From Eledone cirrhosa (taxonomy: Eukaryota): a DNA stretch of 64,000 bases. Both the position numbers and the translations under genes were made by a program. Under the pieces are notes generated by a model. That model ran no database searches and was not told where the DNA came from. It saw nothing but the letters and a program-made list of their open reading frames with translations. Shown one piece after another: positions 1-64,000 of the stretch (the stretch's first letter is position 1; the number at the start of each line of letters is the position of its first letter). The stretch lies in NCBI GenBank assembly GCA_964016885.1, contig OZ024741.1, positions 175,956,001 to 176,020,000 of the forward strand. Direction: 5' to 3'.

Positions 1-837
1 ATGTTCCTTTTCATGATTATATTGTGCCCAATATAATTAACACACACAAAAAAATATTCCATCGTATTCAATAAGTAGGGGGTCAGTAAAAGCTGCATTG
101 GTGTGAGATTTCAATTTCAGTTAATATTTTTCTTACATCAAATTGGTTTGATCCTGATACACAGAGTAGCAGTGAATTAAATAAAATCCAGTGTATTGCT
201 GTTAGATAATTCATATGCCGCAAATTGCAAACTACAGTACATGATTCTGTCAGTATTTGGATCAAGGTAAATAAACTTAAATAAATTAGAAGTATAAGAG
301 ATCTTATGATGTTCAGTATCTGTGTACATTAATTGATTCTTCTTTGAGTGCAGGCACAGTTAAGAAATCTGCTTCGAGAATACTCCTACCCAATCTCAAA
401 GTGTAGCAACTTGAACAAGTGTCCTCTTAAATAGTGACAGTTTAGCGAAAGTATTGCGAATAAAATTTTGTCATTCCGATTGGCAAGTAACTCGAAGTGA
501 ATACTTCTGTTTTCGAGTGCTAACCAATCAGGCACCATTATATGTGTTTTAGTGAAGTGCACTCGATATATTTAATCCAATACCACACCGTCTCTGTCAA
601 TTCTCCGCATTTAATATATGCACACCGATAGGAAAAACAGGCCTTAACGCTTCCAGATCTATTGTCCCTCTCAATATTTAGATGGCTGTAAATGATCATT
701 ACTGAGAAAGATTATTTTATATATTTTACTCTTCAGATTTGGAGGTAGATTGGATCCGCCAGACGTAAAATACACAAGTGTAATTGGGACGGCGACTCCA
801 TTACGAATCAATGGCGCTAACCGATCCTTTTTATGCG

Positions 838-938
<101 letters not shown>

Positions 939-1100
939 AAACATTCTGATTAGAAAAAAGGATAAGTATTGGCGTAAATGGGACACAAACCCACATCTTT
1001 AGTTTGCCGGAAAAATGTGTACCATTACACCAAGACGCCACCTAAGCTTCCTTCCACCCAACTGGAAGCTACATAACCATAGCTGGTATATATGTATATA

Positions 1101-1565
1101 TCGCATTGCTCTAGGTTGGGCAGCTTTCAATAAGAACAAGGAACTTCTAACATCAAAACGAGTTTCCTATCATTTGAAGGCTAAGATCTTTGATACTTAC
1201 ATCCTACCAGTTGTGTTATATGGTCTTGACTGTGTTAATTGGACAACACGGTCACTTCAGAAGCTCTCTACATTCCAGAACCACATCATGAGACTTATGA
1301 CTGGCAAGGGTTTCAACGACCGTATCTGTATCAGTGAGCTGCTCAACATTACTAAACTTAGACCAATTACATAAATTATCAAGTCAAGAGTACTCAAACT
1401 ATATAGTTATATGAACAGATCAACTCGTGGTGTGAGTAGTAGGTTATGCCTGGAAGGAAGGTTGTCTGGTAAGAGAAGCAGAGGACGGGAGCCAAAACGA
1501 TGGCTTGATAATGCTAGGCTTATGGAGTGGGCTTGATCTTTGTGGAGTTTAGCGTCAAAGTAGAT
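1101..1565 (+). pseudogene. RTE-clade LINE, C-terminal RT fragment
   Basis: RIALGWAAF..KAKIFDTYILPVVLYGLDCVNW..LEGRLSGKRSRGREPKRWLD, typical RTE post-RT region; in-frame stops. Confidence 0.85.
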
Positions 1566-1625
1566 ATGTATATAAATAGGGAGACACAAAACAGGCTTTG
1601 TTCAGAAACGGCCAGCGAATTTGAA

Positions 1626-1758
1626 AATTAGGTAGTAACATGTGCTCACGCCGTCAATACTCATCCTTTTTTCCATTCAGAGGGTTTTTTTGGAGTCCCA
1701 GCTCACAGACTGATTCTATTTAGTCAAATGCGGCATGAGCACATGTTACTACTTAATA
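1626..1758. repeat. Short inverted-repeat element next to (TA)n
   Basis: gtagtaacatgtgctcacgccg (~1632) versus cggcatgagcacatgttactac (~1731). Confidence 0.6.
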
Positions 1759-1974
1759 TATGTATATATATATATGTGTGTGTGTGTGTGTATGTGTGTA
1801 CGCGCGCGCGTTTGTGTGTGTGTGTGAATAAGGTATGTATAAGTATATATATATAATGCATGTATGGTCTCGTAATTAATGATGGAGTCGTAGTGTCACC
1901 GCATTGACATACGGCGTTTTTTGGAGAGTTTAAGCCTGGCGGAGCCCATCTCCCAGAGAAAGATAGAAAGTGAC

Positions 1975-2115
1975 AGTGGTACTCTTTTATCGACCTTGAA
2001 AGGATGAAACGCAAAGTCGACCTCGGTAGGATATGAAATCAAAAAGCAGAGAGCCGGAATTAATATCATAAAGCATTCAATCCGACTTACTAACGATTTT
2101 GACAATTCACCGCCT
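1975..2115 (-). mobile_element. Degenerate tRNA-SINE family A
   Basis: Reverse complement of the core actttgcctttcatcct..gtcgataaaa..gtacca found in >15 copies in the window. Confidence 0.7.
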
Positions 2116-2134
2116 ATATGCACACACACACACA

Positions 2135-2189
<55 letters not shown>

Positions 2190-2201
2190 CACACACATGT
2201 G

Positions 2202-2252
<51 letters not shown>

Positions 2253-2254
<2 letters not shown>

Positions 2255-2858
2255 TGGCTGCCAACTCGTTTTCGAGTACGGCCACTACTTTATATCCATG
2301 TAGGAGAACCCCTACCGATGCGCTGAACGAGTGTGACTTTTTAATCCAGCCAGCGACTTGAACACTCTGGTACAAACACTGCACTTGTGACAATTATTGG
2401 CACATAGTGCTGGGCCCATGGTACCATGTGACGACAAGTGCAGAGAGATCTCCAGATATAAAGCAATGCCTGTGCCGTGAAGCTTTTATAGTGAGCAAAG
2501 GCACTGCACAAAGCCAGTCCCACTCTCTTAACCAAGATGATATTTACCAAAAAGAAGAACAAGTCAACATCATTGGATACCATCAAGGTTGCAGGTGTTA
2601 TATCAGAGTTTTCCTTCTTCTAGAATTCTGCCTTGACAAAGGCTAAGGGTCATCTCTCCCGGTGATTTTGGATGGCCATTGACTCTTAAGAGCTCCTTTG
2701 CCCTTTGACAGGTTTTGTTTTTAGTCCTGCAGGGTGTCCAAAGTCACCCTCCTCACCAAGAAACCTTGGTGGGGTTGACAGTTTAGTCGCCAACGACCCG
2801 ACCATGAGACAGGTTGTACTGGGATACATGTTACCAGTAGCACCAACTGGTGACCTGA
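2253..2858 (-). mobile_element. Non-autonomous bipartite RTE-derived element, type 1
   Basis: Near-identical to 28109-28717; RTE-like 5' UTR motif gaaggaaaactctga joined to 3' C2H2 remnant CSVCTRVFKSLAGLKSHTRSAHR*; flanked by (TA)n and (TACA)n. Confidence 0.8.
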
Positions 2859-3288
2859 CATATATATATACATACATACATACATACATACATACATACA
2901 TACATACATACATACATACATACATACATTACACATACATACATACATAAATGTATATATAGCGGCGATGTATTTGTTTTCCAAAGTTTTTGTCATGAAA
3001 TCGTGTGTTGAAACAGCTGTTGTTATATTTGGGGGCGGTCATGTTATAATATTGCCAAACATTAATAAAACCCATATATTGTTTGGTTTGGTTTGGATTT
3101 CGTTTCAGAATACACGTGACCCGTTGGGTGATGTTCACTTAAAAATAGTTTTCAAATAATTAAAATATACACAAACATGTATATAATGTAAAATGAGATT
3201 GGAAGGCCCCTATGAGTGTATTTATGTGTGTGTATGTGTGTATGCGTGTGGGAGTATGCATACAAATATATATATATATGTGGGTGTG

Positions 3289-3330
<42 letters not shown>

Positions 3331-3349
3331 TATATATATATATATATAT

Positions 3350-3980
3350 GGAAAAGAATGAAACGAACTTTCATTTCTCACTCTTAGTACGGCTGATACC
3401 TAAATATAAGTATGTATACGTACATACATATATGTGCACAGACTACAGTAGTATGTATATATATACATACATGCACACATATATATATGTACGTATGGGT
3501 TTACCGAACATTTATTATAATGTTTGGTTTGTTTGCAAACAAACAGCCCGAATTACGCCGTACTGTGCTCAGCAAACATTGTCGCCTTTTTCTTCCACAC
3601 TGGCGCAGGAACGATGTACTTGTTTCAAGCATATTAGCTATCGTCAGCATCATATACCTTTCTGTCAGATGATTGAAAGTTTGAAAGTATATACTTTCCT
3701 TATGCATATTAACGGGTGAGCAGCCTAATTTGCATATCGAGTGAGTTAGTCGGGCGGGCGCACCGAAAACGATAAATGGAAAAGAATGAAACGAAATTTC
3801 ATTTCTCACTCTTAGTACAGCTGATACCTAAGTATGTATACGTCCATACAAATATGTGTACAGACCTACAGTAGTATGTATATATATACATACATGCGCA
3901 TACATATATATATATATGTACGTATGGTTTTACCGAACATTTTTTATAATGTTCGGTTTATTTGTAAACAAACAGCCCGA
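3350..3980 (-). mobile_element. Retrozyme-like or non-autonomous PLE unit (428 nt period, ~1.5 copies)
   Basis: 3350-3550 repeated at 3778-3980; (TA)n on both sides; internal hammerhead. Confidence 0.75.
3612..3652 (-). ncRNA. Minimal type I hammerhead ribozyme
   Basis: tgatg CTGACGA t agc taatat gct t GAAA caag TA catcg: stems I, II and III pair, GUA triplet. Confidence 0.75.
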
Positions 3981-4052
3981 TATATATATATATGACTAAT
4001 GCTGTATACGATTCTTTGAAGTCACCTGTCATGATTTCATTCAACGATACCA

Positions 4053-4137
<85 letters not shown>

Positions 4138-4204
4138 CTCTCCCTCTCTCTCTCTATGTCTCACTTTGAATATACTCCCTCAAAACCACTATCTCTTTCT
4201 CTCT

Positions 4205-5400
4205 CTCTATTTATGAAGGTGCCCAGAAAAAACCCGTACTTCGGGAACCCGTGCGCATATTTACGCGAAACTTGTTTTATTCGATTTGTATTCCCATTTC
4301 GGGGGAATTGTTTGAGAGACTGAGGTATGTAGTGAGGGGGGAGTGAATCTGGTGGTCTAGTGAGCGAGGGGTAATTGTTAGAGACAGTGAGATAGAGATA
4401 GGGAGAGAGAGAGTGAGAGAGTTTGTTGGTTCAATGAGAAAAGGGAAATTAAAAAAGTGAGAGAGAGTGAAGTATATAGGGGTATATAGAGAGGGTGAGA
4501 GAATTTGGTGGCTGAAAGAGAGAGGGAGAATTGTGAGAGAATGTGTGGTATGTAGTGGTATGGAGTGAGGTGGAGAGTGGGTGAATTGTGAGAGAGGGAG
4601 AGGCGGGAGGGAATATGTTGGTTTTTGTGAGACAGAGCGCATTGTGAGAGTGAGAGTGAGAGTGAGAGAGAATGCGGTATGTAGTGGAATATAGAGCGTG
4701 GGGGAGAGTTTGTTGCTCAGAATGCAAGAGAGTGAGATATGTAGTTGAATATAGAAGGGGGGGATTGTTGGTCTAGTGAGAGAGGGGGAATTGCTGGTCT
4801 AGTGAGAGAGTAAAAGAGAGTGAGGTGTGTAGTGGGATAGAGAGAGTGTGAGAGAGTTTGGAGAAACATTGGTGGTGTAGTAAGTGACGGGTAATTGTGA
4901 AAGCGATAGTGAATGAAACATTTAATGGGATATAGCGAGGGGAGTGGGCGGTTGGTGGGCTAGTGAGAGAGTGGAAGTTACAAGAGTTAGAGAGAGTGAG
5001 GTATGTACTGGTACATACAGAGGATAGAGAGTGTGGTGATCTAGTGTGAGAGAGGATATAGAGGGTATCAGAGAGTTCAGTTATTTAGTGAGAGAGGTTG
5101 AATTGTCAGAATGATAGAGAGTGAGGTATGTAGTGGTATATAGAGAGGGGGATTCTTTTTGTGGTTTAACGAGAGACGGGAAATCGTTAGAGCGAGAGAA
5201 AGACAGGTGTGTAGTAGGATAGAGAGAGAGGAAGAGAATTTTGTGGTTTAGTGAGAGAGCGGGAATTGCGAGACTGAGTGAGATATGTTATCGGATATAG
5301 AGAGGGGGAGAGAGTTTCGTGGTTTAGTCAGAGAGGAAAAATGTTGGTCTGGTGAGAGAGAGTGAGAAAGGTATAATTTTTTAGTGAGAGAAAGTGAGAT
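4205..5400 (+). repeat. Helitron-like 5' segment followed by a degenerate purine-rich minisatellite
   Basis: 4205-4310 homologous to 9563-9665; then recurring gagagagtgaggtatgtagtgg..ggtctagtgagagag units. Confidence 0.55.
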
Positions 5401-5514
5401 TATAATTGTAGGAGGCAAGAACATTTTTTGATATTGGGTTTCACATTAAAGTGGGTGTGTATATGAGTGTGTTTGATTATATGTATATATATGTGTGCTT
5501 ATACGTACATACAC

Positions 5515-6361
<847 letters not shown>

Positions 6362-6363
6362 AA

Positions 6364-6740
6364 GGCGCATGGCTTAGTGGTTAAAGCAGTAGGCTTGCAA
6401 TCAAAAGGTTGTGAGTTCAATTCACGGACCTGGTGATGTGTTGTTTCCTTGAGCCCCAGTTTACTCAGCTGACAATGAGTACCAGCAATAGCTGGAGGTT
6501 TAACCCCGACTGGCGTTCTGTCCAAGGGGTAGTCTTGTACTCTCAGTCGCTTCACGCCATGAAACCGGGATAAGCACCGGCCAAATGAGTCTTCTGGCTT
6601 AAGACAGACTCTTTAGACTTGCGGTCTGCCCGCCCAGCATGTGGGATGGCGTCATCGTATGGCTAAAACAGCACGTGCTGCGACCAGCGGCGCCGAATGG
6701 CGCCCGATGAACTGGTCGGTCAGAGTGATCAAGGTGATAT
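6364..6740 (+). mobile_element. tRNA-derived SINE family B
   Basis: A box tggcttagtggt, B box gagttcaattc, then gtttccttgagc..cagtttactc body. Confidence 0.75.
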
Positions 6741-6791
6741 ATATATATATACGATATTAACAAATGGAAACTATATTTATAAAACCATATT

Positions 6792-6856
6792 TATTTCATT
6801 ATACATATTTCAAGGACACCAAGTTAAATTATGGTGTCCTTTCATCAGACAAAATA
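6792..6856 (-). ncRNA. Type I hammerhead at the PLE 3' end
   Basis: tattttgt CTGATGA aaggacacca..tggtgtcctt GAAA tatgta TA atgaaata: perfect 10-bp stem II. Confidence 0.75.
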
Positions 6857-8791
6857 TAATATAGATCAGTTATATAAATAAATATTGACGTACCCTTAAA
6901 GAATGCAACCATTACTGTTGTAAGCTCCCGGATAGTGGAGTTGTTTACTTATATTATTATTAGTATTGGATATTTTTATTTTTAAAATAATCCGTTGGGT
7001 TACAGAGAAAGAAAAAGAAGGAGAGAGAGACAAAGAGAGAAAGAGAAAAAAGAAAGAGAGAAAGATATATAGAGAGAGAGGAGACAGAGAGAAGGGGAGA
7101 GAACGAAAACTATTTGTCATATCTTGTTGAGTTAACTTAACAATTGAGATGAAATGAATAAATAAAATTAGAAATGTTAATAATAATGAATGGAATATAC
7201 ATATATAATATGAGAAATTAATCATTGTTTAAATATGATTAGATGTTTAGTTAATCATTTAAAAATTGAGATCAATATATTAAAAATTGGGATCTATACA
7301 TTAAGAAATACATATATTGCTAGAGAACTACATTTCATATAACACGGAAAAATAAATATAAATATATATACACACGTATAAAATACATACCATATCTAAC
7401 TACGTATATAATATATACACACAAAGCATAAAGGATTCTTTAATTTAATTTAAGATATAGGAATCTTTAAAATGTTATCATTGTTAAGATATTAAAGGAA
7501 ATGTTATGCTATACACACTTTATGTTATTAAATAAAATGTTTTATATAAGTTTTATAAGTTTACCTGTTATGTATTTATGGCTGTTATTATATGTCTATC
7601 TGTCAGGAATCATTGGAATAATCACTATACATAAGTGCAATCAAATAGCATGGATATACACGCACATGCATATACATAATTCTCACATATACATATATAT
7701 ACATGTCTGTGTACCCTCAGCCAATAGGTAGATACGCATCACGCATACATATACATACAGACAGACATACATTCATAAAAACGCATAGAACATATGTACA
7801 TGTATGTCAATACACACATATACATATATACTCACATATAGAGAGAAGTATATATCAATACAGTACATAGTATAATTGAGTACATAAAATGCAAAAGGAT
7901 TATATTATAATTTGGAAATATAATTATAAGCAATATAACTTTAAAAGCAATACAATTTAAAAATATTATAGAATATTTTAAGTTATAATTTCAAAATAAT
8001 AGTATGTTTAATAGATTTAGTATAGAAATTTATCTTACGTATATTTAACTCAAAGTTTTGAAAGGATAAACTTTCGAAAATAGGAGAAGCTATCAGAACA
8101 ATAAGAAAACAATAAAAAAACAATAAAAAAACAATAACAAATAAATAGGAAATATTTTCTCCTTTCAATAGCTCTCAATATATTTCTCTAGAATAGTTTA
8201 TTATATTTATATTTATTTATATTTAGGAAGAAAAGTTATTTATACTTGAGTGTATAATCAGTCAAAAAAGATGAAGGAATTTAATGATTTATCGACAGGT
8301 TTCATATATTAATAAAATTAATTAATTAATTATATACTACATTTTATATTTATATTTATATTTAAAGGTTGAGTTTAATCTATGTCTGCAGCAACTGAAT
8401 AAATTATTCCTTAAGTTCAGGGAATTTTTGGTCTTTAATATAAAGAATATTTCCTCTAACAAAGATCGCAATTTTCTGAAAAGGAGTTAAAAGGAGTAGC
8501 TTCTGAAATAATATTCCAAATCAACGAATATTCAACGTTCTTTAGTTTTATGTCCCATAATAGGCTAGATAGAGAATTTGAAGATTTTTTGTTTGGATCT
8601 GTAAAATAATTTTTATGATTATTGAAGCGGGATTTAAACTCTGTGGAAGTAGATCCCACATAATTAAATGAATTTAAATTAGTTTTTACATTACAATTAT
8701 ATACTACATTTTTAGCTAATCAATTGTTATTTAACGGACAATTAGATTTATTTCTACAGTTACATTTATCAGATTGAATATTGCTTGGGTT

Positions 8792-8930
8792 ATTACGGCC
8801 CTTGCCATTCTGAGTTCAAATCCCGCCCAGGTTAACTTTGCCTTTCATCCTTACGGGGTCGATAAAATAAAGTACAAGTAATACTGTGGGTAATTGCTGG
8901 CCTTGTGCCTACCGTAGAAACAGTTATTAT
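8792..8930 (+). mobile_element. tRNA-SINE family A inserted in the PLE ORF
   Basis: gagttcaaatcccgcccaggttaactttgcctttcatccttacggggtcgataaaataaagtac. Confidence 0.85.
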
Positions 8931-9490
8931 TGGTATTTTGGTTAGGTTTTAAATTTCATTCTATTAATATTTTGCGCTAAATTTTTGGTGGAAGAATAAG
9001 TTAATTTTATAGTATGTCTATTAAAAATTGAGTAATATCTATGTGTTCTAGGGAAGAATTTGTCAAGAGCTTTAAAACATAGTTTAGCAATAGGGGTTTT
9101 AATATTTAATGAGAAAGGATGAGCGAACCATAATATGTTCCTAGTTCTATTTCTTTTTCGGCTTTCGGAATTAATGTAAGGTTTTCTATTATAGTTAAAA
9201 TTGTTACCATAGTTAAAATTGTTACGATTATGGAGAGGTTTCGGTAGGTGGCGAGTTCATGAGTTCTTCACTCTTTCAATATATATATATATATATATAT
9301 GTCTCTGTGTGTATATATATATATATATATTTATATGTGTGTATGCGTGCATGTGCCTGTGTGCTAGTATATATGTGTGCGTGTGTATGTGTGTTTGTTT
9401 GTATATATATGTGTTTATATATGTATTTGTTTGTGAAAGTGCGTGGTTAGGGTATTTTCTCTTTCAATCTACTCTCTCACAACCACTATC

Positions 9491-9562
<72 letters not shown>

Positions 9563-9568
<6 letters not shown>

Positions 9569-9746
9569 TTATGAAGGTACCCAGAAAAGACCTGTATTTC
9601 GGGAACCTGCACACTGATTGATGTGAAACATGATTTCCCATCTGTATTCCTGTTTCAGGGGAAACTTCCTATTAAAGTATTCTCTAATTACGCGCCGTTT
9701 TGGCCGCATTTAATTATAGACAGGCACACAATCACAGAGTACTAGT
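9563..9746 (+). mobile_element. Putative short non-autonomous Helitron
   Basis: Starts tctatttatgaa, ends ctag|t; 5' part shared with 4205-4310; 3' hairpin not clear. Confidence 0.4.
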
Positions 9747-10049
9747 AATATATAGATAGATAACTAAATAATTTAGCTGGCAATCAATGTTTATCATTGA
9801 TTGACCAATAGTTAAAATTTCTCAAAGTCCTTTTGTCACATATATTCAGTAATTATCGTTGAGCAAATTATTCATAAAAATATATAAATATAATGAAGAT
9901 AAAACCAGACCAAACAGTGAGGATGTTTTATTATATATTGGCAATATTTGGACAACATGACCCACCCCAAATATAACATTATATATATATTTATATAGAA
10001 TAACTACTTATATCAAAGTCTAATATTTGTTTCAAGCCCGGGGCCTCAT

Positions 10050-10495
10050 TAGGCCAGTATTTATGGCTGGTTTAAGCGACCCTGAGTACAATACTACCCC
10101 CTGGGAATGATGCTGGTCCATCGCAGTCTTAAATGCCCTAGCTTCTGCTGCTACTCATTTTCAGGTGAGCTTAAGTGTTTTGCTGATGAACACAACCTAC
10201 AGCCCGGTCCAGGAATCGAACCCAAGATAATACGGTCGTAGCCCAATATCCTGACGACTATGCCACGCATACATTCGCATAGATATTGATTGATAATTTA
10301 GGCAAAACTTTAGCAAATTTGGCAGAAGGAGGGGGTTGACTTAATCAACCCCAGTATTTGAATAATACTTTATATTATCCTCGGAAGCATGAAAGCCAAA
10401 TATAACTTTGGTGGGATTTAAATTCAGAATGTAAAGAGTCAGAACAAATGTAACAATTACATTTTATTCTGTGCTCTACTAATTATGCCAATATT
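10050..10495 (-). mobile_element. Two adjacent degenerate tRNA-SINEs (family B then family A)
   Basis: ccggtccaggaatcgaaccc (reverse B box) at ~10205; gaaagccaaa..gggatttaaattcagaat at ~10390. Confidence 0.6.
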
Positions 10496-11049
10496 CTCCT
10501 TTTATATACATAATTATGAACAGCACAGTGTTTACGACAAAGTGGTAGAGATATTATTGTGGGCATAACTGCAATGTTTAAGCCAGGACTTGAACATTCA
10601 AACAAATGGGCTAACATTTACCCAATTATCTTCGAGAATCTCGTCTATATTTCAATATAGCTTTCTCTCCCACTTGGTCATTTCAAATTCATTCGTCAAT
10701 TTTCTTCCACCTAATATATTGTGCCTACCTCTACTCGGGCTCTACACTAAATACTACTCACAGTTTTGCCTGCCTAGAACGTTTACTCTCTAAATATAGT
10801 TTCGTCTGCGTCTATTTTCTGCATTTGTTGATTTGTAAATGTTAAGCACGTCAATCACACACGTCTTGCAAGCCTGCTAAGGCCATGGGTTATTCCTCTT
10901 TCCTCAAGATCAATTCTATAAAATAGAATTTTTAGCAAAAAAAAATATTTATATATATTTATATATTTATATATACATGTGTGTGGGTGTGCGTGTGATT
11001 ATGTGTGTATTCGTCCTTATATTCATTATAGAATCTTTATGAAAAAATC

Positions 11050-11088
<39 letters not shown>

Positions 11089-11579
11089 ATATACAACATA
11101 AAACAACAGTAAAATTATCATGAAATGTTTGAAAATGGCAATAAAATCTAAGAGACTTGGAATGTTTTGAGGAATGATTTAATATAAAATAAATGTAAAG
11201 ATAATAAAACGAAACAATAAACTAGAATATTTAACAGAAATAAATAAAACCTAAAACGTAGCTTATTCTGTATTAGGATCGAAAGATATATTGAAAAGTT
11301 CTTACGACAATAATGTCAAGGAATTTTCTTTTTACTTTCATTTGGTCTTTGCGTATATATTTATTTTCCCTATTATTTTTGGTGTATTTTATTTCTGTGA
11401 TTTTTGATGGAATAATATTTTGACTGGTTCAAGTACCATGCAATATTGTCGTGCAAGAATAGCTGTCAGTTGCAGATGATATTTCCTCCCAAGCTAAAGA
11501 TAGGCCCCGCATTGGTAATCATATCACAGCAATACGTTCATCAATAGATATCGCTAATGTCTAGTTCTCTAGACGCTTT

Positions 11580-11611
<32 letters not shown>

Positions 11612-11757
11612 TTTTTCTTTCTTTCTTTCTTTCTTTATTCATTTATTTATTTATTTCTTTCGCTCTTTCTACTCCTCCTTTATGTTTTACGAAGGTATAT
11701 TTATATATTTTCTAAGTTTTCATTCATTCAGAAAGAGAAAAGCTGGGACAGAGAATA

Positions 11758-11814
<57 letters not shown>

Positions 11815-13250
11815 TTGGTAATCACACTTTTTGGTAATGGTGCTGCTTGGAATACAGGAGTCGAGGTCTCATCAGGTAATGAAATAGGTAATTTCGCCCC
11901 TTCCACCGCGACACGGGGTGACCCACCAAATTAAGCAACGAAACTCCTGAACAAGAGTATATTCGTAGGTGAGTCTGATGTTGTGAATCCGAGTAAGACG
12001 CCTCCATCCACCTCAATGTTTCAGGCGCTCCATTCATATTGTTTTTTTCAGATGTAGTTGAGAAAGCAAGTCACTACATTCTGCTTGATGTATTTACTTG
12101 CTTTCTCAGCTGCATCTCATAATGCCCTAGGGTAGCGAATGAACTCTGGTTCCCACAATTCCTCTATAGCCAAATAAGGTGACTACCATATGTTGGTTTC
12201 AGAGAGTTCAACTAGCTCATTGTACATCCAGGCTTTCCCGTTTAATGCATCATCAGTGTTTGACTTTCAAGACACAGAAAGCTCCACGAACAACACCCTC
12301 CCCTTTCATTTGGACCATATGACCTGGTCAGGCGTCTGTTGGTGGTGAAGAACAGCTCGTCCAAATTAATGGAGAGCTCCCACGTTTCCCGTTTTGTCTT
12401 CTTCATTCAGTCTTCTTTCTTACAGTGCTTGGCTTGCAGTGTTCTTTTTCTCAAAACTTACTTCTGCGTTTCTCCCCTACTTGTTGTTTCTCTCCGCTGT
12501 TCATCCTCTTCATTCTCTATCCAAGCTGCTAGCAATCTAAGTACATGATTATACCAACATATGTGTCATTTTTAAGCCCTACAAACCTTCCATATTTTCA
12601 TAGGCCCCTTTCTTCTATTTTCCAACGTTTTAGATTTGTGGAACCAGAAAGCATGTCGTAGACGGAGCGTACAAGACAACTGGTTCTGGCTGGCCCTCAT
12701 GATAAAATTCCTACCATTCGAACTTCCCCTGAAGCACAAACTCGCCCCAAGACACCCTTTGCGCCGAGGACGCATAACAACTTCTCACTTCCTCTCTTTT
12801 TTTTTTCATGGTTGACTACTGCGATTCTTCGTTCTTTGAAATTCGTGCCGTAGTATGGTCTAAACTGGAAATTTCAGGCTTTTTCTATTGCTCTCTGTGA
12901 AACCTTCTATATCTTTATATTCGAGAGAGTCCATGAATTACTTCGTCGCCTTCGATGCCATTCGTTTTCTTCCAGTCATGAGCCCCAGTAAAAAGGTACA
13001 AATTGTAGTTTCAAGGAACAATAAGAGTACTGACCATCTCAATAGACTGAAGTGGTCCATTCTACCAGAAGGCTTTATCGTTAGAGGGGTTCTTATTAGC
13101 ATACGAAAAGGATATATTATTCTTATAGTGAACAGCATGTCTCCTCATCGAAGCAGTATGGTGTACAATACTGCACCATAGGTGGATCGATCAACAAGGT
13201 ACATATTTGAATATGACGACTCTAAATTGCCAATATAAATAGAAGCCTGT
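11815..13250 (-). pseudogene. HERO-like RLE non-LTR retrotransposon relic (3' part)
   Basis: Frameshifted segments LVRSVYDMLSGSTNLKRW, HVLRLLAAWIE, (R)PDQVIWSK.KGRVLFVELSV, GKAWMYNELV match the recalled HERO C-terminal pattern. Confidence 0.7.
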
Positions 13251-13439
13251 ATAAACCGTATATAAACTCAATGAGAAGCAAATATCATACATAAGTAAAG
13301 TTTGTAATCAATATACAATCAACATCTCAATGAAAATATTGCTAAAATAAATTTAATTCAGAGAAGCATATATATATATAGAACATCTTATACGAAAATA
13401 CAAAATCGCCAACGAGTAAAGTAGTCTAAGACAAGAAAA

Positions 13440-13870
13440 CTCAACAAGCATCTTACCCCCGCGGTAGAATCTTAGTTAAGCAACCTAGAGATAGAAGGCT
13501 CAGTCAAGTTCCCCATCACTGCAGTTTTTAGGGCGAAGAATTAGATTTATGTTAGCATTTTTTTCATTGAGGTGTTATGTGGCGGAGTTCACAATGGTAG
13601 ATATTAACAGATGTGAAAAATATATTCATTCTCGGCTGCTGCACGAGATATTTAGGTCTGGTTTTTGTTATTGTTACTGGTGCTGATTCTGTTATTATTG
13701 TTGAATTTTGGTTCTTCCAATCTATGGACAGTAGCCATTCCGTTTGGCAGACGCAAAATGTTTGTTCGCCATCTCACATCTTGCTGCAAATTGAAGGGAG
13801 TGTTTGATATAGAAACAGAAGCTTAACCCAGGTGGAGATAAACTATCAAGCTGGTGAAGATATTGGTTAG
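13440..13870 (-). pseudogene. Very degraded R4/Dong-like RLE 3' fragment
   Basis: TKTRPKYLV (compare HNRPDIV) and LKTAVMGNL (compare QKTALLGT). Confidence 0.4.
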
Positions 13871-14471
13871 TTTATACACAAGACAGTAATACATGTTTAA
13901 TACGATAGATTGAATAACTGTGTGAAAGTTGAACGAACTTACGGAGCGATGTATAACCCATCTCGAATAACTCAACAACAAAGATAATAATAACAATAAT
14001 AATAAGCTTTTTTTCTACTTTACATTCTAAAAATTACAAATGGTAAGTGACAAAGGCTGTCAGGAAGATAATGAAAGTACGTAGAGCCACGAAGAGGATT
14101 ACTACAACACATGGACAATTGTAATAGAAATGTGGGAGAGGTCTCAGTTAATTAAATTTCCATGCAAAAGACAATGAGCATATCTGCAAATGAAGACGTT
14201 TAATTCAGATGAAAATTATTATTAAAACGCTAGCATTATAGATACACGACAGCACAGTATTTAACTTAATATGGATAATGGCTATTATTATTGTTGGTGC
14301 ACAGGCGCCTTGACTAATGAGCTAAAGACATGCGTTATGGCAGCAGGTCACAGAGTATGCAGACAAAACTTTGGTAGCAAAAATTCATAAATTTTAGATT
14401 ATTTCTTACCTGTGATAGCAGCTGATCTACGAACGCTGGGGAGGGGAAATAAAGCCATGAATTGGTCGCGG

Positions 14472-14950
<479 letters not shown>

Positions 14951-15249
14951 TATACATATCTGTATAGAAGTGCTCCTTTTTGTTGAGCTGAATTTACTTC
15001 TGCCAAAATGTTAAGCAAAGTCTATCTGCCAATATCTTTAGAGAAATATCGTAATCGGACAACAAGTTTTAATAAAAGCATATGTTAAACAGCAAATACT
15101 CATTCACCAGGGCGATATGAGTACGTACCTTCTTTTATGGCCAAAAAAACCCCTAAAACAACAAACAAAACAAAACAACAAACTACATTCCCGCACACAA
15201 ATATAGTTTTAAAATTTGTAAAAGCCCTCCTCACAACGCTCTGTTGCAC

Positions 15250-15760
15250 AAATTTGAGGTGAACTTAATATGATTAAAACATTAAAATGAAAACTTTCAG
15301 GAAACAATAAATAGTTTTGTGTTCGCCGATACGACTAAGAATATTTATAGTATGGACTTTAACATATATAAATAATTTATTTATGAAGAATTAAATGCAT
15401 ATTATAAAAACATTAAGTTTAATAATTGGAATTTTTATACTGACTTTTAAATCCTCAAAATATTAGGTTTATTTCAAAATACAATAAAATTGACTTTGAT
15501 AATAACCCTTCCATACATCTTATTTGTCCCTCTATGTCTAATATTGGTAGGATTAGCAAAAGGAATTATACAGTATTATTAATTAAACTTATGAATTAAC
15601 ACTGATGAGACCATTAATTTGTTTGCCCTTCTTAAAAAGAAAAACTCATTAAATTCTTACAATTTGATATAGATTGCTATTACTTTACTATTTCTCCTAT
15701 TCTCTTAAATATAACTTTATTATAATTCGTAAACTTACAGGTTCAACTAGATTTGAAAAT
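15250..15760 (+). pseudogene. Penelope-like RT N-terminal relic
   Basis: FVFADTTKNIYSMD, HLICPSMSNIGRISK, KFLQFDIDCYYFTISP (PLE RT motif A region), frameshifted. Confidence 0.7.
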
Positions 15761-15923
15761 GACATTAACCTTGCGGTCCGAAGAACCATAATTAAATTTA
15801 ATGGCAGCCTTTGAACCAGTAAAACTGTCCACATAAAATTCATATCACTATGCGGTCCAGCAATTTAGCATCCAATATACCTAAAGTAAATGTTCATATA
15901 TTAGAATAAAACTTACCACCTAA

Positions 15924-16075
15924 CCATTGATACTATAGACCTTTAAATAAAAGTACTCTTCCATTGGTACTATAGACATTTAAATAAAAGTACTCTTTCC
16001 ATTGATACTATAGACCTTTAAGTAAAAGTACTCTTTTCATTGATACTATAGACATTTATATAAAAGCACTATTTC
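15924..16075. repeat. Tandem repeat, ~38 bp x 4
   Basis: ccattgatactatagacctttaaataaaagtactctt repeated. Confidence 0.9.
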
Positions 16076-16603
16076 TCTCCTACACCTAACTTAGCAGACT
16101 ATTGTACTTTTGGCAATAAAATATAAATCATGAATCACAGCCATGCAATAGATAACCTTGATAGCTCTCATAAGCTAAATAATCCATTTCCACTATTAAA
16201 ATTAATCCCTCACATAAGCAGGATAATATAATTAAGTTTATCTGTAGGAATCCTAATCAATGCCTTCTTAATGGACATTGCTTAAAAGTAATATTATATT
16301 TTCAGTGTTCTGTGTCTACTCATATCAACACTAGTCTCTATATCGGTGATACATCTAAAACATTTAAATTATGTTTATTCCGTCTTACACTCCTTTTAAA
16401 ATGAAAAACTGAGGAATTCCACTCCTCTCACATAAATTATGAGACGGGAAAAATGTAATATTAATTTTATGCTGCGTTGGTGTCGGCATACTAACCGGAA
16501 AATGTTCGAAACAGCTTCTGTCCAACATTCTAGATCACATTTATTAAACAGAAAATCTGAAATTTCTCAACGTGTTTAGAATTTTCTCATTCTTTCTTTT
16601 ATA

Positions 16604-16880
16604 AGGCATGTGGTCAAGCCCGTGGCAGTGGAAAATTCTTGTATCCTTGGCTCTAGGGCCACCTCCCTGCCCATCACCGTCGGCACAGAGTTGGCTACAC
16701 GCACGTGTGAACCTCGCGAGCTGGAATAGCTCTTGCAGCGCATCTTCCTGAACACACCCCACCGGGGTGGCCGGGCGGCCAGTGCGTGGGCCCACATTTG
16801 CTCATAATAGTGAGAGATGGGGAGAGCTAGAGAGATGGAGGCAGTGACAGTGACTTTGGATCTTTTGTGTTCGTGCCTAG
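16604..16880 (+). pseudogene. CRE-clade RLE retrotransposon 3' fragment
   Basis: VKPVAVENSCILGSRATSLPITVGTELATRTCEPRELE*LLQRIFL..HRGGRAAS resembles the CRE C-terminus (FVPIAVET.G..G...LFQRLS..QRGNAAS); followed by (TA)n. Confidence 0.65.
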
Positions 16881-17461
16881 TGTATATATATATATATATA
16901 TGTTTCATGGACATACACTCACGCATCTAGATTGAGGTCAGATAATTTCCCAGCGAAAACACCAGCAAACTACAACAGATATTTTAAAGATGTTATGGCA
17001 TAACATAGTCCGATATCAATCAGTAGGGGTTAGCTAATCTCTTACATCTGGACTATTTATTTATTACATATTGGTGTACTTCTACCTATGAGCGTTGTTA
17101 GTTAACTCCTATCTGTTTCTAATATTTCTAAATGCATATTTGACAATGTGGTGTTTATTTATACGTATGGTAATTTATGCTCCTTTTAATGTCGTAGTTA
17201 AGTTTAGCTGTTATTTTACCCCAGCAACCTCAAATGCCTGTTGGTTTATATTTCCATGGGCCATTTACTACACATTACACAAAACATTTCTTACAATGAA
17301 TATTCATACGTTATCTAAAAGAATTATAGGGATTGCCTTGTCTTAAACAGTCTTTTTAAAAATAAGTGGATTTTATTCCATTTTATATTGTGCTTTATGC
17401 TTTAATTTAAATTTATATTTTTATTCACCGGACTAAGGGACTCTTTAACATTTACCTTTAT

Positions 17462-17553
17462 TATTCCTGATGAGGCGATGAGTGAAATAATTGATTAATC
17501 GAAATTATCGATTATGGATTGCATCTCCTCATAACCAAAACGTGCTTAGAATA
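17462..17553 (+). ncRNA. Degenerate hammerhead (GAAA changed to AAAA)
   Basis: tattc CTGATGA gg...cc AAAA cgtgc TTA gaata; stem I intact, core mutated. Confidence 0.45.
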
Positions 17554-17770
17554 TAAAAAGATGTTTTAAATCCCCAAAAGCCTTTGGGTTTCCCTTAAAT
17601 ACATGTTAATGCTCTGTGATACTGATTATGTTGCAATCTTTCGGATCTCACATCCTTGACCTTACCTTAGTTTTATTTGATCTGAATGATTAATAATCAT
17701 AACAAAACCTTAAGCTTCCTAGTATGTTGTTTAGTCGACACTAACTGGATCTCTCTCTCTCTCTCTGCCT

Positions 17771-17873
<103 letters not shown>

Positions 17874-18049
17874 TTATAATAGAATATAAAAGAAAAACGA
17901 ACACGCACATATACATATATGTGTTCACATCGTAAGGGATCGGATTCGCTAAGGTGAAAAGAATACAAACTATAGACAATTGGGTTTGCTTGTCTCAATT
18001 TAAAAAAAAAAAAATAAATAAATACAAACCGGACTTGTGGTAACTACCA

Positions 18050-18124
18050 ATCACCCAGACAACTTGTTGTTTCGCAATGTTAATTGTGAATAGAATTACC
18101 AATTCACGCTCATCAGTGTTTGAT
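18050..18124 (-). ncRNA. Type I hammerhead (inverted-arm copy)
   Basis: atcaaaca CTGATGA gc..gc GAAA caac aa gttg TC tgggtgat. Confidence 0.75.
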
Positions 18125-18640
18125 GAATTAGTATCCTAGACACTTCTAAGTATATTAAGAACTGAATAGTGTGCTATATATAAAATAGCGCACATGGTGT
18201 CCTAGCTTGTCTCACAAACTTACACCACTAAAAATAGCAGCCAGGTTTATTCGACATTTGAAATAGCTCACCAAATTAACGGAGCCGAATATATCATTCT
18301 TATCACCTTACCGAATCCGGTCCCTCACGATTTGAACACATATATGTATATGTCTGTGTTCGTTTTTCTTTTATATTCTATTATAATATACGGCTCGGAA
18401 ATATCTCTTTCTTAGAGTTATTTTGTTGTAAGAAACTATTTTGAGTTCCTAACTCAATATATACCTTTGATATATTCGGCTCCGTTAATTTGTTGAGCTA
18501 TTGCAAATGTCGAATAAACCTGGCTGCTATTTTTAGTGGTGTATGTTTGTGAGACACGCTAGGACACCATGTGCGCTATTTTATATATAGCACACTATTC
18601 AGTTTCTTAATATACTTAGAAGTGTCTAGGATACTAATTC

Positions 18641-18718
18641 ATCACCCACTGATGAGCTTGAATCGGTAATTCTATTCACAATTAACATTGCGAAACAACA
18701 ACAAGTTGTCTGGGTGAT
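18641..18718 (+). ncRNA. Canonical type I hammerhead ribozyme
   Basis: atcaccca CTGATGA gc..gc GAAA caac aacaa gttg TC tgggtgat: perfect 8-bp stem I, 5-bp stem III, GUC. Confidence 0.88.
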
Positions 18719-18961
18719 TGGTAGTTACCACAATTCTGGTTTGTATTTATTTTCTTAAATTTTTCTTAAATTGAGACAAGAAAACCCAATTGTCTATAGT
18801 TAGTATTCTTTTCACCTTAGCGAATCAGGTCCGTTACGATTTGGACACATATATCTATATATCTGTGTTCGTTTTTCTTTTATATTCTATTATAATATAC
18901 GGCTCGGAAATATCTCTTTCTTAGAGCTATTTTGTTGTAAGAGACTAAAAGATTGTAACCA

Positions 18962-19043
<82 letters not shown>

Positions 19044-19054
19044 TTTGTCTTTTG

Positions 19055-19350
19055 ACCACCTTCGGTCACGCATGCCATGGGATTTGCACCTAGAAAGTTT
19101 CCCTCCGAGGCACAAGTTCGGGCAAGGTTGTTTGTGGAAGACCAGTAGTCGCCCATGCCCTCCACGCCATCGATGATGTCCAAGGGAAAGGCTATGGCCG
19201 ATACAGCTCGAGACCAGTGATATCGCAACTCATTTCTACAGCAGAGTAAACTGGAGCAACGTGAAATAAAGTGTCTTGCTCAAGGACACAAGCATCACCC
19301 GGTCCGAGAATCGAACTCACACCCTTTCAATTGCAAGTCCAATGCTCTAA
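19055..19350 (-). mobile_element. tRNA-SINE family B
   Basis: Reverse strand: gagttcgattctcggaccgggt..gtgtccttgagcaagacactttatttcacgttgctccagtttactc. Confidence 0.8.
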
Positions 19351-19399
19351 ATAGGATTTCATATTTAGTCTCTTTAATCCTTTCCTACCTTGTCTGTGT

Positions 19400-20340
19400 T
19401 TGGGTCTTTCATATCATTGATGAAATATAGTTGTAAATATGTTGGTTCTTCTTCTGAAAGTGGCTGAAGTAGTCCAATTCTATGGGATACATACCATAGC
19501 ATCTTGAACGTGGGTATAAAGCCACCTTTATGGATATTTGCAGCAAATTACGTCATTTGGAATGCATTATTGTATTTTTGGATTTTGGATTATTTTTGGA
19601 TTGGCAGTATCGGTAGAGGGTCGGACGTCATGCTTTGAAGAAATGAGTTACGGCTCTTTATGATCTGAATTCAAATCCCTCCGAGGTTAACTTTGCCTTT
19701 CAACCTTATGAGGTCGATAAAATAAAGTACCAGTAATACACTGGGATAATTGCTGGCCTTGTGCCAAAAATAGAAACAATTATTGTATTTTTGAATATTT
19801 TGAAGAAAGTATCTTAACTCAGTAGTTGTAGCAATCAAGGGTTCTGGTGATTCAGGTAATAGTTTAAACTTAATTTTTCCATTTAAACAGCACATTGTTT
19901 AGTACCTCAATTTGGACAAATTTTGTTCATTGAGTTCGTTGATTTAAAGGTTCTGAAGCATAGTTATGATGTGAAATGTAACTAAAAGCAATATTTTAAA
20001 ATTATAAATCGTCTGTTCTTGCTCTCTGTTCACATAACCTTTGAGTTGTTTGGAGTTTTATTTCTCTTCATTTTCTACTTTAATCATTTGCAATCTTAAT
20101 GACTTTTGTACATCTGATCCCTCTTGACGAGTAGCTGCTTTCATTGTGCTATCTTTAGCAAGTCTTTTGATCTCTGTTCGTCTCATTCATCCAGTCTATT
20201 TTGTGCACTTCGTATTCTTTGTTGTTAAAGCCTTGATAATCTTTGTGCATCTGATTCATCCTATCTGTTTTGTACTGCAATTTCGTACGTCTCATTTCTC
20301 TTGACTCTGTTGCATTTTCAGCATGTTATCTTAATACCGT
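19400..20340 (-). pseudogene. Helitron RepHel N-terminal relic
   Basis: MCCLNGKIKFKLLPESPEPL..FLQNIQKYN|NAFQMT*FAA..GFIPTFK..HRIGLLQP..EEPTYLQLYF; split by a SINE. Confidence 0.8.
19590..19779 (+). mobile_element. tRNA-SINE family A with target-site duplication
   Basis: Family A sequence flanked by attattgtatttttg duplicates (~19566 and ~19779). Confidence 0.85.
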
Positions 20341-20490
20341 GCTGTTCAAAATAAAACATGTCTTACGAAAATCGACCAATGATTAATAAAAATTATTAAT
20401 TTTATACGGGGTGTATGTATGTATGTATGTATGTATGTATGTATGTATGTATGTATGTATGTATGTATGTATGTATGTATGTATGTATGT

Positions 20491-21969
20491 TCTTCTGGTT
20501 TTATAATTTCACAAATGTTTGCCAATAGAGAGAGAGAGTCGGTTTCTAACATAGTTACAAAACTCTCTCATTGGAATTTACACAACATCAACTAGGTAGA
20601 TTATCTATGCATGCATGTGTAGATATGGATGTTATTGTATGTGTGGATGTGTGTGTTTTGAGTTGTATGTATGCATGTGCGTACGCTTTATATCTGTACA
20701 TATGTATATGCAGTTATTAGATCCAAATTGTTTGGAATGTTTTACATATTTTTACTGTTCCATTAATGGATGTACTTGTAATTTCCTAAATAGTTGTGTT
20801 CTTTCTGTTTCTGTGAGGCTCAGCTTCTCAAGATTTGTATTGAGGCAGTTACTAACATATCCCAGTGCGCCAATAATCACAGGCATAAATTTGAAGGTAT
20901 AGTCAGAGTGGAGTATCTGCAGATTTCTCATTAGTTCTGCATAAATATTCTCCTTTTCACTAATCTTTGATATTATATTGGCATCTGCTGGGCAGCTAAC
21001 TTCCTCTACTGTGCATGCCTTCTTTTGCCTGTCCCATATCATTATATCTGGTCTGTTATGCCTGCATTTATTGAGGTTTTTACTGGAAAATTCCACCAGT
21101 ACGCTTTCATATTATGTATATGTATGTCTACCACACAGCTGTAGATTTTATTGTGTTTATTATCGGAACAATCTTTTCTACGGATTGCATTGTACATTGT
21201 TTTGGCCACTACATCATGCCTCATAGGTAGATAGTACCGCGATGACATCTTTGGACAGCTGCTTATGGCATGGGTGATATCCTCGATGTTAATTCTGCAG
21301 AGTCTGCACTTGTCACATCTAGGTGTTTTTCCTGCATCCCTATCTCCTTTGTGATTCAGGTATTTCGTGTTGATTTCCTGTTCTTGGATTGCAAAAGCGT
21401 ATCCTTCAAAGTGGGAGCCAATAAAGCGGTTGTTTGTCCAAGATAGACTACTTTATTTGTCTATATTACCTTCACTCTGGAGCTTCCTGGCAACATATCC
21501 ATGCATGATTTTTTGCTGATAAGCATGCAGTTTTTCATCCATGGATTCACTGCGGTAGTGCTGAGCGACTTCCCTGGGTGTGAGTTTTTGATTATCACAC
21601 AGAGTTCCTTCCCAACTCTCATGATCTTATCTGTAGATTGACTTTCTCAAGAGACGGCCTCCTACGCTTCGAGGTTCGTAGATGTCGGAGGAATAGGATG
21701 CGACATTCAAATGCTTTCCGGACTGATGTTAGGCCTCTGTCTCCCTGCTTACGTTTCAGGTAAAGGCGGTCTATGTCACTGTTGATGTGGAAGTTTCCGC
21801 TGTTGTTTAGTACTTTTCGAGTTCTAACATCAATTGCTCAGATTTCGTCATTCGACTAATTGAGTATTCCAAACGTTTGTGTAAGGACAAGCACAGCAAA
21901 CACATTGTGAGCCACTACTTTATTGTGTGCAGAGAGTTCCGATGACCATATTTTTCTTAATCGGGTGTA

Positions 21970-21970
<1 letters not shown>
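20491..21970 (-). mobile_element. R4/Dong-type RLE retrotransposon family B, 5'-truncated and degenerate
   Basis: KIWSSELSAHNK, MSSRYYLPMRHD, HNRPDIMIWD..EEVSCP; (TATG)n on both sides. Confidence 0.9.
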
Positions 21971-22000
<30 letters not shown>

Positions 22001-22099
22001 TGTATGTATGTATGTATGTTTTCTCTTTCTCTTAATTTCGAGTATATTTTTTTGACCGGCCACCTTCCTGGTGGCAAGGTTGTAAAAGGAAAGAAATTG

Positions 22100-22588
22100 T
22101 CATCCCTTGAATCGCAAGAATGTTTTGCAAATTTTGAAGGTGCCAGCTATCGCAGCCATTTGTAGACCATGAATTAGGGAGCTGCGCTTTTTGTCCGCAA
22201 ATCCAAGTTCGGTCATACTTTGGTCCAAGCGGGTTGGTATATAACCCGTAGCACCAATAATGATGGGCACGAAGCTAAAGGCGTATCTTGGATACTGGAT
22301 TTGTAAGCTCCTCATCAATGGTCCGTAGATGTCCTCCTTCTCCTGTATTTTTCTGACAACGTTTACATCAAGTGGGCAGCTGATCTCCACAACAGAACAC
22401 GTTTTCAATGTGTGGTCCCAAACTACAACATCAGGCCGGCCGTGCTTCAATTTGGTGGCAGCCTTTATCTCCAGGCTCCACCAGCATTCCCCAGTGCCAT
22501 CTGTCTCAATATATTCCTCCTCGTTTGCTGTTAATTTTGTTTTCCGAAGTGCGTTCCAGATAGCTCTAGCTATCCCATCGTGTCTCAT
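22100..22588 (-). CDS. Restriction-like endonuclease (RLE) domain, frameshifted continuation of 22585-25608
   Basis: RHD..HGRPDVVVWD..VVEISCP..KEDIY; the related family B copy reads RYYLPMRHD without a break. Confidence 0.92.
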   Translation of the reverse strand: MRHDGIARAIWNALRKTKLTANEEEYIETDGTGECWWSLEIKAATKLKHGRPDVVVWDHTLKTCSVVEISCPLDVNVVRKIQEKEDIYGPLMRSLQIQYPRYAFSFVPIIIGATGYIPTRLDQSMTELGFADKKRSSLIHGLQMAAIAGTFKICKTFLRFKG

Positions 22589-25500
22589 GGGAGGTAGTAG
22601 CGAGATGACATTCTTTCGCAGCTGGCAACAATGTGGCTTACATCCTCGATCTTTGTTTCACATAGCCTACATTTATTGTCAGCTTGCTGCCCTCCTCTTT
22701 TGTGCAGCAGATATTTGGTAGGGGGTTCTTGTTCCTGTATTGCATAGAGATATCCCTCAAGGTATGATGTCATAAACTTGTCGGAACTCCATGCCAGGCT
22801 TTCCGAGTGGTTTATCCCCTCCATGGTCTGTGTTTTACGCCTCAAGTATCCATGCACAACTTTCTCTGTAAATTGGTCAATTTTTTTTTCTTGTTTGAAC
22901 ATTGAATAGGATCCTCCGATTTCTCTGGGTGAGAGATTTATATCAGGCTTCATTCCATATCTCTCCTCCAGATCAGTCGCCACCCCAATGATATTTCTTC
23001 CTTCATGCTCATAAACCTGAGCAAGATGGTCGCCAACCTTTTTCCTCTGTTGAAGGTGCCGCTTCAGTGTTACTATCCGGGTCTCATATGTTGTTAATAT
23101 TGATTTTAGACCCCAGCCACCTTCCTTGCGTGAGAAGTATAGCCCATCCACATCACCATTGATGTTAAAGTTCCCAGTAACACCGAGAAGTTTTCGAGTT
23201 CCAACATCCATCTCACTTAGTTCTTGCAATGACCAGTTCAGTAGGCCAAATGTTGGCGTTAGAATTGGCACAGCATAGGTATTGTGGGCAATGTATTTGT
23301 TGTATGCTGACAGTTCTGATGACCATATTTTTTTTACTCTTCTGAGGTATTCAGTTCTGGTTCTCTCCTTATTTATGGGTCCATCATATCTGACATTCTC
23401 ATCCTGTCCAAGATATCTGTAGTTGTCACCCGACTGCAGAGGCCGCACTGTCAGGCCGTTCATATCCAGACCTCCAGAGGAGGGCACAGCTCCTCCACGC
23501 CCCACTGCCAAATATGCACACTTGGACTCACCAAATTTCATTTTGATGTCGGTCGAAAATTGTGCAACGAGGTCCAACCGTTTCTTGATGCCATTGACAC
23601 TTGGCCCATACAACTTCAGGTCATCAACAAAGAAAAGATGGGAGATACTTCTGGGCCCACTTCTTTGTCCACCTTGTTTCCTGAGTAGGTAAGATAGTGG
23701 ATTCAGTGAGAGAACGAAGAGTAGTACCGACAAGCTATCACCCTGAAAGATGCCCTTCTGGTAATGTATCCCATCAGTCTTAACCTGCTCCCTCTCACCT
23801 CTAAGGATCAAATTGGTGTACCAGTTCTTGGTCAGGCGTTCAACAGCAGCTACTAATGGTTGTGGGACTTTAGCTAACTGTAAAGCCTTAATAATCCACC
23901 CATGAGGTACACTATCAAATGCTTTTTGATAGTCCAGCCACACGACAGTCATGTTTCTGCGATTCTTTGTTGTTTTTTCCTGAATCATTTTGTTAGTTAG
24001 TAGGTGATCTATGCAACCCCACACCTCCCTCTTTCCACCAGCTTGCTCAGGTGTTATGATGTTGTTGGTAGCACAGTGATCCTGTAAGAACAGGTTAAGG
24101 CACCCAGTATATAATTTATACATGATGTTTTGGCAGGCAATTGGGCGGTAATTTTTAGCAAGGGTGGTTTGGCTATTTTGGGGAATGAGGAGAGTAGTGG
24201 CAGTTGATAACCATCTGGGCAGTTCTTGTGTGCCCTTAATGGTTTCTGTAAACAGCCGTATGAGATCTTGCCGATATAAAGTGAAATTCTTCAACCAGTA
24301 TCCTGTAATGAGGTCTGGGCCTGGCGATTTCCTATTCGACATTTTCTGTAGAGCTGTTTCCAGTATTGACCCATCTATGTCATATTGTTTTGTCTGGACA
24401 TGTTGGCAGTAGTCCTGTTCCAGTTGTTTTAGCCAACTAGCTTGTCTGTTGAATCCGTCATCCGTTTCCCATACAGATCTCCAGTAGTTCTCAACCTGTT
24501 CTTTTGAAGGGGTGTCGTTTACAGGGATTGAGATTTTGCCACCGAAGCTGCGATAAACTGATTTAGGATCTCTGGCAAACAATCTATTTAGCACTTGTCG
24601 TTTATGGGCTGTTGACTTATATTTTAGTCTTTCTGTTGTAGCTGTGAGTTGTTGTTTCAACTGGTGTAATTTGGAGTTCAAAGTTTTAAATTTGGTATCT
24701 CCAAATCGTCTCTCTAACTTTTTCTTTAGGTCTTCCTGGTGTCGTGTGAAGTTTCTCTCTATGTTGCATTTCATAACGACTGCGATGTGTGAGATACTTC
24801 GTCTCAGGGACAAAATTTTGGTTTTTAAATTTCGCATCCACGCTGGTTCAGGCTTTCTGTTTGTATCTTGATTGCGTGGTTTTAGATGTGTGTTATATGA
24901 TAGCAATGTGACAGCTGAAACATATAACAAAACATTGAGCGTTTCAAATGTCGTTTCTACACCTTTAGATCGTATAGCCTTCAGATAATTGCCAGCTATT
25001 TCGTTCACTGCTTCCAATTCCAATTTAGTGGGTTCTTTACTGACTCTAGTGTTGTATGGTCTGTCACTCACATTAAGGCTGTGTATCTCTTGAAACATAT
25101 CGTTCCATATCACTTGTAGGGTGCCCACAAGTTTTTGGTGCTCTGTTTGTTCAGTAGAGTCATGAATTGCAGCCTCGTTGTTGATGTGGTGACAATTACT
25201 ACTAGAGTCAGCTGACCTTTCTCGCTGTTCTTCAGTGGAAGTGGGATGGATTTCAGCAAAATTGTTGGTGAGCTGTTCACTGTTAGATTCAGCTGGCCAT
25301 TCTCTTTGTCTGTCAGTGGAGGTGGGGTGGTTGTCTACAAGGGCTGTATTTGTAGTATCACTCGATTCCGTTAGATGTATCAATTTACATCTAATGATAC
25401 GTTTTGCCTGTTCATTTAGATGCTTTGGAGAAAAGTCTAATTCTGGGTGTTTGGAGTTCCATAAAGTTTTTAGCCTTTGCATAAAACCGAACTTTTGAGG

Positions 25501-25608
25501 TTCAGATTGTTTGTATGCTTCATATAATTCTTTGTTAAGCTCGCAGCTCCACTGTATACAACGGTTGTAATTGCGATTTGGTCGAAGGAGACTTGTACTT
25601 TTTGCCAT
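22585..25608 (-). CDS. Non-LTR retrotransposon protein: N-terminal Myb-like region, RT, CCHC knuckle
   Basis: KSPGPDLI, NYRPIAC, WLDYQKAFDSVPH, GIFQGDSLS, LFFVDDLKLY, YRYLG, CRLC..EDVSHIVASC. Confidence 0.95.
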   Translation of the reverse strand: MAKSTSLLRPNRNYNRCIQWSCELNKELYEAYKQSEPQKFGFMQRLKTLWNSKHPELDFSPKHLNEQAKRIIRCKLIHLTESSDTTNTALVDNHPTSTDRQREWPAESNSEQLTNNFAEIHPTSTEEQRERSADSSSNCHHINNEAAIHDSTEQTEHQKLVGTLQVIWNDMFQEIHSLNVSDRPYNTRVSKEPTKLELEAVNEIAGNYLKAIRSKGVETTFETLNVLLYVSAVTLLSYNTHLKPRNQDTNRKPEPAWMRNLKTKILSLRRSISHIAVVMKCNIERNFTRHQEDLKKKLERRFGDTKFKTLNSKLHQLKQQLTATTERLKYKSTAHKRQVLNRLFARDPKSVYRSFGGKISIPVNDTPSKEQVENYWRSVWETDDGFNRQASWLKQLEQDYCQHVQTKQYDIDGSILETALQKMSNRKSPGPDLITGYWLKNFTLYRQDLIRLFTETIKGTQELPRWLSTATTLLIPQNSQTTLAKNYRPIACQNIMYKLYTGCLNLFLQDHCATNNIITPEQAGGKREVWGCIDHLLTNKMIQEKTTKNRRNMTVVWLDYQKAFDSVPHGWIIKALQLAKVPQPLVAAVERLTKNWYTNLILRGEREQVKTDGIHYQKGIFQGDSLSVLLFVLSLNPLSYLLRKQGGQRSGPRSISHLFFVDDLKLYGPSVNGIKKRLDLVAQFSTDIKMKFGESKCAYLAVGRGGAVPSSGGLDMNGLTVRPLQSGDNYRYLGQDENVRYDGPINKERTRTEYLRRVKKIWSSELSAYNKYIAHNTYAVPILTPTFGLLNWSLQELSEMDVGTRKLLGVTGNFNINGDVDGLYFSRKEGGWGLKSILTTYETRIVTLKRHLQQRKKVGDHLAQVYEHEGRNIIGVATDLEERYGMKPDINLSPREIGGSYSMFKQEKKIDQFTEKVVHGYLRRKTQTMEGINHSESLAWSSDKFMTSYLEGYLYAIQEQEPPTKYLLHKRGGQQADNKCRLCETKIEDVSHIVASCERMSSRYYLP

Positions 25609-26249
25609 GATGAGTTCGTCTATTCACTAATATTTTGTATTTATTTTTTTTAAATAGTCGATGATCTTCTTTAAAAGTTACGACAAAGTTCTGTCAGAAT
25701 CAAATTTAAAGTTATTCACAGCTTGGGTAATATTTCTCTTCAGTTAGTTTTTAATTCTACAACTGTGTTTTAAACGTTGTTCTTGAATCGTTTGAATCGA
25801 GAACAAAAAGAACCGTTACTTAGTATATTCCTTTACGAATGCAACATAATATAACAACGCTGTATTTATATGTTAAAGTTTATGTATCATTCATATAAAT
25901 AGGTGTTCTACAACATATTCACAACATTCACAGTTCAAACACTTATATTTTTGTTTCTGAATCGAAAACGTTACTTCTATATTTCTTTATAAATGCAATA
26001 TAACAACGTTGCATTTATATGTTAAAGTATATGTATCGTTCATATATCATAAGTGTATGTATCGTTCATATAAATAGGTGTTTTACAACACACTTACAGT
26101 TCAAACACTTATGTAGAATTATTGTATGTAATCTTACCGCGTAATGTAGCTCAACTTTTTCCAATATATGGTATGTTGCCTTCATGTAAGCCGTAATTAC
26201 ACACGTCCGATTATCGGACACTGACCACAACGGTCGCCATATGTACGCC

Positions 26250-26280
<31 letters not shown>

Positions 26281-26322
26281 TGTATGTATGTATGTATGTA
26301 TGTATGTATGTATGTATGTATG

Positions 26323-26842
26323 TCAGGTCGCTCTCGAGTGCTACTGGTAACATGTAACCCAGGACAACCTATCTCATGGTCGATGCGTCGGCGACTAAAC
26401 GGTAACCCCACCAAGATAGCTTGGTGAAGAGGGTGTTATTTGGACACACTGCTGGAGTAAATACAAGACCCGACAAAAGGCGGAGGAACTCAGCAGAGTC
26501 AACGGCCATCCAAATAGTAGTTTTTTTGTTTTTTGTATTTTTTTACCTGGTAGTAAAAGGCTCCGAACACGTTTCTAGGAGAGGGAAACTCTGAAAAAAA
26601 ACCCTGCGTTTCGGAATCATCCGATGATGTTGACTAATTCTCCTTTTCAGGTAGTGTTTTCGATGCCCAGAGAGTGAGATTGGTCGAGTGCAAGGCCTTT
26701 CCCCATTTAAAAGAACTTCAAATGACAAGTATTGCATTTTTAGGATATGTTACAAGTTCGTTTGGCTGGCGGCAACCTAAATGTACACCAAACTCTATAA
26801 TCTGACAAGCGATTGCAATACTCTTAGCAGTTTGTAGCCATC
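26323..26842 (+). mobile_element. Non-autonomous RTE-derived element, type 2
   Basis: 5' homologous to type 1 (tgctactggtaacatgta..ggcgactaaac; ctaggagagggaaactctga); relative at 44625-45118; (TATG)n flanks. Confidence 0.75.
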
Positions 26843-26918
26843 ATGTATGTATGCATGTATGTATGTATGTATGTATGTATGTATGTATGTATGTATGTAT
26901 GTATGTATGTATGTATGT

Positions 26919-27402
26919 TTTCTCTTTCTCTTAATTTCGAGTATATTTTTTTTGACCGGCCACCTTCCTGGTGGCAAGGTTGTAAAAGAAAAGAAATTGT
27001 CATCCCTTGAATCGCAAGAATGTTTTGCAAATTTTGAAGGTGCCAGCTATCGCAGCCATTTGTAGACTATGAATTAGGGAACTGCGCTTTTTGTCCGCAA
27101 ATCCAAGTTCAGTCATACTTTGGTCTAAGCGGGTTGGTATATAACCCGTAGCACCAATAATGATGGGTATGAAGCTAAAGGTGTATCTTGGATACTGGAT
27201 TTGTAAACTCCTCATCAATCGTCCGTAGATGTCCTCCTTCTCCTGTATTTTTCTGACAACGTTTACATCAAGTGGGCAGCTGATCTCCACAACAGAACAC
27301 GGTTTCAATGTGTGGTCCCAAACTACAATATCAGGCCGGTTGTGCTTTAATTTGGTGGCAGTTTTTATTTTCAGGTTCCACCAGTATTCCTTAGTGCCAT
27401 TT
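26919..27402 (-). mobile_element. R4/Dong family A, 5'-truncated copy
   Basis: Highly similar to 22019-22500 with the same 3' end; (TATG)n on both sides. Confidence 0.92.
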
Positions 27403-27521
27403 GTATGTATGTATGTATGTATGTATGTATGTATGTATGTATGTATGTATGTATGTATGTATGTATGTATGTATGTGTGTATGTATGTATGTATGTATGT
27501 ATGTATGTATGTATGTATGTA

Positions 27522-27748
27522 TCTTTCACGGCACAGGCATTGCTTTATATCTGGAGATCTCTCTGCACTTGTCATCACATGGTACCATGGGTCCAGCACT
27601 ATGTGTCAATAATTGTTACAAGTGTAGTGTTTGTACCAGAGTTTTCATGTCGCTGGCTGGACTAAAAAGTCACACTCGTTCAGCGCAGTGGTTCTACTAC
27701 ATGGATATAATGTAGTGGCCGTGCTCGAAAACGAGTTGGCAGCCACTC
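27522..27748 (+). mobile_element. RTE-derived type 1 element, 5'-truncated
   Basis: Matches 28488-28717; CYKCSVCTRVFMSLAGLKSHTRS remnant. Confidence 0.8.
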
Positions 27749-27814
27749 TGTATGTATGTATGTATGTATGTATGTATGTATGTATGTATGTATGTATGTA
27801 TGTATGTATGTATG

Positions 27815-28062
27815 TTCTTCTGGTTTTATAAATTCACAAAGTTCTACCAATAGAGAGAGAGTCGGTTTCTAACATAGACCCTAGACTCTCTCAGTGGAAT
27901 TTACACAACATCAACTAGGTAGATATGCATGCATGTGTAGATATGGATGTTATTGTATGTGTGGATGTGTATGTTTTGAGTTTATGTGTGCATGTGTATA
28001 TGCTTTGCATCTGTGTATATGCAGTTATTAGATGCAAAATGTTTGGAATGTTTTACATATTT
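27815..28062 (-). mobile_element. R4/Dong family B 3' UTR fragment
   Basis: Matches 20491-20752 including the 3' terminus. Confidence 0.85.
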
Positions 28063-28108
28063 TGTATGTATGTATGTATGTATGTATGTATGTATGTATG
28101 TATGTATG

Positions 28109-28717
28109 TCAGGTCACCAGTTGGTGCTACTGGTAACATGTATCCCAGTACAACCTGTCTCATGGTCGGGTCGTTGGCGACTAAACTGGCAACCCCACCA
28201 AGGTTTCTTGGTGAGGAGGGTGACTTTGGACATCCTGCAGGACTAAAAACAAAACCTGTCAAAGGGCAAAGGAGCTCTTAAGAGTCAATGGCCATCCAAA
28301 ATCACCAGGAGAGATGACCCCTTAGCCTTTGTCAAGGCAGAATTCTAGGAGAAGGAAAACTCTGATATAACACCTGCAACCCTGATGGTATCCAATGATG
28401 TTGACTTGTTCTTCTTTTTGGTAAATATCATCTTGGTTAAGAGAGTGGGACTGGCTTTGTGCAGTGCCTTTGCTCACTATAAAAGCTTCACGGCACAGGC
28501 ATTGCTTTATATCTGGAGATCTCTCTGCACTTGTCGTCACATGGTACCATGGGCCCAGCACTATGTGTCAATAATTGTCACAAGTGTAGTGTTTGTCCCA
28601 GAGTTTTCAAGTCACTGGCTGAGACTAAAAAGTCACACTCGTTCAGCGCATCGGTAGGAGTTCTCCTACATGGATATAAAGTAGTGGCCGTACTCGAAAA
28701 TGAGTTGGCAGCCACCA
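28109..28717 (+). mobile_element. Non-autonomous RTE-derived element, type 1 (full)
   Basis: Reverse complement of 2253-2858; (TATG)n flanks. Confidence 0.82.
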
Positions 28718-28736
28718 TGTATGTATGCATGTATGT

Positions 28737-29140
28737 AGGACAAAAAACCAAACCCTGACAAACGGCAGAAGAACTCATAAGAGTCAACGGCGATTCGAAA
28801 TTGTGTAAATATGTATATAGACATGTACGGCGCTGTTAAACCACTGGGAATGAAGGACCCTAGCCTTTGTCAGGGCATTCTTCTAGGAGAAGGCAACTCA
28901 GGAAACTGGGATAACTCCGATATAACACCTGCGTCTTAGTAGTTAACTATGATGTTGATCTCTTCTTTTTTTCGAGTTATAGCTACTGTCGCTCAGAGAG
29001 TGGGATTAGCTCAGTGCACAGTCTTTCCTCACTTGAAAAAATATCTTCACGCACAGGCATTACACGATAGAATTAATTAATAATTATTAATAATGGTATA
29101 TCGTGCAATGTCCATACTCGATAACGAGGGGGCAGCCATC
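28737..29140 (+). mobile_element. RTE-derived element, type 3 (5'-truncated)
   Basis: Shares gagtcaacggc, ctagcctttgtcagggc, ctaggagaaggcaactc, cttcacgcacaggcatt and ggcagccatc-(ATGT)n with type 1. Confidence 0.7.
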
Positions 29141-30157
29141 ATGTATGTATGTATGTATGTATGTATGTATGTATGTATGTATGTATGTATGTATGTATGT
29201 ATGTATGTATGTATGTATGTATGTATGTATGTATGTTTGTATGTATCTTTGTATGTTTGTATGTTGGTATGTATCCATATATTATGTACGTATGTATGCA
29301 TGTATGTATGTATGTATGTATGTATGTTTGTATGTGTGTATGTATGTTTGTATGTTTGTATGTTGGTATTTATCCATATATTATGTACGTATGTATGCAT
29401 GCATGTATGTTTGTACGATGAAGTCATTTGTTTTTAACGCTCAACGTCATATATAGCTTCAATTCTGTTGTTGTAGTTAATGACAGAGTATTCGTACAAT
29501 AATGATACGTATGCGAATACGAGATGTTCATAATTGATTCTATTATGAAGATCCTTGTAATACGTATTTCTGTAGGGTTAATAATTACGTAATGATGCGT
29601 TCAATCAATTACAAAAATGTGTTCTTCAGACAGCATTTTAGATAATACATATGTGGAGGGATATTTGTAAAAGCAGCATCGAATACAAGTCGGACCCCTT
29701 ATCAATAGCCTACATTATATTAGAAGTATTACATAATACATATATGATGTTGCCTGAAGAAGTCGTGTCTTTGATTACATGATCAGAACATTACTTAATT
29801 ATTAACGCCAGAGAAATACTTATTACAACGACCTTCATAATACAATGAATTACGAACATATAGCCTTCACATTTATATCATTATATATATGTTCGTGTGT
29901 GTATGTGTGTGTGTGTGTATGTGTGCGTGTCTGTGTGTGTGCGTGTCTGTGTGTGTGTGTGTGTGAGCGTGTCTGTGTGCGTGCGTCCGGCTACCGATGT
30001 GGGATTTTAAGTTTGGTAATTTACGAAGCAGAGTGTTAATAATAATAGGGAGCAGGAACGATCAGATCAAGGAACAAGCGGTCGGGATGGGGCACAGACT
30101 CGAGAATCGATAGCTCTTTACACTTGTGGACTCTCATTTCGGCTCCTTATTATATAT

Positions 30158-31334
30158 ATACTAGGACAACACTTTACAGTTAAGTGCAATTTCACACGTG
30201 CATTAAACCTAATCTATGTGTTGACCTGCTTAGGTTGTCGAGAGCACTAAATAGGACAGACCAAAAACAGCCTACAACAACGTATGACCGTCCATAGATC
30301 CCAAATCAAAATACGGGAATACAGAAAGATAGCACTAAGTGAACACATTGCGACCTGCGCATTTAATGAACAACCCAATTTTAGAATTTTTCCCATCTAC
30401 AAATTCAAAGACAACGCTTCCTACATCCAACGCATTAGCAAGGAATCACAAGTTATTGCAAAATACGAACCCCTTCTAAATGCTTCCACTTAAGACTAAA
30501 CCAAAGCTGGCATACTTTAAAATCAATCTTTAAAATTAAACCTTTAGCAATGTATTCTTCTCCAAGATTCCAGCAACCTCTGACAACTATATAATGCAGA
30601 CCAAGCAACCACATAGTAACACCCACATCAGCAAGTCCTGCAGAAGCTCCACGAAGATAAATGGAAGCTTCTGCTGAAGATAGAATGTGTCTTCCAGTGG
30701 CACTGATCCTCTCTTTGTAGCAAAATTTTCTCCATCCCCCTCAATCAAAAATTCCTGCTATGGATAGTATTAATATTTCAATAACTCTAAATCTTCTTTC
30801 TGGCAAAACAACAAAGTGAATGTTGATGATTTCTTCTAAGAAATAATACCAAGATAGACATTTTTAGAAGCAACCCCCCTCCCGGTCAACTATAAGGTCG
30901 CCCAGCCTTTCAAACCAATCCCAGCCAAACCTTGTATCAACTATTCAGAGGGTCCCATATAGCAGTCTGCGGCCACAACAAGCATCCCCTACCCCCTTCC
31001 CCTCCTTCTTCTTCTCCTCTCCCCTCCTGCTTCTGCCCTCTCCAGTCACAACAAAGCCATTAGCAGAAAAAGATGGACAGACAAAATGACTTGCTTCTCT
31101 GAAGGATCACATATGTGAAAATTAACCTTTCCTTCGCTCCGTATATTTTTTTTGTTATTATCATTAATTTCACTATTTGTACAAATATGCAACTTAAAAT
31201 ATTCTGCATATCCGCAATTGACAATGCATTTAATGATGAAACCGGTATTATAAATAAATTAATGCTTTGAAAATTCACTAAAAATATCTCGTCAACATTT
31301 TCTACAGAAACAATCTTTATCCTTTCTACTATTT

Positions 31335-31335
<1 letters not shown>
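30158..31335 (+). mobile_element. Penelope-like 3' fragment (GIY-YIG 30158-30493 plus 3' UTR)
   Basis: NLIYVLTCLGCREH*IGQTKNSLQQRMTVHRSQI..LSEHIATC..KESQVIAKYEPLLN. Confidence 0.8.
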
Positions 31336-31372
<37 letters not shown>

Positions 31373-31428
31373 GAGGTAAAATAAGAAAATTTTAAAAATT
31401 AAAAATTAACTTACTTACTGAAATTTTC

Positions 31429-31510
31429 ACTCCAACTAATTAGTTTCTGTAATGGGATAAAGATAGTTACGTAATGTAACTGTCGAGAATTCATTACGTC
31501 ATCAGGGAGT
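31429..31510 (-). ncRNA. Type I hammerhead, copy 1
   Basis: actcc CTGATGA cgtaatg..cattaca GAAA ctaattag TT ggagt. Confidence 0.8.
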
Positions 31511-31968
31511 CTATTCTCAGCTAAGTCTCCAGGCAATGCGCGGACACTAGGGACTCATATAAAAATAATAATAATTCGGTGGATGGAACAGCTAGCGAGG
31601 ACTGAACTCCAAAGCACCGAAAAAGTTCACTGCCTCTGGTCAAATGGCAGATTCTAAAGAATCAATCACGTGACACTGAGGCTAGTCGGAAGGAGTGGGG
31701 TAGTAAAATGACAAAGCCTACTACCACAACAATAAGTTAGTAGTGGATTTGGCAGGTTTGCTCAACAAATAAATAATTTGGAGATAAATATAGAGAATTA
31801 GTATATCTACGAACATATGCGTACAGATGTATACTAATGCTAGCAAATACATAAGTTATGTCATAGTACCTAGGTGGTTCAATGCAGGAGGATGCAGAAC
31901 AATTATATGAAAGACGTAAAATAATAAAATTTTAAAAATTAAAAATTAACTTACTTACTAAAATTTTC

Positions 31969-32050
31969 ACTCCAACTAATTAGTTTCTATAATGGGATAA
32001 AGATAGTTACGTAATGTAACTGTCGAGAATTCATTACGTCATCAGGGAGT
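31969..32050 (-). ncRNA. Type I hammerhead, copy 2
   Basis: Same motif 540 nt from copy 1. Confidence 0.8.
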
Positions 32051-32160
32051 CTATTCTCAGCTAAGTCTCCAGGCAATGCGCGGACACTAGGGACTCATAT
32101 AAAATTAATAATAATTCGGTGGAGTGTCCGCGCATTGCCTGGAGACTTAGCTGAGAATAG

Positions 32161-32242
32161 ACTCCCTGATGACGTAATGAATTCTCGACAGTTACATTAC
32201 GTAACTATCTTTATCCCATTATAGAAACTAATTAGTTGGAGT
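32161..32242 (+). ncRNA. Type I hammerhead, inverted copy 3
   Basis: actccCTGATGAcgtaatg...cattataGAAActaattagTTggagt. Confidence 0.8.
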
Positions 32243-32410
32243 GAAAATTTTAGTAAGTTAACTTTTAATTTTTAAAATATTCTTATTTTACGTCTTTCAT
32301 ATAATTGTTCTGCATCCTCCTGCATTGAACCACCTAGGTACTATGACATAACTTATGTATTTGCTAGCATTAGTGTACATCTGTACGCATATGTTCGTAG
32401 ATATACTAAT

Positions 32411-32457
<47 letters not shown>

Positions 32458-32458
<1 letters not shown>

Positions 32459-32630
32459 GGAAAAGAGTCAGGACCCCGACAACTAGATCCGAACGCTGTC
32501 GAAACGGCGGGGCTCAGCCGTCAGTGTCCTGACTCTTTTCCTCTTACCCACTCTACTACACAAAGTATTGAGTACACTAGTGCGTTATGATCCACCTGGT
32601 AACTTACCACACCCTCTTTGCTCTTTGTTT
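32458..32630. mobile_element. Short inverted-arm PLE-type insertion with the 3' half of a hammerhead
   Basis: gtc GAAA cggc..gccg TC agtgtcctgactcttttcct; homologous to 62175-62340. Confidence 0.65.
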
Positions 32631-33899
32631 ATATATATATATATACACAGGCACACACACTCACACATATATGTGTGCGTGTGTGTGTGTTTGTGTATGT
32701 GTGAGTGTATGTGTGTGAGTGTGTGCATGTGTGTACATACTAGAACAGTCACTCACAATCGAGTATAAATGGTAGTATGTACCATGCTTTTGCAAATGTG
32801 CCCATGCAGTCATGAGTTCCACTCGATTCCTAAGTTCGAATGCAGAGAGCCTGAATATTTCATATAATACTCCAACAACTCCACATATTCACTTTTAATT
32901 TAAGCATAATCCCAGGATTTCTGGGCGAATAGAACATCAATCATATCAAACCTAGTATTTGATTGGTACTCTATTTTTCGACCTCAGAAGAATGAAAGGA
33001 AATATTGACCTCAGCGGGACCTCAACTCAGGAAATGAAGGCCCAGATAAAATACTGCTAAACATTTGTCCGACGCTCTAACAACTTTGCTACACACATAA
33101 CTAAGCAAAAAGATATGCAAAGAAAATATGCATGAGATTATGCTTGCTCTAAGCTACATATGTTTAACGTTGCACTAAAACGGAAAGTCGTACATTACCA
33201 TCGACGTAAAAACGAAATATAATGGTTAAGGGCAGACTTCCAGTCTACTATGACAACGAATTCAAATCTCATTATAAATCCGCTGAACTATTTCTGAGGA
33301 GAATAATTAAACGAAATGTTTTTGAGTGCCAACTCTAATGACAGCTTTAAATTAGTTACATAATTTAATACAGAATCCAAATATGAAGTGCAATTCTATT
33401 CACAAGTAAAGGCAACTATATTAAAAAGAATATAATAAAAAAAATTCTCTCCAGAAAATGTCAAATTCACAAAATCAGATTTGCATCTAAGCTTGCAGGC
33501 GGCAACAATGACAACAAGTGCAGTAATCACAACTTCACAATCATTTCTAATATTAGTTCTTTTGAACTAAATAAAAAATACCGAACACTTAATCAATGTA
33601 ATAGGCAATAAACTTGCGTATTTTATAATTGCTAATATTATCTAATAATTATTTATTGACGAAAGGCTTAGAAAATCATAACAAACATGTGTTTAGTGAT
33701 TTATTTTATTTATAACACGATTGGGTGAAAATACTATCATTGGCTACATGTTTTCAACAAGCCTAACACTGCGACTCTGCATTCAATATGACGATGGTAA
33801 GAATGGAGTGTTTGTAACTCGGGGATGAACAAGTAGTAGAGGCGACTTTGTTCGTAGAGTATTGTCTTTCATTTTCTAACAGATAAATAGTGGTTAAAA

Positions 33900-33994
<95 letters not shown>

Positions 33995-34134
33995 CTATAT
34001 GTGTGTGTGTGTTAGCGTCCGAAACGTTAATACCCTCTTCCAGCTATTTCAAGCGTTAACCTAATATATTCCTTCCATATACTGTACCGATTGTGTTGTT
34101 ATTTCTGTTTACCTTTTACATACATACATATGTG

Positions 34135-35072
<938 letters not shown>

Positions 35073-35149
35073 ATATATATATATATATATACTTTATACT
35101 TTATATATATAGACTTTAATGTATTCGTGAGTAAATAATAATGATTTTT

Positions 35150-35358
35150 AGTATAGGGACAAGGCCAGTAATTTGGAGGACGGGAAAGTCGATTAAGTCG
35201 ACCCCAATACGTTACTGGTACTTTATTTTATCGACCCCGTAATGATGAAAGGCAAAGTTAACTTCGGCGGGATTTGAACTCAGAATGTAAAAAACATAAC
35301 TCTATGCTGCAAAGTATGGTGTCCGACTCTCTACCGATACTACCAATCCACCGCCCTT
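35150..35358 (-). mobile_element. tRNA-SINE family A
   Basis: Near full-length reverse complement of 53121-53350. Confidence 0.85.
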
Positions 35359-35385
35359 CGTGAGTGAATGATACTGATATTATAT

Positions 35386-36344
35386 AACTAGACATGAAAA
35401 ATGCGCAAGCTCAAAAGTGCCACAGAATGTTATAATAAACCTTCAAAAGTGTGGGACTAGAGTTGTTGCTAAAAAATATTGTAATCATTATATATCGTAC
35501 ATTCTGTGGCATCCTTTATAAAAATAGCTTAAACCAACGAAGCCTTTATTTTTACGCTATTTCACTTAGTTAATTCTTAGAGTGTAACATATAAAAATAT
35601 GATTTACAACTATAAAATAAATTAATTAATATAATAACAGAGCTGCGGAGCTGAAATTTAGGAAATAATGGAGTATCGGATCCTGAGTTGGAGCCAGTCA
35701 ATTTTTGACCGACTCCGCAGCCCTGTATAATACATTTCATATTAAAGTTATTAATAAACCTATTTTACACTTCATGCAAATTACCACGAGATATTGATAT
35801 TAGATATAAGATACAGCGCAATATCTACAGCTGTAAAAGTACGAAAGCGAAGTAATAATAAGTGGCTTAAGGTAATTCCAATATGAAAGTTTGTAGTGAT
35901 AAAAATTTGATAATGCAATACGATTGTTAATATTATAGTTCTATGAAAATGTAACAATAGATAACTAAATTATTTTACTATTAGTATATTTAAGAAATTA
36001 TCATTATAGATTTGATCGTTCATATAAGCATCATATTAAGTTTCAACACAATTATTTTGTTACTATGAGTATATGATAATAATATTACGTAATTATTTAT
36101 AGCTGTTATTACATTAAACATAGATGTATTTATTTTTATATGTTACACTCTAAGAATTAACTAAGTGAAATAGCGTAAAAATAAAGGCTTCGTTGGTTTA
36201 AGCTATTTTTATAAAGGATGCCACAGAATGTACGATATATAATGATTACAATATTTTTTAGCAACAACTCTAGTCCCACACTTTTGAAGGTTTATTATAA
36301 CATTCTGTGGCACTTTTGAGCTTGCGCATTTTTCATGTCTAGTT
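35386..36344. mobile_element. Fold-back element with 214-bp apparently perfect inverted repeats
   Basis: 35386-35599 is the reverse complement of 36131-36344; AT-rich spacer. Confidence 0.75.
35638..35725. mobile_element. Tiny hAT-like MITE
   Basis: TIRs cagagctgcggag / ctccgcagccctg; flanks tataataa / tataatac (7 of 8 match as TSD). Confidence 0.7.
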
Positions 36345-36907
36345 TAATATTTTTTTAAGGCAACGCTTGTAATAACTCTAGTTAAACAGGATATATATTA
36401 ATAATAAATTATCGTTGTAATGTAATTAGATTATGTAATTGTTATTATAAATTATCTTATAAATATTAGTGTAAGATGTATAAAAATATTTTCAGACTTT
36501 TAATATAAACAACTACAAAAAACAATCAATATTAAATCAATATATTATACATAATAGAAAACATAAAATATACAATACAAAAACAAAATATTTACATACA
36601 TTTGCAATTATCAGTGTATATACATTTTCTTTATATTCCCTGAGCAAATTAATAAGATTTGTTTTTATTGTACATAATTTGATGACTTGTTGGAGTGTAT
36701 TAAAAGATAGCAACAATTTGTGATTAAATTGTTATCTTAAGCAACTCACTTTTTAATAGTTGTTGGCTGAGCGAAATTGTAAAAGCCTATGAGCAAATAT
36801 AAAAAAAAATACACAAACAACATTTCCTTGTGTTATTACAACATTAGATAAAATAATTGAGCAATGTCGTTATATTTTGCTCTTATTGCACATTAATAGT
36901 GTTTCTA

Positions 36908-37065
36908 TTTTTCGGCACAAATCCATTACGGCAGTCCATTACTGGTACTTTATTTTATCGAATTAGTAAGTATGAAAGTCGAAGTTAACCTCGGCAGGAT
37001 TTGAACTTAGAATGCAAAGGACCATAACAATACTGCAAAGCATGGTGTCTGACGCTCTACCAATA
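36908..37065 (-). mobile_element. tRNA-SINE family A
   Basis: actggtactttattttatcga..gttaacctcggcaggatttgaac. Confidence 0.8.
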
Positions 37066-37457
37066 CTTGTGTTGAGCTGGTCATTAATTTATGGTGGTCG
37101 TGCGTGGAGTAGAGCAATCGCTAGTTGAAATATTATGAACAAAACATTTTTATTTGCCGAAGAACATATTTTCAATACTGTTTGTGAATGTGACGAAGGA
37201 AATACATTCTGATATGGAACAGTGTACAAAGTGTGTCTGTGAATAACATAATGTTACCTCATGTTGTTGTCAAGACATAATGGATTTCGTTTATCCAGTT
37301 AGAAGATGAAACCTAGCCATCTCGGATTAGTTATATTTCATGCCATGTGTAAACGTGTTTGAGGATAGCAAAATATGCGCGTTAATTATAATAATTAGTT
37401 AATAATATTACAAAATATACCTAATTAAACTCTTTGCTTGAAATTTTATCATTCTTC

Positions 37458-37538
<81 letters not shown>

Positions 37539-38875
37539 TCTAGTCCTTCGCTCAAGATTATTCTATAAGTTTAGATGTTTGCCTTCGTTTAAGTAAATAT
37601 TACAGTAAGATTTTTAATATAAACAACTACAAAAAACAATTAATATTAAAACGAAAAAATTATCAATGATAAAAGAAGCGGATGCAACTTTTTTTTTTAT
37701 AAAGTTATATTCCTGTTTCTTTAAAGAACATTTCATTTTTGTTCTATTGTAGGCGAAATAATGCAATGGTTTAATAGGGAAGATATAACTTACGAATTAT
37801 GTCTCTAACCGTGTAACGCTTTTTAAGTAGATAACTACAATTGAAAATACTAAAGAAATGGAACCAACAATTCAATTTGAAAGTCGTCTAGTGACAGTGT
37901 ATTACTGGTACTTTATTTTATCGACCCCGTAACGATGAAAGGCAAAAATGCAAATGCTTAAAATTTAAATTGCCTTAATTCTATCGTCTGCTGTTTCATT
38001 AAAGGGAGATTATCGTCTGTATTTAATTCTATCGTCTACTGTTCCACTAAACAGATATACCTCCACTATCGTCTCTATTTATACATTTTAACTTATAACT
38101 TATACACATTTGATTTGAAATATTTTATCTAGTCCCCCCTCTCAATATTATGATGATTTATTTCGAATGAAACAGTTCTAGTCCTGTAGAAGCCATTTAT
38201 ATATATAATTGAACTGAGTTAAAAATTCACAATATTTATAATTAAATAAGCTCATATATATATGTGTGTATTTATCTGTTTATTGTATTATATATAATGT
38301 GTGTATATACAGGATGTCCCCCAAAAATATATACACACTTCAACAGCATTCTAATAACTATTGCCTGTACAGGTAATCAAAGTGTCAATCGAATGTTAGT
38401 TTCGTGTTTTAACAGTACAAATTTACAATACACACATAAAACCAGTGTATATACATACATGAATGTGTATACACATACATGAATGTGTATATACAATATA
38501 TATGTATATATATATAGACACATATATTCACGGTGCAACGGTACATTAAAATATAGATGCGGGAGAGGGGGGTGTATATATAGGGGCGCTGGGGATAAAG
38601 GAGTGTAAAGCGTGTGTAATTGATATATTGAAGGAGAGGAGCGTGCAGCGATAGAGTAACAAATATATAGAGAGGGGGAGAGATGGTATTGAAGGGGAGG
38701 AGTGCAAAGCGAAAGAGTAAGAGATATATATAGAGACGGAACAGATAGAGAGAAACAGGCGTAAGTAACAGTGGAAGAGATATAGAGAGAGGTACTCTGA
38801 TTGGTTGAAAATTAGCCAATGACATACGATCACCACCACCACGGCTATCCCCGAAAATTTTTTAAAGAAGCTAGG

Positions 38876-38942
38876 CATATATGTTAGAACACGAAAAGTG
38901 AACATTCTGTGTTTCACACTTTTCGTGTTCTAACAGATATGA
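38876..38942. repeat. Near-perfect hairpin, ~25 bp stem
   Basis: catatatgttagaacacgaaaagtg..cacttttcgtgttctaacagatatg. Confidence 0.8.
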
Positions 38943-40207
38943 TAATATTAATATTCGGTTTGTTTATTTACAAGTAAACAACCTCATAAAACACCTCGTG
39001 CTAGATGGCAACGTCATCCTTTTTTTTTTCTCCAAAGGTAGCTGAGAGAAAACAATCGACAATTGACAACTCTTTCGAAGTGTCTGGTGTATTCTCCTCC
39101 GTTGCTACTCGCTAGAACTGCTGAGAATACATCGTATTCTCAAATGTATGCATCGCCTTATTAGGTTCATTTGCATACCTAGCGATTTTACGATTTGACT
39201 GAGTAAAACATCTAGAATATAAGAGCTAGTCATATTGTTATTGTACTTATGTCATTTCCAACGAAGAGTGCCTCAGTTGATCCAATAAACAGAATTGTTT
39301 ACTCGTGGAATTAATTTGTGGATAGTTTTAGCATCAAACAATTTATGACAAGGCTGGCTCCATGAATTATATAACCAAGTCAATTTTCCCGCTAAGATGA
39401 CTATGTAACATGAAATAATCGACTTGCTGATTGCAACGCACCACTCGGTCCAGGAATCAGCTCACAACCTTATAATCATGAATTGAACACAACAATCACA
39501 TACACATATATTTAAAAAAGTAGATGTTCTACCGCGAGCTCAGAGATTTTGGCTAGTTACATATTCTGGCCTCCGTCAGGACAATTTCTCATATTAAAGA
39601 GAAATGGGAGGTAGGTAGAGAGGAAGAGGGGGAATAAGGAATGGGGAGTAAATGGACAGGCGAGATAGTGGAGAAGGAAGGGAAGAAAAAAGGTAAGACA
39701 AATGACATAACAAGCACTGTCGTGTGGATGTTTAGCGTTGGGTCACAATGGCATGTTACAGGGCTATTGCTGGAAGTCAGTTGCTATAACTGGGGTATTT
39801 GGTGTTGGTTAGAACCAGAGGGAATGAAGTTGTTCATCACATATATACATATATATATATATCATCCGCTCACAAACACACTTGCACACCTATGTGGAGA
39901 AGGAAAGAGAAGATGAAGAGTAAGAAAGAAAATGTGAAAAGAGGAAGGGTGGATCAAAGAAGGGAGGGGGAAAAAGAAAAGAATCAATGTCAGGTAGATG
40001 TATATTATAGCCTAATATAATCTGATCTCCTGTCAAATGTTCAGGTAGTGGCTAAGGGTTGACGGCAAATGGAAGAGGGAGGAAGCTAAGATAGTTGGAT
40101 ATCGTTGTAGATCCTCCACTTTTACTTATATACCCACTTTGCATATTATTATATATCGAGTACTATTTTGATTTGTGATCTTTCCGGTCCTAGTACCCCG
40201 CAGTCTA

Positions 40208-40272
<65 letters not shown>

Positions 40273-40389
40273 TGTCACGCTAATATCCGCCAGATTTTTT
40301 TCTCCACAAAGTTCGATCACCAGCAGCAAAGTTCAAAGAATATAAATCAAGTCCAGTCCATAAGTTGACACTATCATTGAGATAATGAA

Positions 40390-40541
<152 letters not shown>

Positions 40542-41324
40542 CCATCTGCTCCGTTGTTTCGATCTTCTCGAACACGCAGAACCTCCGGGTTGGACACAAA
40601 AACCAAGGAAACAAAACTCCATGAATCAATGCTGGCAATAATCATTTAAAACAGATACCCGGAACCCAATACAGTTATATGGAACTTAGCTTGAGAAGCC
40701 CTCGATTAGAACACTTTGAACCATATATCTATTTGTACACAGACTACCTGTAGATACAACAAAAGCAAGCACTATGAGCAGCAGTATCGGCATTACTTGA
40801 TACCTTTTGTTGATGGTTTGAGATGTTATATTAAAGTAGATGTTCACATATGTCATGTAAAACACTGGGAGGAGATGTAATGCAGAACGATTTAATGAAG
40901 AAAACACAATTAATTCTCCTCATAAAATAACTGAAATATCTCTGATGAGAATAATTAAACAAAATGGTCTGAGTGCCAACACGAAAGACAATTCTTTAAA
41001 GCTAGTTACAGTATAGTATTACAGAATTCCCAAAACGACGAATGTCACCCTTTACAAATAAAGCACACAAAATAAAATGTATAGCAATAAAAAAAAAAGC
41101 TCTAAACAATTTTTCTCTACACACAACTAAAATAGTAATTAAATCTCCTAACTGCTTGCTAAAATTACATCAAAACTCACAAGAAGAGGAAAGAAATGAT
41201 GAAGGGAAAACCTCAACCTCTCATACACACAGTGAAGCACATGCATACATACATATATTATATTATATCATATTATATTATATTATATTATATTATATTA
41301 TATTGTATTATATTGTGTTGACTT

Positions 41325-41415
41325 AGCCTTTCATCCTTACGGGGTCGATAAAATAAAGTACCAGTAATGCACTGGGTAATTGCTGGCCTTGTGCCTAAAG
41401 TAGAAACAATTATAT
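41325..41415 (+). mobile_element. tRNA-SINE family A, 3' half
   Basis: gcctttcatccttacggggtcgataaaataaagtaccagt..gctggccttgtgcc; further partial copies at ~32935, 37898, 43259, 45780, 52410 and 55072. Confidence 0.8.
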
Positions 41416-42129
41416 TATATTGTATTATATTATATACATTCATATATATTTATATATATATATACTTTATACGTTGGAAGGTAGATTAAATATCACCTGT
41501 GGATTGTTAACTTATTCAGGGACCCCAGGTGGATGGGTGTCAAAATTTACATCGCTGGGATTTGAATTCAGAGTACAGAACAAACACAAGAATGAATTTT
41601 ACCCAACGCTTCAATATATTTGCCGATTCACTAGCTGCCTTGATTTTAACTCTGCCCAATCTTCGCTGATCTGGGGTTAAACAATAGCCACAGTGGCAGC
41701 AGAATCAGTAACTGCAACAGCATAACAACAACAAAAACAAAAACATTAATTTGAAAGCGCTGGTGCAATCGCTACTGGCATACTAATCAAAATACGCGCC
41801 TGAAAATCAAAATGACATGTCAGCTGTAATGACAACCGAATTGTCATTTATAATATAATTATTGTTTGGTTTTTCGAACAAGAAAATTCCATCAAATTAA
41901 TCAATTTAATAATAGATTAACTTGTTTCATAAGATAATTGTTGATATTCTAAAACACACCCTATTGTTAAAATACTTAGATTCCTTGACAAAGCAAATTC
42001 AATGTGAACAAATTTGTATCATTATTATCACTTTTAAAATAATTTCAAAGTCTAATGAATCGGTGCTTGTTTTTACTGTAACAGAACTTGTTTGAAATGT
42101 ATATACTCCCCTTGATAAGGTACCTCATT

Positions 42130-43235
42130 ACATCATCAGTAGCACTAAATGTATGAAAAATATGGATTCGCCCTGGATAAGATACTAGAATCTAAAATAC
42201 GTTTCTTTATCAGTAAACGAATGAAGATTATCTATTCGTCTTGCATAAGATGCCAGAGCCCAAATTTTTCTGCAGCAGGAAATATATATCTTCCTCTGAA
42301 TAAGACAACATGTGTTAATTTAATTGTCAGCAGAACCAAACGGAATAAGAAAAAACGATATGATAACAGCTGATGGACATTTGAACGAAGATCTGCTGAA
42401 TCGCATAGGCAATGGGCTACCATTATTTCCGGTTGGACACGCTGATGGTTTGAAGTAAATATACGAGAATTAGAGGGAAATTCTGATCTGTACAATAAAT
42501 ACCGGTGGTGGCAGATCTGTAGTTACTAAAAGAGGTTGATTTGATGATGGGGCTACAATCAGGCTACACAAAATACTGATGTTGTTTTGTGTGGATGGGA
42601 CAGTCGTGAAAAAGATTCTCATTACACAGGAAAGACTGTTTACGTCGTAACTCACTAGAAACTAGGGTAAAAAGAAACTGATTAACATTGCCTCTTGTAG
42701 ATAGTGAGAAATCTCAGCTACCAACGTTGTACCTCAAAACTGTGGTTGATAAAATATTTTATAAAAACTCTAGATAAGTAGAAAAGGCTTTCCAGTATCT
42801 TGGAAGGAAGTTTCCAAAACTAAGTTATGCGAAAATTAATGAGCGCGTGTTTGGGTCACCCATATTCGTGAAATCTCGAAGAACGCTGAATGTCGATGAA
42901 TTTCTCAGGAAAAGGTAGCTTGGAACAATTTTCAATTTATCTTACAGAATTATCTAGGAAATCATAAATCAGAAAACTAACAGAATCTAGTACTTTCCTA
43001 CCAGCAACTGGACTGTAATATGATTTTGAAGATCTACTTTCTTCATTCCCACTTTGATTTCTTCCCATTAATTGGCGGTTCGATGAGCGATAAACATGAA
43101 GCTCTTTTTCACCAAAATATTGCAGCCATAGAAAAACATCAGTATAAATTAAGTCAAAACATGATTACTGATGGTCAATTGCAAGAGATGCACAAGAACT
43201 TAAATACAAGAGGAATACTAATGAACTCAGCATGA
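42130..43235 (+). pseudogene. DNA transposase relic, Chapaev3-like (CMC superfamily)
   Basis: GNGLPLFPVGHA, QSGYTKY..WDSREKDSHY, FQYLGRKFPKLSYAKINE, LKIYFLHSHFDFFP..SMSDKHEALFHQNI; many stops and frameshifts; family name from recall. Confidence 0.75.
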
Positions 43236-43642
43236 AGTGAGTGATATTTTTCATCATTATCCTTACGGGGTCGATAAAATAAAGTACCAGTAATACACTG
43301 GCTTTGTGCCAAAAGTCGAAACAATTATCACTTATTGATAAATCATAAAATCTAAAATATCTAAATTATTAGACCTAAACACACAATTAGTTTGTCATTG
43401 CAAGTTTAGCACCCCAAAAGGCATAAAGAAAGTAATATCTGGTATTAATGTTAATAAAAGTCTTTATTAAAATCCAACTTTGCAGTTAGGAAAACACCAC
43501 AGTTACTTCTAATATTGTTTCTTAAGCAATTATATTTAAACAAATATTTTATTCAATTAAAAAACAGAAACAAAAACAAAACAAATTAATAGCTTTTTCA
43601 CATTATATTTAGCAAGCCATCTATTATTTAAACCTCGAGATA

Positions 43643-44020
43643 CAGGGCTGCTCAGTTCTTCATGAACATTTGCATGAATTTAGTAAAAGACACAAGTCGC
43701 GCAAGAAGAGCCTTATTTGAAGAAAGATTGGCATGAATAATCTTCAGACTATTCTTGACATAGCTACGTAATGAATCGGCAGCTAGCATCGGTGATTGCT
43801 TCAATACGAAGTCAAACATGCCATGCCCGATGATTTCAATTATTCAGGACAATGTGCTAGTTATGGTGGATTTAAAGCAACGATTACAGTATGGCTTCTT
43901 TATTTTCTGAGTTAGATAGATGTCTGTCATAATCTATCTGAAAAGAATTGATAATCAGAACTAGTTAGAAGAACGTTAAAGCTATTAAGAACCGTGACAT
44001 CTAAGAACTGAGCAACCCTC
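43643..44020. mobile_element. Tc1/mariner-type MITE
   Basis: TA|cagggctgctcagttctt ... aagaactgagcaaccctc|TA. Confidence 0.75.
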
Positions 44021-44394
44021 TAGATGTTAATGGAAAACTTATAAAAAGGTAAATCAAAATATAATTTCAAGCATACATTAATATTAGATATGAACTCAAA
44101 ATGTCAGTGCTGTTGGAATAAAAGAGAAAACATAGACACAGATTAAAAAATGTAAGAAAAATCAGTAAAATATACAAGATCTCAAGTCTTAAAAAAATAA
44201 AACTTTACAACTCATTTATAGTAAAGATTGAATACAATATAACTTAATAAAGAGCCGCATAACATAATTACTAGTTTGGTTTCCAATTTATGACATGAAA
44301 TTCTATTTCTCCAGCAGTGAAGGTAATGATATTTTGAGAAATATAATATATATATATATATATATATGCACATACACAAATACGTTTATATTAA

Positions 44395-44431
<37 letters not shown>

Positions 44432-44624
44432 AGTGAGAGAGAGAGAGTGTGTGTGGGTGTGAGAGTGTGTGCGTGTGTGCGCGTGTATGTGTGCGTGCGG
44501 GTGTGATACTCACATAGACAGTTGCGTATATATAATGTATATCTATATCTATCTACCTGCCTATCTACCTACCTACCTATCTATCTAACTGTCCATCTAT
44601 ATATCTATCTATCTATACACATAC

Positions 44625-45118
44625 ATGATGGCTGCAAACTCTGCTAAGAGTAATGCAATCGCTTGTCAGATTACAGAAACTGGTGCACTTTTAGGCTACA
44701 GCCAGCCACACGAACCTCATAGCCTGAACAAGCAATGTCTGTGCTTTGAAGGTTTTTTAAGTGAGGAAAAGCATTGCACTCGACCAATCCCACTCTCTGG
44801 GCATCAAAAACACTACCCGAAAAAGAGAACTGGTCAACATGATCGGATGCTTCCGAAACCGTAGGTATTTTTTCAGAGTTTCTCTCTCTTAGAAAGGTTC
44901 TGTGACAACAACTGGTGGCCTTTCACTCCCAGGTGAAAAAGAAAAGTACTATTTGGATGGCCGTTGACTCTGCTGAGTTCCTCCGCCCTTCGCCGGGTCT
45001 TTTATCTTATCCTGCAGGGTGTCCAAATATCACCCTCCTCACCAAGCAGGCTTGGTTCGGTAGCCGGTTTAGTCGCCGACGAACCAATCATGAGACAGGT
45101 TTACTGGCTTACATGTTA
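44625..45118 (-). mobile_element. RTE-derived element, type 2
   Basis: Reverse-complement homology to 26350-26842. Confidence 0.75.
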
Positions 45119-45348
45119 TTAAATATTAATAACATTTATTTTGATATTTTGCTCCTTATAACAGTCTTTGCTCTCTCTATGTGTGGTTGAGCACTTTTCT
45201 TTGAGTGGTTTCGGGGTGCCTTTCTAGCCGCTCGTGTCACAAAGACCACTGGATCACTGTCCTTCACACGCACTTACTTCTCTATACTACGTGTTGCAAG
45301 GTGGTTATCCTAAATCTTCGTAGAGTTGTCTGGAATGTATTTACTTAA

Positions 45349-45429
45349 CACACGCTGATGAGCCATAGGTATTTCCATTTCAGTCACTAATTTTTTGGCG
45401 AAAGAAATCTCTTTGGATTTGTACGTATG
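45349..45429 (+). ncRNA. Type I hammerhead in a PLE-like 3' end (~45120-45665)
   Basis: cacacg CTGATGA gcca..tggc GAAA g aaatc..gattt g TA cgtatg; one mismatch each in stems I and III. Confidence 0.75.
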
Positions 45430-45674
45430 TGATATATAGGTATAGAGCTGGGTATACTGATTTTGATTTATATTTTTAATATATTATGTGTCTACCTCAC
45501 CTTCTGTAGTTCATAGATTCCATATACTGGTGGTTTCCCTGTTTATTAATAGCACACACTCTCTCCTTCTAGTGTGTTATCCTTTCTACATATTGTTTTT
45601 TGAAGAGCCCAGGATTCCTTTTCCTTTGAGCACATAATTTACAGGGACTAACACGACTCCGTTAATTTATATAC

Positions 45675-45707
<33 letters not shown>

Positions 45708-48700
45708 TATACATATACAGTATATATATATATGTTATATATATATATATATACACACACATATATATATATATATATAACTGTTTCTACTTTTTACACA
45801 AGGCCAGCAGTTATTACCAGCAGTGTATTACTGGTACTTTATTTTATCGACCCTGTAAGGATGAAAGGCAAAGTTAACCTCGGTGGGATTTGCAAAGCAA
45901 AGTTACATTCATGTCTTTTTTCTCTTTTCCATCTTTCTCTCCCCCTTTCTCTCAGCTGCCATCGCCTCAACCCTCACCTCGTTTCACCTACTCTCATTCT
46001 TTCACCTACTTCCTTTCTGGCATTATACCTATTCTTCAGAGTTTTGTCTGTCTGCCTTAGCAGATCCCCTTTCTTCAAGTACATACTCCTGACGATATTA
46101 ATTTCTCAACTTTTCAGTCAGCTTTAACATGTTGCATATTATACATGCTAAGTCTGTTGTCTATTTATTTCTAGTAGTGTTTATACGTTTTTCCATTCTT
46201 TGTTGCCTTATCTAACAACAGAGCATCTCTCCAATCTGTTGCACAAACCGGCATCACAAGTGTACTATCGCATTAATATACTTATATATGAATATATCAA
46301 AAGTAAATAAATTTATGAACTCTATTGTTCAAATCCAAGCATAAAGATAAAACAAAAACAATGTATTCATCAGAATATACCAGCGTCACCCAATGTGTGT
46401 TATGGGAATAGAATTTGCTGTTCAAAGATATTAGACGTGTTTTTATATATAATTTAATAATTTATTACTTGCTTTCTTATATTTCATTAACTCTTCGTTC
46501 CAAACCAAATTTTGCTTCATCTAATGTGTTACTGCAATTACTTTTGTCGATATTGTCTGTAATATATAGTTATGGGGCACACAACAAAATAAGTTTGGGA
46601 ATGATTGATATACCGAGGCTGCATGGAAGGCAAGATTCATCGTTAGCAACGATTTGATCTATCATCGTCGAGTTTGGAAATCACTTCCATACGAAATTGT
46701 ATGGTTTATATTTTCAGGAATGCTACAAAATACAGAATTTATGAGGGTATTAAAACCTGAATTCATCACTTATTTAAATCAATAAATGACAGAAAACATG
46801 AACTAAACTAAAAGTAAATTATTTAATTTTTTTTGTGGAAAATATGATCTGAAATAAACGATGATATTCTGCAGCGCTTGCCATAAATCTGTCATGTATG
46901 TCGGTGCTGGTTATATGAAAAATTCAAGAAAGATTGCTTTGAATCAGCAATAAGATTTGATGGGGCGATATAATTGGTATGATGCATATAATGGTATTAA
47001 TTTAGCCTTATCCGTCAAAGTGATGGACAAGTGATTCCGTGTTATCAAAATGTTACTGGATGAATTGTTTCAAGGAAGACATTTTACAAATACGTCTTTT
47101 TTCCCTCAATACATAACATATCTTTAAGTCTGGCAATATGTCAACATAATAATGTTTCCGTTCCTACAGCCAAAATCAATGTAATAACCTCCATAATAAT
47201 GATAGATTGGCCTGGGTAGTAACCTAACCAAAACCTTATTAAAAACCTCGTACTTGTTTGAGTTAGAGACATGTCGAGCGCTATCATTAAAGTCAACAAG
47301 TCAGCCGGCTATGACGCAAATCTCAGAGGTGCGCTTTTCTGAATCTTTAAGAACCACAGTTTTATACACATATGTATAATTAAACTAAGCATATAGCAAT
47401 TTCCTGCTGTGAATAAATACATAACTAAACGTCTTAGCTTCATTGCATCGTTACTGATATATCCAAAGCAGCAGAGAGGATAATGTGGTGTTATGACTTG
47501 TCACATGATTTAGCATGAGTGAGTGTATAATATGCAGTGATAAATCTAGGCTTTCTAATTTTCTCAGTGTAGTCTGAGCAAGAAGTGTTAAAACTAAGTT
47601 CTTTAGGTTAACAAAATGTAAATTGAAATTAATTTTTGTGAGGTAGCCTAAGATATCAAACACCACGGCCCCGGCTCTGGTCAGATATTAATTCTTTAGA
47701 TGCTTAAAGCACCGAATCCTTATTGACAGCAAATCATTATGAGCAGTACAAATTGGTGTTTACATTATTAAAGAGATACACCAAAAGCATTAAAAAAGAC
47801 ACACTGCTACAGGATAAACTGTCCCGAAGCTTTAAGCTTTAGCAATTTGTTGTGATCCTTATTTAAAATATTAATGATTCTATTTTTAAAAGAATAAATC
47901 CAGGTTTTAAAAACAATTTAAGAATATAACAGATGTTCTATATTCAAAAATACAAATAGAGGTACATGCTAAGATTTTCTCGTAGAGTTTAAATTCTAAT
48001 TAATATGCAATGAATATATAAACACGACGAATTAATTTAACTTAATACCTATCAAATACTCCTTTAAACTTTATCTTTGGTCTTTGAAAATAACACCGTC
48101 GTAAACGTATGCACGTACAAACACACACACACACACACACACATGTATATATAAGTTTACATATTCAATACGAAAGACAGGCGTTAAAACAATTAATTGC
48201 ACTTTCATTAATAGCTGAAGCTTCTTTTTGTCACTCACTACAGCTTACCGTCCTTTGACTTGCCATAGCATACTGTATTTGTCATATGATTGACTTGTGT
48301 TGTTTAATTTTTGAATTATTAAAAAAGACACACATTTTAAGTATTAGTTGGTTTTCATGTTATAGGTCAGTGAAAAAACACTTAATACAAATAACTTTAA
48401 ATTTCGTGCTGTAACCAGCAAGCTGTCAACGAATGAATAATCACCTTGTCTGAAGCTGAAATAATTATTTTAAGATATTTCATTCTTTGTCATGTTTCTG
48501 TTTTTTGTATTCAGTTTATCACAATTCTGAACAAACGTGATATTTTGTATTCGCTCATTAATAAAAGGAAGAGCAGGAGCTTCAATTTTTATCATACTTA
48601 AGAGTATATACATCACAAATCCATAGTCTAAGACGCCGTACGTACATAGCAATATATGTTTGAAAAGTTTTTCTTGACAAAACTCCTGGAAACAAAGACC

Positions 48701-49225
48701 AGAAAAATAAGAACAGGACAGTATTTCCATGGGACAAAACCTCTTGGTCAAATTCCCTACCGAAGGTAAATGTTCTTGCGTATATAGTTACAGTTTATTC
48801 CTAGTCGAGTAAATTGCATACCATAATGTTAGCCATTAAAGATTATAATTTTACTCTTATATTTTTTTTCTCTATGTTATGTTGCTGTCAAGTCGTAGTG
48901 GGGATATTTCCGGAGAGAATTTTGTTTCTATCCCGTTTAAAAAGGCGGATAACTTGGTCACAGCTGTCTAATCCATAAGCATGGGTGTTTTGCCGACGAC
49001 ATCTCTGTTATCCACTTTGTTAGGTTCTATTTTTAATCCTACTGAATATCGTCACAACTTTCTCGCCCAATAAACAGAATGATTGTTTAATCTCTGCGAG
49101 AGAGTTTATATGGCATTAATGACAGATAGAGTTAAAATGGCTGACAAACTGCATATGTGATGTCTTCCTCAAAAAGAAATTCGTTTGTTTCTAAAAATAT
49201 TCCCGTTTTTTTTCTTTTCTTACTA

Positions 49226-49360
49226 TCTTCTTCTTCTTCTTCTTCTTCTTCTTCTTCTTCTTCTTCTTCTTCTTCTTCTTCTTCTTCTTCTTCTTCTTCT
49301 TCTTCTTCTTCTTCTTCTTCTTCTTCTTCTTCTTCTTCTTCTTCTTCTTCTTCTTCTTCT
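49226..49360. repeat. (TTC)n microsatellite
   Basis: Pure trinucleotide run; one of dozens of TA, CA, TC, TATG, TATC and TAC tracts in the window. Confidence 0.95.
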
Positions 49361-50056
49361 CTCTCTCTTTCATTATATACCCCGATGAAGAACTAATGTC
49401 CGACGCATAAGTGCTCTTTTGCTACTGTACCAAGCGTTTAACTAATACATATCATCATTGTATTGGTTGGAATTTATCAATAAAATTATTTTCTTTAATT
49501 TTTCTCTTGATTTCACTTGGGCTGTGTAATTTGTAGAATGGAAATATTATAAATATATTCTGACCACATGCTAGATGGTTACTCAGGGGTATCTGACGGA
49601 CATTTGGGTCTCTGATTTGCTCAACCAACTGTCACGCCTAAACTAATCAGATTTAGTAATCTAGTGAAACTACAGACCGATTGGTCGAAATATAGTTTGC
49701 AAAATTTAACATTCTGTAACCCCTTTTTACTGTATATAAGGCACAGATTTTACCCATCTCATTACAGTTGAAAATTGCAAACTTGACTGTCACCACTGAC
49801 TATGAACCTGAAGATTGCGAAAGCAAGAAAGTGCTTGTTCAATTAACACTTAACATTTAATATTCTACCATAATATTTCATTATATCATTATAATTTTAA
49901 AGGATCGTAAATAAAACGAGTAAATCAGACAAAGTTCGAATTTCTTTTATTTATATATATATATATGCAAAGGGCAAAGAGAAATAACAAAACAAATGAC
50001 ACAGTACCATGAAGAAATATATTATTAGTTTTACGCTTAATATAGTAAGAAAAGTG

Positions 50057-50092
50057 TCTTAACGTTTCAGACGCTAGCCCTTCATCGGAAAA
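50057..50092 (-). ncRNA. Minimal hammerhead, CCGAUGA variant
   Basis: tttt CCGATGA aggg ctagc gtct GAAA cg TT aaga; related partial motifs at ~34011-34030 and ~49381-49410. Confidence 0.55.
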
Positions 50093-50867
50093 TAGAATGA
50101 GAAATCAAAGAAGAAACAGAAAGATAAAGGACAGTGGGCAGTGACAGAAACGATAAAAAAATCTTCCCGAATATACAGGTCCATTCATGTGGCTTAAGCA
50201 AAAAGGACAACACCAATTACGAAATCGAAAGCTTATCGACAGATATGAATACGAAACATTACAAGAAGACAGTAAAACGGACAGAAAATATGAACAAGGA
50301 ATCAAGAACATCCCATCGTTAATTACTATTAGACGTTGTAACCAAATTGTGCGTATGCAGTGATCAAATTATAACGTTGCTTCGGAAATAACAATAAATA
50401 CATGTAATGAGAATGGAGTCAAATAAATAAAAGAAACAACATAAAAAACAAGAATGTGTCACAAGCAAGTCATCGGAAGGTACGAATATGAATACAGGTA
50501 AATCAACAAGGGAATATTAGAAATTTATAATAATCGTACATATATTATTCAGTAGACAGTATGACGGTAACAAACGAGCGTGTTTTGAAATGGCTGAGAG
50601 AAAAATAAATTTACTAGACGCGTTTGATTGGAAAGATATTTCTCGCACGTCCCTCTGCAGATTCCAGATATATTGTCATAGTATAATGTATCGTTTTCGC
50701 TTGGAGTACAAGACGAGTAGATGGATTTATATACTGTTTTTTACACATAATCCTGTAACTTTCATAAATATTACATAATAGAATTTTTATTATTTATAAA
50801 GGCCGTGGATTGTTAGACTATTGTACAGGCACAGACCCAAGGCTAAATGTACGTTCTGTCCTTCACA

Positions 50868-51052
50868 GTGGATTGGCAGTATCGGTAGAGGGTCGGACTC
50901 CATGCTTTGCATGAAGGAGTTACGGCCCTTTGCGGTCTGAGTTCAAATCCCGCCGAGGTTAACTTTGCCTTTCATCCTTACAGGGTCGATAAAAAAAATA
51001 CCAATAATACACTGGGATAATTGCTGGCCTTGTTCCAAAGGTAGAAACATTT
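50868..51052 (+). mobile_element. tRNA-SINE family A
   Basis: gtggattggcagtatcggtagag..gagttcaaatcccgccgaggttaactttgcc. Confidence 0.88.
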
Positions 51053-52288
51053 ATTTCTTTAAACCAATAAAATATAATTGAGGCACCATAATTCCAAGCT
51101 TAAATTTCCAATACTCCTTTTTACCGAGTGGGCAAATGATCAAATTGATCATCTAGCTTTAGTAAACCTATTGTCACACAGTTTGCTCAATGATAATTTT
51201 GTAACTCATTTACGCATATTTTTTCCAAAACTTCATTTTATTAAATATATTCTAAAACATGTTTTATATGTACATTTTGTCAGCCGCTACTTTCTTGTAT
51301 ATGTGTTCCATTCATAGGTGTGGTTGTGGCTTTAGAAATCTACCAGCAATATTTTATTTCAATCTGTTTCATTAACTACTTTTCTGTTAGTACGTTTGTA
51401 GTTTAACTGATATCAGAGATTTTGTTGCTCTGTCAATATTCGTTTTATGTAAAAAGAGTCACTATGGTAGTATATGGCTTGAGGTGAATGAAAACAAATG
51501 TGTGTGGTTGTAGAACGAAAATACATGTGAAAGAAAGCAGACAGGTGGGAAAGAGGGAAGAATGGAGATAACAAGAGAGAAAGATAGAAAATATATATAT
51601 TTCTTCTTTTTTGTAAAGTTAGATGCACCAAATAAATTTTTTATAAAAGAAGAATCTGTAAGTTTTCAGATCTCAAAACATTTCAAAATGTTTACACATC
51701 CAAAGAGAATGTTTCATACAGCAAATTACTTCTTTGAAATCTGGACTTTCATGTTTGCTTTAGAATTTCTAACAAACCTGTCCCTATGTAGAATTTTGAC
51801 ATATAATTAAACTTGACAGCTGTAATGCCTTGATAGATAGTTACTACAGTTCCTCTCAAATATAACCACACGGTGTTTTGACTAGTTTGCTATAGATTGA
51901 GAGGATTTCATAATACAAATTCTAAATCACTTAAATACGTTCACAGCTTTTATTCAAGTTACTCATAGTTAGATTGTATGTTGTTGATGTTGTATAGAGC
52001 AGACCTATGATCAAAGAAACCATTCCAGCCACCAACATTGTGTAATCTTTTTATATCAGCGAGTATGTAATTCAATCTATCTCTTTTAGGAAGAATTGAC
52101 TGTTGATTCTAGCATCTTGTGTGACACATTTATAGGTTTGTATAAAGACGTAACTTTTGATTGATTCGTAGGGGTGCCGTAGGGATCTGAGGCATTTAAA
52201 ACCTGGTGGGGATCATCCTTCTCCAGCTGATCTCTTTCAGAGTAGGTGAGAGAGAGAGGGATATATGTATATTAGAGAGAGAGAGAAA

Positions 52289-52364
<76 letters not shown>

Positions 52365-53120
52365 GAGAGAGAGAGAGTCAGGCAGAAATAAAGAGATATA
52401 GCAGAGGAATCAACACCAATACTGGACTGGTATTTTTATCAACCTCAAAGGAATGAAAGGTAATGTCGGTGGGATTTAGCAGAGAGAGCCGGAACGAATA
52501 CCGCAAACCATTCTATCTTACATAGTAACGACTCTACCAATTAATCGCCCACCGTGGCACATTCCTCAGTTGATAATTCTTTCATACCATCACCTGTTAG
52601 GATTTGAAAAAAAAAATTCTTTTGACTGCATTCAAGTTGTCTCTTCTGCTGGAACTGAGGTATGTTTTGTGTATAACGTTAAAGTTTTACGTTCATGTAT
52701 TTATTCGCTCTTGCATATCCAATTAACGTCTCGAAGCTTGTTTTTACTGTCCATCCTTATTTTATCCCCTATTTCCTTTTTCTGAATAAGCACTTTTATG
52801 CCAACTATCAATTCCAAAGATGTCTTTAAGTAGGATTTATTGACACTTCCTACCCTTCGCTTCCCCAAGAGTTCCATATGTTTGTCTGTTTTGCTTTCCC
52901 GGTGTGTAGCCAGCTCATTCTCCTGCTGCTACCCGTAAAATATTTCTTGCTTCTATTATGTTTTGAATTGTTATTATCTCAAGAATATCATTTAGAATTT
53001 GGGTTTCTTCCTTTGTGTTTTGGTATAGTCTTGAGATTAGGTGCGATTGGTATCAGTGCTTGTGATATGATCTCTTTTAATCTATTTATTATACACGTTT
53101 TATCTTTATTATTTAATCTT

Positions 53121-53350
53121 GGTTTGGGGGCGGTGGATTGGCAGTATCGGTAGAGGGTCGGACGCCATGCTTTCCAGCATAGAGTTACGTCCCTTTACGG
53201 ACTGAGTTCAAATCCCGCCGAGGTTATCTTTGCCTTCCATCCTTACGGAGTCGATAAAATAAAGCACCAGTGACGTACTGGGGTCGATTTAATCGACTTT
53301 CCCCTCCCGCTAAATTACTGGCCTTCTGCCAGTAATTACTAGAAATCATG
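53121..53350 (+). mobile_element. Full-length tRNA-SINE family A with TSD
   Basis: A and B boxes; atttaatctt duplicated at 53111 and 53351. Confidence 0.9.
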
Positions 53351-53740
53351 ATTTAATCTTCGTTCTCTACTCATTCTTTAATATCCCTTTGTTCTGCCAG
53401 CCTGAACTCCATTCTCATTACATACCTCTCAACTATTTTTCCTTGTAGTACTGCATTTTAAAAATGTTTTTTGCTAGTCTAAGACAACTGCACCACCATA
53501 GACTCAGCTTTTACCTCTAAACACTCGTCTCCTGATGTCTTCTATTCCTACATTTATCACTGATTCCTATATTTTTATTTGCCTAGCCTGGTCACTTAGC
53601 TTTTGCCTACATCGACGTATCCATTTTGAGCTAGATAGAACGTATTCGATTCATATAACCAATTTTATTTGGTTGACGCCGACTATAGCAACTTACGTCC
53701 TATCGAATATATTTCAGTCAATATTTCCTTTTATTTTCGA

Positions 53741-54701
53741 CTAGCTGAATTACCCGGCGTTGCCCGGGTTACTGCTGTTCTTATTCAGATTAGTAAAAAA
53801 TAAATATGAAGATATGTTTTTTCTTTCAAAATTATTTGAAAATATCTATATTTTATAAAAGAAATATCAAAATTGTAATGATAACAGAACTTAGAAATGA
53901 AAAACTGTCAATCTTGAAGCACCTTAGAGTAAACAATATCCATTGTGTCATTTTTTGTTGGTGTCCAAATGTATAAATTGTTGCTCCCACACATACACTC
54001 ACACACACTCACATACATATACTAAGACATTCACAGACAGACATACATTCACGTACACCTGTCTGTCATCACATATGTATCTGTATGTATAGATGTGCGT
54101 GTGTGTTTAATTGTCTGTGTGTGAAGACAATGTGTATGCAACTGACTAACGCTATGTGTATGTGTGTGTTTAATTCTCTCAGGCCTAACGTTAAAATAAA
54201 GATTATCACACATTCACTCACACACACATATACTCTCAGATACGCTCTCACATATACTCACATACATATACTAAGACAGACAAACATTGAGATACATTCA
54301 CGCACACTTGTTTGTCATCACATATCTATCTGTATATGTAGATGTCTGTGTATTTAATTGTCTATATGTATGTGTAAATGGGTATGTGATTAATTCTCTG
54401 AGGCCTAACGTATGTAACGAACTCAACTCGCAAACACACACACTCACAGACACATACACACTCATATACAATGTGAAGTCATCGTGGTCGTAGTGGGGGT
54501 GGCGGTTTACTATAGAAAGATTATTTTAGATAAAATATTTAATTTTTTATAATCCGAATGAAAATGAAAATTACATGTTGACACTTCCGGGGTCTAATAC
54601 TTATTACCTTGTACAATTTGATTTGATTTGGTCGAGCCGTTTGGGAATGCATAGGAACGGACATACAGACAGAGAGAGAAATAATTTTATATATATAGAG
54701 A
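53741..54701 (-). mobile_element. Non-autonomous Helitron
   Basis: 5' A|TCTCTATATATA, 3' hairpin cccgggcaacgccggg then CTAG|T; internal ~240 bp tandem duplication. Confidence 0.85.
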
Positions 54702-54986
54702 TGGAATAATCTGAACTTTTCTTGCAGTCGTAAGGTAACGACGAGGCCTCTTTAGCTGTGCAACGGGACATCTGAACCCGTATCCTTCACCATTAGTTCC
54801 AGTCTCTTTGAATCATTGTGGAATAAATAATTACTTGCTATCTCCATTCATCTGTGCATTGTAGTTTTATGCTTACGAAAGCATCGGTTATTTTATTGCG
54901 GCACCAACTCTAGGTGAGTTGGCAACAAAAGCCAGATAGTTTCCCACTCACACTGGGGCTGATTTAACATTGAACCCATGCATTAT

Positions 54987-55039
<53 letters not shown>

Positions 55040-55217
55040 TTGGTGCTTTTTCTTCTGCTATCGATAAAATGGTCGATAAAATAAAGTACCAGTTGTATCG
55101 AATGGCGTCGATATAATCGTCTTTCTCCTTCCCTTAAACTGCTGGCCTTGTGTCAATGTTAAAAATAATAACGATTATTATTATAGCCATTTTACAGATC
55201 GAGAAATAAAGGATATT

Positions 55218-55284
<67 letters not shown>

Positions 55285-55303
55285 CGTATATATAAACATA
55301 TGA

Positions 55304-55383
<80 letters not shown>

Positions 55384-55909
55384 ACATATATACATATATA
55401 CATATATATAACACATAATGACAAAACAAGATTTTCACGACTCCATTACAGAATTTGAAAATCAAACATCTTGCAGGGAATGTAATTAGAATCTGTCTAA
55501 ATATAATTGTCCTTTTGGTGCCACTAGCAGCGAATCAGCATTCAAGTGTATAGCTAAAGAATGGCATCATATCTCATGTGTTTAGAATAATATGGTAGTT
55601 AATGCAAATACATAGTGTATTTATAAATGGCTGTGCGTACGTGTGTATCTGAAAGAGTGAGTGAGTGATTGTACTTGTTTCTTCATAATTGAAATGCTTT
55701 ATTCAGATAATGACAGATAATAACAAATGAATATGTGGAGACAGACAAATTTAGCCTGGAGAGACCAACCATGATATAGCCTAAAGATGGACGGCTGAGA
55801 GCAAATTAAGGGATATTATTCAAGGAGATAATTCTAAAACGAAAGCTAAAGAGACATGGTGCAGATATGAGGACAAACAGCATTTTAATCTGTTTTGTAT
55901 TTTATACTA

Positions 55910-56500
55910 TTGTTACAAATGGAGTCGATTCCTCCACTTACCTGGGAAGCTCGGTCAACTGAAAGAAATTAATTCCAGAATAAGCAAAGGGTAGGCTGCC
56001 TTTAAGCAATCCAATATGATCTAGAGAAGCAAGAAACATTTATTTTGATAACAAAATGAGATTTTACCACATGAATATCCTTCTATACGGGTGCGAAATG
56101 TGAAGTGAGAAAACCAACCAAGAGAACCAATCAGAAACTCTTGACACCAAACGCCTATGCAAAACCCTTGACATCGGGTGGAGACCTACATCACCAACAA
56201 AAAAGTGCGTCAACGAACCCACCTACGACATGCGTCTAACATCATATATAAGCGTCGGCTTCACTGATTTAGACACGTCGTACGACTCGCAAGTGCGAGT
56301 CAGGCTAGTCAGGTCCATCACCACGGACAAAGGCGAAGAGGACGTCCCAAAATGAATTGGGGGCTGACAAAGGACAGGGTCCTGAAACCCGCCATCACAA
56401 GTTGGTACAATGTATTGATAGATACAACTGACCGTGGTCATTGGAGCAATTTGGCTGCCTCACGCTGCCAAGACGCAGGCTCAAGACGCTGGAGCTTCAA
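55910..56500 (+). pseudogene. RTE-clade LINE C-terminal relic
   Basis: STYLGS, INSRISKG*AAFKQ, ILLYGCEM, KRRLH*FRHVVR. Confidence 0.75.
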
Positions 56501-56827
56501 AGTCTCAGAAAGTAAGAATCGAACCCACAACTCTTATTTTCGTGATAAGTATACTTTACCGATTACACCAACGCACGGGAAAATATCGATTTCCACGCAT
56601 GCTAATGGAAATTTCTTTTCTGTTATGGAGGTTCATATGTTCTAATGCACTATTTTCTGTAAACAATTTACGGTGAACACTTGTAATTCTATTTACAAAA
56701 ATATTAATCGCCACCATATCCTAATTCACATGTGCTTATATATCTACATATTTATATATTAATATATGTACCGAGAGAGAGAGAAAGAGAGATAGACAGA
56801 CACAGACAGACAGAGACAGACAGACAG

Positions 56828-56901
<74 letters not shown>

Positions 56902-57116
56902 TTATGATATGTAGGTATGCGCCTGCTAGAAAGTAAGATAAGGAAATAATATGAGTGAGTGTATATATATATGTATATATAAAATATGTAGTTTAGAAAG
57001 CCACAACAATGCAGATGGGAAATCTCGAGGTCAGAAGTGAGTGAGAAATAGGAGAAAAGTGAAAATGAAAATGAAAACAAAACAAAGGTAGAAGGTTTAC
57101 CGTAGTGGAGATTTAA

Positions 57117-57152
57117 TCCCAATATTTCGGGCTCACGCCCATCAACGGGGGA
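57117..57152 (-). ncRNA. Hammerhead-like variant (CCGUUGA core) in the pLTR
   Basis: tccc CCGTTGA t gggc gtga gccc GAAA ta TT ggga. Confidence 0.6.
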
Positions 57153-57591
57153 AAGTTCCAAAAGGGGGGGGGGGGCAGGCTAAGCCGGAGAAAGTTGTAT
57201 TGTCGTTAAAACATAGGAATGCCGTTATGGGGAAAATTCAAACGAGGGAAAGAATGCGCGTGCGGTGATAGGATGTGGCAAAAGCTACTGACCAATTGGG
57301 TTAAATCAATAGGGTGCGCTAGCGTGTGAAAGCCGTAAAATATGTGTGTGTAAATATATATGTGTGTGTAACTGTGTGTGTATATGTGTATGTGTGTATG
57401 TATGTGAGTGTGTGTGTGTGAAAGATAGTGGGCCGTAGAAGCTGGAAAACAAAGAGTGTGAAAGGTGGTAGGTTGTATAAACATGTGTGCGTGTATAAAT
57501 ATAGATGTGTGTGTGTATGTGTATGGGTATACATATAAGTGCGTGTGTGTGAGAGATAGTAGGTCGTAGGGGTTGTTACTGGTCACTATGG

Positions 57592-58677
57592 TTAAATTAG
57601 CCATGTCAGCTCATTTCTCTCAGCCCGGTTGTTAAGTGGGGGTCTGAGGTTCTTAATAACAAGTGCTTCCTTTATCCTTAAGGATCCGATGCTGCGTTCA
57701 GTCGCTAGGACTGTGACCAAGGGTCTGCCCTGTGGGTTTCCGCATTTAAGGATGTGTTTACGGAAGGAAGATGCGTTGGTGTTGACATGTTCCTTGATAC
57801 GAACATGTAGGGGTCGGATGGTGCTACCTATGTAGAACTTGTTACATTTATCGCATTGAATCTTATATACAACATAGGTGCGTAGGCAATCTGCCCCCCG
57901 TATCGGGCAGTTGCTGAGGGAACACGTCCCATCTGACTCGTCGGGTTTGTTGGAGAGGCATCTTCGGAGCGAAGGTCCTGTGTGGGCCAAATGTATGTCA
58001 AGTCCTTCCCTCCGTATGGCCCTGCGGATGGCGTTCGTGGTATATTCACTCAGGTGGGGGATTTTAAAGAAGCACCTGCTTTTATCTAAGTTTCTAGTGG
58101 GTGTCTGTCTATTGGGTCTGGGGTCTCTAATTCCGTTAATCAGTCGCTTGGGATATCCATTAGACTTGAGTAGATTACGGAATTGCGTGGTATGGGTAAG
58201 ACCACCCATCGGGTCGCTGCATCTATTAGTGATCCGTGTAAGTTCATTTAGGACATAGCCTCTCTTAGCGTTGTTGGGGAGGGCTGAGTTGTAATGCACA
58301 AATAAGTCCTTGCACGCTGCCTTGCGGTAGAAGGTGGTGTTTATGTCTCCTTCTTCCGAGATGTTGATACGGAAGTCGAGGAGGGCGAGTGACCCGTCTT
58401 CTCCAGGGTGTTCGATGGTGAAATCGACGTGATGGTCAGTGTCGTTGAAGATTTGGTGAATTTCATTCGCCATCTCCCGGGAAGAAGTGAGTATCAGTAT
58501 GTCATCGACGTATCTGGAGTAGAAGGCGACGGCGTTGGGTTGGCAGGTGTTGAGTGCCTTGCGTTCCAGGTGGTCCATGTACGAGATCGCAAGTATGCCG
58601 GACAGACTAGAGCCCATAGGCAGCCCAGAGATCTGTTTGTACGTGTGGCCGAGGAAATTGAAGAATGCATTATCCAC
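57592..58677 (-). CDS. Penelope-like RT plus GIY-YIG endonuclease (frame extends to ~58940 across one TGA at 58747-58749)
   Basis: SLDVVALYTSVP upstream; QISGLPMGSSLSG, SRYVDDI, FYRK, VVYKIQCDKCNKFYIGST..RIKEH..IKEALVI..P.LN. Confidence 0.93.
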   Translation of the reverse strand: MDNAFFNFLGHTYKQISGLPMGSSLSGILAISYMDHLERKALNTCQPNAVAFYSRYVDDILILTSSREMANEIHQIFNDTDHHVDFTIEHPGEDGSLALLDFRINISEEGDINTTFYRKAACKDLFVHYNSALPNNAKRGYVLNELTRITNRCSDPMGGLTHTTQFRNLLKSNGYPKRLINGIRDPRPNRQTPTRNLDKSRCFFKIPHLSEYTTNAIRRAIRREGLDIHLAHTGPSLRRCLSNKPDESDGTCSLSNCPIRGADCLRTYVVYKIQCDKCNKFYIGSTIRPLHVRIKEHVNTNASSFRKHILKCGNPQGRPLVTVLATERSIGSLRIKEALVIKNLRPPLNNRAERNELTWLI

Positions 58678-59096
58678 AACGAAGGAGAGGAGTTGGTGGA
58701 TGTCCGTGTGTGTGAGTCCGAAGCAGTGTAAGTTAGATGCTCGGACTCATTCGGTCAACAGGTCGGCGGCTGGGGATGCTGGTACGGAGGTATAAAGGGC
58801 GACCACATCAAGACTGAAGGCATATCCGTTGTCCTTTCTGGTGTTGGGCGCCAGATGGTGTAGTCGCTCCAACAACTCCTTTGAGCTGCAGACGTGGGCT
58901 GGTAGTGTGTGTATAATGGGTTTCAGTAGTGTATATACACACTACGTGAGAAATGTGTAAGGGATGAAAGGAGATAAGGAAAGGTAGATAACAGATAGTC
59001 GAGGTTCTGGATGGTACGAGTGTCTGTACACACTCACATAGATATTATAAGATGAAACAAACTTTTTTCTATATTATATATGTATTATGTAAAACA

Positions 59097-59262
59097 TGGT
59101 AGAGCGTCAGACACCATGTTTTGCAGCATAGTTATGGCCCTTTGCGTTCTGAGTTCAAATACGCCGAGGTTAACTTTGCCATTCATTCTTAAGAGGTAGA
59201 TAAAATAAAGTACCAGTGGTGCACTGGGGTAAATCGGTGGTCTTGTGCCAAAAGTAGAAACT
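59097..59262 (+). mobile_element. tRNA-SINE family A
   Basis: ggtagagcgtcagac..gagttcaaatacgccgaggttaactttgcc. Confidence 0.82.
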
Positions 59263-59343
59263 CCATATTATATGTATATTATATATACATACGGTGTGCG
59301 TCATCTACTCATAAGCATACATTTCGTACATATAACACACTCA

Positions 59344-59420
<77 letters not shown>

Positions 59421-59421
59421 A

Positions 59422-59462
<41 letters not shown>

Positions 59463-59476
59463 GTTTGTAAAATGTA

Positions 59477-59524
<48 letters not shown>

Positions 59525-59640
59525 TCGTTTGTGTGCGTGTGTGTCCCTTGGTCTACGGTTCAGAAATGTACGTGTATATGACGGAAGTGCTTGATAGTGA
59601 TACTTCAAGGGGAAGAGATAGAGATAGATAGAAAGATGAT

Positions 59641-59676
<36 letters not shown>

Positions 59677-59687
59677 GGGGAGAGAGG

Positions 59688-59718
<31 letters not shown>

Positions 59719-60018
59719 GGAGAGGGAGAGAGAGAGAGGGAGAGGACAGTGAAGGGGATGAGAGTGCAGGAAGGTAGATTAATACCTATATATATCGACA
59801 TCAACTGATAATATACTTTTGTGAGGTATGCCATACAATATTGATTCGAAATTCTCATATACAGTGATTGCAGCTGATGAAACAATTCCATCTCACTTTT
59901 CAAACCTACCCTGCAGCGTACAGGTAATCAGAGCGAATGACAACCGCCCTGTAAAAGTACACGATCAACAAGCACACATATACACATATAGATTCACATG
60001 TATATGCATATATAATCA

Positions 60019-60089
<71 letters not shown>

Positions 60090-60199
60090 TGTAATGTACA
60101 TAGTTTCCGTTTGATTGTCTTTTCGCTTCAGGGACGCTTCCTATCTGTGTGCTTGAATGCATGCATAAAACACACACACACGCACACACACATATGCAG

Positions 60200-60290
<91 letters not shown>

Positions 60291-60392
60291 TATAAATATA
60301 TATATATATAATATATATATATAAATATATATATATATAATATATATATATAAATATATATATAATATATATATATATAAATATATATATAT

Positions 60393-60424
<32 letters not shown>

Positions 60425-60994
60425 ATATATATATATATATATAAATATATATGTATATATGTAATAGATATTAATAATATATATATATATTTATAATATT
60501 AACGATAAGGAGCAGGAACGAAGTATAAATATAACATACACTATATATGTCGATATATATATGTGTGTGTAAACAATACTTAATAGAAAATATATGGACC
60601 CTCATGAAAGACGAAGATAAAATTATTACATTCGATTCAACTTTTATGATTTTATGTCGAATATTCAATTCGTCACTAGAAATTTTTCGAACACATATTG
60701 TTTCTTTTTTACATATAGCTGCCCTCTCTACCACTAACTGTTCATCTCTGAAATAAATGTGGAAACCATTTTTGGTGTCCACTCGCTAGTTTCTTTTATT
60801 AAATATCTGTGAACCAAAGAAGACTCGTACAGATGAACCAAGAGTTGATCTATTGATACAGGAGATGACGAAGGTGTGGTGTGACAAGTTGTGAGACGGA
60901 AACGTTGAAACTGAGCTTCCTCGTCTGCCAGCCCTGTAATGGGGACGGAAAAAGTATTCATCACGAAGATGAAGATGATGGAACAATCACACAT

Positions 60995-61176
60995 AATTGT
61001 TTCTACGTTAGGCACAAAGCCAGCAAATACCCAGTGCATTACTGGTACTTTATTTTATCGACCTAGTAAGGATGAAAGGCAAAGTTAACCTTGGCGGGAT
61101 TTGAACTCAGAATGGCAAGGGCCGTAACTCTGTGCGTCAAAGCATGGCGCCCGACCCTCTACCGATACTGCCAATC
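60995..61176 (-). mobile_element. tRNA-SINE family A
   Basis: Reverse complement of 50868-51052. Confidence 0.87.
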
Positions 61177-61184
61177 ATAGAATA

Positions 61185-61425
61185 CACACGTTCTAGAAGG
61201 AACCATCGTCAATACATACATATAGACAATATTGAACATGCACTAGAAAGGCCCATAGTAAAAAGGTTGACACACTCTAGAAAGATCCAGTCAAAATGTT
61301 TATAACCTCTAGAAAGACCTTTTGTCAAAATGTGGGCACGCACTAGAAAGACATATCGTCAAACAGTAGATTCGATCTAGATGTATCTATCGTTAAAATG
61401 TGAACACACTCTAGAAGGACATATG
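61185..61425. repeat. Degenerate ~37-bp minisatellite
   Basis: Recurring cacactctagaaagac..cgtcaaaatg. Confidence 0.7.
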
Positions 61426-61574
61426 TGCAATTGTCCATAATATAACGAAAAGTTGACGAAACGTTGCTACATAAAGATAATTATTTAATCGGTATTGAAC
61501 ACTCTTTCTCGCGTTTATCAATACTAAACGTATATATATATGTATATATATGTATATATATGTATATATATGTA

Positions 61575-62063
61575 TAAAATATGTAGTTTAGAAAGCCACA
61601 ACAATGCAGATGGGAAATCTCGAGGTAAGAAGTGAGTGAGAAATAGGAGAATAGTGAAAATTGAGAGAAACGAAAATGAAAACAAAACAAAGGTAGAAGG
61701 GTTACCGTAGTGGAGATTTAATCCTAATATTTCGGGCTCACGCCCATCAACGGGGGAAAGTTCCAAAAGGGGGGGAACAGGCTAAGCCGGAGAAAGTTGT
61801 ATTGTCGTTAAAACATAGGAATGCCGTTATGGGGAAAATTCAAACGAGGGAAAGAATGCGCGTGTGCGTGATATATGGGATTAAATCTCTACTACGGTAA
61901 CCCTTCTACCTTTGTTTTGTTTTCATTTTCGTTTCTCTCAATTTTCTCTATTCTCCTATTTCTCACTCACTTCTTACCTCGAGATTTCCCATCTGCATTG
62001 TTGTGGCCGTCTAAACTACATATTTTACACATTTCGCAATGCTTCAAGCAAACTTTAACACCC

Positions 62064-62065
<2 letters not shown>
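61575..62065. mobile_element. Solo pLTR insertion of the 57-59 kb PLE family, with an inverted arm
   Basis: 61575-61865 matches 56980-57262; 61877-62027 is its inverted copy; (TA)n flanks. Confidence 0.88.
61722..61757 (-). ncRNA. Hammerhead-like CCGUUGA variant, copy 2
   Basis: Same core as 57117-57152. Confidence 0.55.
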
Positions 62066-62131
<66 letters not shown>

Positions 62132-62136
62132 ATATA

Positions 62137-62167
<31 letters not shown>

Positions 62168-62174
62168 TATAGAT

Positions 62175-62336
62175 GTATAAAAAAGGTGTGGTAACATACC
62201 AAGTGGACCATAATGCACCAGAGTACTCGATACTTAGAGTAGTAGAGTGGGTAATAGGAAAAGAGTGAGGACCACGTTCGGATCTAGCAGTCGAAACGGC
62301 CGAAGGTCAGCCGTCAGGGTCCTGACTCTTTTCCTA

Positions 62337-62340
<4 letters not shown>
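62175..62340. mobile_element. Short inverted-arm insertion with the 3' half of a hammerhead
   Basis: ctagcagtc GAAA cggc..gccg TC agggtcctgactcttttcc; same family as 32458-32630. Confidence 0.65.
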
Positions 62341-62384
<44 letters not shown>

Positions 62385-62453
62385 TATGAAGAGAGAGGAA
62401 ACATTTAGATATAATTAGTAATAAAATGTATCATACCTAAACTGTTCCTAAAT

Positions 62454-62541
62454 TCCTCGACTACGTAGTTTCGTGGCATAAACAAAAACAATATATCAAA
62501 GATATAGAGTCCTTGCGAGGTCTGCCGACTTATCAAGAGGA
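62454..62541 (-). ncRNA. Type I hammerhead, U3-A8 variant (copy 1)
   Basis: tcctc TTGATAA gtcggca..tgccac GAAA ctacgtag TC gagga. Confidence 0.82.
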
Positions 62542-63044
62542 TACCTCATTTTACTAGTCTCAAGAACGCGTCTACACGACGTGAGAAAGAATCCCAAAAG
62601 GCGGAGGGGGAGACAGTCACGCGATATAACGGTCGAGAAACAGAGCTAAGCCTCTTATAACCACGAAGAAAATACCACGGAGGCGGAGGGGGTATTCATA
62701 TCGAGGCCGTAGAAGAGGTAGTGAAGAAGGCGAGAAGTATGAGTAATGGAAGCTTTCCAGTTGTCCCCACACTTCAAAGATTGCTCGACCAGAGGGAGTT
62801 ATTAATATATTTAGAAACACACAGATACATGCGGACACACACATATATACATGAATGCATCCGCACCCAACTGTGAGTTAAGGGTGCCAACTTCACCGAT
62901 GTTGCTCAATGAATGACTGGGACAGACCAATTCAGTTTGAACCAGACTGAACCAGTATCAGAGTTAAAAATACATTATGAAGAGAGAGGAAACATTTAGA
63001 TATAATTAGTAATAAAATGTATCATACCTAAACTGTTCCTAAAT

Positions 63045-63132
63045 TCCTCGACTACGTAGTTTCGTGGCATAAACAAAAACAATATATCAAAGATATAGAG
63101 TCCTTGCGAGGTCTGCCGACTTATCAAGAGGA
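63045..63132 (-). ncRNA. Type I hammerhead, U3-A8 variant (copy 2)
   Basis: Identical motif 591 nt from copy 1. Confidence 0.82.
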
Positions 63133-63471
63133 TACCTCATTTTACTAGTCTCAAGAACGCGTCTACACGACGTGAGAAAGAATCCCAAAAGGCGGAGAGG
63201 GAGACAGTCACGCGATATAACGGTCGAGAAACAGAGCTAAGCCTCTTATAACCACGAAGAAAATACCACGGAGGCGGAGGGGGTATTCATATCGAGGCCG
63301 TAGAAGAGGTAGTGAAGAAGGCGAGAAGTATGAGTAATGGAAGCTTTCCAGTTGTCCCCACACTTCAAAGATTGCTCGACCAGAGGGAGTTATTAATATA
63401 TTTAGAAACACACAGATACATGCGGACACACACATATATACATGAATGCATCCGCACCCAATATATATATA

Positions 63472-63917
63472 TAAAGAATTAATATCTAGTAACATATATA
63501 TATGTTACTAGATATTAATTCTTTATAATTATCTCCAAATTATTTGTCGAGCAATATTGGCCAGGACTGCTGCCATGGCAGCAGGCAGGCCGCTGTCTTC
63601 TTAACAAACCACTTTCCACTGATTGACCTCGATGTCACGTGATTGATTCTTTTTGAATTGCCACCGACGCAGTAGGCAGTGATTTTCTCAATGGCTAGGA
63701 ATTCAGTCCACGCTTTGCTATTTTCTATCCACTGAATTATTTTTGTATAAGTTTCCAGAGTCCACGCTTTGACTGGATACTTAGCTGAGAATAGACTTCC
63801 CTGACGACGAAATGATTCTCTATATTTTCTTCGGAAAGTATATTTATTCCATTTCAGAAACTAATTAGTTGGGAGCGAAATTTTAGTAAGTTAATTTTAT
63901 AATTTTCTTATTTTACG

Positions 63918-63923
<6 letters not shown>
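63472..63923 (+). mobile_element. Diverged relative of the 540-nt retrozyme-like family
   Basis: Shares atctccaaattattt, gtcacgtgattgattc, ttagctgagaatagact and the 3' end with 31369-32412; starts with a ~54-nt palindrome. Confidence 0.8.
63796..63875 (+). ncRNA. Type I hammerhead
   Basis: cttcc CTGACGA cgaaatg..catttca GAAA ctaattag TT gggag. Confidence 0.8.
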
Positions 63924-63955
<32 letters not shown>

Positions 63956-64000
63956 ACAGTCGATTGACCAGATCTGAGACCTCGTCAACTCATACTCGGG

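Follow-up and report, generated by a model that had tools for sequence, protein, structure and literature searches.

The window analysed here—64,000 nucleotides of the Eledone cirrhosa assembly—holds at 20411-29415 a pile of retroelements in which nine TATG-type tracts are separated by eight inserts. This alternation had been proposed from the letters alone in the original prediction and is borne out, each tract and insert now being placed by coordinate. So is the polarity claimed with it: four R4/Dong-type LINE copies from two families lie on the minus strand and four RTE-derived non-autonomous elements, from three related families (alpha, beta and gamma), lie on the plus strand. By position, the features are:

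2253..2859, minus strand: O1, a copy of RTE-derived family alpha lying outside the pile, flanked by (TATG)n at the 5′ end and (AT)n at the 3′ end
20412..20490, plus strand: T1, (TATG)n of about 20 units, 3′ flank of I1
20491..21970, minus strand: I1, R4/Dong family A, 5′-truncated, 1480 bp; stops and frameshifts, CCHC knuckle and RLE present
21971..22019, plus strand: T2, (TATG)12
22020..26250, minus strand: I2, nearly full-length copy of R4/Dong family B (4231 bp), whose one ORF runs from 25608 to 22103
26251..26323, plus strand: T3, (TATG)18, flanked by the 5′ ends of I2 and I3
26324..26842, plus strand: I3, RTE-derived non-autonomous element of family beta, intact 5′ end, 79% identical to O2
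26843..26918, plus strand: T4, (TATG)19, flanked by the 3′ ends of I3 and I4
26919..27401, minus strand: I4, 483-bp 3′ fragment of R4/Dong family B that lacks the A-to-G changes seen in I2
27402..27522, plus strand: T5, (TATG)30, head-to-head, flanked by the 5′ ends of I4 and I5
27523..27748, plus strand: I5, 226-bp 3′ fragment of RTE-derived family alpha that keeps the remnant of a zinc-finger-like peptide (CxxC...H)
27749..27815, plus strand: T6, (TATG)17
27816..28062, minus strand: I6, R4/Dong family A 3′ fragment, 247 bp
28063..28109, plus strand: T7, (TATG)12, head-to-head, flanked by the 5′ ends of I6 and I7
28110..28716, plus strand: I7, full-length copy of RTE-derived family alpha (607 bp), 97.5% identical to O1
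28717..28737, plus strand: T8, short imperfect tract of 5 units that the tail of I7 could account for
28738..29140, plus strand: I8, RTE-derived family gamma, 5′-truncated, 403 bp
29141..29415, plus strand: T9, 24 perfect units, then a degenerate TATG array
44627..45120, minus strand: O2, outside copy of family beta; ATGTATGT tail only, 5′ side without repeat

Strict polarity within both groups has a chance of 1/64 by simple arithmetic. TATG-type tracts occupy 900 of the 64,000 bases (1.4%), and all four R4 copies in the window lie inside them (p ~4e-8, assuming independent, uniform insertions); the tracts form 9% of the pile, yet none of the eight inserts breaks another element's body. An unrelated tandem duplicate (99.8%) lies elsewhere in the window, at 62382-63461.

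At the protein level I1 of family A is 45-52% identical to family B, and I6 aligns to I1 with 227 matches and 20 mismatches. The 5′ junction of I2 carries an 11-bp duplication, and its frameshift near 22588 is private, an extra base being present there in 694 of 999 reads from public run X18. Read depth in the public runs is about 100-fold lower at the 5′ end of the family B element than at its 3′ end, which fits the expectation for a 5′-truncating LINE. An exact search of metagenome contigs for the family B 3′ motif gave no matches, and no RNA data set was listed as containing the element, which says nothing about its expression.

The RTE-derived families have (ATGT)n tails, one common 5′ part and differing 3′ parts, with most copies inside their own tail repeat. 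I7 has a stretch of more than 20 nt in common with the RTE 5′-region of OegopSINE/RTE-3_BF (supplement of PMC5786205), as in bipartite non-autonomous RTE elements, whose 5′ part is homologous to an RTE 5′ region; these elements and the RTE-related SINEs (RTESINE1/2, WALLSI3, OegopSINE) likewise join an RTE 5′ motif to a 3′ end that is short and bears a microsatellite tail (PMC5786205). No longer protein was found for the 55-residue peptide remnant at E<=1 (weak evidence), and neither the 64-kb window nor a partner search yielded an autonomous RTE. TATG stands on the 5′ side of these copies as a long tract in four of six, as a 5-unit tract in one and not at all in one. The proposed tie between RTE-derived elements and the repeat therefore holds in part: they do land in TATG, but ATGT is also the element's own tail, as O2 illustrates. 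Because O1 and O2 lie outside the pile and are flanked differently, the link is a preference and not absolute.

The near-full-length R4/Dong copy and its likely target

The ORF of I2 encodes, in order, a three-helix Myb-like N-terminus, a reverse transcriptase (FVDD), a CCHC knuckle and an RLE. Its reverse transcriptase, within a single ORF as in single-ORF non-LTR elements, matches Pfam RVT_1 (E=1.9e-23), and the solved structures nearest to it are R2 proteins. For the CCHC knuckle the match to Pfam zf-RVT (E=3.6e-5) is under that family's curated cut-off, and the RLE stretch was assigned to no Pfam family; knuckle and RLE motifs align, at the C-terminal end, with 22 homologues. The RLE pattern is RPD...E...K..Y. 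The N-terminus is modelled as three helices (pLDDT ~90 across residues 21-70), whose closest structural matches are for the most part Myb/SANT/trihelix domains, at weak scores (Z 4-5.4); Foldseek found no significant match to this domain, and the C2H2 motif is absent from the N-terminal alignment of I2 and its homologues (L006, with stop codons, being left out). On this model I2 has a trait in common with R4/Dong elements, a Myb/SANT-like domain at the N-terminus and no zinc finger there (PMC7998251). An HDV-like ribozyme has been shown at the 5′ end of R4 and Dong (PMC3774820); Rfam returned no ribozyme match here, only sub-threshold miRNA matches on the repeats, and the 5′ 201 nt of I2 gave a fold z of -1.2 (in a model without pseudoknots).

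The 3′ ends of all four R4 copies join the repeat in one phase (...GAAGA/ACATAC or ...GAGAAA/ACATAC, the slash marking the join), as originally observed. They had further been taken for (CATA)n-specific R4/Dong families, a view now supported by head-to-head tracts, by TATG at 5′ truncation points and by the flanks of the relative L002. A repeat at the 3′ end only would mark a tail; for R4 the repeat is also present on the 5′ side, and T3, T5 and T7 cannot be tails because they adjoin no 3′ end of R4 or RTE-derived inserts. TATG also stands at the 5′-truncation junctions of other copies in public runs, at 22537 in X1 (two contigs) and at 22753 in X18 (447 reads, agreement 0.95, probably one locus), in a comparison with X1, X3, X7 and X18 whose listing covered 24 of its 2447 loose ends and 40 of its 904 rows of differences. 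The heterogeneous X18 loose ends at 22034, 22098, 22130, 22175 and 22449 (agreement ~0.35) were rejected as library joins, all falling on AATT in the window; five further 5′-side loose ends look, by eye, like diverged element sequence. Site-specific microsatellite insertion is found for four of four window copies, at two read junctions and in L002.

Flanks were examined in 30 of 80 loci of relatives. L002, a distant relative (44%), has (CATA)n on both sides with the 3′ phase of the pile's R4 copies; the close relatives L001, L003, L005 and L006 have (CTTA)n flanks, with the 3′ junctions of L003 and L006 preceding CTTAC; and distant relatives have the canonical (TAA)n. In a quick tree of the relatives without L013 and L023-L080, rooted at the midpoint only, the CATA/CTTA-flanked relatives split from 12 TAA-flanked rows (SH-aLRT 100), and I2 is set opposite TAA-flanked relatives of the same architecture, the tree holding no named Dong or R4 protein. 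Because L002 has CATA, the close relatives CTTA and the distant ones TAA, we assign the I2 family to a tetranucleotide-targeting R4/Dong branch.

Dong of Bombyx mori, DongAg and DongBg also carry reverse transcriptase and restriction-like endonuclease in one ORF and insert into microsatellites (PMC7998251, PMC3812793), but Dong sensu stricto uses (TAA)n, whereas the pile copies lie in (CATA)n and other members of their branch use (CTTA)n. Waldo (WaldoAg1, WaldoAg2, WaldoFs1) targets ACAY repeats including ACAT, the repeat type of the pile (PMC3812793); since Waldo belongs to the R1 clade and is of APE type, and the pile's R4 copies are RLE-type, the common target is convergent. In Octopus vulgaris Dong-R4 is described as the most numerous recently active LINE group, with 1129 insertions (PMC13282606). 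The available portions of the octopus papers state no target for Dong elements, and Repbase or Kojima and Fujiwara (2004) may list CATA.

The repeats might be merely element-encoded 3′ tails, in which case an element would insert randomly or into the tail of another and would need no endonuclease specificity. O2 has such a tail without a 5′ repeat, microsatellite-like tails are described as common at RTE ends (PMC6007223), and T1, T2, T4, T6, T8 and T9 each adjoin a 3′ end; against this stand T3, T5 and T7, two independent 5′ junctions that read TATG, and a repeat that flanks L002 and L003 on both sides. Already contradicted for R4 and still partly true for RTE-derived elements, this account of the pile is scarcely credible. 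Nor, in our view, is the pile at all likely to be a mis-assembly of loci joined via TATG tracts, or a local duplication by unequal crossing-over between tracts, even though families A, B and alpha are each present twice and the tandem duplicate mentioned above shows that assembly doubling is possible. The paired copies differ in truncation point, sequence and divergence; I4 is not a copy of I2, because it lacks the edits described below; all but one of the nine tracts measure 121 bp or less, and the window contains no N; and real 5′ junctions to TATG would be needed even under a mis-join. For the R4 families the repeat is the target and not a tail, and that target is likely CATA rather than the group's known TAA.

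A-to-G changes in I2

Compared with its family on the sense strand, I2 has 102 A-to-G changes versus 22 of the mirror change, clustered and recoding conserved residues. Counted on the plus strand, the C>T:G>A ratio is 102:22 (X1), 106:23 (X3), 183:86 (X7) and 185:87 (X18), with p from 2e-13 to 3e-9. Between I2 and I4 there are 18 G/A and no A/G differences, and where I2 departs from conserved residues (34 positions), A>G could have produced 11 of the changes and T>C one. Two patches are especially dense:

22429..22501, minus strand: 13 of 31 ancestral A changed; KHNRPD becomes KHGRPD
23431..23502, minus strand, just past the RT core: 12 or more of 22 ancestral A changed

The original prediction made no mention of this excess.

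A G stands directly 5′ of 2 of 44 A-to-G sites in I2, against 140 of the 507 A that serve as background (p=2.5e-4; p=0.046 under worst-case background correction), the figures for the fully known I2/I4 segment alone being 1/17 versus 29/123 (p=0.12). In the pooled sites 5′ U is enriched (p=0.013), and there is no preference for the 3′ neighbour. Clustering on one strand and depletion of 5′ G together form the signature of ADAR, whose motif is described as disfavouring 5′ G (PMC5625713, PMC2873906). The hypermutation is absent from I1 (4 A>G and 4 G>A among 21 departures) and from I4 (none of 3 departures), the RTE pairs have no A-to-G bias, and the window contains no inverted R4 copy as a dsRNA partner. 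CpG decay does not account for the C>T excess, 35 of the 44 sites being non-CpG in the window and the direction reversed. At several edited sites no X1 contig has the window's letter, which leaves the Eledone assembly as the one place where the edited haplotype is seen.

A-to-G hypermutated retroviral proviruses are one precedent for such a copy. APOBEC-edited vertebrate retroelements offer another, with clustered, strand-biased hypermutation of one integrated copy (PMC4866542, PMC2873906), but those cases are G-to-A on cDNA and mainly LTR, whereas the changes in I2 are A-to-G, lie on a LINE's sense strand and show the ADAR motif. As far as the available text of these studies goes, APOBEC-type editing was absent from 19 invertebrate genomes, in a screen that selected G-to-A and not A-to-G (PMC4866542, PMC2873906).

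An assembly artefact, in which the draft was polished or patched with hyper-edited RNA-seq reads and the editing lies in RNA and not in DNA, would give an identical ADAR spectrum; the edited haplotype was not seen in the four public runs, and of the runs listed none has half of the I2 words (best 0.48). The I2 copy may, however, be absent or collapsed in the sampled runs, whose contigs drop rare variants, and transcript polishing would hardly spare I1 and I4, which are unbiased although I4 is 95% identical and on the same strand; we consider such an artefact unlikely. We think it very unlikely that the excess is in the DNA with a cause other than ADAR, such as error-prone reverse transcription (for example through dTTP shortage) or another mutagen of RNA or cDNA. 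There is a single copy, and in the fully known segment its depletion of 5′ G is weak, but the pooled 5′-G depletion and 5′-U enrichment argue against such a cause, CpG decay is unfit as one, and the changes are patchy: X3 contigs differ at 34/716 and 19/433 bases in edited stretches versus 2/394 and 2/297 elsewhere. The pattern in this one copy suggests that the I2 LINE RNA was most likely hyper-edited before reverse transcription.

Probable mechanism and meaning

The eight copies of the pile probably arose by independent insertions over time. The R4 RLE, predicted to nick the TATG strand, would cut 5′-TAWG^TAWG-3′ at a fixed phase, and target-primed reverse transcription would begin there, so that every R4 would read (CATA)n-element-(CATA)n; 5′ joining would be imprecise, with 1-3 nt of microhomology at some junctions. 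RTE-derived RNAs ending in (AUGU)n would anneal to the nicked CATA strand, the ATGT tail probably priming on the opposite strand and thereby fixing the opposite orientation; a link between tail and insertion-site choice has been proposed for RTE (PMC6007223). Each insertion would divide one tract into two, and as both would still be usable the pile would grow at tracts only. The original prediction went further and suggested a positive feedback with ATGT-tailed RTE elements that could also explain the abundance of the tetranucleotide. The I2 RNA, for its part, would have formed double-stranded patches, its partner probably being antisense RNA made from the many 3′-truncated copies; ADAR would have deaminated A to I before reverse transcription, at which the inosines would be copied as G, and this is the likely origin of the A-to-G changes.

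Microsatellite-targeted elements would be expected to build such a pile, which is less surprising than the A-to-G changes and the target series. What is new is a near-full-length copy with an ADAR-like A-to-G imprint, on an R4/Dong element likely targeting CATA and not TAA. Tentatively, and with the balance of probability somewhat against so broad a reading, ADAR may edit LINE RNA in the germline before reverse transcription, so that the genome of this cephalopod-like host would preserve fossil traces of RNA editing and a considerable fraction of young R4 and other LINE copies would be born A-to-G hypermutated and disabled, in an editing-based defence comparable to APOBEC in vertebrates; the carrier would be a so far undescribed R4/Dong branch that moved from TAA through CTTA to CATA, seeding its target together with ATGT-tailed RTE elements. 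Restriction of human L1 by ADAR1 has been described as editing-independent (PMC5974252).

Closely related RLE LINEs whose targets are TAA, CTTA or CATA, and which have a common predicted cut phase, form a natural series that makes it directly testable which domain, the Myb-like or the RLE, reads the target, a matter of importance for retrotransposon-based gene insertion. If the A-to-G changes are true in DNA, I2 would be a dated record of germline ADAR acting on retrotransposon RNA, in a lineage known for extreme RNA editing, and a simple genome-wide screen for editing that disables LINEs would become possible.

Composition of the TATG pile

The pile extends from 20412 to 29415 and, as the original prediction had it, comprises nine TATG-type tracts and eight inserts (I1 to I8, left to right). 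The R4/Dong-type LINE copies belong to two families:

I1, 20491–21970, minus strand, LINE family A
I2, 22020–26250, minus strand, LINE family B, near full length
I4, 26919–27401, minus strand, LINE family B
I6, 27816–28062, minus strand, LINE family A

The predicted strand and common 3′ phase hold for all four, with 3′ junctions reading GAAGA/ACATAC or GAGAAA/ACATAC. The RTE-derived inserts (I3, I5, I7 and I8), which represent three related short families, are all on the plus strand, again as predicted; three of these end in GCAGCCAYC/ATGT or a close variant, while I5 ends in CACTC/TGT. TATG-type tracts occupy 900 of the 64,000 bases of the window and house all four of its R4 copies.

Pairwise mismatches were 13/605 for I7 and O1 (2253–2859, an RTE-derived copy outside the pile), 15/225 for I5 and I7, 20/247 for I1 and I6, 80/479 for I3 and O2 (44627–45120, likewise outside) and 24/482 for I2 and I4. 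The changes characteristic of I2 are missing from I4, which was therefore not copied from I2. The pile is real and, on sequence comparison, appears to consist of independent insertions, as paired copies are unlike in truncation point and divergence. An 11-bp direct duplication across the 5′ junction of I2 (26235–26256), combining the target end with the element’s first five bases, perhaps reflects a restart of second-strand synthesis.

Other elements in the window include a Penelope-like fragment (57592–58746, minus strand; an open frame of 384 residues that matches RVT_1 and GIY-YIG) and long inverted repeats or palindromes of 83–99% identity at 31797–32410, 34654–35071, 17874–18895 and 35377–36350, which may be MITE-like elements and could act as sources of dsRNA. 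At 62382–63461, a tandem duplicate of 489 bp (99.8% identity, 591 bp apart) is either a very recent duplication or assembly doubling. A SINE-like repeat of ~190 bp occurs in at least eight copies, in both orientations and independently of TATG tracts:

8793–8927, 19597–19784, 35137–35356, 36890–37067, SINE-like repeat
50869–51055, 53128–53353, 59098–59261, 60993–61184, SINE-like repeat

RTE-derived elements

The families of I3, I5, I7 and I8 share a 5′ part, with a motif that by alignment also occurs in the RTE-derived part of OegopSINE and in RTE-3_BF (PMC5786205, in part). This motif fixes the sense strand of the plus-strand elements and makes them fit the bipartite non-autonomous RTEs described there; a search for an autonomous RTE partner found none. 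A long TATG tract lies 5′ of four of the six RTE-derived copies (I3, I5, I7 and O1) and a five-unit tract at I8; O2 has no such tract on its 5′ side and keeps its ATGTATGT tail. The predicted landing in TATG therefore stands for the four copies with long tracts and fails for O2, and the flanks of all six indicate that ATGT is the element’s own tail as well as a preferred landing site. This pattern is consistent with the tail-assisted priming proposed for RTE (PMC6007223, in part), and we consider a tail-assisted preference for TATG rather probable. RTE would prime on the CATA strand; if R4 nicks the TATG strand, this would account for their opposite polarity. All nine tracts of at least 10 units in the window adjoin an R4 or RTE-derived element, an adjacency that implies no order of arrival. 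The positive feedback of the original prediction stands as a hypothesis. I3 and I7, members of different families, are each followed by an identical interrupted tail whose third unit is ATGC (26843–26860 after I3, 28717–28737 after I7); it may be an inherited variant.

A-to-G differences in I2

When compared with its family in public sequencing runs, I2 carried an excess of plus-strand C>T places (window C, reads T) over G>A: 102 vs 22 among 201 places in run X1, 106 vs 23 among 217 in X3, 183 vs 86 in X7 and 185 vs 87 in X18. On the element’s sense strand, these are places where the family has A and the window G. Forty of 904 difference rows included 31 of C>T type, of which 30 were used, 24543 being omitted because it was seen in two runs only. 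Comparison of I2 with I4 gave 18 G/A and 0 A/G differences. Departures of I2 from homologue-conserved residues (n = 34, including KHNRPD to KHGRPD) were reachable by A>G in 11 cases and by T>C in one, indicating that G is derived in I2.

The changes are clustered (13/31 A changed in 22429–22501, at least 12/22 in 23431–23502, 5/133 in 22020–22428), and X3 contigs differed from I2 at 34/716 bases in one stretch and 2/394 in the next. A 5′ G preceded 2/44 changed A vs 140/507 unchanged A (p = 2.5e-4) and 5′ U was enriched (p = 0.013); the changed sites showed no 3′-neighbour preference. Depletion of upstream G is the ADAR motif common to animals including octopus (PMC5625713, in part), with upstream G reported at 5.8% vs 24% (PMC2873906, in part). 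Several results weigh against ADAR editing. Besides the lack of a 3′-neighbour preference, the 5′-G test fell short of significance when restricted to the I2/I4 segment (p = 0.12) and was marginal for all sites under worst-case correction (p = 0.046), and no substitution bias was seen in I1, I4 or the RTE pairs.

The A-to-G imprint is a pattern in this assembly. Because none of the four runs showed the edited haplotype, polishing of the assembly with RNA reads is a possible, though less likely, source of the excess. Our preferred reading, based on one copy, is that the imprint is likely ADAR-made and genomic. Retroviral proviruses with A-to-G hypermutation provide a precedent. Our literature search found no report of genomic LINE copies with hypermutation of the ADAR type; a vertebrate hypermutation screen selected G-to-A only (PMC4866542, in part).

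Target and affinities of the R4/Dong-type elements

The reverse transcriptase of I2 matches Pfam RVT_1 (E = 1.9e-23), with R2 proteins as nearest solved structures. I2 also encodes a CCHC knuckle and a restriction-like endonuclease (RLE) motif conserved across 22 homologues, and a predicted three-helix N-terminal domain without a zinc finger. The best structural neighbours of this domain are mostly Myb/SANT/trihelix, although they score weakly (Z no higher than 5.4), and Foldseek returned no significant match for it. These features match the R4/Dong architecture described in PMC7998251 (in part) and are the grounds for a probable assignment to that clade; our tree was built without named Dong or R4 proteins. 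Among named proteins, the best match comes from Argonauta hians, at 61% across the part that matched and 53% for a longer protein of the cluster, which makes an octopod host likely. Relative to copies in public runs, I2 alone has the frame break at 22588. In these runs, depth on I2 drops ~100-fold from 3′ to 5′ end, as expected of a multi-copy, 5′-truncating LINE, although depth does not equal copy number. Two distant relatives (P0062, P0082) carry an extra PF02338 domain, which we take to be an OTU-like protease, within the same ORF.

The tracts starting at 26251, 27402 and 28063 have an element 5′ end on either side and so are not tails. Alignment of I2 to the four runs gave results for 24 of 2447 loose ends, nine on the element’s 5′ side. 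Two of the nine read TATG, in X1 at 22537 (two contigs) and X18 at 22753 (447 reads, most likely from a single locus), truncation points absent among the window copies; five, read by eye, were diverged element sequence. The other two, both on AATT sites, were set aside as library joins.

A metagenome scan recovered 80 relatives, with flanks inspected in 30 with long matches. In the six ranked highest, (CATA)n flanks L002 and (CTTA)n flanks L003 on both sides; (CTTA)n lies at the 5′ end in L001 and L005 and at the 3′ end in L006, and L004 shows no such tract. A TAA-type tract lies downstream in 17 of the 24 inspected below these. The 3′ junction falls just before CATAC in L002 and CTTAC in L003 and L006, as in the window. 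The (CTTA)n-flanked L001, L003, L005 and L006 point to (CTTA)n as another tetranucleotide target, in the 3′ phase seen for CATA; the 5′ junction of L005 mixes CTTA and CATA units.

The two-5′-end tracts, the 22537 and 22753 junctions and both flanks of L002 support the (CATA)n target originally proposed, and microsatellite targeting is very probably the best explanation for the R4 part of the pile. From the common 3′ phase, the first RLE nick would fall at TAWG^TAWG.

In a quick, midpoint-rooted tree of 34 proteins (a careful search did not finish), CATA and CTTA elements grouped on a single branch, apart from 12 TAA-flanked rows (SH-aLRT 100), and I2 and L002 formed a sub-branch within it (support 99); the best matches of I1 belong to the same branch. 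Dong is reported to target (TAA)n (PMC7998251, PMC3812793, both in part); the unrelated Waldo elements have an ACAY target (PMC3812793). A literature search whose coverage lay outside Repbase, Kojima and Fujiwara 2004, a 2025 survey and most supplements found no CATA or CTTA target reported for R4/Dong. The CATA/CTTA lineage would be a new branch of R4/Dong, possibly one with a prior Repbase entry.

Follow-up and report, generated by a model that had tools for sequence, protein, structure and literature searches.

The tandem repeat with a period of 540 nt that is described here carries hammerhead motifs on both strands, which raises the questions what kind of element it represents and whether its variant hammerhead fold is maintained by selection and able to cleave. 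It is located in a 64,000-nt stretch of Eledone cirrhosa DNA (referred to as the window), which is microsatellite-rich and AT-rich. On the minus strand the main element reads R (32123-31909), U (31908-31584), R (31583-31369) and (TA)n, with a unit of 540 nt that is composed of a repeat R of 215 nt and a non-coding unique part U of 325 nt. The two copies of R on the minus strand, R1 (31369-31583), which resembles a 3' pseudo-LTR, and the upstream pseudo-LTR-like copy R2 (31909-32123), have 215 nt each and are 97.7% identical (2.3% difference). R1 ends 65 nt past the predicted cut of its hammerhead, and R ends just before ATA. A sequence-only reading of the locus had proposed a 540-nt tandem, of which the period holds, but the tandem does not contain two full units: it extends over 1.4 units, with 215 of 540 nt in the second, partial one. 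At its 3' end the main element borders on a (TA)n run (31338-31368), which is likely the insertion target, and at the opposite end on (CT)n followed by (TA)n (32411-32458), neither of which is assigned to a strand. Between R2 and this opposite end lie, on the plus strand, an inverted 5'-truncated copy of R (32123-32298), with a 34-nt spacer separating the arms, and a tail (32299-32410) that corresponds to the first 112 nt of U with one mismatch and continues into (CT)n. No target-site duplication was seen at the main element beyond the microsatellites. A coding remnant in U was considered and rejected, since U has no ORF (the longest stop-free stretch in the three sense frames is 56 aa) and gave no tblastn match to the Penelope-like element (PLE) protein of the window. 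The GC content of the main element is 36%, and a cut-to-cut monomer of 540 nt is predicted to fold with 59% of its nucleotides paired. A small TIR element forming a long hairpin is present at 32459-32619 and again at 62179-62339, and each copy adjoins the (TA)n end of a hammerhead-bearing element, the one described here (family A) and that of a second family (family C, see below), respectively.

A scan for type I hammerheads identified four family A motifs in the window. As the sequence-only reading had stated, two of them are located exactly one period apart on the minus strand (31510-31429 and 32050-31969) and a third lies in the inverted arm (32161-32242, plus strand), whereas the fourth (63796-63875, plus strand) belongs to a diverged relative. 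Hammerhead 1 (31429-31510, minus strand) consists of a 5-bp stem I, CUGAUGA, an extra C (31498), a 6-bp stem IIa opening with G-C, an internal loop, a 6-bp hairpin IIb, an extra A (31448), GAA and the palindrome ACUAAUUAGU, and its predicted cut is after U17 (31434). In hammerhead 2 (31969-32050, minus strand) the first stem II pair is G.U and the predicted cut lies at 31974, so that the predicted cuts of both are 540 nt apart, and hammerhead 3 (32161-32242, plus strand) lies in a stretch of 134 nt that is identical to the one around hammerhead 2. The stem II that had been reported as cgtaatg/cattaca is therefore correct for copy 1, but copies 2 and 3 have cattata. The hammerhead of the relative has the same core except for N7, the extra C and A, the same palindrome, and a different IIb hairpin with a UUCG loop; its predicted cut is at 63870. 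All four motifs share a palindromic helix III (ACUAAUUAGU; palindrome ACTAATTAGT) with the NUH triplet GUU, the C and the A at the base of stem II, a core of CUGANGA plus one unpaired nucleotide before stem II (CUGAUGAC or CUGACGAC), and a stem I of 5 bp, the PLE consensus being 4-5 bp. The claim that both lineages retain the C and A, the palindrome and GUU was thus confirmed in every motif. When folded with the core held open, helix I is predicted as 5 bp, an internal loop and 7 further bp, helix IIa as 6 bp followed by an internal loop and a hairpin IIb of at least 6 bp, and the monomeric helix III as 3 bp. The 7-bp extension of helix I beyond the internal loop (31415-31521 for copy 1, minus strand) also emerges when all copies and the relative are folded freely. 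Helix II of family A closes an interior of 37 nt that contains a second hairpin. The sequence-only reading had noted neither this hairpin nor the helix I extension, nor the PLE-type layout of the insertion or the sister families described below. Among the predicted internal loops of helices I and II, no known loop 1-loop 2 contact motif was identified. Just upstream of stem I an invariant block of 17 nt is found in both lineages (31510-31530, minus strand; 63776-63795, plus strand), which has AG before stem I and forms the helix I extension. By analogy to the pLTR of Penelope in D. virilis, as described in PMC4209133, this block could be a candidate 3' splice site.

Hammerhead cores are short and loose patterns match by chance, and Rfam gave no hammerhead match, so that the motif might be regarded as a coincidence within a repeat that was duplicated locally or assembled wrongly. 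Indeed, a search of the whole window against Rfam at gathering score returned no hammerhead family, and relaxing the limit to E = 10 for 31415-31908 and 62420-63889 did not change this; sub-threshold Rfam matches to miRNA and pseudoknot families were dropped, as they reflect AT-rich hairpins. However, the 15-mer AGAAACTAATTAGTT, which includes the palindrome, occurs four times in the window against 0.02 expected, and none of 100 shuffles reached four. A descriptor with a relaxed core, a perfect palindromic stem III and at least 4 bp in stem I yielded seven matches in the window, each of which combines a stem I of 5 bp with a palindrome of 10 nt, whereas 20 shuffles gave three matches in total, none with a palindrome of at least 8 nt and a stem I of at least 5 bp. 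Loose-pattern scans returned 94 loci in metagenomes and 120 of an estimated ~340 loci in viral contigs, all of them with a stem I below 4 bp; these were discarded as chance matches, and they never reach the 5 bp found in all four family A motifs. In the metagenome scan the sole blastn match below E = 0.001 was located in the AT-rich end and outside the motif. Moreover, the divergence is 2.3% between R1 and R2 and ~27% for the relative, and between 0.23 and 0.58 of the sampled words were recovered in four public runs (three of one sample, one of a second), which come from one study, possibly the source, and are thus not independent. Of the 17 matches listed in the read search, 10 represent small shares (0.04-0.15) in other organisms and were set aside, and no RNA run with family A words is among these 17. 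Together with the pairing in the relative described next, the 15-mer count and the descriptor matches against shuffles refute a chance origin, which we consider extremely improbable.

The relative (63500-63923, plus strand) comprises R together with the greater part of U, adjoins (TA)n downstream and is preceded by a short inverted arm of 22 nt (63478-63499, minus strand). Over 416 aligned columns of U and R it is ~73% identical to the main element, i.e. ~27% diverged, and it shares U from about position 90 on. Its short arm and the tail of the main element stop at the same homologous position of U, both before ATAT. Only a short (TA)n (63461-63478) separates this arm from the 5' end of the family C tandem, the two families being inserted head to head in one microsatellite. 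With three near-identical copies and one relative, the window holds two independent lineages of family A. In the four-row alignment all 25 named pairs hold in all rows, and three of them (one in IIa, two in IIb) changed on both sides, whereas in slid controls 28-46% of the cells are paired. The two outer pairs of stem I were left out of this count because an indel shifts the register, although each lineage still forms 5 bp. The sequence-only reading had seen compensatory changes in stem I; its length of 5 bp is indeed kept, but a single inserted pair with loss of the outer pair is the simpler explanation. Comparing copy 2 with the relative, 10 of 11 core positions and 10 of 10 positions of the palindrome are identical, the single differing core position being the free N7, compared with 36 of 46 among the other paired positions and 48 of 65 among the unpaired ones. 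According to a neutral model, stems I and IIa remain paired with a probability of 0.012 and all four helices with one of 7e-5, where two of the helices were chosen after seeing the sequences: the second hairpin (IIb) and the stem I extension were picked from these same sequences. The core and the palindrome remain unchanged with a probability of 0.048 each. Paired positions change nearly as often as unpaired ones and yet no pair breaks, which, on the evidence of two lineages, supports the view that the hammerhead fold is under selection.

The same model does not extend this to the C.A at the base of helix II, as both nucleotides stay unchanged with a probability of 0.55, and its conservation was rejected as a sign of selection. 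What survives of the earlier argument from compensatory changes is thus selection on the fold, but not the C.A as a selected novelty, all the more as the C corresponds to the H of the published CUGANGAH. The consensus of PLE hammerheads is CUGANGAH, G10.1...C11.1, GAAA, palindrome and NUH (PMC4209133, Figure S3), and several of the published rows have C as the extra nucleotide. It is therefore likely, from the sequence comparison, that the C is the known unpaired nucleotide 9a, in which case the first pair of helix II is G-C in copy 1 and the relative and G.U in copies 2 and 3. In contrast to the consensus, GAAA does not directly follow 11.1, but an extra A intervenes in all four motifs. This departs from the consensus but has a precedent, since one of 56 published PLE hammerhead rows, the 29th, prints AGAAA (PMC4209133); by row order we infer that it belongs to the PLE of Cotesia bracovirus. 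The extra A is likely an added nucleotide between 11.1 and G12 that would stack on the C as a 1x1 mismatch, and it likely lowers the cleavage rate. Palindromes of 10 nt (Aedes, one Saccoglossus row) and GUU triplets are already published (PMC4209133). An axolotl retrozyme whose helix II begins with a U.U mismatch still cleaves well in dimeric form (PMC7229834), and the same mismatch is described in other natural hammerheads (PMC3088659). In the parts of the literature covered, no test of C/A at this position was found, which is a weak negative. The same holds for the long two-part helix II. The main catalogue of PLE hammerheads contains many variants (Lunse, Weinberg and Breaker, 2017, PMC5785218, according to the review PMC6765202), and that of family A may already be part of it.

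Whether this fold cleaves is a matter of its competitors and of its dimer. The palindrome is predicted to form a duplex with a second copy at -9.0 kcal/mol, compared to +1.5 kcal/mol for the monomer hairpin. For the natural 686-nt RNA the double hammerhead was calculated at -162.0, two single folds at -159.9 and the free minimum at -169.5 kcal/mol; the dimer gains 2.1 kcal/mol over two monomers, and both hammerhead folds are less stable than the free minimum, by 7.5-9.6 kcal/mol. In these models the dimer fold is thus weakly favoured in family A and competing folds exist, mainly in copies 2 and 3, for which a different structure with stem IIa disrupted represents the free minimum. In family C the respective values are -210.8, -199.2 and -215.6 kcal/mol, and because the dimer fold is predicted to be favoured by 11.6 kcal/mol, family C is the better test substrate. 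Single copies of 96 nt are not significantly more stable than shuffles (z -1.6, -1.1 and +0.1), whereas a circular fold of the cut-to-cut monomer exceeds all 40 shuffles in stability (z -4.3; family C, z -6.4). Slow cleavage of family A as a dimer after GUU is slightly more likely than not, and a 540-nt circle in vivo appears somewhat doubtful. Experience with related ribozymes is rather discouraging: minimal PLE hammerheads cleave weakly (PMC4209133), one of nine Xenopus retrozyme dimers was cleaved (bioRxiv 10.64898/2026.07.22.740005), and the hammerhead of an Anolis PLE depends on protein, can be dispensed with during insertion in vitro and showed no read ends where it should cut (PMC11167929). 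Accordingly, the element could be as described here, with a hammerhead that is dead or nearly so, its fold being retained for the PLE protein to bind or to prime from, or as a promoter element, so that neither monomer nor circle would arise. This would be compatible with the identity as a PLE passenger proposed below, and it is suggested by the extra A before G12, next to a pair (10.1-11.1) that is the most conserved one beside A15.1-U16.1 (PMC3088659), by the predicted competing folds, by the unaffected insertion of the Anolis hammerhead mutants in vitro, and by the eight of nine Xenopus dimers that did not cleave. On the other side, 10 of the 11 core positions are unchanged between the lineages with the free N7 as the exception, a sister family carries a U3-A8 core covariation that was published as natural and active (PMC4209133, PMC3088659), and the axolotl retrozyme tolerates its U.U at the base of helix II. 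We therefore regard a dead hammerhead as a possible, though rather unlikely explanation.

With respect to its identity, the main element is probably a non-autonomous PLE passenger that is copied in trans by a Penelope-like reverse transcriptase-endonuclease. PLE insertions are described as partial tandems with an adjacent inverted 5'-truncated copy, a tail and a microsatellite target (Craig et al., 2021, PMC8557442), and each of these features is found at the main element. An ORF with RT and GIY-YIG between the pseudo-LTRs, which is a trait of autonomous PLEs, is absent from it. Non-autonomous PLEs have been described as well (PMC8557442), and animal retrozyme families of 51-972 bp were proposed to be non-autonomous PLE derivatives (bioRxiv 10.64898/2026.07.22.740005). 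The window itself harbors a 5'-truncated PLE ORF with RT and GIY-YIG (57592-58746, minus strand; GIY-YIG 22.1 bits, cut-off 22.6), and therefore the genome holds PLEs. An autonomous partner with a matching 3' end was not found within the 64 kb of the window, the sole PLE ORF having a different 3' end. The tail of 112 nt, which exceeds the described 30-40 bp (PMC8557442), and the genomic ends of the main element, which lie off the cut site, speak against this interpretation. Alternatively, there might be no independent short element at all: an autonomous PLE with a long non-coding 3' end would have left 5'-truncated copies of this end, in tandem and inverted, and the 540-nt period would be a one-off truncation. 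PLE insertions are indeed mostly 5'-truncated partial tandems with an inverted copy (PMC8557442), and the window contains one family A tandem junction, whose cDNA the inverted arm may share. However, the ~27% diverged relative shares U from about position 90 and the same end position in U, and three other families of the window have similar periods (487, 509 and 591 nt) and interiors that are non-coding where examined, which renders this alternative unlikely. For a PLE passenger, the following cycle can be proposed. An RNA spanning two copies would fold into the predicted double hammerhead; pairing between the 10-nt palindromes of both copies would supply its helix III, which a single copy is predicted to form only weakly. 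A slow or protein-assisted cleavage after GUU might then release the 540-nt monomer, which is perhaps circularised; such a unit-length product, as proposed in the sequence-only reading, would be expected from the spacing of the two motifs. The PLE protein would nick (TA)n, and reverse transcription would start at AU-rich points, either at the end of R or ~115 nt into U; PLE tails were traced to two start sites of reverse transcription (Frangieh et al., PMC11167929). On a multimeric or circular template more than one unit could be copied, and a fold-back or a second priming event could give rise to the inverted arm.

Besides family A, three further families with hammerheads are present in the window. 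Family B (34278-35074, period ~487) is a partial tandem with an inverted arm between (TA)n runs and a tail of ~114 nt; its hammerhead (34434-34351, minus strand) has the palindrome ACCGCGCGGU, a GUA triplet and a helix II domain of 53 nt with G.U pairs at its base. Family C (62382-63461, minus strand) is a 591-nt tandem beside (TA)n with a repeat of 489 nt that is 99.8% alike. Its two hammerheads (62541-62454 and 63132-63045, minus strand) are 591 nt apart and contain the U3-A8 core, the palindrome ACUACGUAGU, a GUC triplet and a bulged helix II domain of 57 nt. Family F (17874-18947, period 509) is bounded by (TA)n on both sides and includes an inverted arm and a tail of 143 nt. With its 8-bp stem I and a 5-bp hairpin as helix III, the predicted hammerhead of family F (18641-18718, plus strand) might function in monomeric form, and an altered second copy lies near 18030-18140 on the minus strand. 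The unique parts of families A, B and C share no sequence beyond 13-nt matches, and a sequence kinship of the three was thus rejected. Hence, three unrelated families within 64 kb carry long-armed hammerheads with a helix II domain of 50-57 nt, and each has its own 10-nt palindrome. Read jointly, they might represent an overlooked hammerhead subtype with a 5-bp helix I, a two-part helix II of 50-57 nt with a weak base and a 10-nt AC-N6-GU palindrome, which would occur in many non-autonomous PLE passenger families of this lineage that are unrelated to one another, and would be missed by Rfam as well as by descriptors with short loops. The family-specific palindrome would then act as a pairing code that restricts cleavage to members of the same family, either in cis within a tandem or in trans between different RNAs, and the extra A as a selected brake that makes cleavage dependent on a partner or the PLE protein. 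We put this forward as a speculative and rather improbable extension.

The remaining window contains further repeats. A LINE-type ORF of 1012 aa with RVT_1 and zf-RVT domains is encoded at 22585-25623 (minus strand), with partial copies at 20491-20751, 26919-27400 and 27816-28062 that end in (ATGT)n. Such content, along with the truncated PLE ORF, is indicative of an animal genome. The 3' end of the PLE ORF (56962-57270) recurs as an inverted pair at 61557-62032 and includes a hammerhead-like variant, UUGAUGG...GAAAUAUU, with an imperfect fit to the core. A lone hammerhead-like motif at 6792-6856 (minus strand), which has an 8-bp stem I, a 10-bp stem II, a short helix III and a fold z of -4.9, is located near a 72-nt inverted repeat (5636-5707 and 6160-6231). 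At 35377-36350 there is a 219-nt inverted repeat, 99% complementary with a 531-nt spacer, in which the same descriptors detected no hammerhead. A weak tRNA match at 970-1039 (minus strand; 31.5 bits, cut-off 29) is likely the head of a SINE. Finally, a dispersed repeat of 150-190 nt has at least 10 copies in the window (e.g., 19591-19783, 50868-51055 and 60993-61184) and may resemble octopus SINEs.

The kind of element found here is already in print, and from its sequence the modestly unusual part appears to be the long two-part helix II with a second hairpin. Since the long-armed motifs of three families in 64 kb are invisible to Rfam, hammerheads are probably undercounted in the genomes of such animals, and descriptors need to allow for a longer helix II. 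In addition, a short, recent-looking copy, with repeats that are 97.7% alike and two predicted ribozymes 540 nt apart, provides a compact test set, in which the base of helix II varies from C/A plus G-C or G.U (family A) to G/U (family B) and a bulge (family C). With this set it can be addressed whether PLE hammerheads cut, whether a partner or a protein is needed and whether circular RNA serves as template.

Compared with known systems, family A is similar to the hammerheads in metazoan PLE pseudo-LTRs (Cervera and de la Pena, 2014, PMC4209133), with which it shares the type I topology, the extra nucleotide of CUGANGAH, G10.1-C/U11.1, a 5-bp helix I, a palindromic helix III, GUU, an AU-rich 3' flank and copies on opposite strands a few hundred bases apart. 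It differs from them by the extra A before GAAA, by the lack of an ORF between the repeats and by its 37-nt interior with a second hairpin, where the loops are 3-9 nt in the 56 published rows by our own reading. The axolotl HHR_Amex2 and hammerheads with U10.1-U11.1 have a non-standard pair at the base of helix II as well and still cleave (PMC7229834, PMC3088659), although there the mismatch is U.U instead of C/A. Regarding insertion, MRC1 of Chlamydomonas and PLE insertions in general (PMC8557442) show the same pseudo-LTR tandem, inverted 5'-truncated copy, tail and microsatellite, but the tail has 30-40 bp there and 112 nt in family A. Eight Naiads, two of them from cephalopods, are described with core halves 35-50 nt apart ('HHR_half_core'; Craig et al., PMC8557442). 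No link of family A to Naiad elements was found: three 13-nt motifs had no match in the Naiad supplement, where line breaks can hide a match, and the consensus of Naiad_Ovul, one of the eight, is unlike family A by eye. Hammerheads have further been reported in roughly 500-bp satellite repeats of crickets (PMC2837043). From the non-LTR retrozymes (Cervera and de la Pena, 2020, PMC7229834) family A is set apart by its unit of 540 nt, which is longer than their repeats of 150-450 bp, by a PLE-like hammerhead instead of a canonical one with known loop 1-loop 2 contacts, and by its 1.4 units with inverted arm and tail and no detectable target-site duplication. It has in common with them a non-coding head-to-tail unit with one type I hammerhead each, a GC content below 50% (36%), a monomer that is predicted to be self-paired and the co-occurrence with PLEs, and with 540 nt it falls within the 51-972 bp of the retrozymes of Li, Clavereau and Pollet (2026, bioRxiv 10.64898/2026.07.22.740005).

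Follow-up and report, generated by a model that had tools for sequence, protein, structure and literature searches.

Hammerhead ribozymes are, to our knowledge, near-universal in Penelope-like elements (PLEs), yet they are weak there and dispensable for insertion in vitro. The closest described motifs are the minimal hammerheads of metazoan PLEs, whose cleavage is weak and requires a dimer or trimer (Cervera and de la Pena 2014, PMC4209133). All 56 motifs in Figure S3 of that study, collected with a descriptor that fixes the core, carry U4-G5-A6, and the core variant its authors describe is U3-A8. A second relative is the Poseidon element of Anolis (PAc; Frangieh et al. 2024, PMC11167929), a C-terminal-endonuclease PLE with a pLTR hammerhead that overlaps the start of the ORF and copies that extend beyond the motif to a downstream 3′ end. 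The PAc hammerhead requires protein to cleave, its mutants leave in vitro insertion unimpaired, and no RNA reads begin or end at the cut; in the sections of that paper covered here, no change at U4 or A6 is mentioned. Head-to-head insertions of a pLTR and an inverted arm at TA-rich targets, like the one described below, appear in the Fig. 2 legend of Craig et al. 2021 (PMC8557442), where the text covered does not link the arm start to a ribozyme cut.

Natural hammerheads with altered U-turns are also on record: a viroid U4C core and the A6C core of phage Bcep176 retain low but real activity (PMC3088659, PMC7151607), and A6C favors, or is rescued by, Mn2+ (PMC7151607). Each of those is a full hammerhead that has tertiary contacts and one altered core position, whereas the PLE family described here alters the same two positions together, with C4 and U6 (core CCGUUGA) in a stem-III-less motif that is the majority form of a repeat family. 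In the portion of a pairwise mutagenesis study covered here, CUGA double mutants were all weak, the C3/G8 swap excepted (PMC9901934). The fixed U4C/A6U core is unusual because A6 is retained in all 25 hammerheads found among 52 related loci and because published CUGA double mutants are weak. We found no report of such a core in the literature covered, a scope outside which lies the survey by Lunse, Weinberg and Breaker, reportedly the largest of PLE hammerhead variants, which may list such cores. This family has spread despite two changes that should cripple catalysis and has kept the remainder of the motif, which makes it a natural experiment. Cleavage by the CCGUUGA motif would mean that the consensus for hammerhead cores, and the search descriptors derived from it, are drawn too tightly; absence of cleavage would mean that the fold is maintained for a non-catalytic job.

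The motif lies in a 64,000-nt stretch of the Eledone cirrhosa genome (the window), on the minus strand, 444 nt behind a PLE ORF (Table 1). Pfam recognized RVT_1 (E 9.4e-11) and GIY-YIG (E 1.8e-4, just under the Pfam cut-off) in that order within this single reading frame, as in canonical C-terminal EN+ PLEs, although the ORF is 5′-truncated and carries one in-frame stop, a TGA at 58747-58749. Decoding of this TGA as selenocysteine, as in Naiads, was rejected, the domain order not being that of Naiads and homologues having ordinary residues there. The CCHH residues (C298, C301, H320, H331), absent in the Hydra clade, are invariant in our protein alignment A2, and the linker holds three cysteines, C-x4-C-x6-C, against CX2-5CxxC in Neptune and Nematis. 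The pLTR copies are partly tandem or inverted, as expected of PLEs. A genome scan with the single ORF protein as query gave no match, and one with the protein alignment gave one contig (L054, 54% identical), with no hammerhead in its 300-nt A-rich flank and no pLTR match in its assembly. Six viral-contig matches were short and confined to the endonuclease region. A degenerate variant-core pattern also matched one viral sequence (L053), in which both U16.1 and stem I are missing; we regard this match as chance.

Table 1. Positions of the element, its two hammerhead copies and the inverted arm, numbered from the first letter of the window.
Feature	Position	Strand	Details
5′-truncated PLE ORF	57592..58935	-	RT, Cys linker, C-terminal GIY-YIG endonuclease with CCHH; Pfam
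3′ UTR / pLTR region, copy 1	56962..57591	-	TA-rich microsatellite at its end
Minimal type I hammerhead motif, copy 1	57104..57162	-	fold, register and shuffle tests
Stem I, copy 1	57152-57149 (5′ strand); 57120-57117 (3′ strand)	-	
Core, copy 1	57148-57142	-	C3=57148, C4=57147, G5=57146, U6=57145, U7=57144, G8=57143, A9=57142
Stem II, copy 1	57140-57129	-	GGGC/GCCC
GAAA, copy 1	57128-57125	-	followed by palindromic AUAU
U17, copy 1	57121	-	predicted cut 57121^57120
Copy 2	61557..61873	-	5′-truncated pLTR copy running through an intact hammerhead; core 61753-61747
Junction	61874..61876	.	2-3 T/A bases separating the head-to-head 5′ ends; either filler or, in the alternative alignment, part of a microhomology
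Inverted arm	61877..62032	+	pLTR piece, predicted cut (G1.1) to element 3′ end; head-to-head with copy 2

Compared with the minimal hammerheads of metazoan PLEs (PMC4209133), the motif shares the type I topology, the pLTR location, a 4-bp stem I, stem II, an extra nucleotide between A9 and G10.1, the G10.1-C11.1 pair, GAAA, a palindromic 15.1-16.1 without stem III, and a U at position 17, where the class has H. The extra nucleotide, a U at 57141 that the earlier note does not mention, is normal in that class (PMC4209133). The core departs from the class rule C3-U4-G5-A6-N7-G8-A9 by U4C and A6U, both in the family majority, and retains the C3-G8 pair, G5 and A9. Folding gave pair probabilities of 0.99 for stem II, about 0.45 for stem I and 0.75-0.96 for a distal helix predicted between 57157-57160 and 57106-57109. 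The window contains exactly two occurrences of the 27-nt sequence that runs from C3 to U16.1 (57122-57148 and 61727-61753; matched by 0/100 shuffles), and 0/1000 shuffles of the 600-nt 3′ region reached the motif's score on a hammerhead scorer that had been built with the motif already known. None of the 102 matches at E<=1 in an Rfam scan of the window was to a hammerhead family; the matches were microsatellite-driven miRNA and tRNA-like families only, and a second minimal motif in the window, at 50088, went likewise unrecognized.

The register itself is fixed by comparison. A MAFFT alignment of the core with the motifs of 14 related loci and a further motif from the window contained no gaps, with 94.3% of paired cells pairing, changes on both sides in 9/11 pairs, pairing as high in 0/500 shuffles, and 26-41% in slid controls. 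Of 42 loci scanned, 17, many with short flanks, had no motif by any scan, and only two more motifs (L003 and L033) came from a hairpin scan of 19 loci that ignored the core. Judged from these alignments, the CCGUUGA register is that of a genuine PLE minimal hammerhead, which bears out the earlier note's reading of a pLTR hammerhead with stems I and II and GAAA. The sequence UUGAUG at 57145-57140, 3 nt downstream of C3, would allow a canonical U-turn in another register (U3-U4-G5-A6-U7-G8); that register is very improbable, as it requires a G at position 9 and an inserted G before position 3 and abolishes stem II, and related motifs align ungapped in the CCGUUGA register.

We then turned to reads and contigs of the family from other samples, namely runs X1 and X10 (best-matching organism), X7 (another organism label, from another study) and X5 (three records, which cover sequence outside the core). 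CCGUUGA is the majority core of the family in three runs under two organism labels, and the consensus thus carries the letters that the earlier note had read at this locus. In X1, canonical A6 and canonical U4 each lie below 5% of depth, because, by the change counts, every A>T and G>A place is among those listed; in X10, canonical A6 is also below 5%, with zero A>T places in about 220 raw reads across the core. The 13 low-ranked substitution rows beyond those listed leave room for canonical U4 as a minor allele in X10 or X7 and for canonical A6 as one in X7, probably at shares below about 11%, the lowest share listed. The three local pieces share an allele at 57033 that is minor in the family (~12% of depth) and so are probably one sub-lineage, whose identity would not be independent evidence. 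This leaves some room for U4C and A6U as decay private to the locus within a family of canonical core, but the low canonical shares in X1 and X10 largely refute that idea, and we give it hardly any credence.

No substitutions are listed within 57117-57151 in the four runs, whereas 38 places are listed across 340 nt (P 0.0125 under a uniform distribution; 0.067 without reference-private places and a poly-G cluster), a statistic that argues modestly for conservation of the motif. In X7, 9 contigs are clipped at 57117 and 24 at 57151; within the motif the depth is 11-27k, versus 130 in the bin immediately upstream: the 35-nt motif is kept while its flanks diverge. The single frequent variant nearby, at 57107, changes a G-C pair of the predicted distal helix to G-U. 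The family is, however, fairly young, most reads being 90-99% alike.

The earlier note had further proposed that the cut leaves a footprint in the genome. Copies 1 and 2 do share the core, as stated there, but position 1.1 of copy 2 is A rather than G (61725), so that its stem I closing pair is broken. Copy 2 and the inverted arm form an inverted repeat with 155-nt arms, 97% complementary. The homology of copy 2 stops at 61873, and the first base of the arm is G1.1, or U17 once the T at 61876 is included, so the coincidence with the predicted cut holds to within 1 nt; a second alignment, with a 3-nt ATA overlap (61871-61873) and one inserted A, also fits and places the arm start 5 nt upstream of the cut. 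A start within 1 nt of the cut has a chance probability of 1% for one end, or 3% if three ends are distributed evenly over 310 nt; 5′ ends cluster near such motifs anyway, as in a sister-family copy at 34013 whose start lies 16 nt before its own cut, and this raises the figure. We found nothing on arm start positions in the literature covered on inverted arms and dimers.

The proposal that cleavage fixes where inserted copies end depends on this single junction and is not supported. Both direct copies in the window (2/2) run uncut through the predicted site, and three junctions elsewhere fall away from it: in X1, a head-to-head junction of the same family joins 57198 and 57236, and in related families one inverted arm runs through an intact motif (L034) and another begins 40 nt after the cut (L031/L032). 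X1 depth shows no step at the cut (92.6k / 90.2k / 83.8k), and no loose end at 57120/57121 appears among the 23 of 103 rows listed, which is weak evidence because Logan contigs barely reveal junctions (30/280 X1 records aligned in part only), making a family-wide test insensitive. These data bear on the proposal that the motif is an efficient cutter, through mutual rescue of U4C and A6U, a cation or protein, with the cut defining the RNA 5′ end and arms preferring G1.1. The arm is exactly the piece expected if a cut upstream pLTR were copied to its end, and Mn2+ rescues A6C elsewhere (PMC7151607); set against the scattered junctions, the even depth, the clustering of 5′ ends and the ATA alignment, we consider this improbable. 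A minority class of arms may nonetheless start at the cut, and if arm starts do reflect cuts, the genome would preserve a trace of PLE ribozymes cutting in vivo.

Collectively, our analyses favor, with a probability of about one half, a PLE minimal hammerhead with majority core CCGUUGA whose fold is likely under purifying selection and which would be a putative weak, dimer-dependent and probably protein-dependent self-cleaver, cutting some transcripts. The motif, register and family core of the earlier reading stand; its genomic footprint is so far not supported. Two motifs in a tandem transcript would pair through the AUAU palindrome to form stem III; retention of G8, G12, the C3-G8 pair, G5, A9, GAAA and U16.1-U17 would leave some cleavage, slowed by the two U-turn changes and likely weak if any. 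Most cDNAs would be copied from RNA uncut at the predicted site, in which case cleavage would not set most 5′ ends. As for the arm at 61877, it may reflect a rare cut template copied to its end, with second priming at the upstream pLTR end, or chance. An unlikely variant, slightly more credible than the efficient cutter, has CCGUUGA active despite the CUGA rule, by virtue of protein, dimer geometry or a cation such as Mn2+, with the cut at times or regularly giving the RNA 5′ end of the arm.

A doubtful but more serious alternative holds that the ribozyme is catalytically dead and that its hammerhead-shaped RNA is kept, for example, to bind the RT-endonuclease protein or to mark the starts of short copies. 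In the parts of the two studies covered here, CUGA double mutants are weak save for the C3/G8 swap (PMC9901934) and insertion in vitro proceeds without cleavage (PMC11167929), and the family has spread while carrying this core. X1 depth also falls ~8-fold just upstream of the core (83.8k at 57129-57141, 24.6k at 57155-57167, 10.6k at 57168-57180), as if many copies started at the 5′ edge of an uncut motif. However, depth is not equal to copy number, the step falls on a poly-G run at which the reference copy departs from the family, and it is partly an alignment artefact, as 103 X10 reads with a clip at 57170 carry on into homologous sequence; the remaining catalytic-core bases and the dimer palindrome are, moreover, all retained. 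For the weak self-cleaver that we prefer, the double hammerhead, at -28.2 kcal/mol, is not the predicted minimum, since two monomers reach -31.0 and the best dimer -38.0. The stem I closing pair lost in copy 2 likewise speaks against this self-cleaver.

The element carries a minimal type I hammerhead 444 nt 3′ of the Penelope-like element (PLE) stop codon (copy 1; see table), with predicted pairing probabilities of 0.99 for stem II, about 0.45 for stem I and 0.75–0.96 for the distal 4-bp helix; a double-hammerhead fold was not the predicted minimum. It shares both an extra nucleotide and a palindrome with PLE minimal hammerheads, of which PMC4209133 names these as hallmarks. The motif had been described earlier as identical in both pLTR copies, which holds for the 27-nt stretch C3–U16.1 but not for position 1.1, where an A in copy 2 removes the stem I closing pair. 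An alignment of the window's two motifs with 14 related loci, picked from 25 motif-bearing loci by similar stem II length, was ungapped across the core, with 94.3% of cells paired and changes on both sides in 9 of 11 pairs. None of 500 shuffles reached its score and slid controls paired at 26–41%; because the motifs were chosen by a structure-based scan, the alignment counts mainly as confirmation of the register and less as discovery of the fold.

Hammerhead-like motifs and pLTR pieces in the window
Feature	Position	Strand	Details
PLE hammerhead (copy 1)	57104-57162	minus	stem I UCCC/GGGA; core CCGUUGA; one extra U; stem II GGGC/GCCC; GAAA; palindromic AUAU; U17; predicted cut 57121^57120
Second pLTR piece (copy 2)	61557-61873	minus	head-to-head with inverted arm
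Inverted arm	61877-62032	plus	joined head-to-head to copy 2
Second, unrelated minimal hammerhead	50088-50052	minus	core CCGAUGA (U4C alone); palindrome ACGU
Sister copy of the 50088 motif (75% identical)	34013-34131	plus	starts inside loop II
Hammerhead-like motif	34429-34355	minus	canonical core CUGACGA; long stem II; palindromic stem III
Further hammerhead-like motif	6848	minus	canonical core
Further hammerhead-like motif	5832	minus	canonical core

CCGUUGA (U4C and A6U) is the majority core of the family, as the earlier note's proposed look at the consensus has now borne out. Because the same minor allele at 57033 occurs in all three local pLTR pieces, their agreement does not count as independent evidence on the core. 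Reads or contigs from public sequencing data (4 of 12 listed runs) were aligned to 56960-57330 at 80% likeness and a 5% share. Three runs covered the core — X1 (280 contigs; possibly the source sample), X7 (378 contigs; a different organism label and study) and X10 (584 raw RAD reads), the latter two from other studies — and X5 fell off it. No substitution within 57108-57151 appeared among those listed for X1, X7 and X10 at the 5% share. Of 13 unlisted places, per-run change counts assign a single one to X1, a T>A, so its positions 3–8 are free of variants at 5%; X10 has no A>T place at all, which puts canonical A6 below 5% there. A canonical allele may still occur at low share in these two runs, given unlisted G>A places in X10 and X7 and one unlisted A>T in X7.

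The 35-nt motif contains none of the 38 listed substitution places (P = 0.0125 under a uniform distribution, 0.067 by a conservative count), and the base change often seen at 57107 preserves the distal helix through a G-U pair. X7 contigs were clipped at both motif edges (9 at 57117, 24 at 57151), with depth of 11–27k within the motif versus 4.4k and 130 in adjoining bins. This is moderate evidence that purifying selection acts on the motif as a whole, and does not imply that C4 and U6 are individually favored.

A metagenome contig scan yielded 52 loci with related proteins; a strict motif scan of all 52, a looser scan of the 42 with a mapped ORF end and a blast step found a hammerhead in 25 (23 once two duplicate pairs are merged), within about 50–435 nt of the ORF end. 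A6 is kept in all 25 and U4 in 23, the exceptions being L018 (C4) and the decayed L033. In PLE minimal hammerheads positions 3 and 8 covary, and between them the motifs show every Watson-Crick pair (A3-U8 in L008 and L011, G3-C8 in L025, U3-A8 in L026 and L027), with U3-G8 in L004. The window core differs from the 56 of 56 motifs with U4-G5-A6 in Cervera Figure S3 (PMC4209133 supplement), where the search descriptor itself fixes the core. Earlier work had already established hammerheads, their dimer design and inverted arms in PLEs; the literature and supplements searched contained no report of a U4C + A6U core or a natural A6U, although a published survey of PLE hammerhead variants may include such cores. 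At L003 (1149-1180), homology to L023 ends 2 nt past the predicted cut, followed by TA-rich sequence, and the stem I 3′ strand is absent; this copy possibly has its 3′ end at the cut.

Would the variant cleave? PMC3088659 and PMC7151607 describe natural U4C and A6C cores as slow yet active, A6C preferring Mn2+, and PLE minimal motifs are reported as weak even with a canonical core. All other catalytic bases and the dimer palindrome are kept, which favors a weak, assisted self-cleaver, a reading to which we give a probability of about 0.5. That the fold is conserved but catalytically dead is a lesser, tentative possibility: in PMC9901934, where a type III hammerhead was mutated in all pairwise combinations, all CUGA-region singles and doubles were weak, a C3/G8 swap being the only rescue there, and in PMC11167929 an anole element's motif requires protein but is not needed for insertion in vitro.

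Efficient cleavage that defines insertion ends seems improbable. The earlier note placed the arm start at or within 1 nt of the cut; it lies at G1.1 or U17, after 2–3 T/A bases, but if the alignment allows a 3-nt overlap and a single inserted A, the start moves 5 nt upstream. Chance would give a start at the cut in 1% of cases for one end, or 3% when three ends are considered, with ends evenly spread over 310 nt, figures that rise with any clustering of ends around the motif, as suggested by the sister-family copy at 34013, which begins 16 nt before its own cut, directly after a (TG)n run. Against an end-defining cut, both direct copies run across the uncut site, X1 depth across it shows no step (92.6k, 90.2k, 83.8k), and only one of four head-to-head junctions observed sits there, the others being the X1 joint 57198/57236, L034 and L031/L032. 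The cut-defined RNA 5′ end proposed for integration is unproven, as is the footprint, whereas the evidence for a variant family core is strengthened. No loose end at the cut occurred among the six X10 entries listed (smallest 26 reads), a weak test given that junctions are rare in contigs, RAD reads sample few loci and 80 more loose-end entries across the runs lie outside the listing. A larger depth step lies 5–30 nt upstream of C3 (57155-57180; about 8-fold in X1, about 200-fold in X7), partly artefactual owing to a poly-G stretch that the reference carries; many short copies may begin at the motif's 5′ edge. Arms may start at the cut in a minority of cases, and an arm of this kind would be expected from a second round of priming on tandem RNA that had been cut, with LINE-1 twin priming as the analogue.

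Head-to-head pLTRs with an inverted arm are already described for PLEs in PMC8557442. The closest named homologue of the PLE protein is from Octopus bimaculoides (55% identity), which points to a probable cephalopod host. The otherwise open 447-codon truncated ORF holds a single in-frame TGA (58747-58749), where homologues have ordinary residues. L054 (CBDHEM010000056.1) is a 1.6-kb contig assigned to a bacterial metagenome-assembled genome; the PLE protein it encodes has 54% identity to the window's, and the contig is likely host DNA that was binned there. The CUGACGA motif has an inverted partial sister copy at 34765-34960 and is probably a remnant of another PLE family; those at 6848 and 5832 lie near a weak PLE endonuclease C-terminus match (6060-6161) and an inverted repeat (5516-5707/6160-6357). 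A SINE-like repeat of ~190 nt has about ten copies across the window (including 60993-61184, 59098-59261, 50868-51055 and 53133-53284), two of them between pLTR copy 2 and the PLE ORF. A 492-nt direct repeat (62379-62870 / 62970-63461; 99.8% identity, 591 nt apart) is either a recent tandem duplication or an assembly artefact.

Follow-up and report, generated by a model that had tools for sequence, protein, structure and literature searches.

A 591-nt tandem hammerhead element with two fixed insertion ends in Eledone cirrhosa, a likely non-LTR retrozyme

The locus

The stretch of Eledone cirrhosa DNA analyzed here (hereafter, the window; 64,000 nucleotides) contains, on the minus strand near its right end (62379-63460), a unit of 591 nt repeated head to tail 1.83 times (Table 1). 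An earlier note on this DNA, made from the letters alone, had described two near-identical units, each with the hammerhead core UUGAUAA. Both hammerheads and the period of 591 are as described, but only the first unit is complete; the second stops after 491 nt. The two copies are identical at 491 of 492 aligned bases, the sole mismatch being 62607 versus 63198, which bears out the claim of a recent insertion. The longest stop-free frame in the unit, on either strand, is 86 codons.

Table 1. Coordinates of the insertion, its hammerheads and its predicted structures (window positions)
Feature	Position	Strand	Remark
Whole insertion, 1.83 units	62379-63460	-	5'-truncated at unit position 1; 3' end is fixed site A (unit 491)
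Full 591-nt unit	62870-63460	-	42% GC
Partial second unit, positions 1-491	62379-62869	-	
165-nt "tail"	62805-62969	-	bounded by the fixed ends A (62970) and B (62805); copy 1 reads through A, and B is read through here
(TA)n microsatellite at insertion 3' end	62338-62381	.	
Short (TA)n flanking insertion 5' end	about 63461-63472		
Type I hammerhead, copy 1	63045-63132	-	predicted to be cut after C 63050
Copy 1 stem I	63128-63132 with 63045-63049	-	
Copy 1 core UUGAUAA	63121-63127	-	
Copy 1 stem II	63064-63120	-	
Copy 1 palindromic helix III	63051-63060	-	
Hammerhead, copy 2	62454-62541	-	same sequence as copy 1, with its core at 62530-62536 and the predicted cut after C 62459
Predicted 591-nt cleavage monomer	62459-63049	-	circle -174 kcal/mol, z -6.3 versus shuffles
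Long hairpin sequestering the 3' strand of stem I	62979-63049	-	predicted off-state, conserved among 13 diverged sequences of the subfamilies

The hammerhead and its U3-A8 core

Both window copies read UCCUC-UUGAUAA-stem II-GAAA-CUACGUAG-UC-GAGGA. This is a type I hammerhead, with three helices around a conserved core: stem I consists of 5 Watson-Crick pairs, stem II is 57 nt long (GU.GGCA/UGCCAC, closing pair G10.1-C11.1), a palindromic ACUACGUAGU is present, U3-A8 supplies the 3-8 Watson-Crick pair, and GAAA and an NUH site (GUC) are in place. The two C17 positions, 63050 and 62459, lie exactly 591 apart, so the monomer length that the note had calculated is correct. An Rfam search of the window returned no hammerhead even at E <= 10, only AT-repeat miRNA noise. 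Such a miss is expected from the variant core and the long stem II. Standard searches thus do overlook the motif, as the note had foreseen for CUGANGA searches.

The U3-A8 core in nature is already known and is not a discovery. In the available text of the papers concerned, natural covariation to U3-A8 was reported in 2011 (Perreault 2011, PMC3088659) and about 1,300 U3-A8 motifs were reported in Schistosoma Penelope-like elements (PLEs) in 2014 (PMC4209133). The hammerheads described there, including those of the Schistosoma Cercyon PLE, show the same core covariation as our family. The schistosome motifs, as far as those texts describe them, are heterogeneous, mostly single and minimal, whereas our family is a homogeneous tandem one in which the variant is fixed.

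The family in the genome and its old subfamilies

Searching the genome with the unit gave 167 matches from the best 40 of 423 candidates, mostly 99-100% identical, arranged in 591-nt arrays and dispersed over many contigs. A pattern made from the hammerhead flanks, which left the seven core bases free, had 5,839 exact sites genome-wide and none for the reversed control; the motif is therefore not a product of chance. Among these hammerheads, 5,816 keep both U3 and A8, 10 are without U3, 13 are without A8, and none is C3-G8. The joint occurrence of the two substitutions thus stands, and the outcome that the note had named as counting against it, family copies with just one of them, is confined to these few sites. 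The note had also called the double change "compensatory". That word fits the established structure; no covariation is seen in the family, which has no C3-G8 member, so the term is borrowed from that structure.

Older subfamilies, at 72-82% identity, retain the 591-nt unit, U3-A8 and similar ends, and one diagnostic pattern for them has 428 matches. Of 45 distinct old or intermediate hammerheads, found with a regular expression that demanded several core bases and is thus biased toward intact cores, 40 read UUGAUAA and none is C3-G8. Across 41 diverged copies, 92.5% of cells are paired under the hammerhead fold, and sliding the partners lowers the figure to 30-58%; one stem I pair is compensatory (UA 26, CG 7, UG 6). 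Covariation over the whole structure in these 41 copies, in which helix III is invariant by selection, was not above shuffles on four of five measures and exceeded them on score only (16/500). Unit positions 391-416, outside the selecting pattern, have zero subfamily variants.

Two candidates were set aside. A relative with a short stem II and the same helix III had 14 matches, which are mostly deleted family copies, and a B-box-like word in the tail, considered as a promoter, is missing by eye from the older subfamilies. Among the sequencing runs listed as containing the unit, none is an RNA run. In two runs, whose kind is unstated, a single contig equals one unit plus 30 bases; either a tandem DNA array or a circle gives this, and we did not count it as evidence.

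Two fixed insertion ends

We read the ends of 97 insertions at 95 loci (38 from the top matches and 59 from consecutive chromosome 1 matches). Family copies end at either of two fixed sites 165 nt apart, at unit 491 (A) or unit 65 (B). In simple insertions the 3' end is A in 22, B in 20 and elsewhere in 2, and the 5' ends vary. Inverted insertions combine one A and one B, with the ends facing outward, in 49 of 53 rows; the other four rows have one odd end, and same-site pairs number zero. As L092 carries a duplicated insertion, counting it once gives 48 of 52. Heterotypic pairing to this degree has a probability of about 1e-15 under independent choice of site. The junctions between inverted arms are blunt or overlap by a few bases in 36 of 53. 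By BLAST, the old subfamilies show the same end pattern with one ambiguous A/A; L248, an old inverted copy, looks A/A, and another element abuts that end.

These insertions bear the signs of the PLE type, namely 5' truncation, an inverted arm, a tail at one end and a microsatellite target. The flanks are (TA)n, in which a target-site duplication is unreadable. At 165 nt, the tail lies outside the 30-40 bp PLE range; PLE tail length does vary, since an autonomous PLE in this genome (see below) has 64-65 nt. The two fixed 3' ends are a more informative feature than the U3-A8 core, and the double ends together with the shared haplotypes of the units are the useful part of the finding. A literature search, with repeat libraries, subscription papers and supplements (bioRxiv, PMC8557442, PMC7229834) outside its scope, turned up neither an account of this family nor one of retrozymes with double ends.

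Folding and predicted cleavage

Folding predictions give the isolated motif a hammerhead fold. In the 591-nt circle and in the 1,082-nt precursor, however, the probability of stem I is predicted to be ~0, as it is in all nascent-length snapshots, its strands being engaged instead by a GAGG upstream and a run of pyrimidines downstream. Helix III comes to +1.5 kcal/mol as a hairpin, which is unstable, and to -12.9 as a duplex; two hammerhead fragments co-fold into a canonical dimer at -58.9 versus -45.2 kcal/mol. From these models we infer that cleavage may depend on a dimer, with the monomer locked. The earlier note had proposed that two sites on the same strand release a monomer. The spacing of 591 agrees with this, but simple release from two independent sites is doubtful, because stem I is predicted at ~0 in the full-length RNA monomer, and a dimeric fold is likelier. 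Two published statements count against the explanation given below: most metazoan retrozyme circles are predicted to be free to fold, according to the available discussion of PMC7229834, and 8 of 9 predicted Xenopus retrozymes gave no cleavage in the available text of a recent preprint (bioRxiv 10.64898/2026.07.22.740005).

Unit haplotypes

Variants were compared at 92 loci, at sites covered in two or more units. At such sites, 172 variants were present in all covered units, 148 in a single unit and 11 in part of the units. Of the all-unit variants, 27 were private to one locus, where "private" is relative to the 92 sampled loci and an unseen homogeneous donor array could exist. The insertion in the window is itself an example, with a private variant at unit 473 in both copies. 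Six of the 11 partial variants are an artefact of L092; the remaining five occur in L139 (twice), L032, L031 and L039. In inverted insertions, common variants were found in both arms 68 of 72 times, while private variants were in both arms in 16 cases and in one arm in 53, as later mutation would give. Since a single haplotype mostly runs through all units of an insertion and, where it is inverted, through both arms, the data favor one monomer, presumably a circle, as the template of each insertion; the five partial variants count against it.

A candidate helper

A second, unrelated U3-A8 family has a short hammerhead with the core UUGAAAA and 6,267 motif matches in the genome. This hammerhead lies about 1.1 kb behind a 775-aa ORF (L320:2304-4631; family loci L251-L280 and L320-L323) that scores in Pfam above the cut-off for GIY-YIG and just below it for reverse transcriptase (RT). 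The ORF carries a CX4CXXC linker, typical of Neptune/Nematis in the available text of PMC8557442, and 16 of the 150 copies listed keep an uninterrupted full-length frame. This autonomous, Neptune-like PLE targets (TA)n and has two ends 64-65 nt apart. All seven of its classified inverted insertions are heterotypic (four rows are unclassified), a control that we count in favor of the explanation given below. The distance from the cleavage site to the first end is 78-79 nt in this PLE versus 80 in the 591-nt family, and the two share pyrimidine-rich end motifs. In six other hammerhead families used as a control (3-30 sequences each), the main distance to the end was 45-50, 95, 125-130 or 300 nt, with the F2 row confounded by an internal AT run. 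The 591-nt unit has no alignable homology to either of the two PLE families compared, and the intact 775-aa U3-A8 PLE is for this reason a candidate helper only.

Comparison with known systems

The earlier note's assignment to retrozymes is upheld by what the family looks like: dispersed, mobile, low-GC tandem units, each with a type I hammerhead, no frame above 86 codons and no PLE ORF attached in the sampled loci. Metazoan non-LTR retrozymes, as the available text of two reports describes them (PMC7229834; bioRxiv 10.64898/2026.07.22.740005), likewise lack ORFs and are built of tandem units that each carry one type I hammerhead; they have a palindromic helix III, GC below 45-50% and thousands of copies, and 591 nt falls inside the 51-972 bp range given in the preprint. 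Unlike them, as published there, our family has a U3-A8 core, a 57-nt stem II and a circle that is predicted to block itself, and its insertions have mapped double ends and include inverted ones. It differs from plant LTR retrozymes, which have type III hammerheads in LTRs, a PBS/PPT and a 4-bp target-site duplication, in being type I and tandem.

The PLEs compared (Neptune/Nematis/Naiad, and Poseidon PAc) resemble the family in 5' truncation, partial tandems, an inverted arm, a tail at one end, a (TA)n target and a hammerhead upstream of the 3' end. The available text of PMC8557442 lists partial tandems, an inverted truncated copy, a tail at one end and a (TA)n bias as PLE hallmarks. The family is unlike PLEs in that it lacks the RT/GIY-YIG ORF of an autonomous PLE, has a tail of 165 nt versus 30-40 bp, and has arms that can both be multimeric. 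In the way it works the family resembles a non-autonomous PLE. The non-autonomous Chlamys elements such as MRC1 (PMC8557442, in the text available) are likewise ORF-less PLE dependants with multicopy head-to-tail insertions; these share 3' sequence with their helper and are described without canonical hammerheads, whereas our family has a hammerhead and no alignable helper was found.

Proposed mechanism and alternatives

We consider it likely that this ORF-less, (TA)n-flanked U3-A8 element is a non-LTR retrozyme whose RNA, through predicted dimer self-cleavage, yields 591-nt circles that are copied by a Penelope-like RT. The family, its core, ends and target and the sharing of haplotypes are observed. 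In the cycle that we infer, multimeric transcripts would cleave via a two-ribozyme fold held by the 10-bp helix III, and the monomer would circularise, with the conserved hairpin locking stem I off. A PLE RT/GIY-YIG protein, probably a dimer, would then nick both strands of (TA)n and prime at A and B, one per strand, and each RT would round the circle to make a tandem arm. One finished arm would leave a simple 5'-truncated copy, as in the window, and the joining of two arms would produce an inverted insertion that ends in A on one side and in B on the other. Biochemistry of purified Poseidon offers a parallel: in the available text of PMC11167929, there are two internal RT start sites, both strands are nicked and extended, and a dimer is predicted. 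Against the scheme, PLE priming in vitro did not need hammerhead cleavage there.

A more specific version, which we put forward tentatively and hold to be somewhat improbable as a whole, is that a dimeric Penelope RT engages a single circular ribozyme RNA at two sites 165 nt apart, one per nicked strand, with both enzymes rolling round the same circle, and that the helper is the intact U3-A8 Neptune-like PLE, whose recognition would depend on structure and spacing and not on sequence in common. If this is true, the genome would record rolling-circle twin priming.

The strongest competitor, though an unlikely one in our judgment, keeps the PLE dependence and replaces the circle with an uncleaved linear multimer transcribed from a donor array; arrays would be homogenised or lengthened at the DNA level, and the hammerhead would be weak or serve for transcript trimming only. 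The predicted loss of stem I speaks for it, as does unprocessed RNA being the main substrate in the Poseidon assay (PMC11167929, available text). So do two of the partial variants: the one in L032 is confined to the last unit of each arm, the pattern expected of a multimeric template, and 29C in L031 is aperiodic, in 3 of 13 units. However, partial variants number just five against the 172 all-unit variants, 27 of them private, and for one variant to be fixed in as many as 13 units and in both arms, a bottleneck of one monomer is required at some step.

It is far less probable that the unit is the pseudo-LTR of an unsampled autonomous PLE and the copies are truncated PLE ends. Every PLE end signature is present, and kinship between pseudo-LTRs and retrozymes is reported in Xenopus in the available text of the preprint (bioRxiv 10.64898/2026.07.22.740005). 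Against this, arrays of up to 12.6 units close on themselves, and no sampled copy, young or old, continues into a PLE ORF at the ~150 loci sampled out of thousands, the single weak tblastn match being in the flank of L230. Satellite DNA spread by recombination, with the hammerhead a dead relic, would account for head-to-tail arrays and is largely excluded by the dispersal of the insertions, whose 3' ends are fixed, whose 5' ends vary and which include inversions, by the absence of subfamily variants at unit 391-416 and by the compensatory stem I pair.

If the retrozyme reading holds, the family bears on two questions in the literature. PLE mobilisation of retrozymes has been proposed from co-occurrence and pseudo-LTR similarity, and for animal retrozymes both mobilisation and circles as real templates are, in the available text, proposed and not shown (PMC7229834; bioRxiv 10.64898/2026.07.22.740005). 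How PLEs produce inverted one-tailed insertions is called undefined in the available text of PMC8557442. Because this genome contains thousands of young insertions of a 591-nt template, with both start sites mapped, together with an intact candidate enzyme, a single in vitro assay could address the retrozyme question and the PLE question alike. Retrozyme censuses also undercount, because CUGANGA descriptors miss both of the families here, about 12,000 motifs in all.

Other elements

The window holds a PLE of its own, a 5'-truncated RT plus GIY-YIG element at 57592-58746 (-) with a 3' region reaching to about 56980. Its family is very abundant and young, with 26,969 first-look candidates. The 3' region of this PLE occurs again at 61570-62085 as an inverted insertion, which has a tail of about 45 nt and, by scan, no hammerhead. 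We rejected this PLE as parent or helper of the 591-nt family, as its 3' region is unrelated and a hammerhead is absent by scan.

Other families contribute three motifs that resemble type I hammerheads with the canonical C3-G8, at 6790-6860 (-), 18640-18720 (+) and 34340-34440 (-); the first and third each lie a short way upstream of (TA)n. At 62200-62340 (+) and 61400-61540 (+) there are short (TA)n-flanked element ends in which GAAAC motifs look like part of a hammerhead but no 5' strand of the core is recognisable. Another (TA)n-flanked repeat, at 63473-63925, has a perfect short inverted end around 63473-63530, and its family also flanks L013 and L029. Five degenerate repeats of 32-34 nt containing CTAGAAAG occupy 61243-61419, and what we take to be a SINE lies at 61000-61180. 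A LINE-type RT frame of 1,012 aa (RVT_1, zf-RVT) spans 22585-25623 (-), with related fragments at 20750-22660 and 27000-27600. Outside the window, an element beginning CTAG...CCCGGCGTTGC, presumably Helitron-like, is inserted exactly at end A of old family copies (L248:~840, L231, L199).
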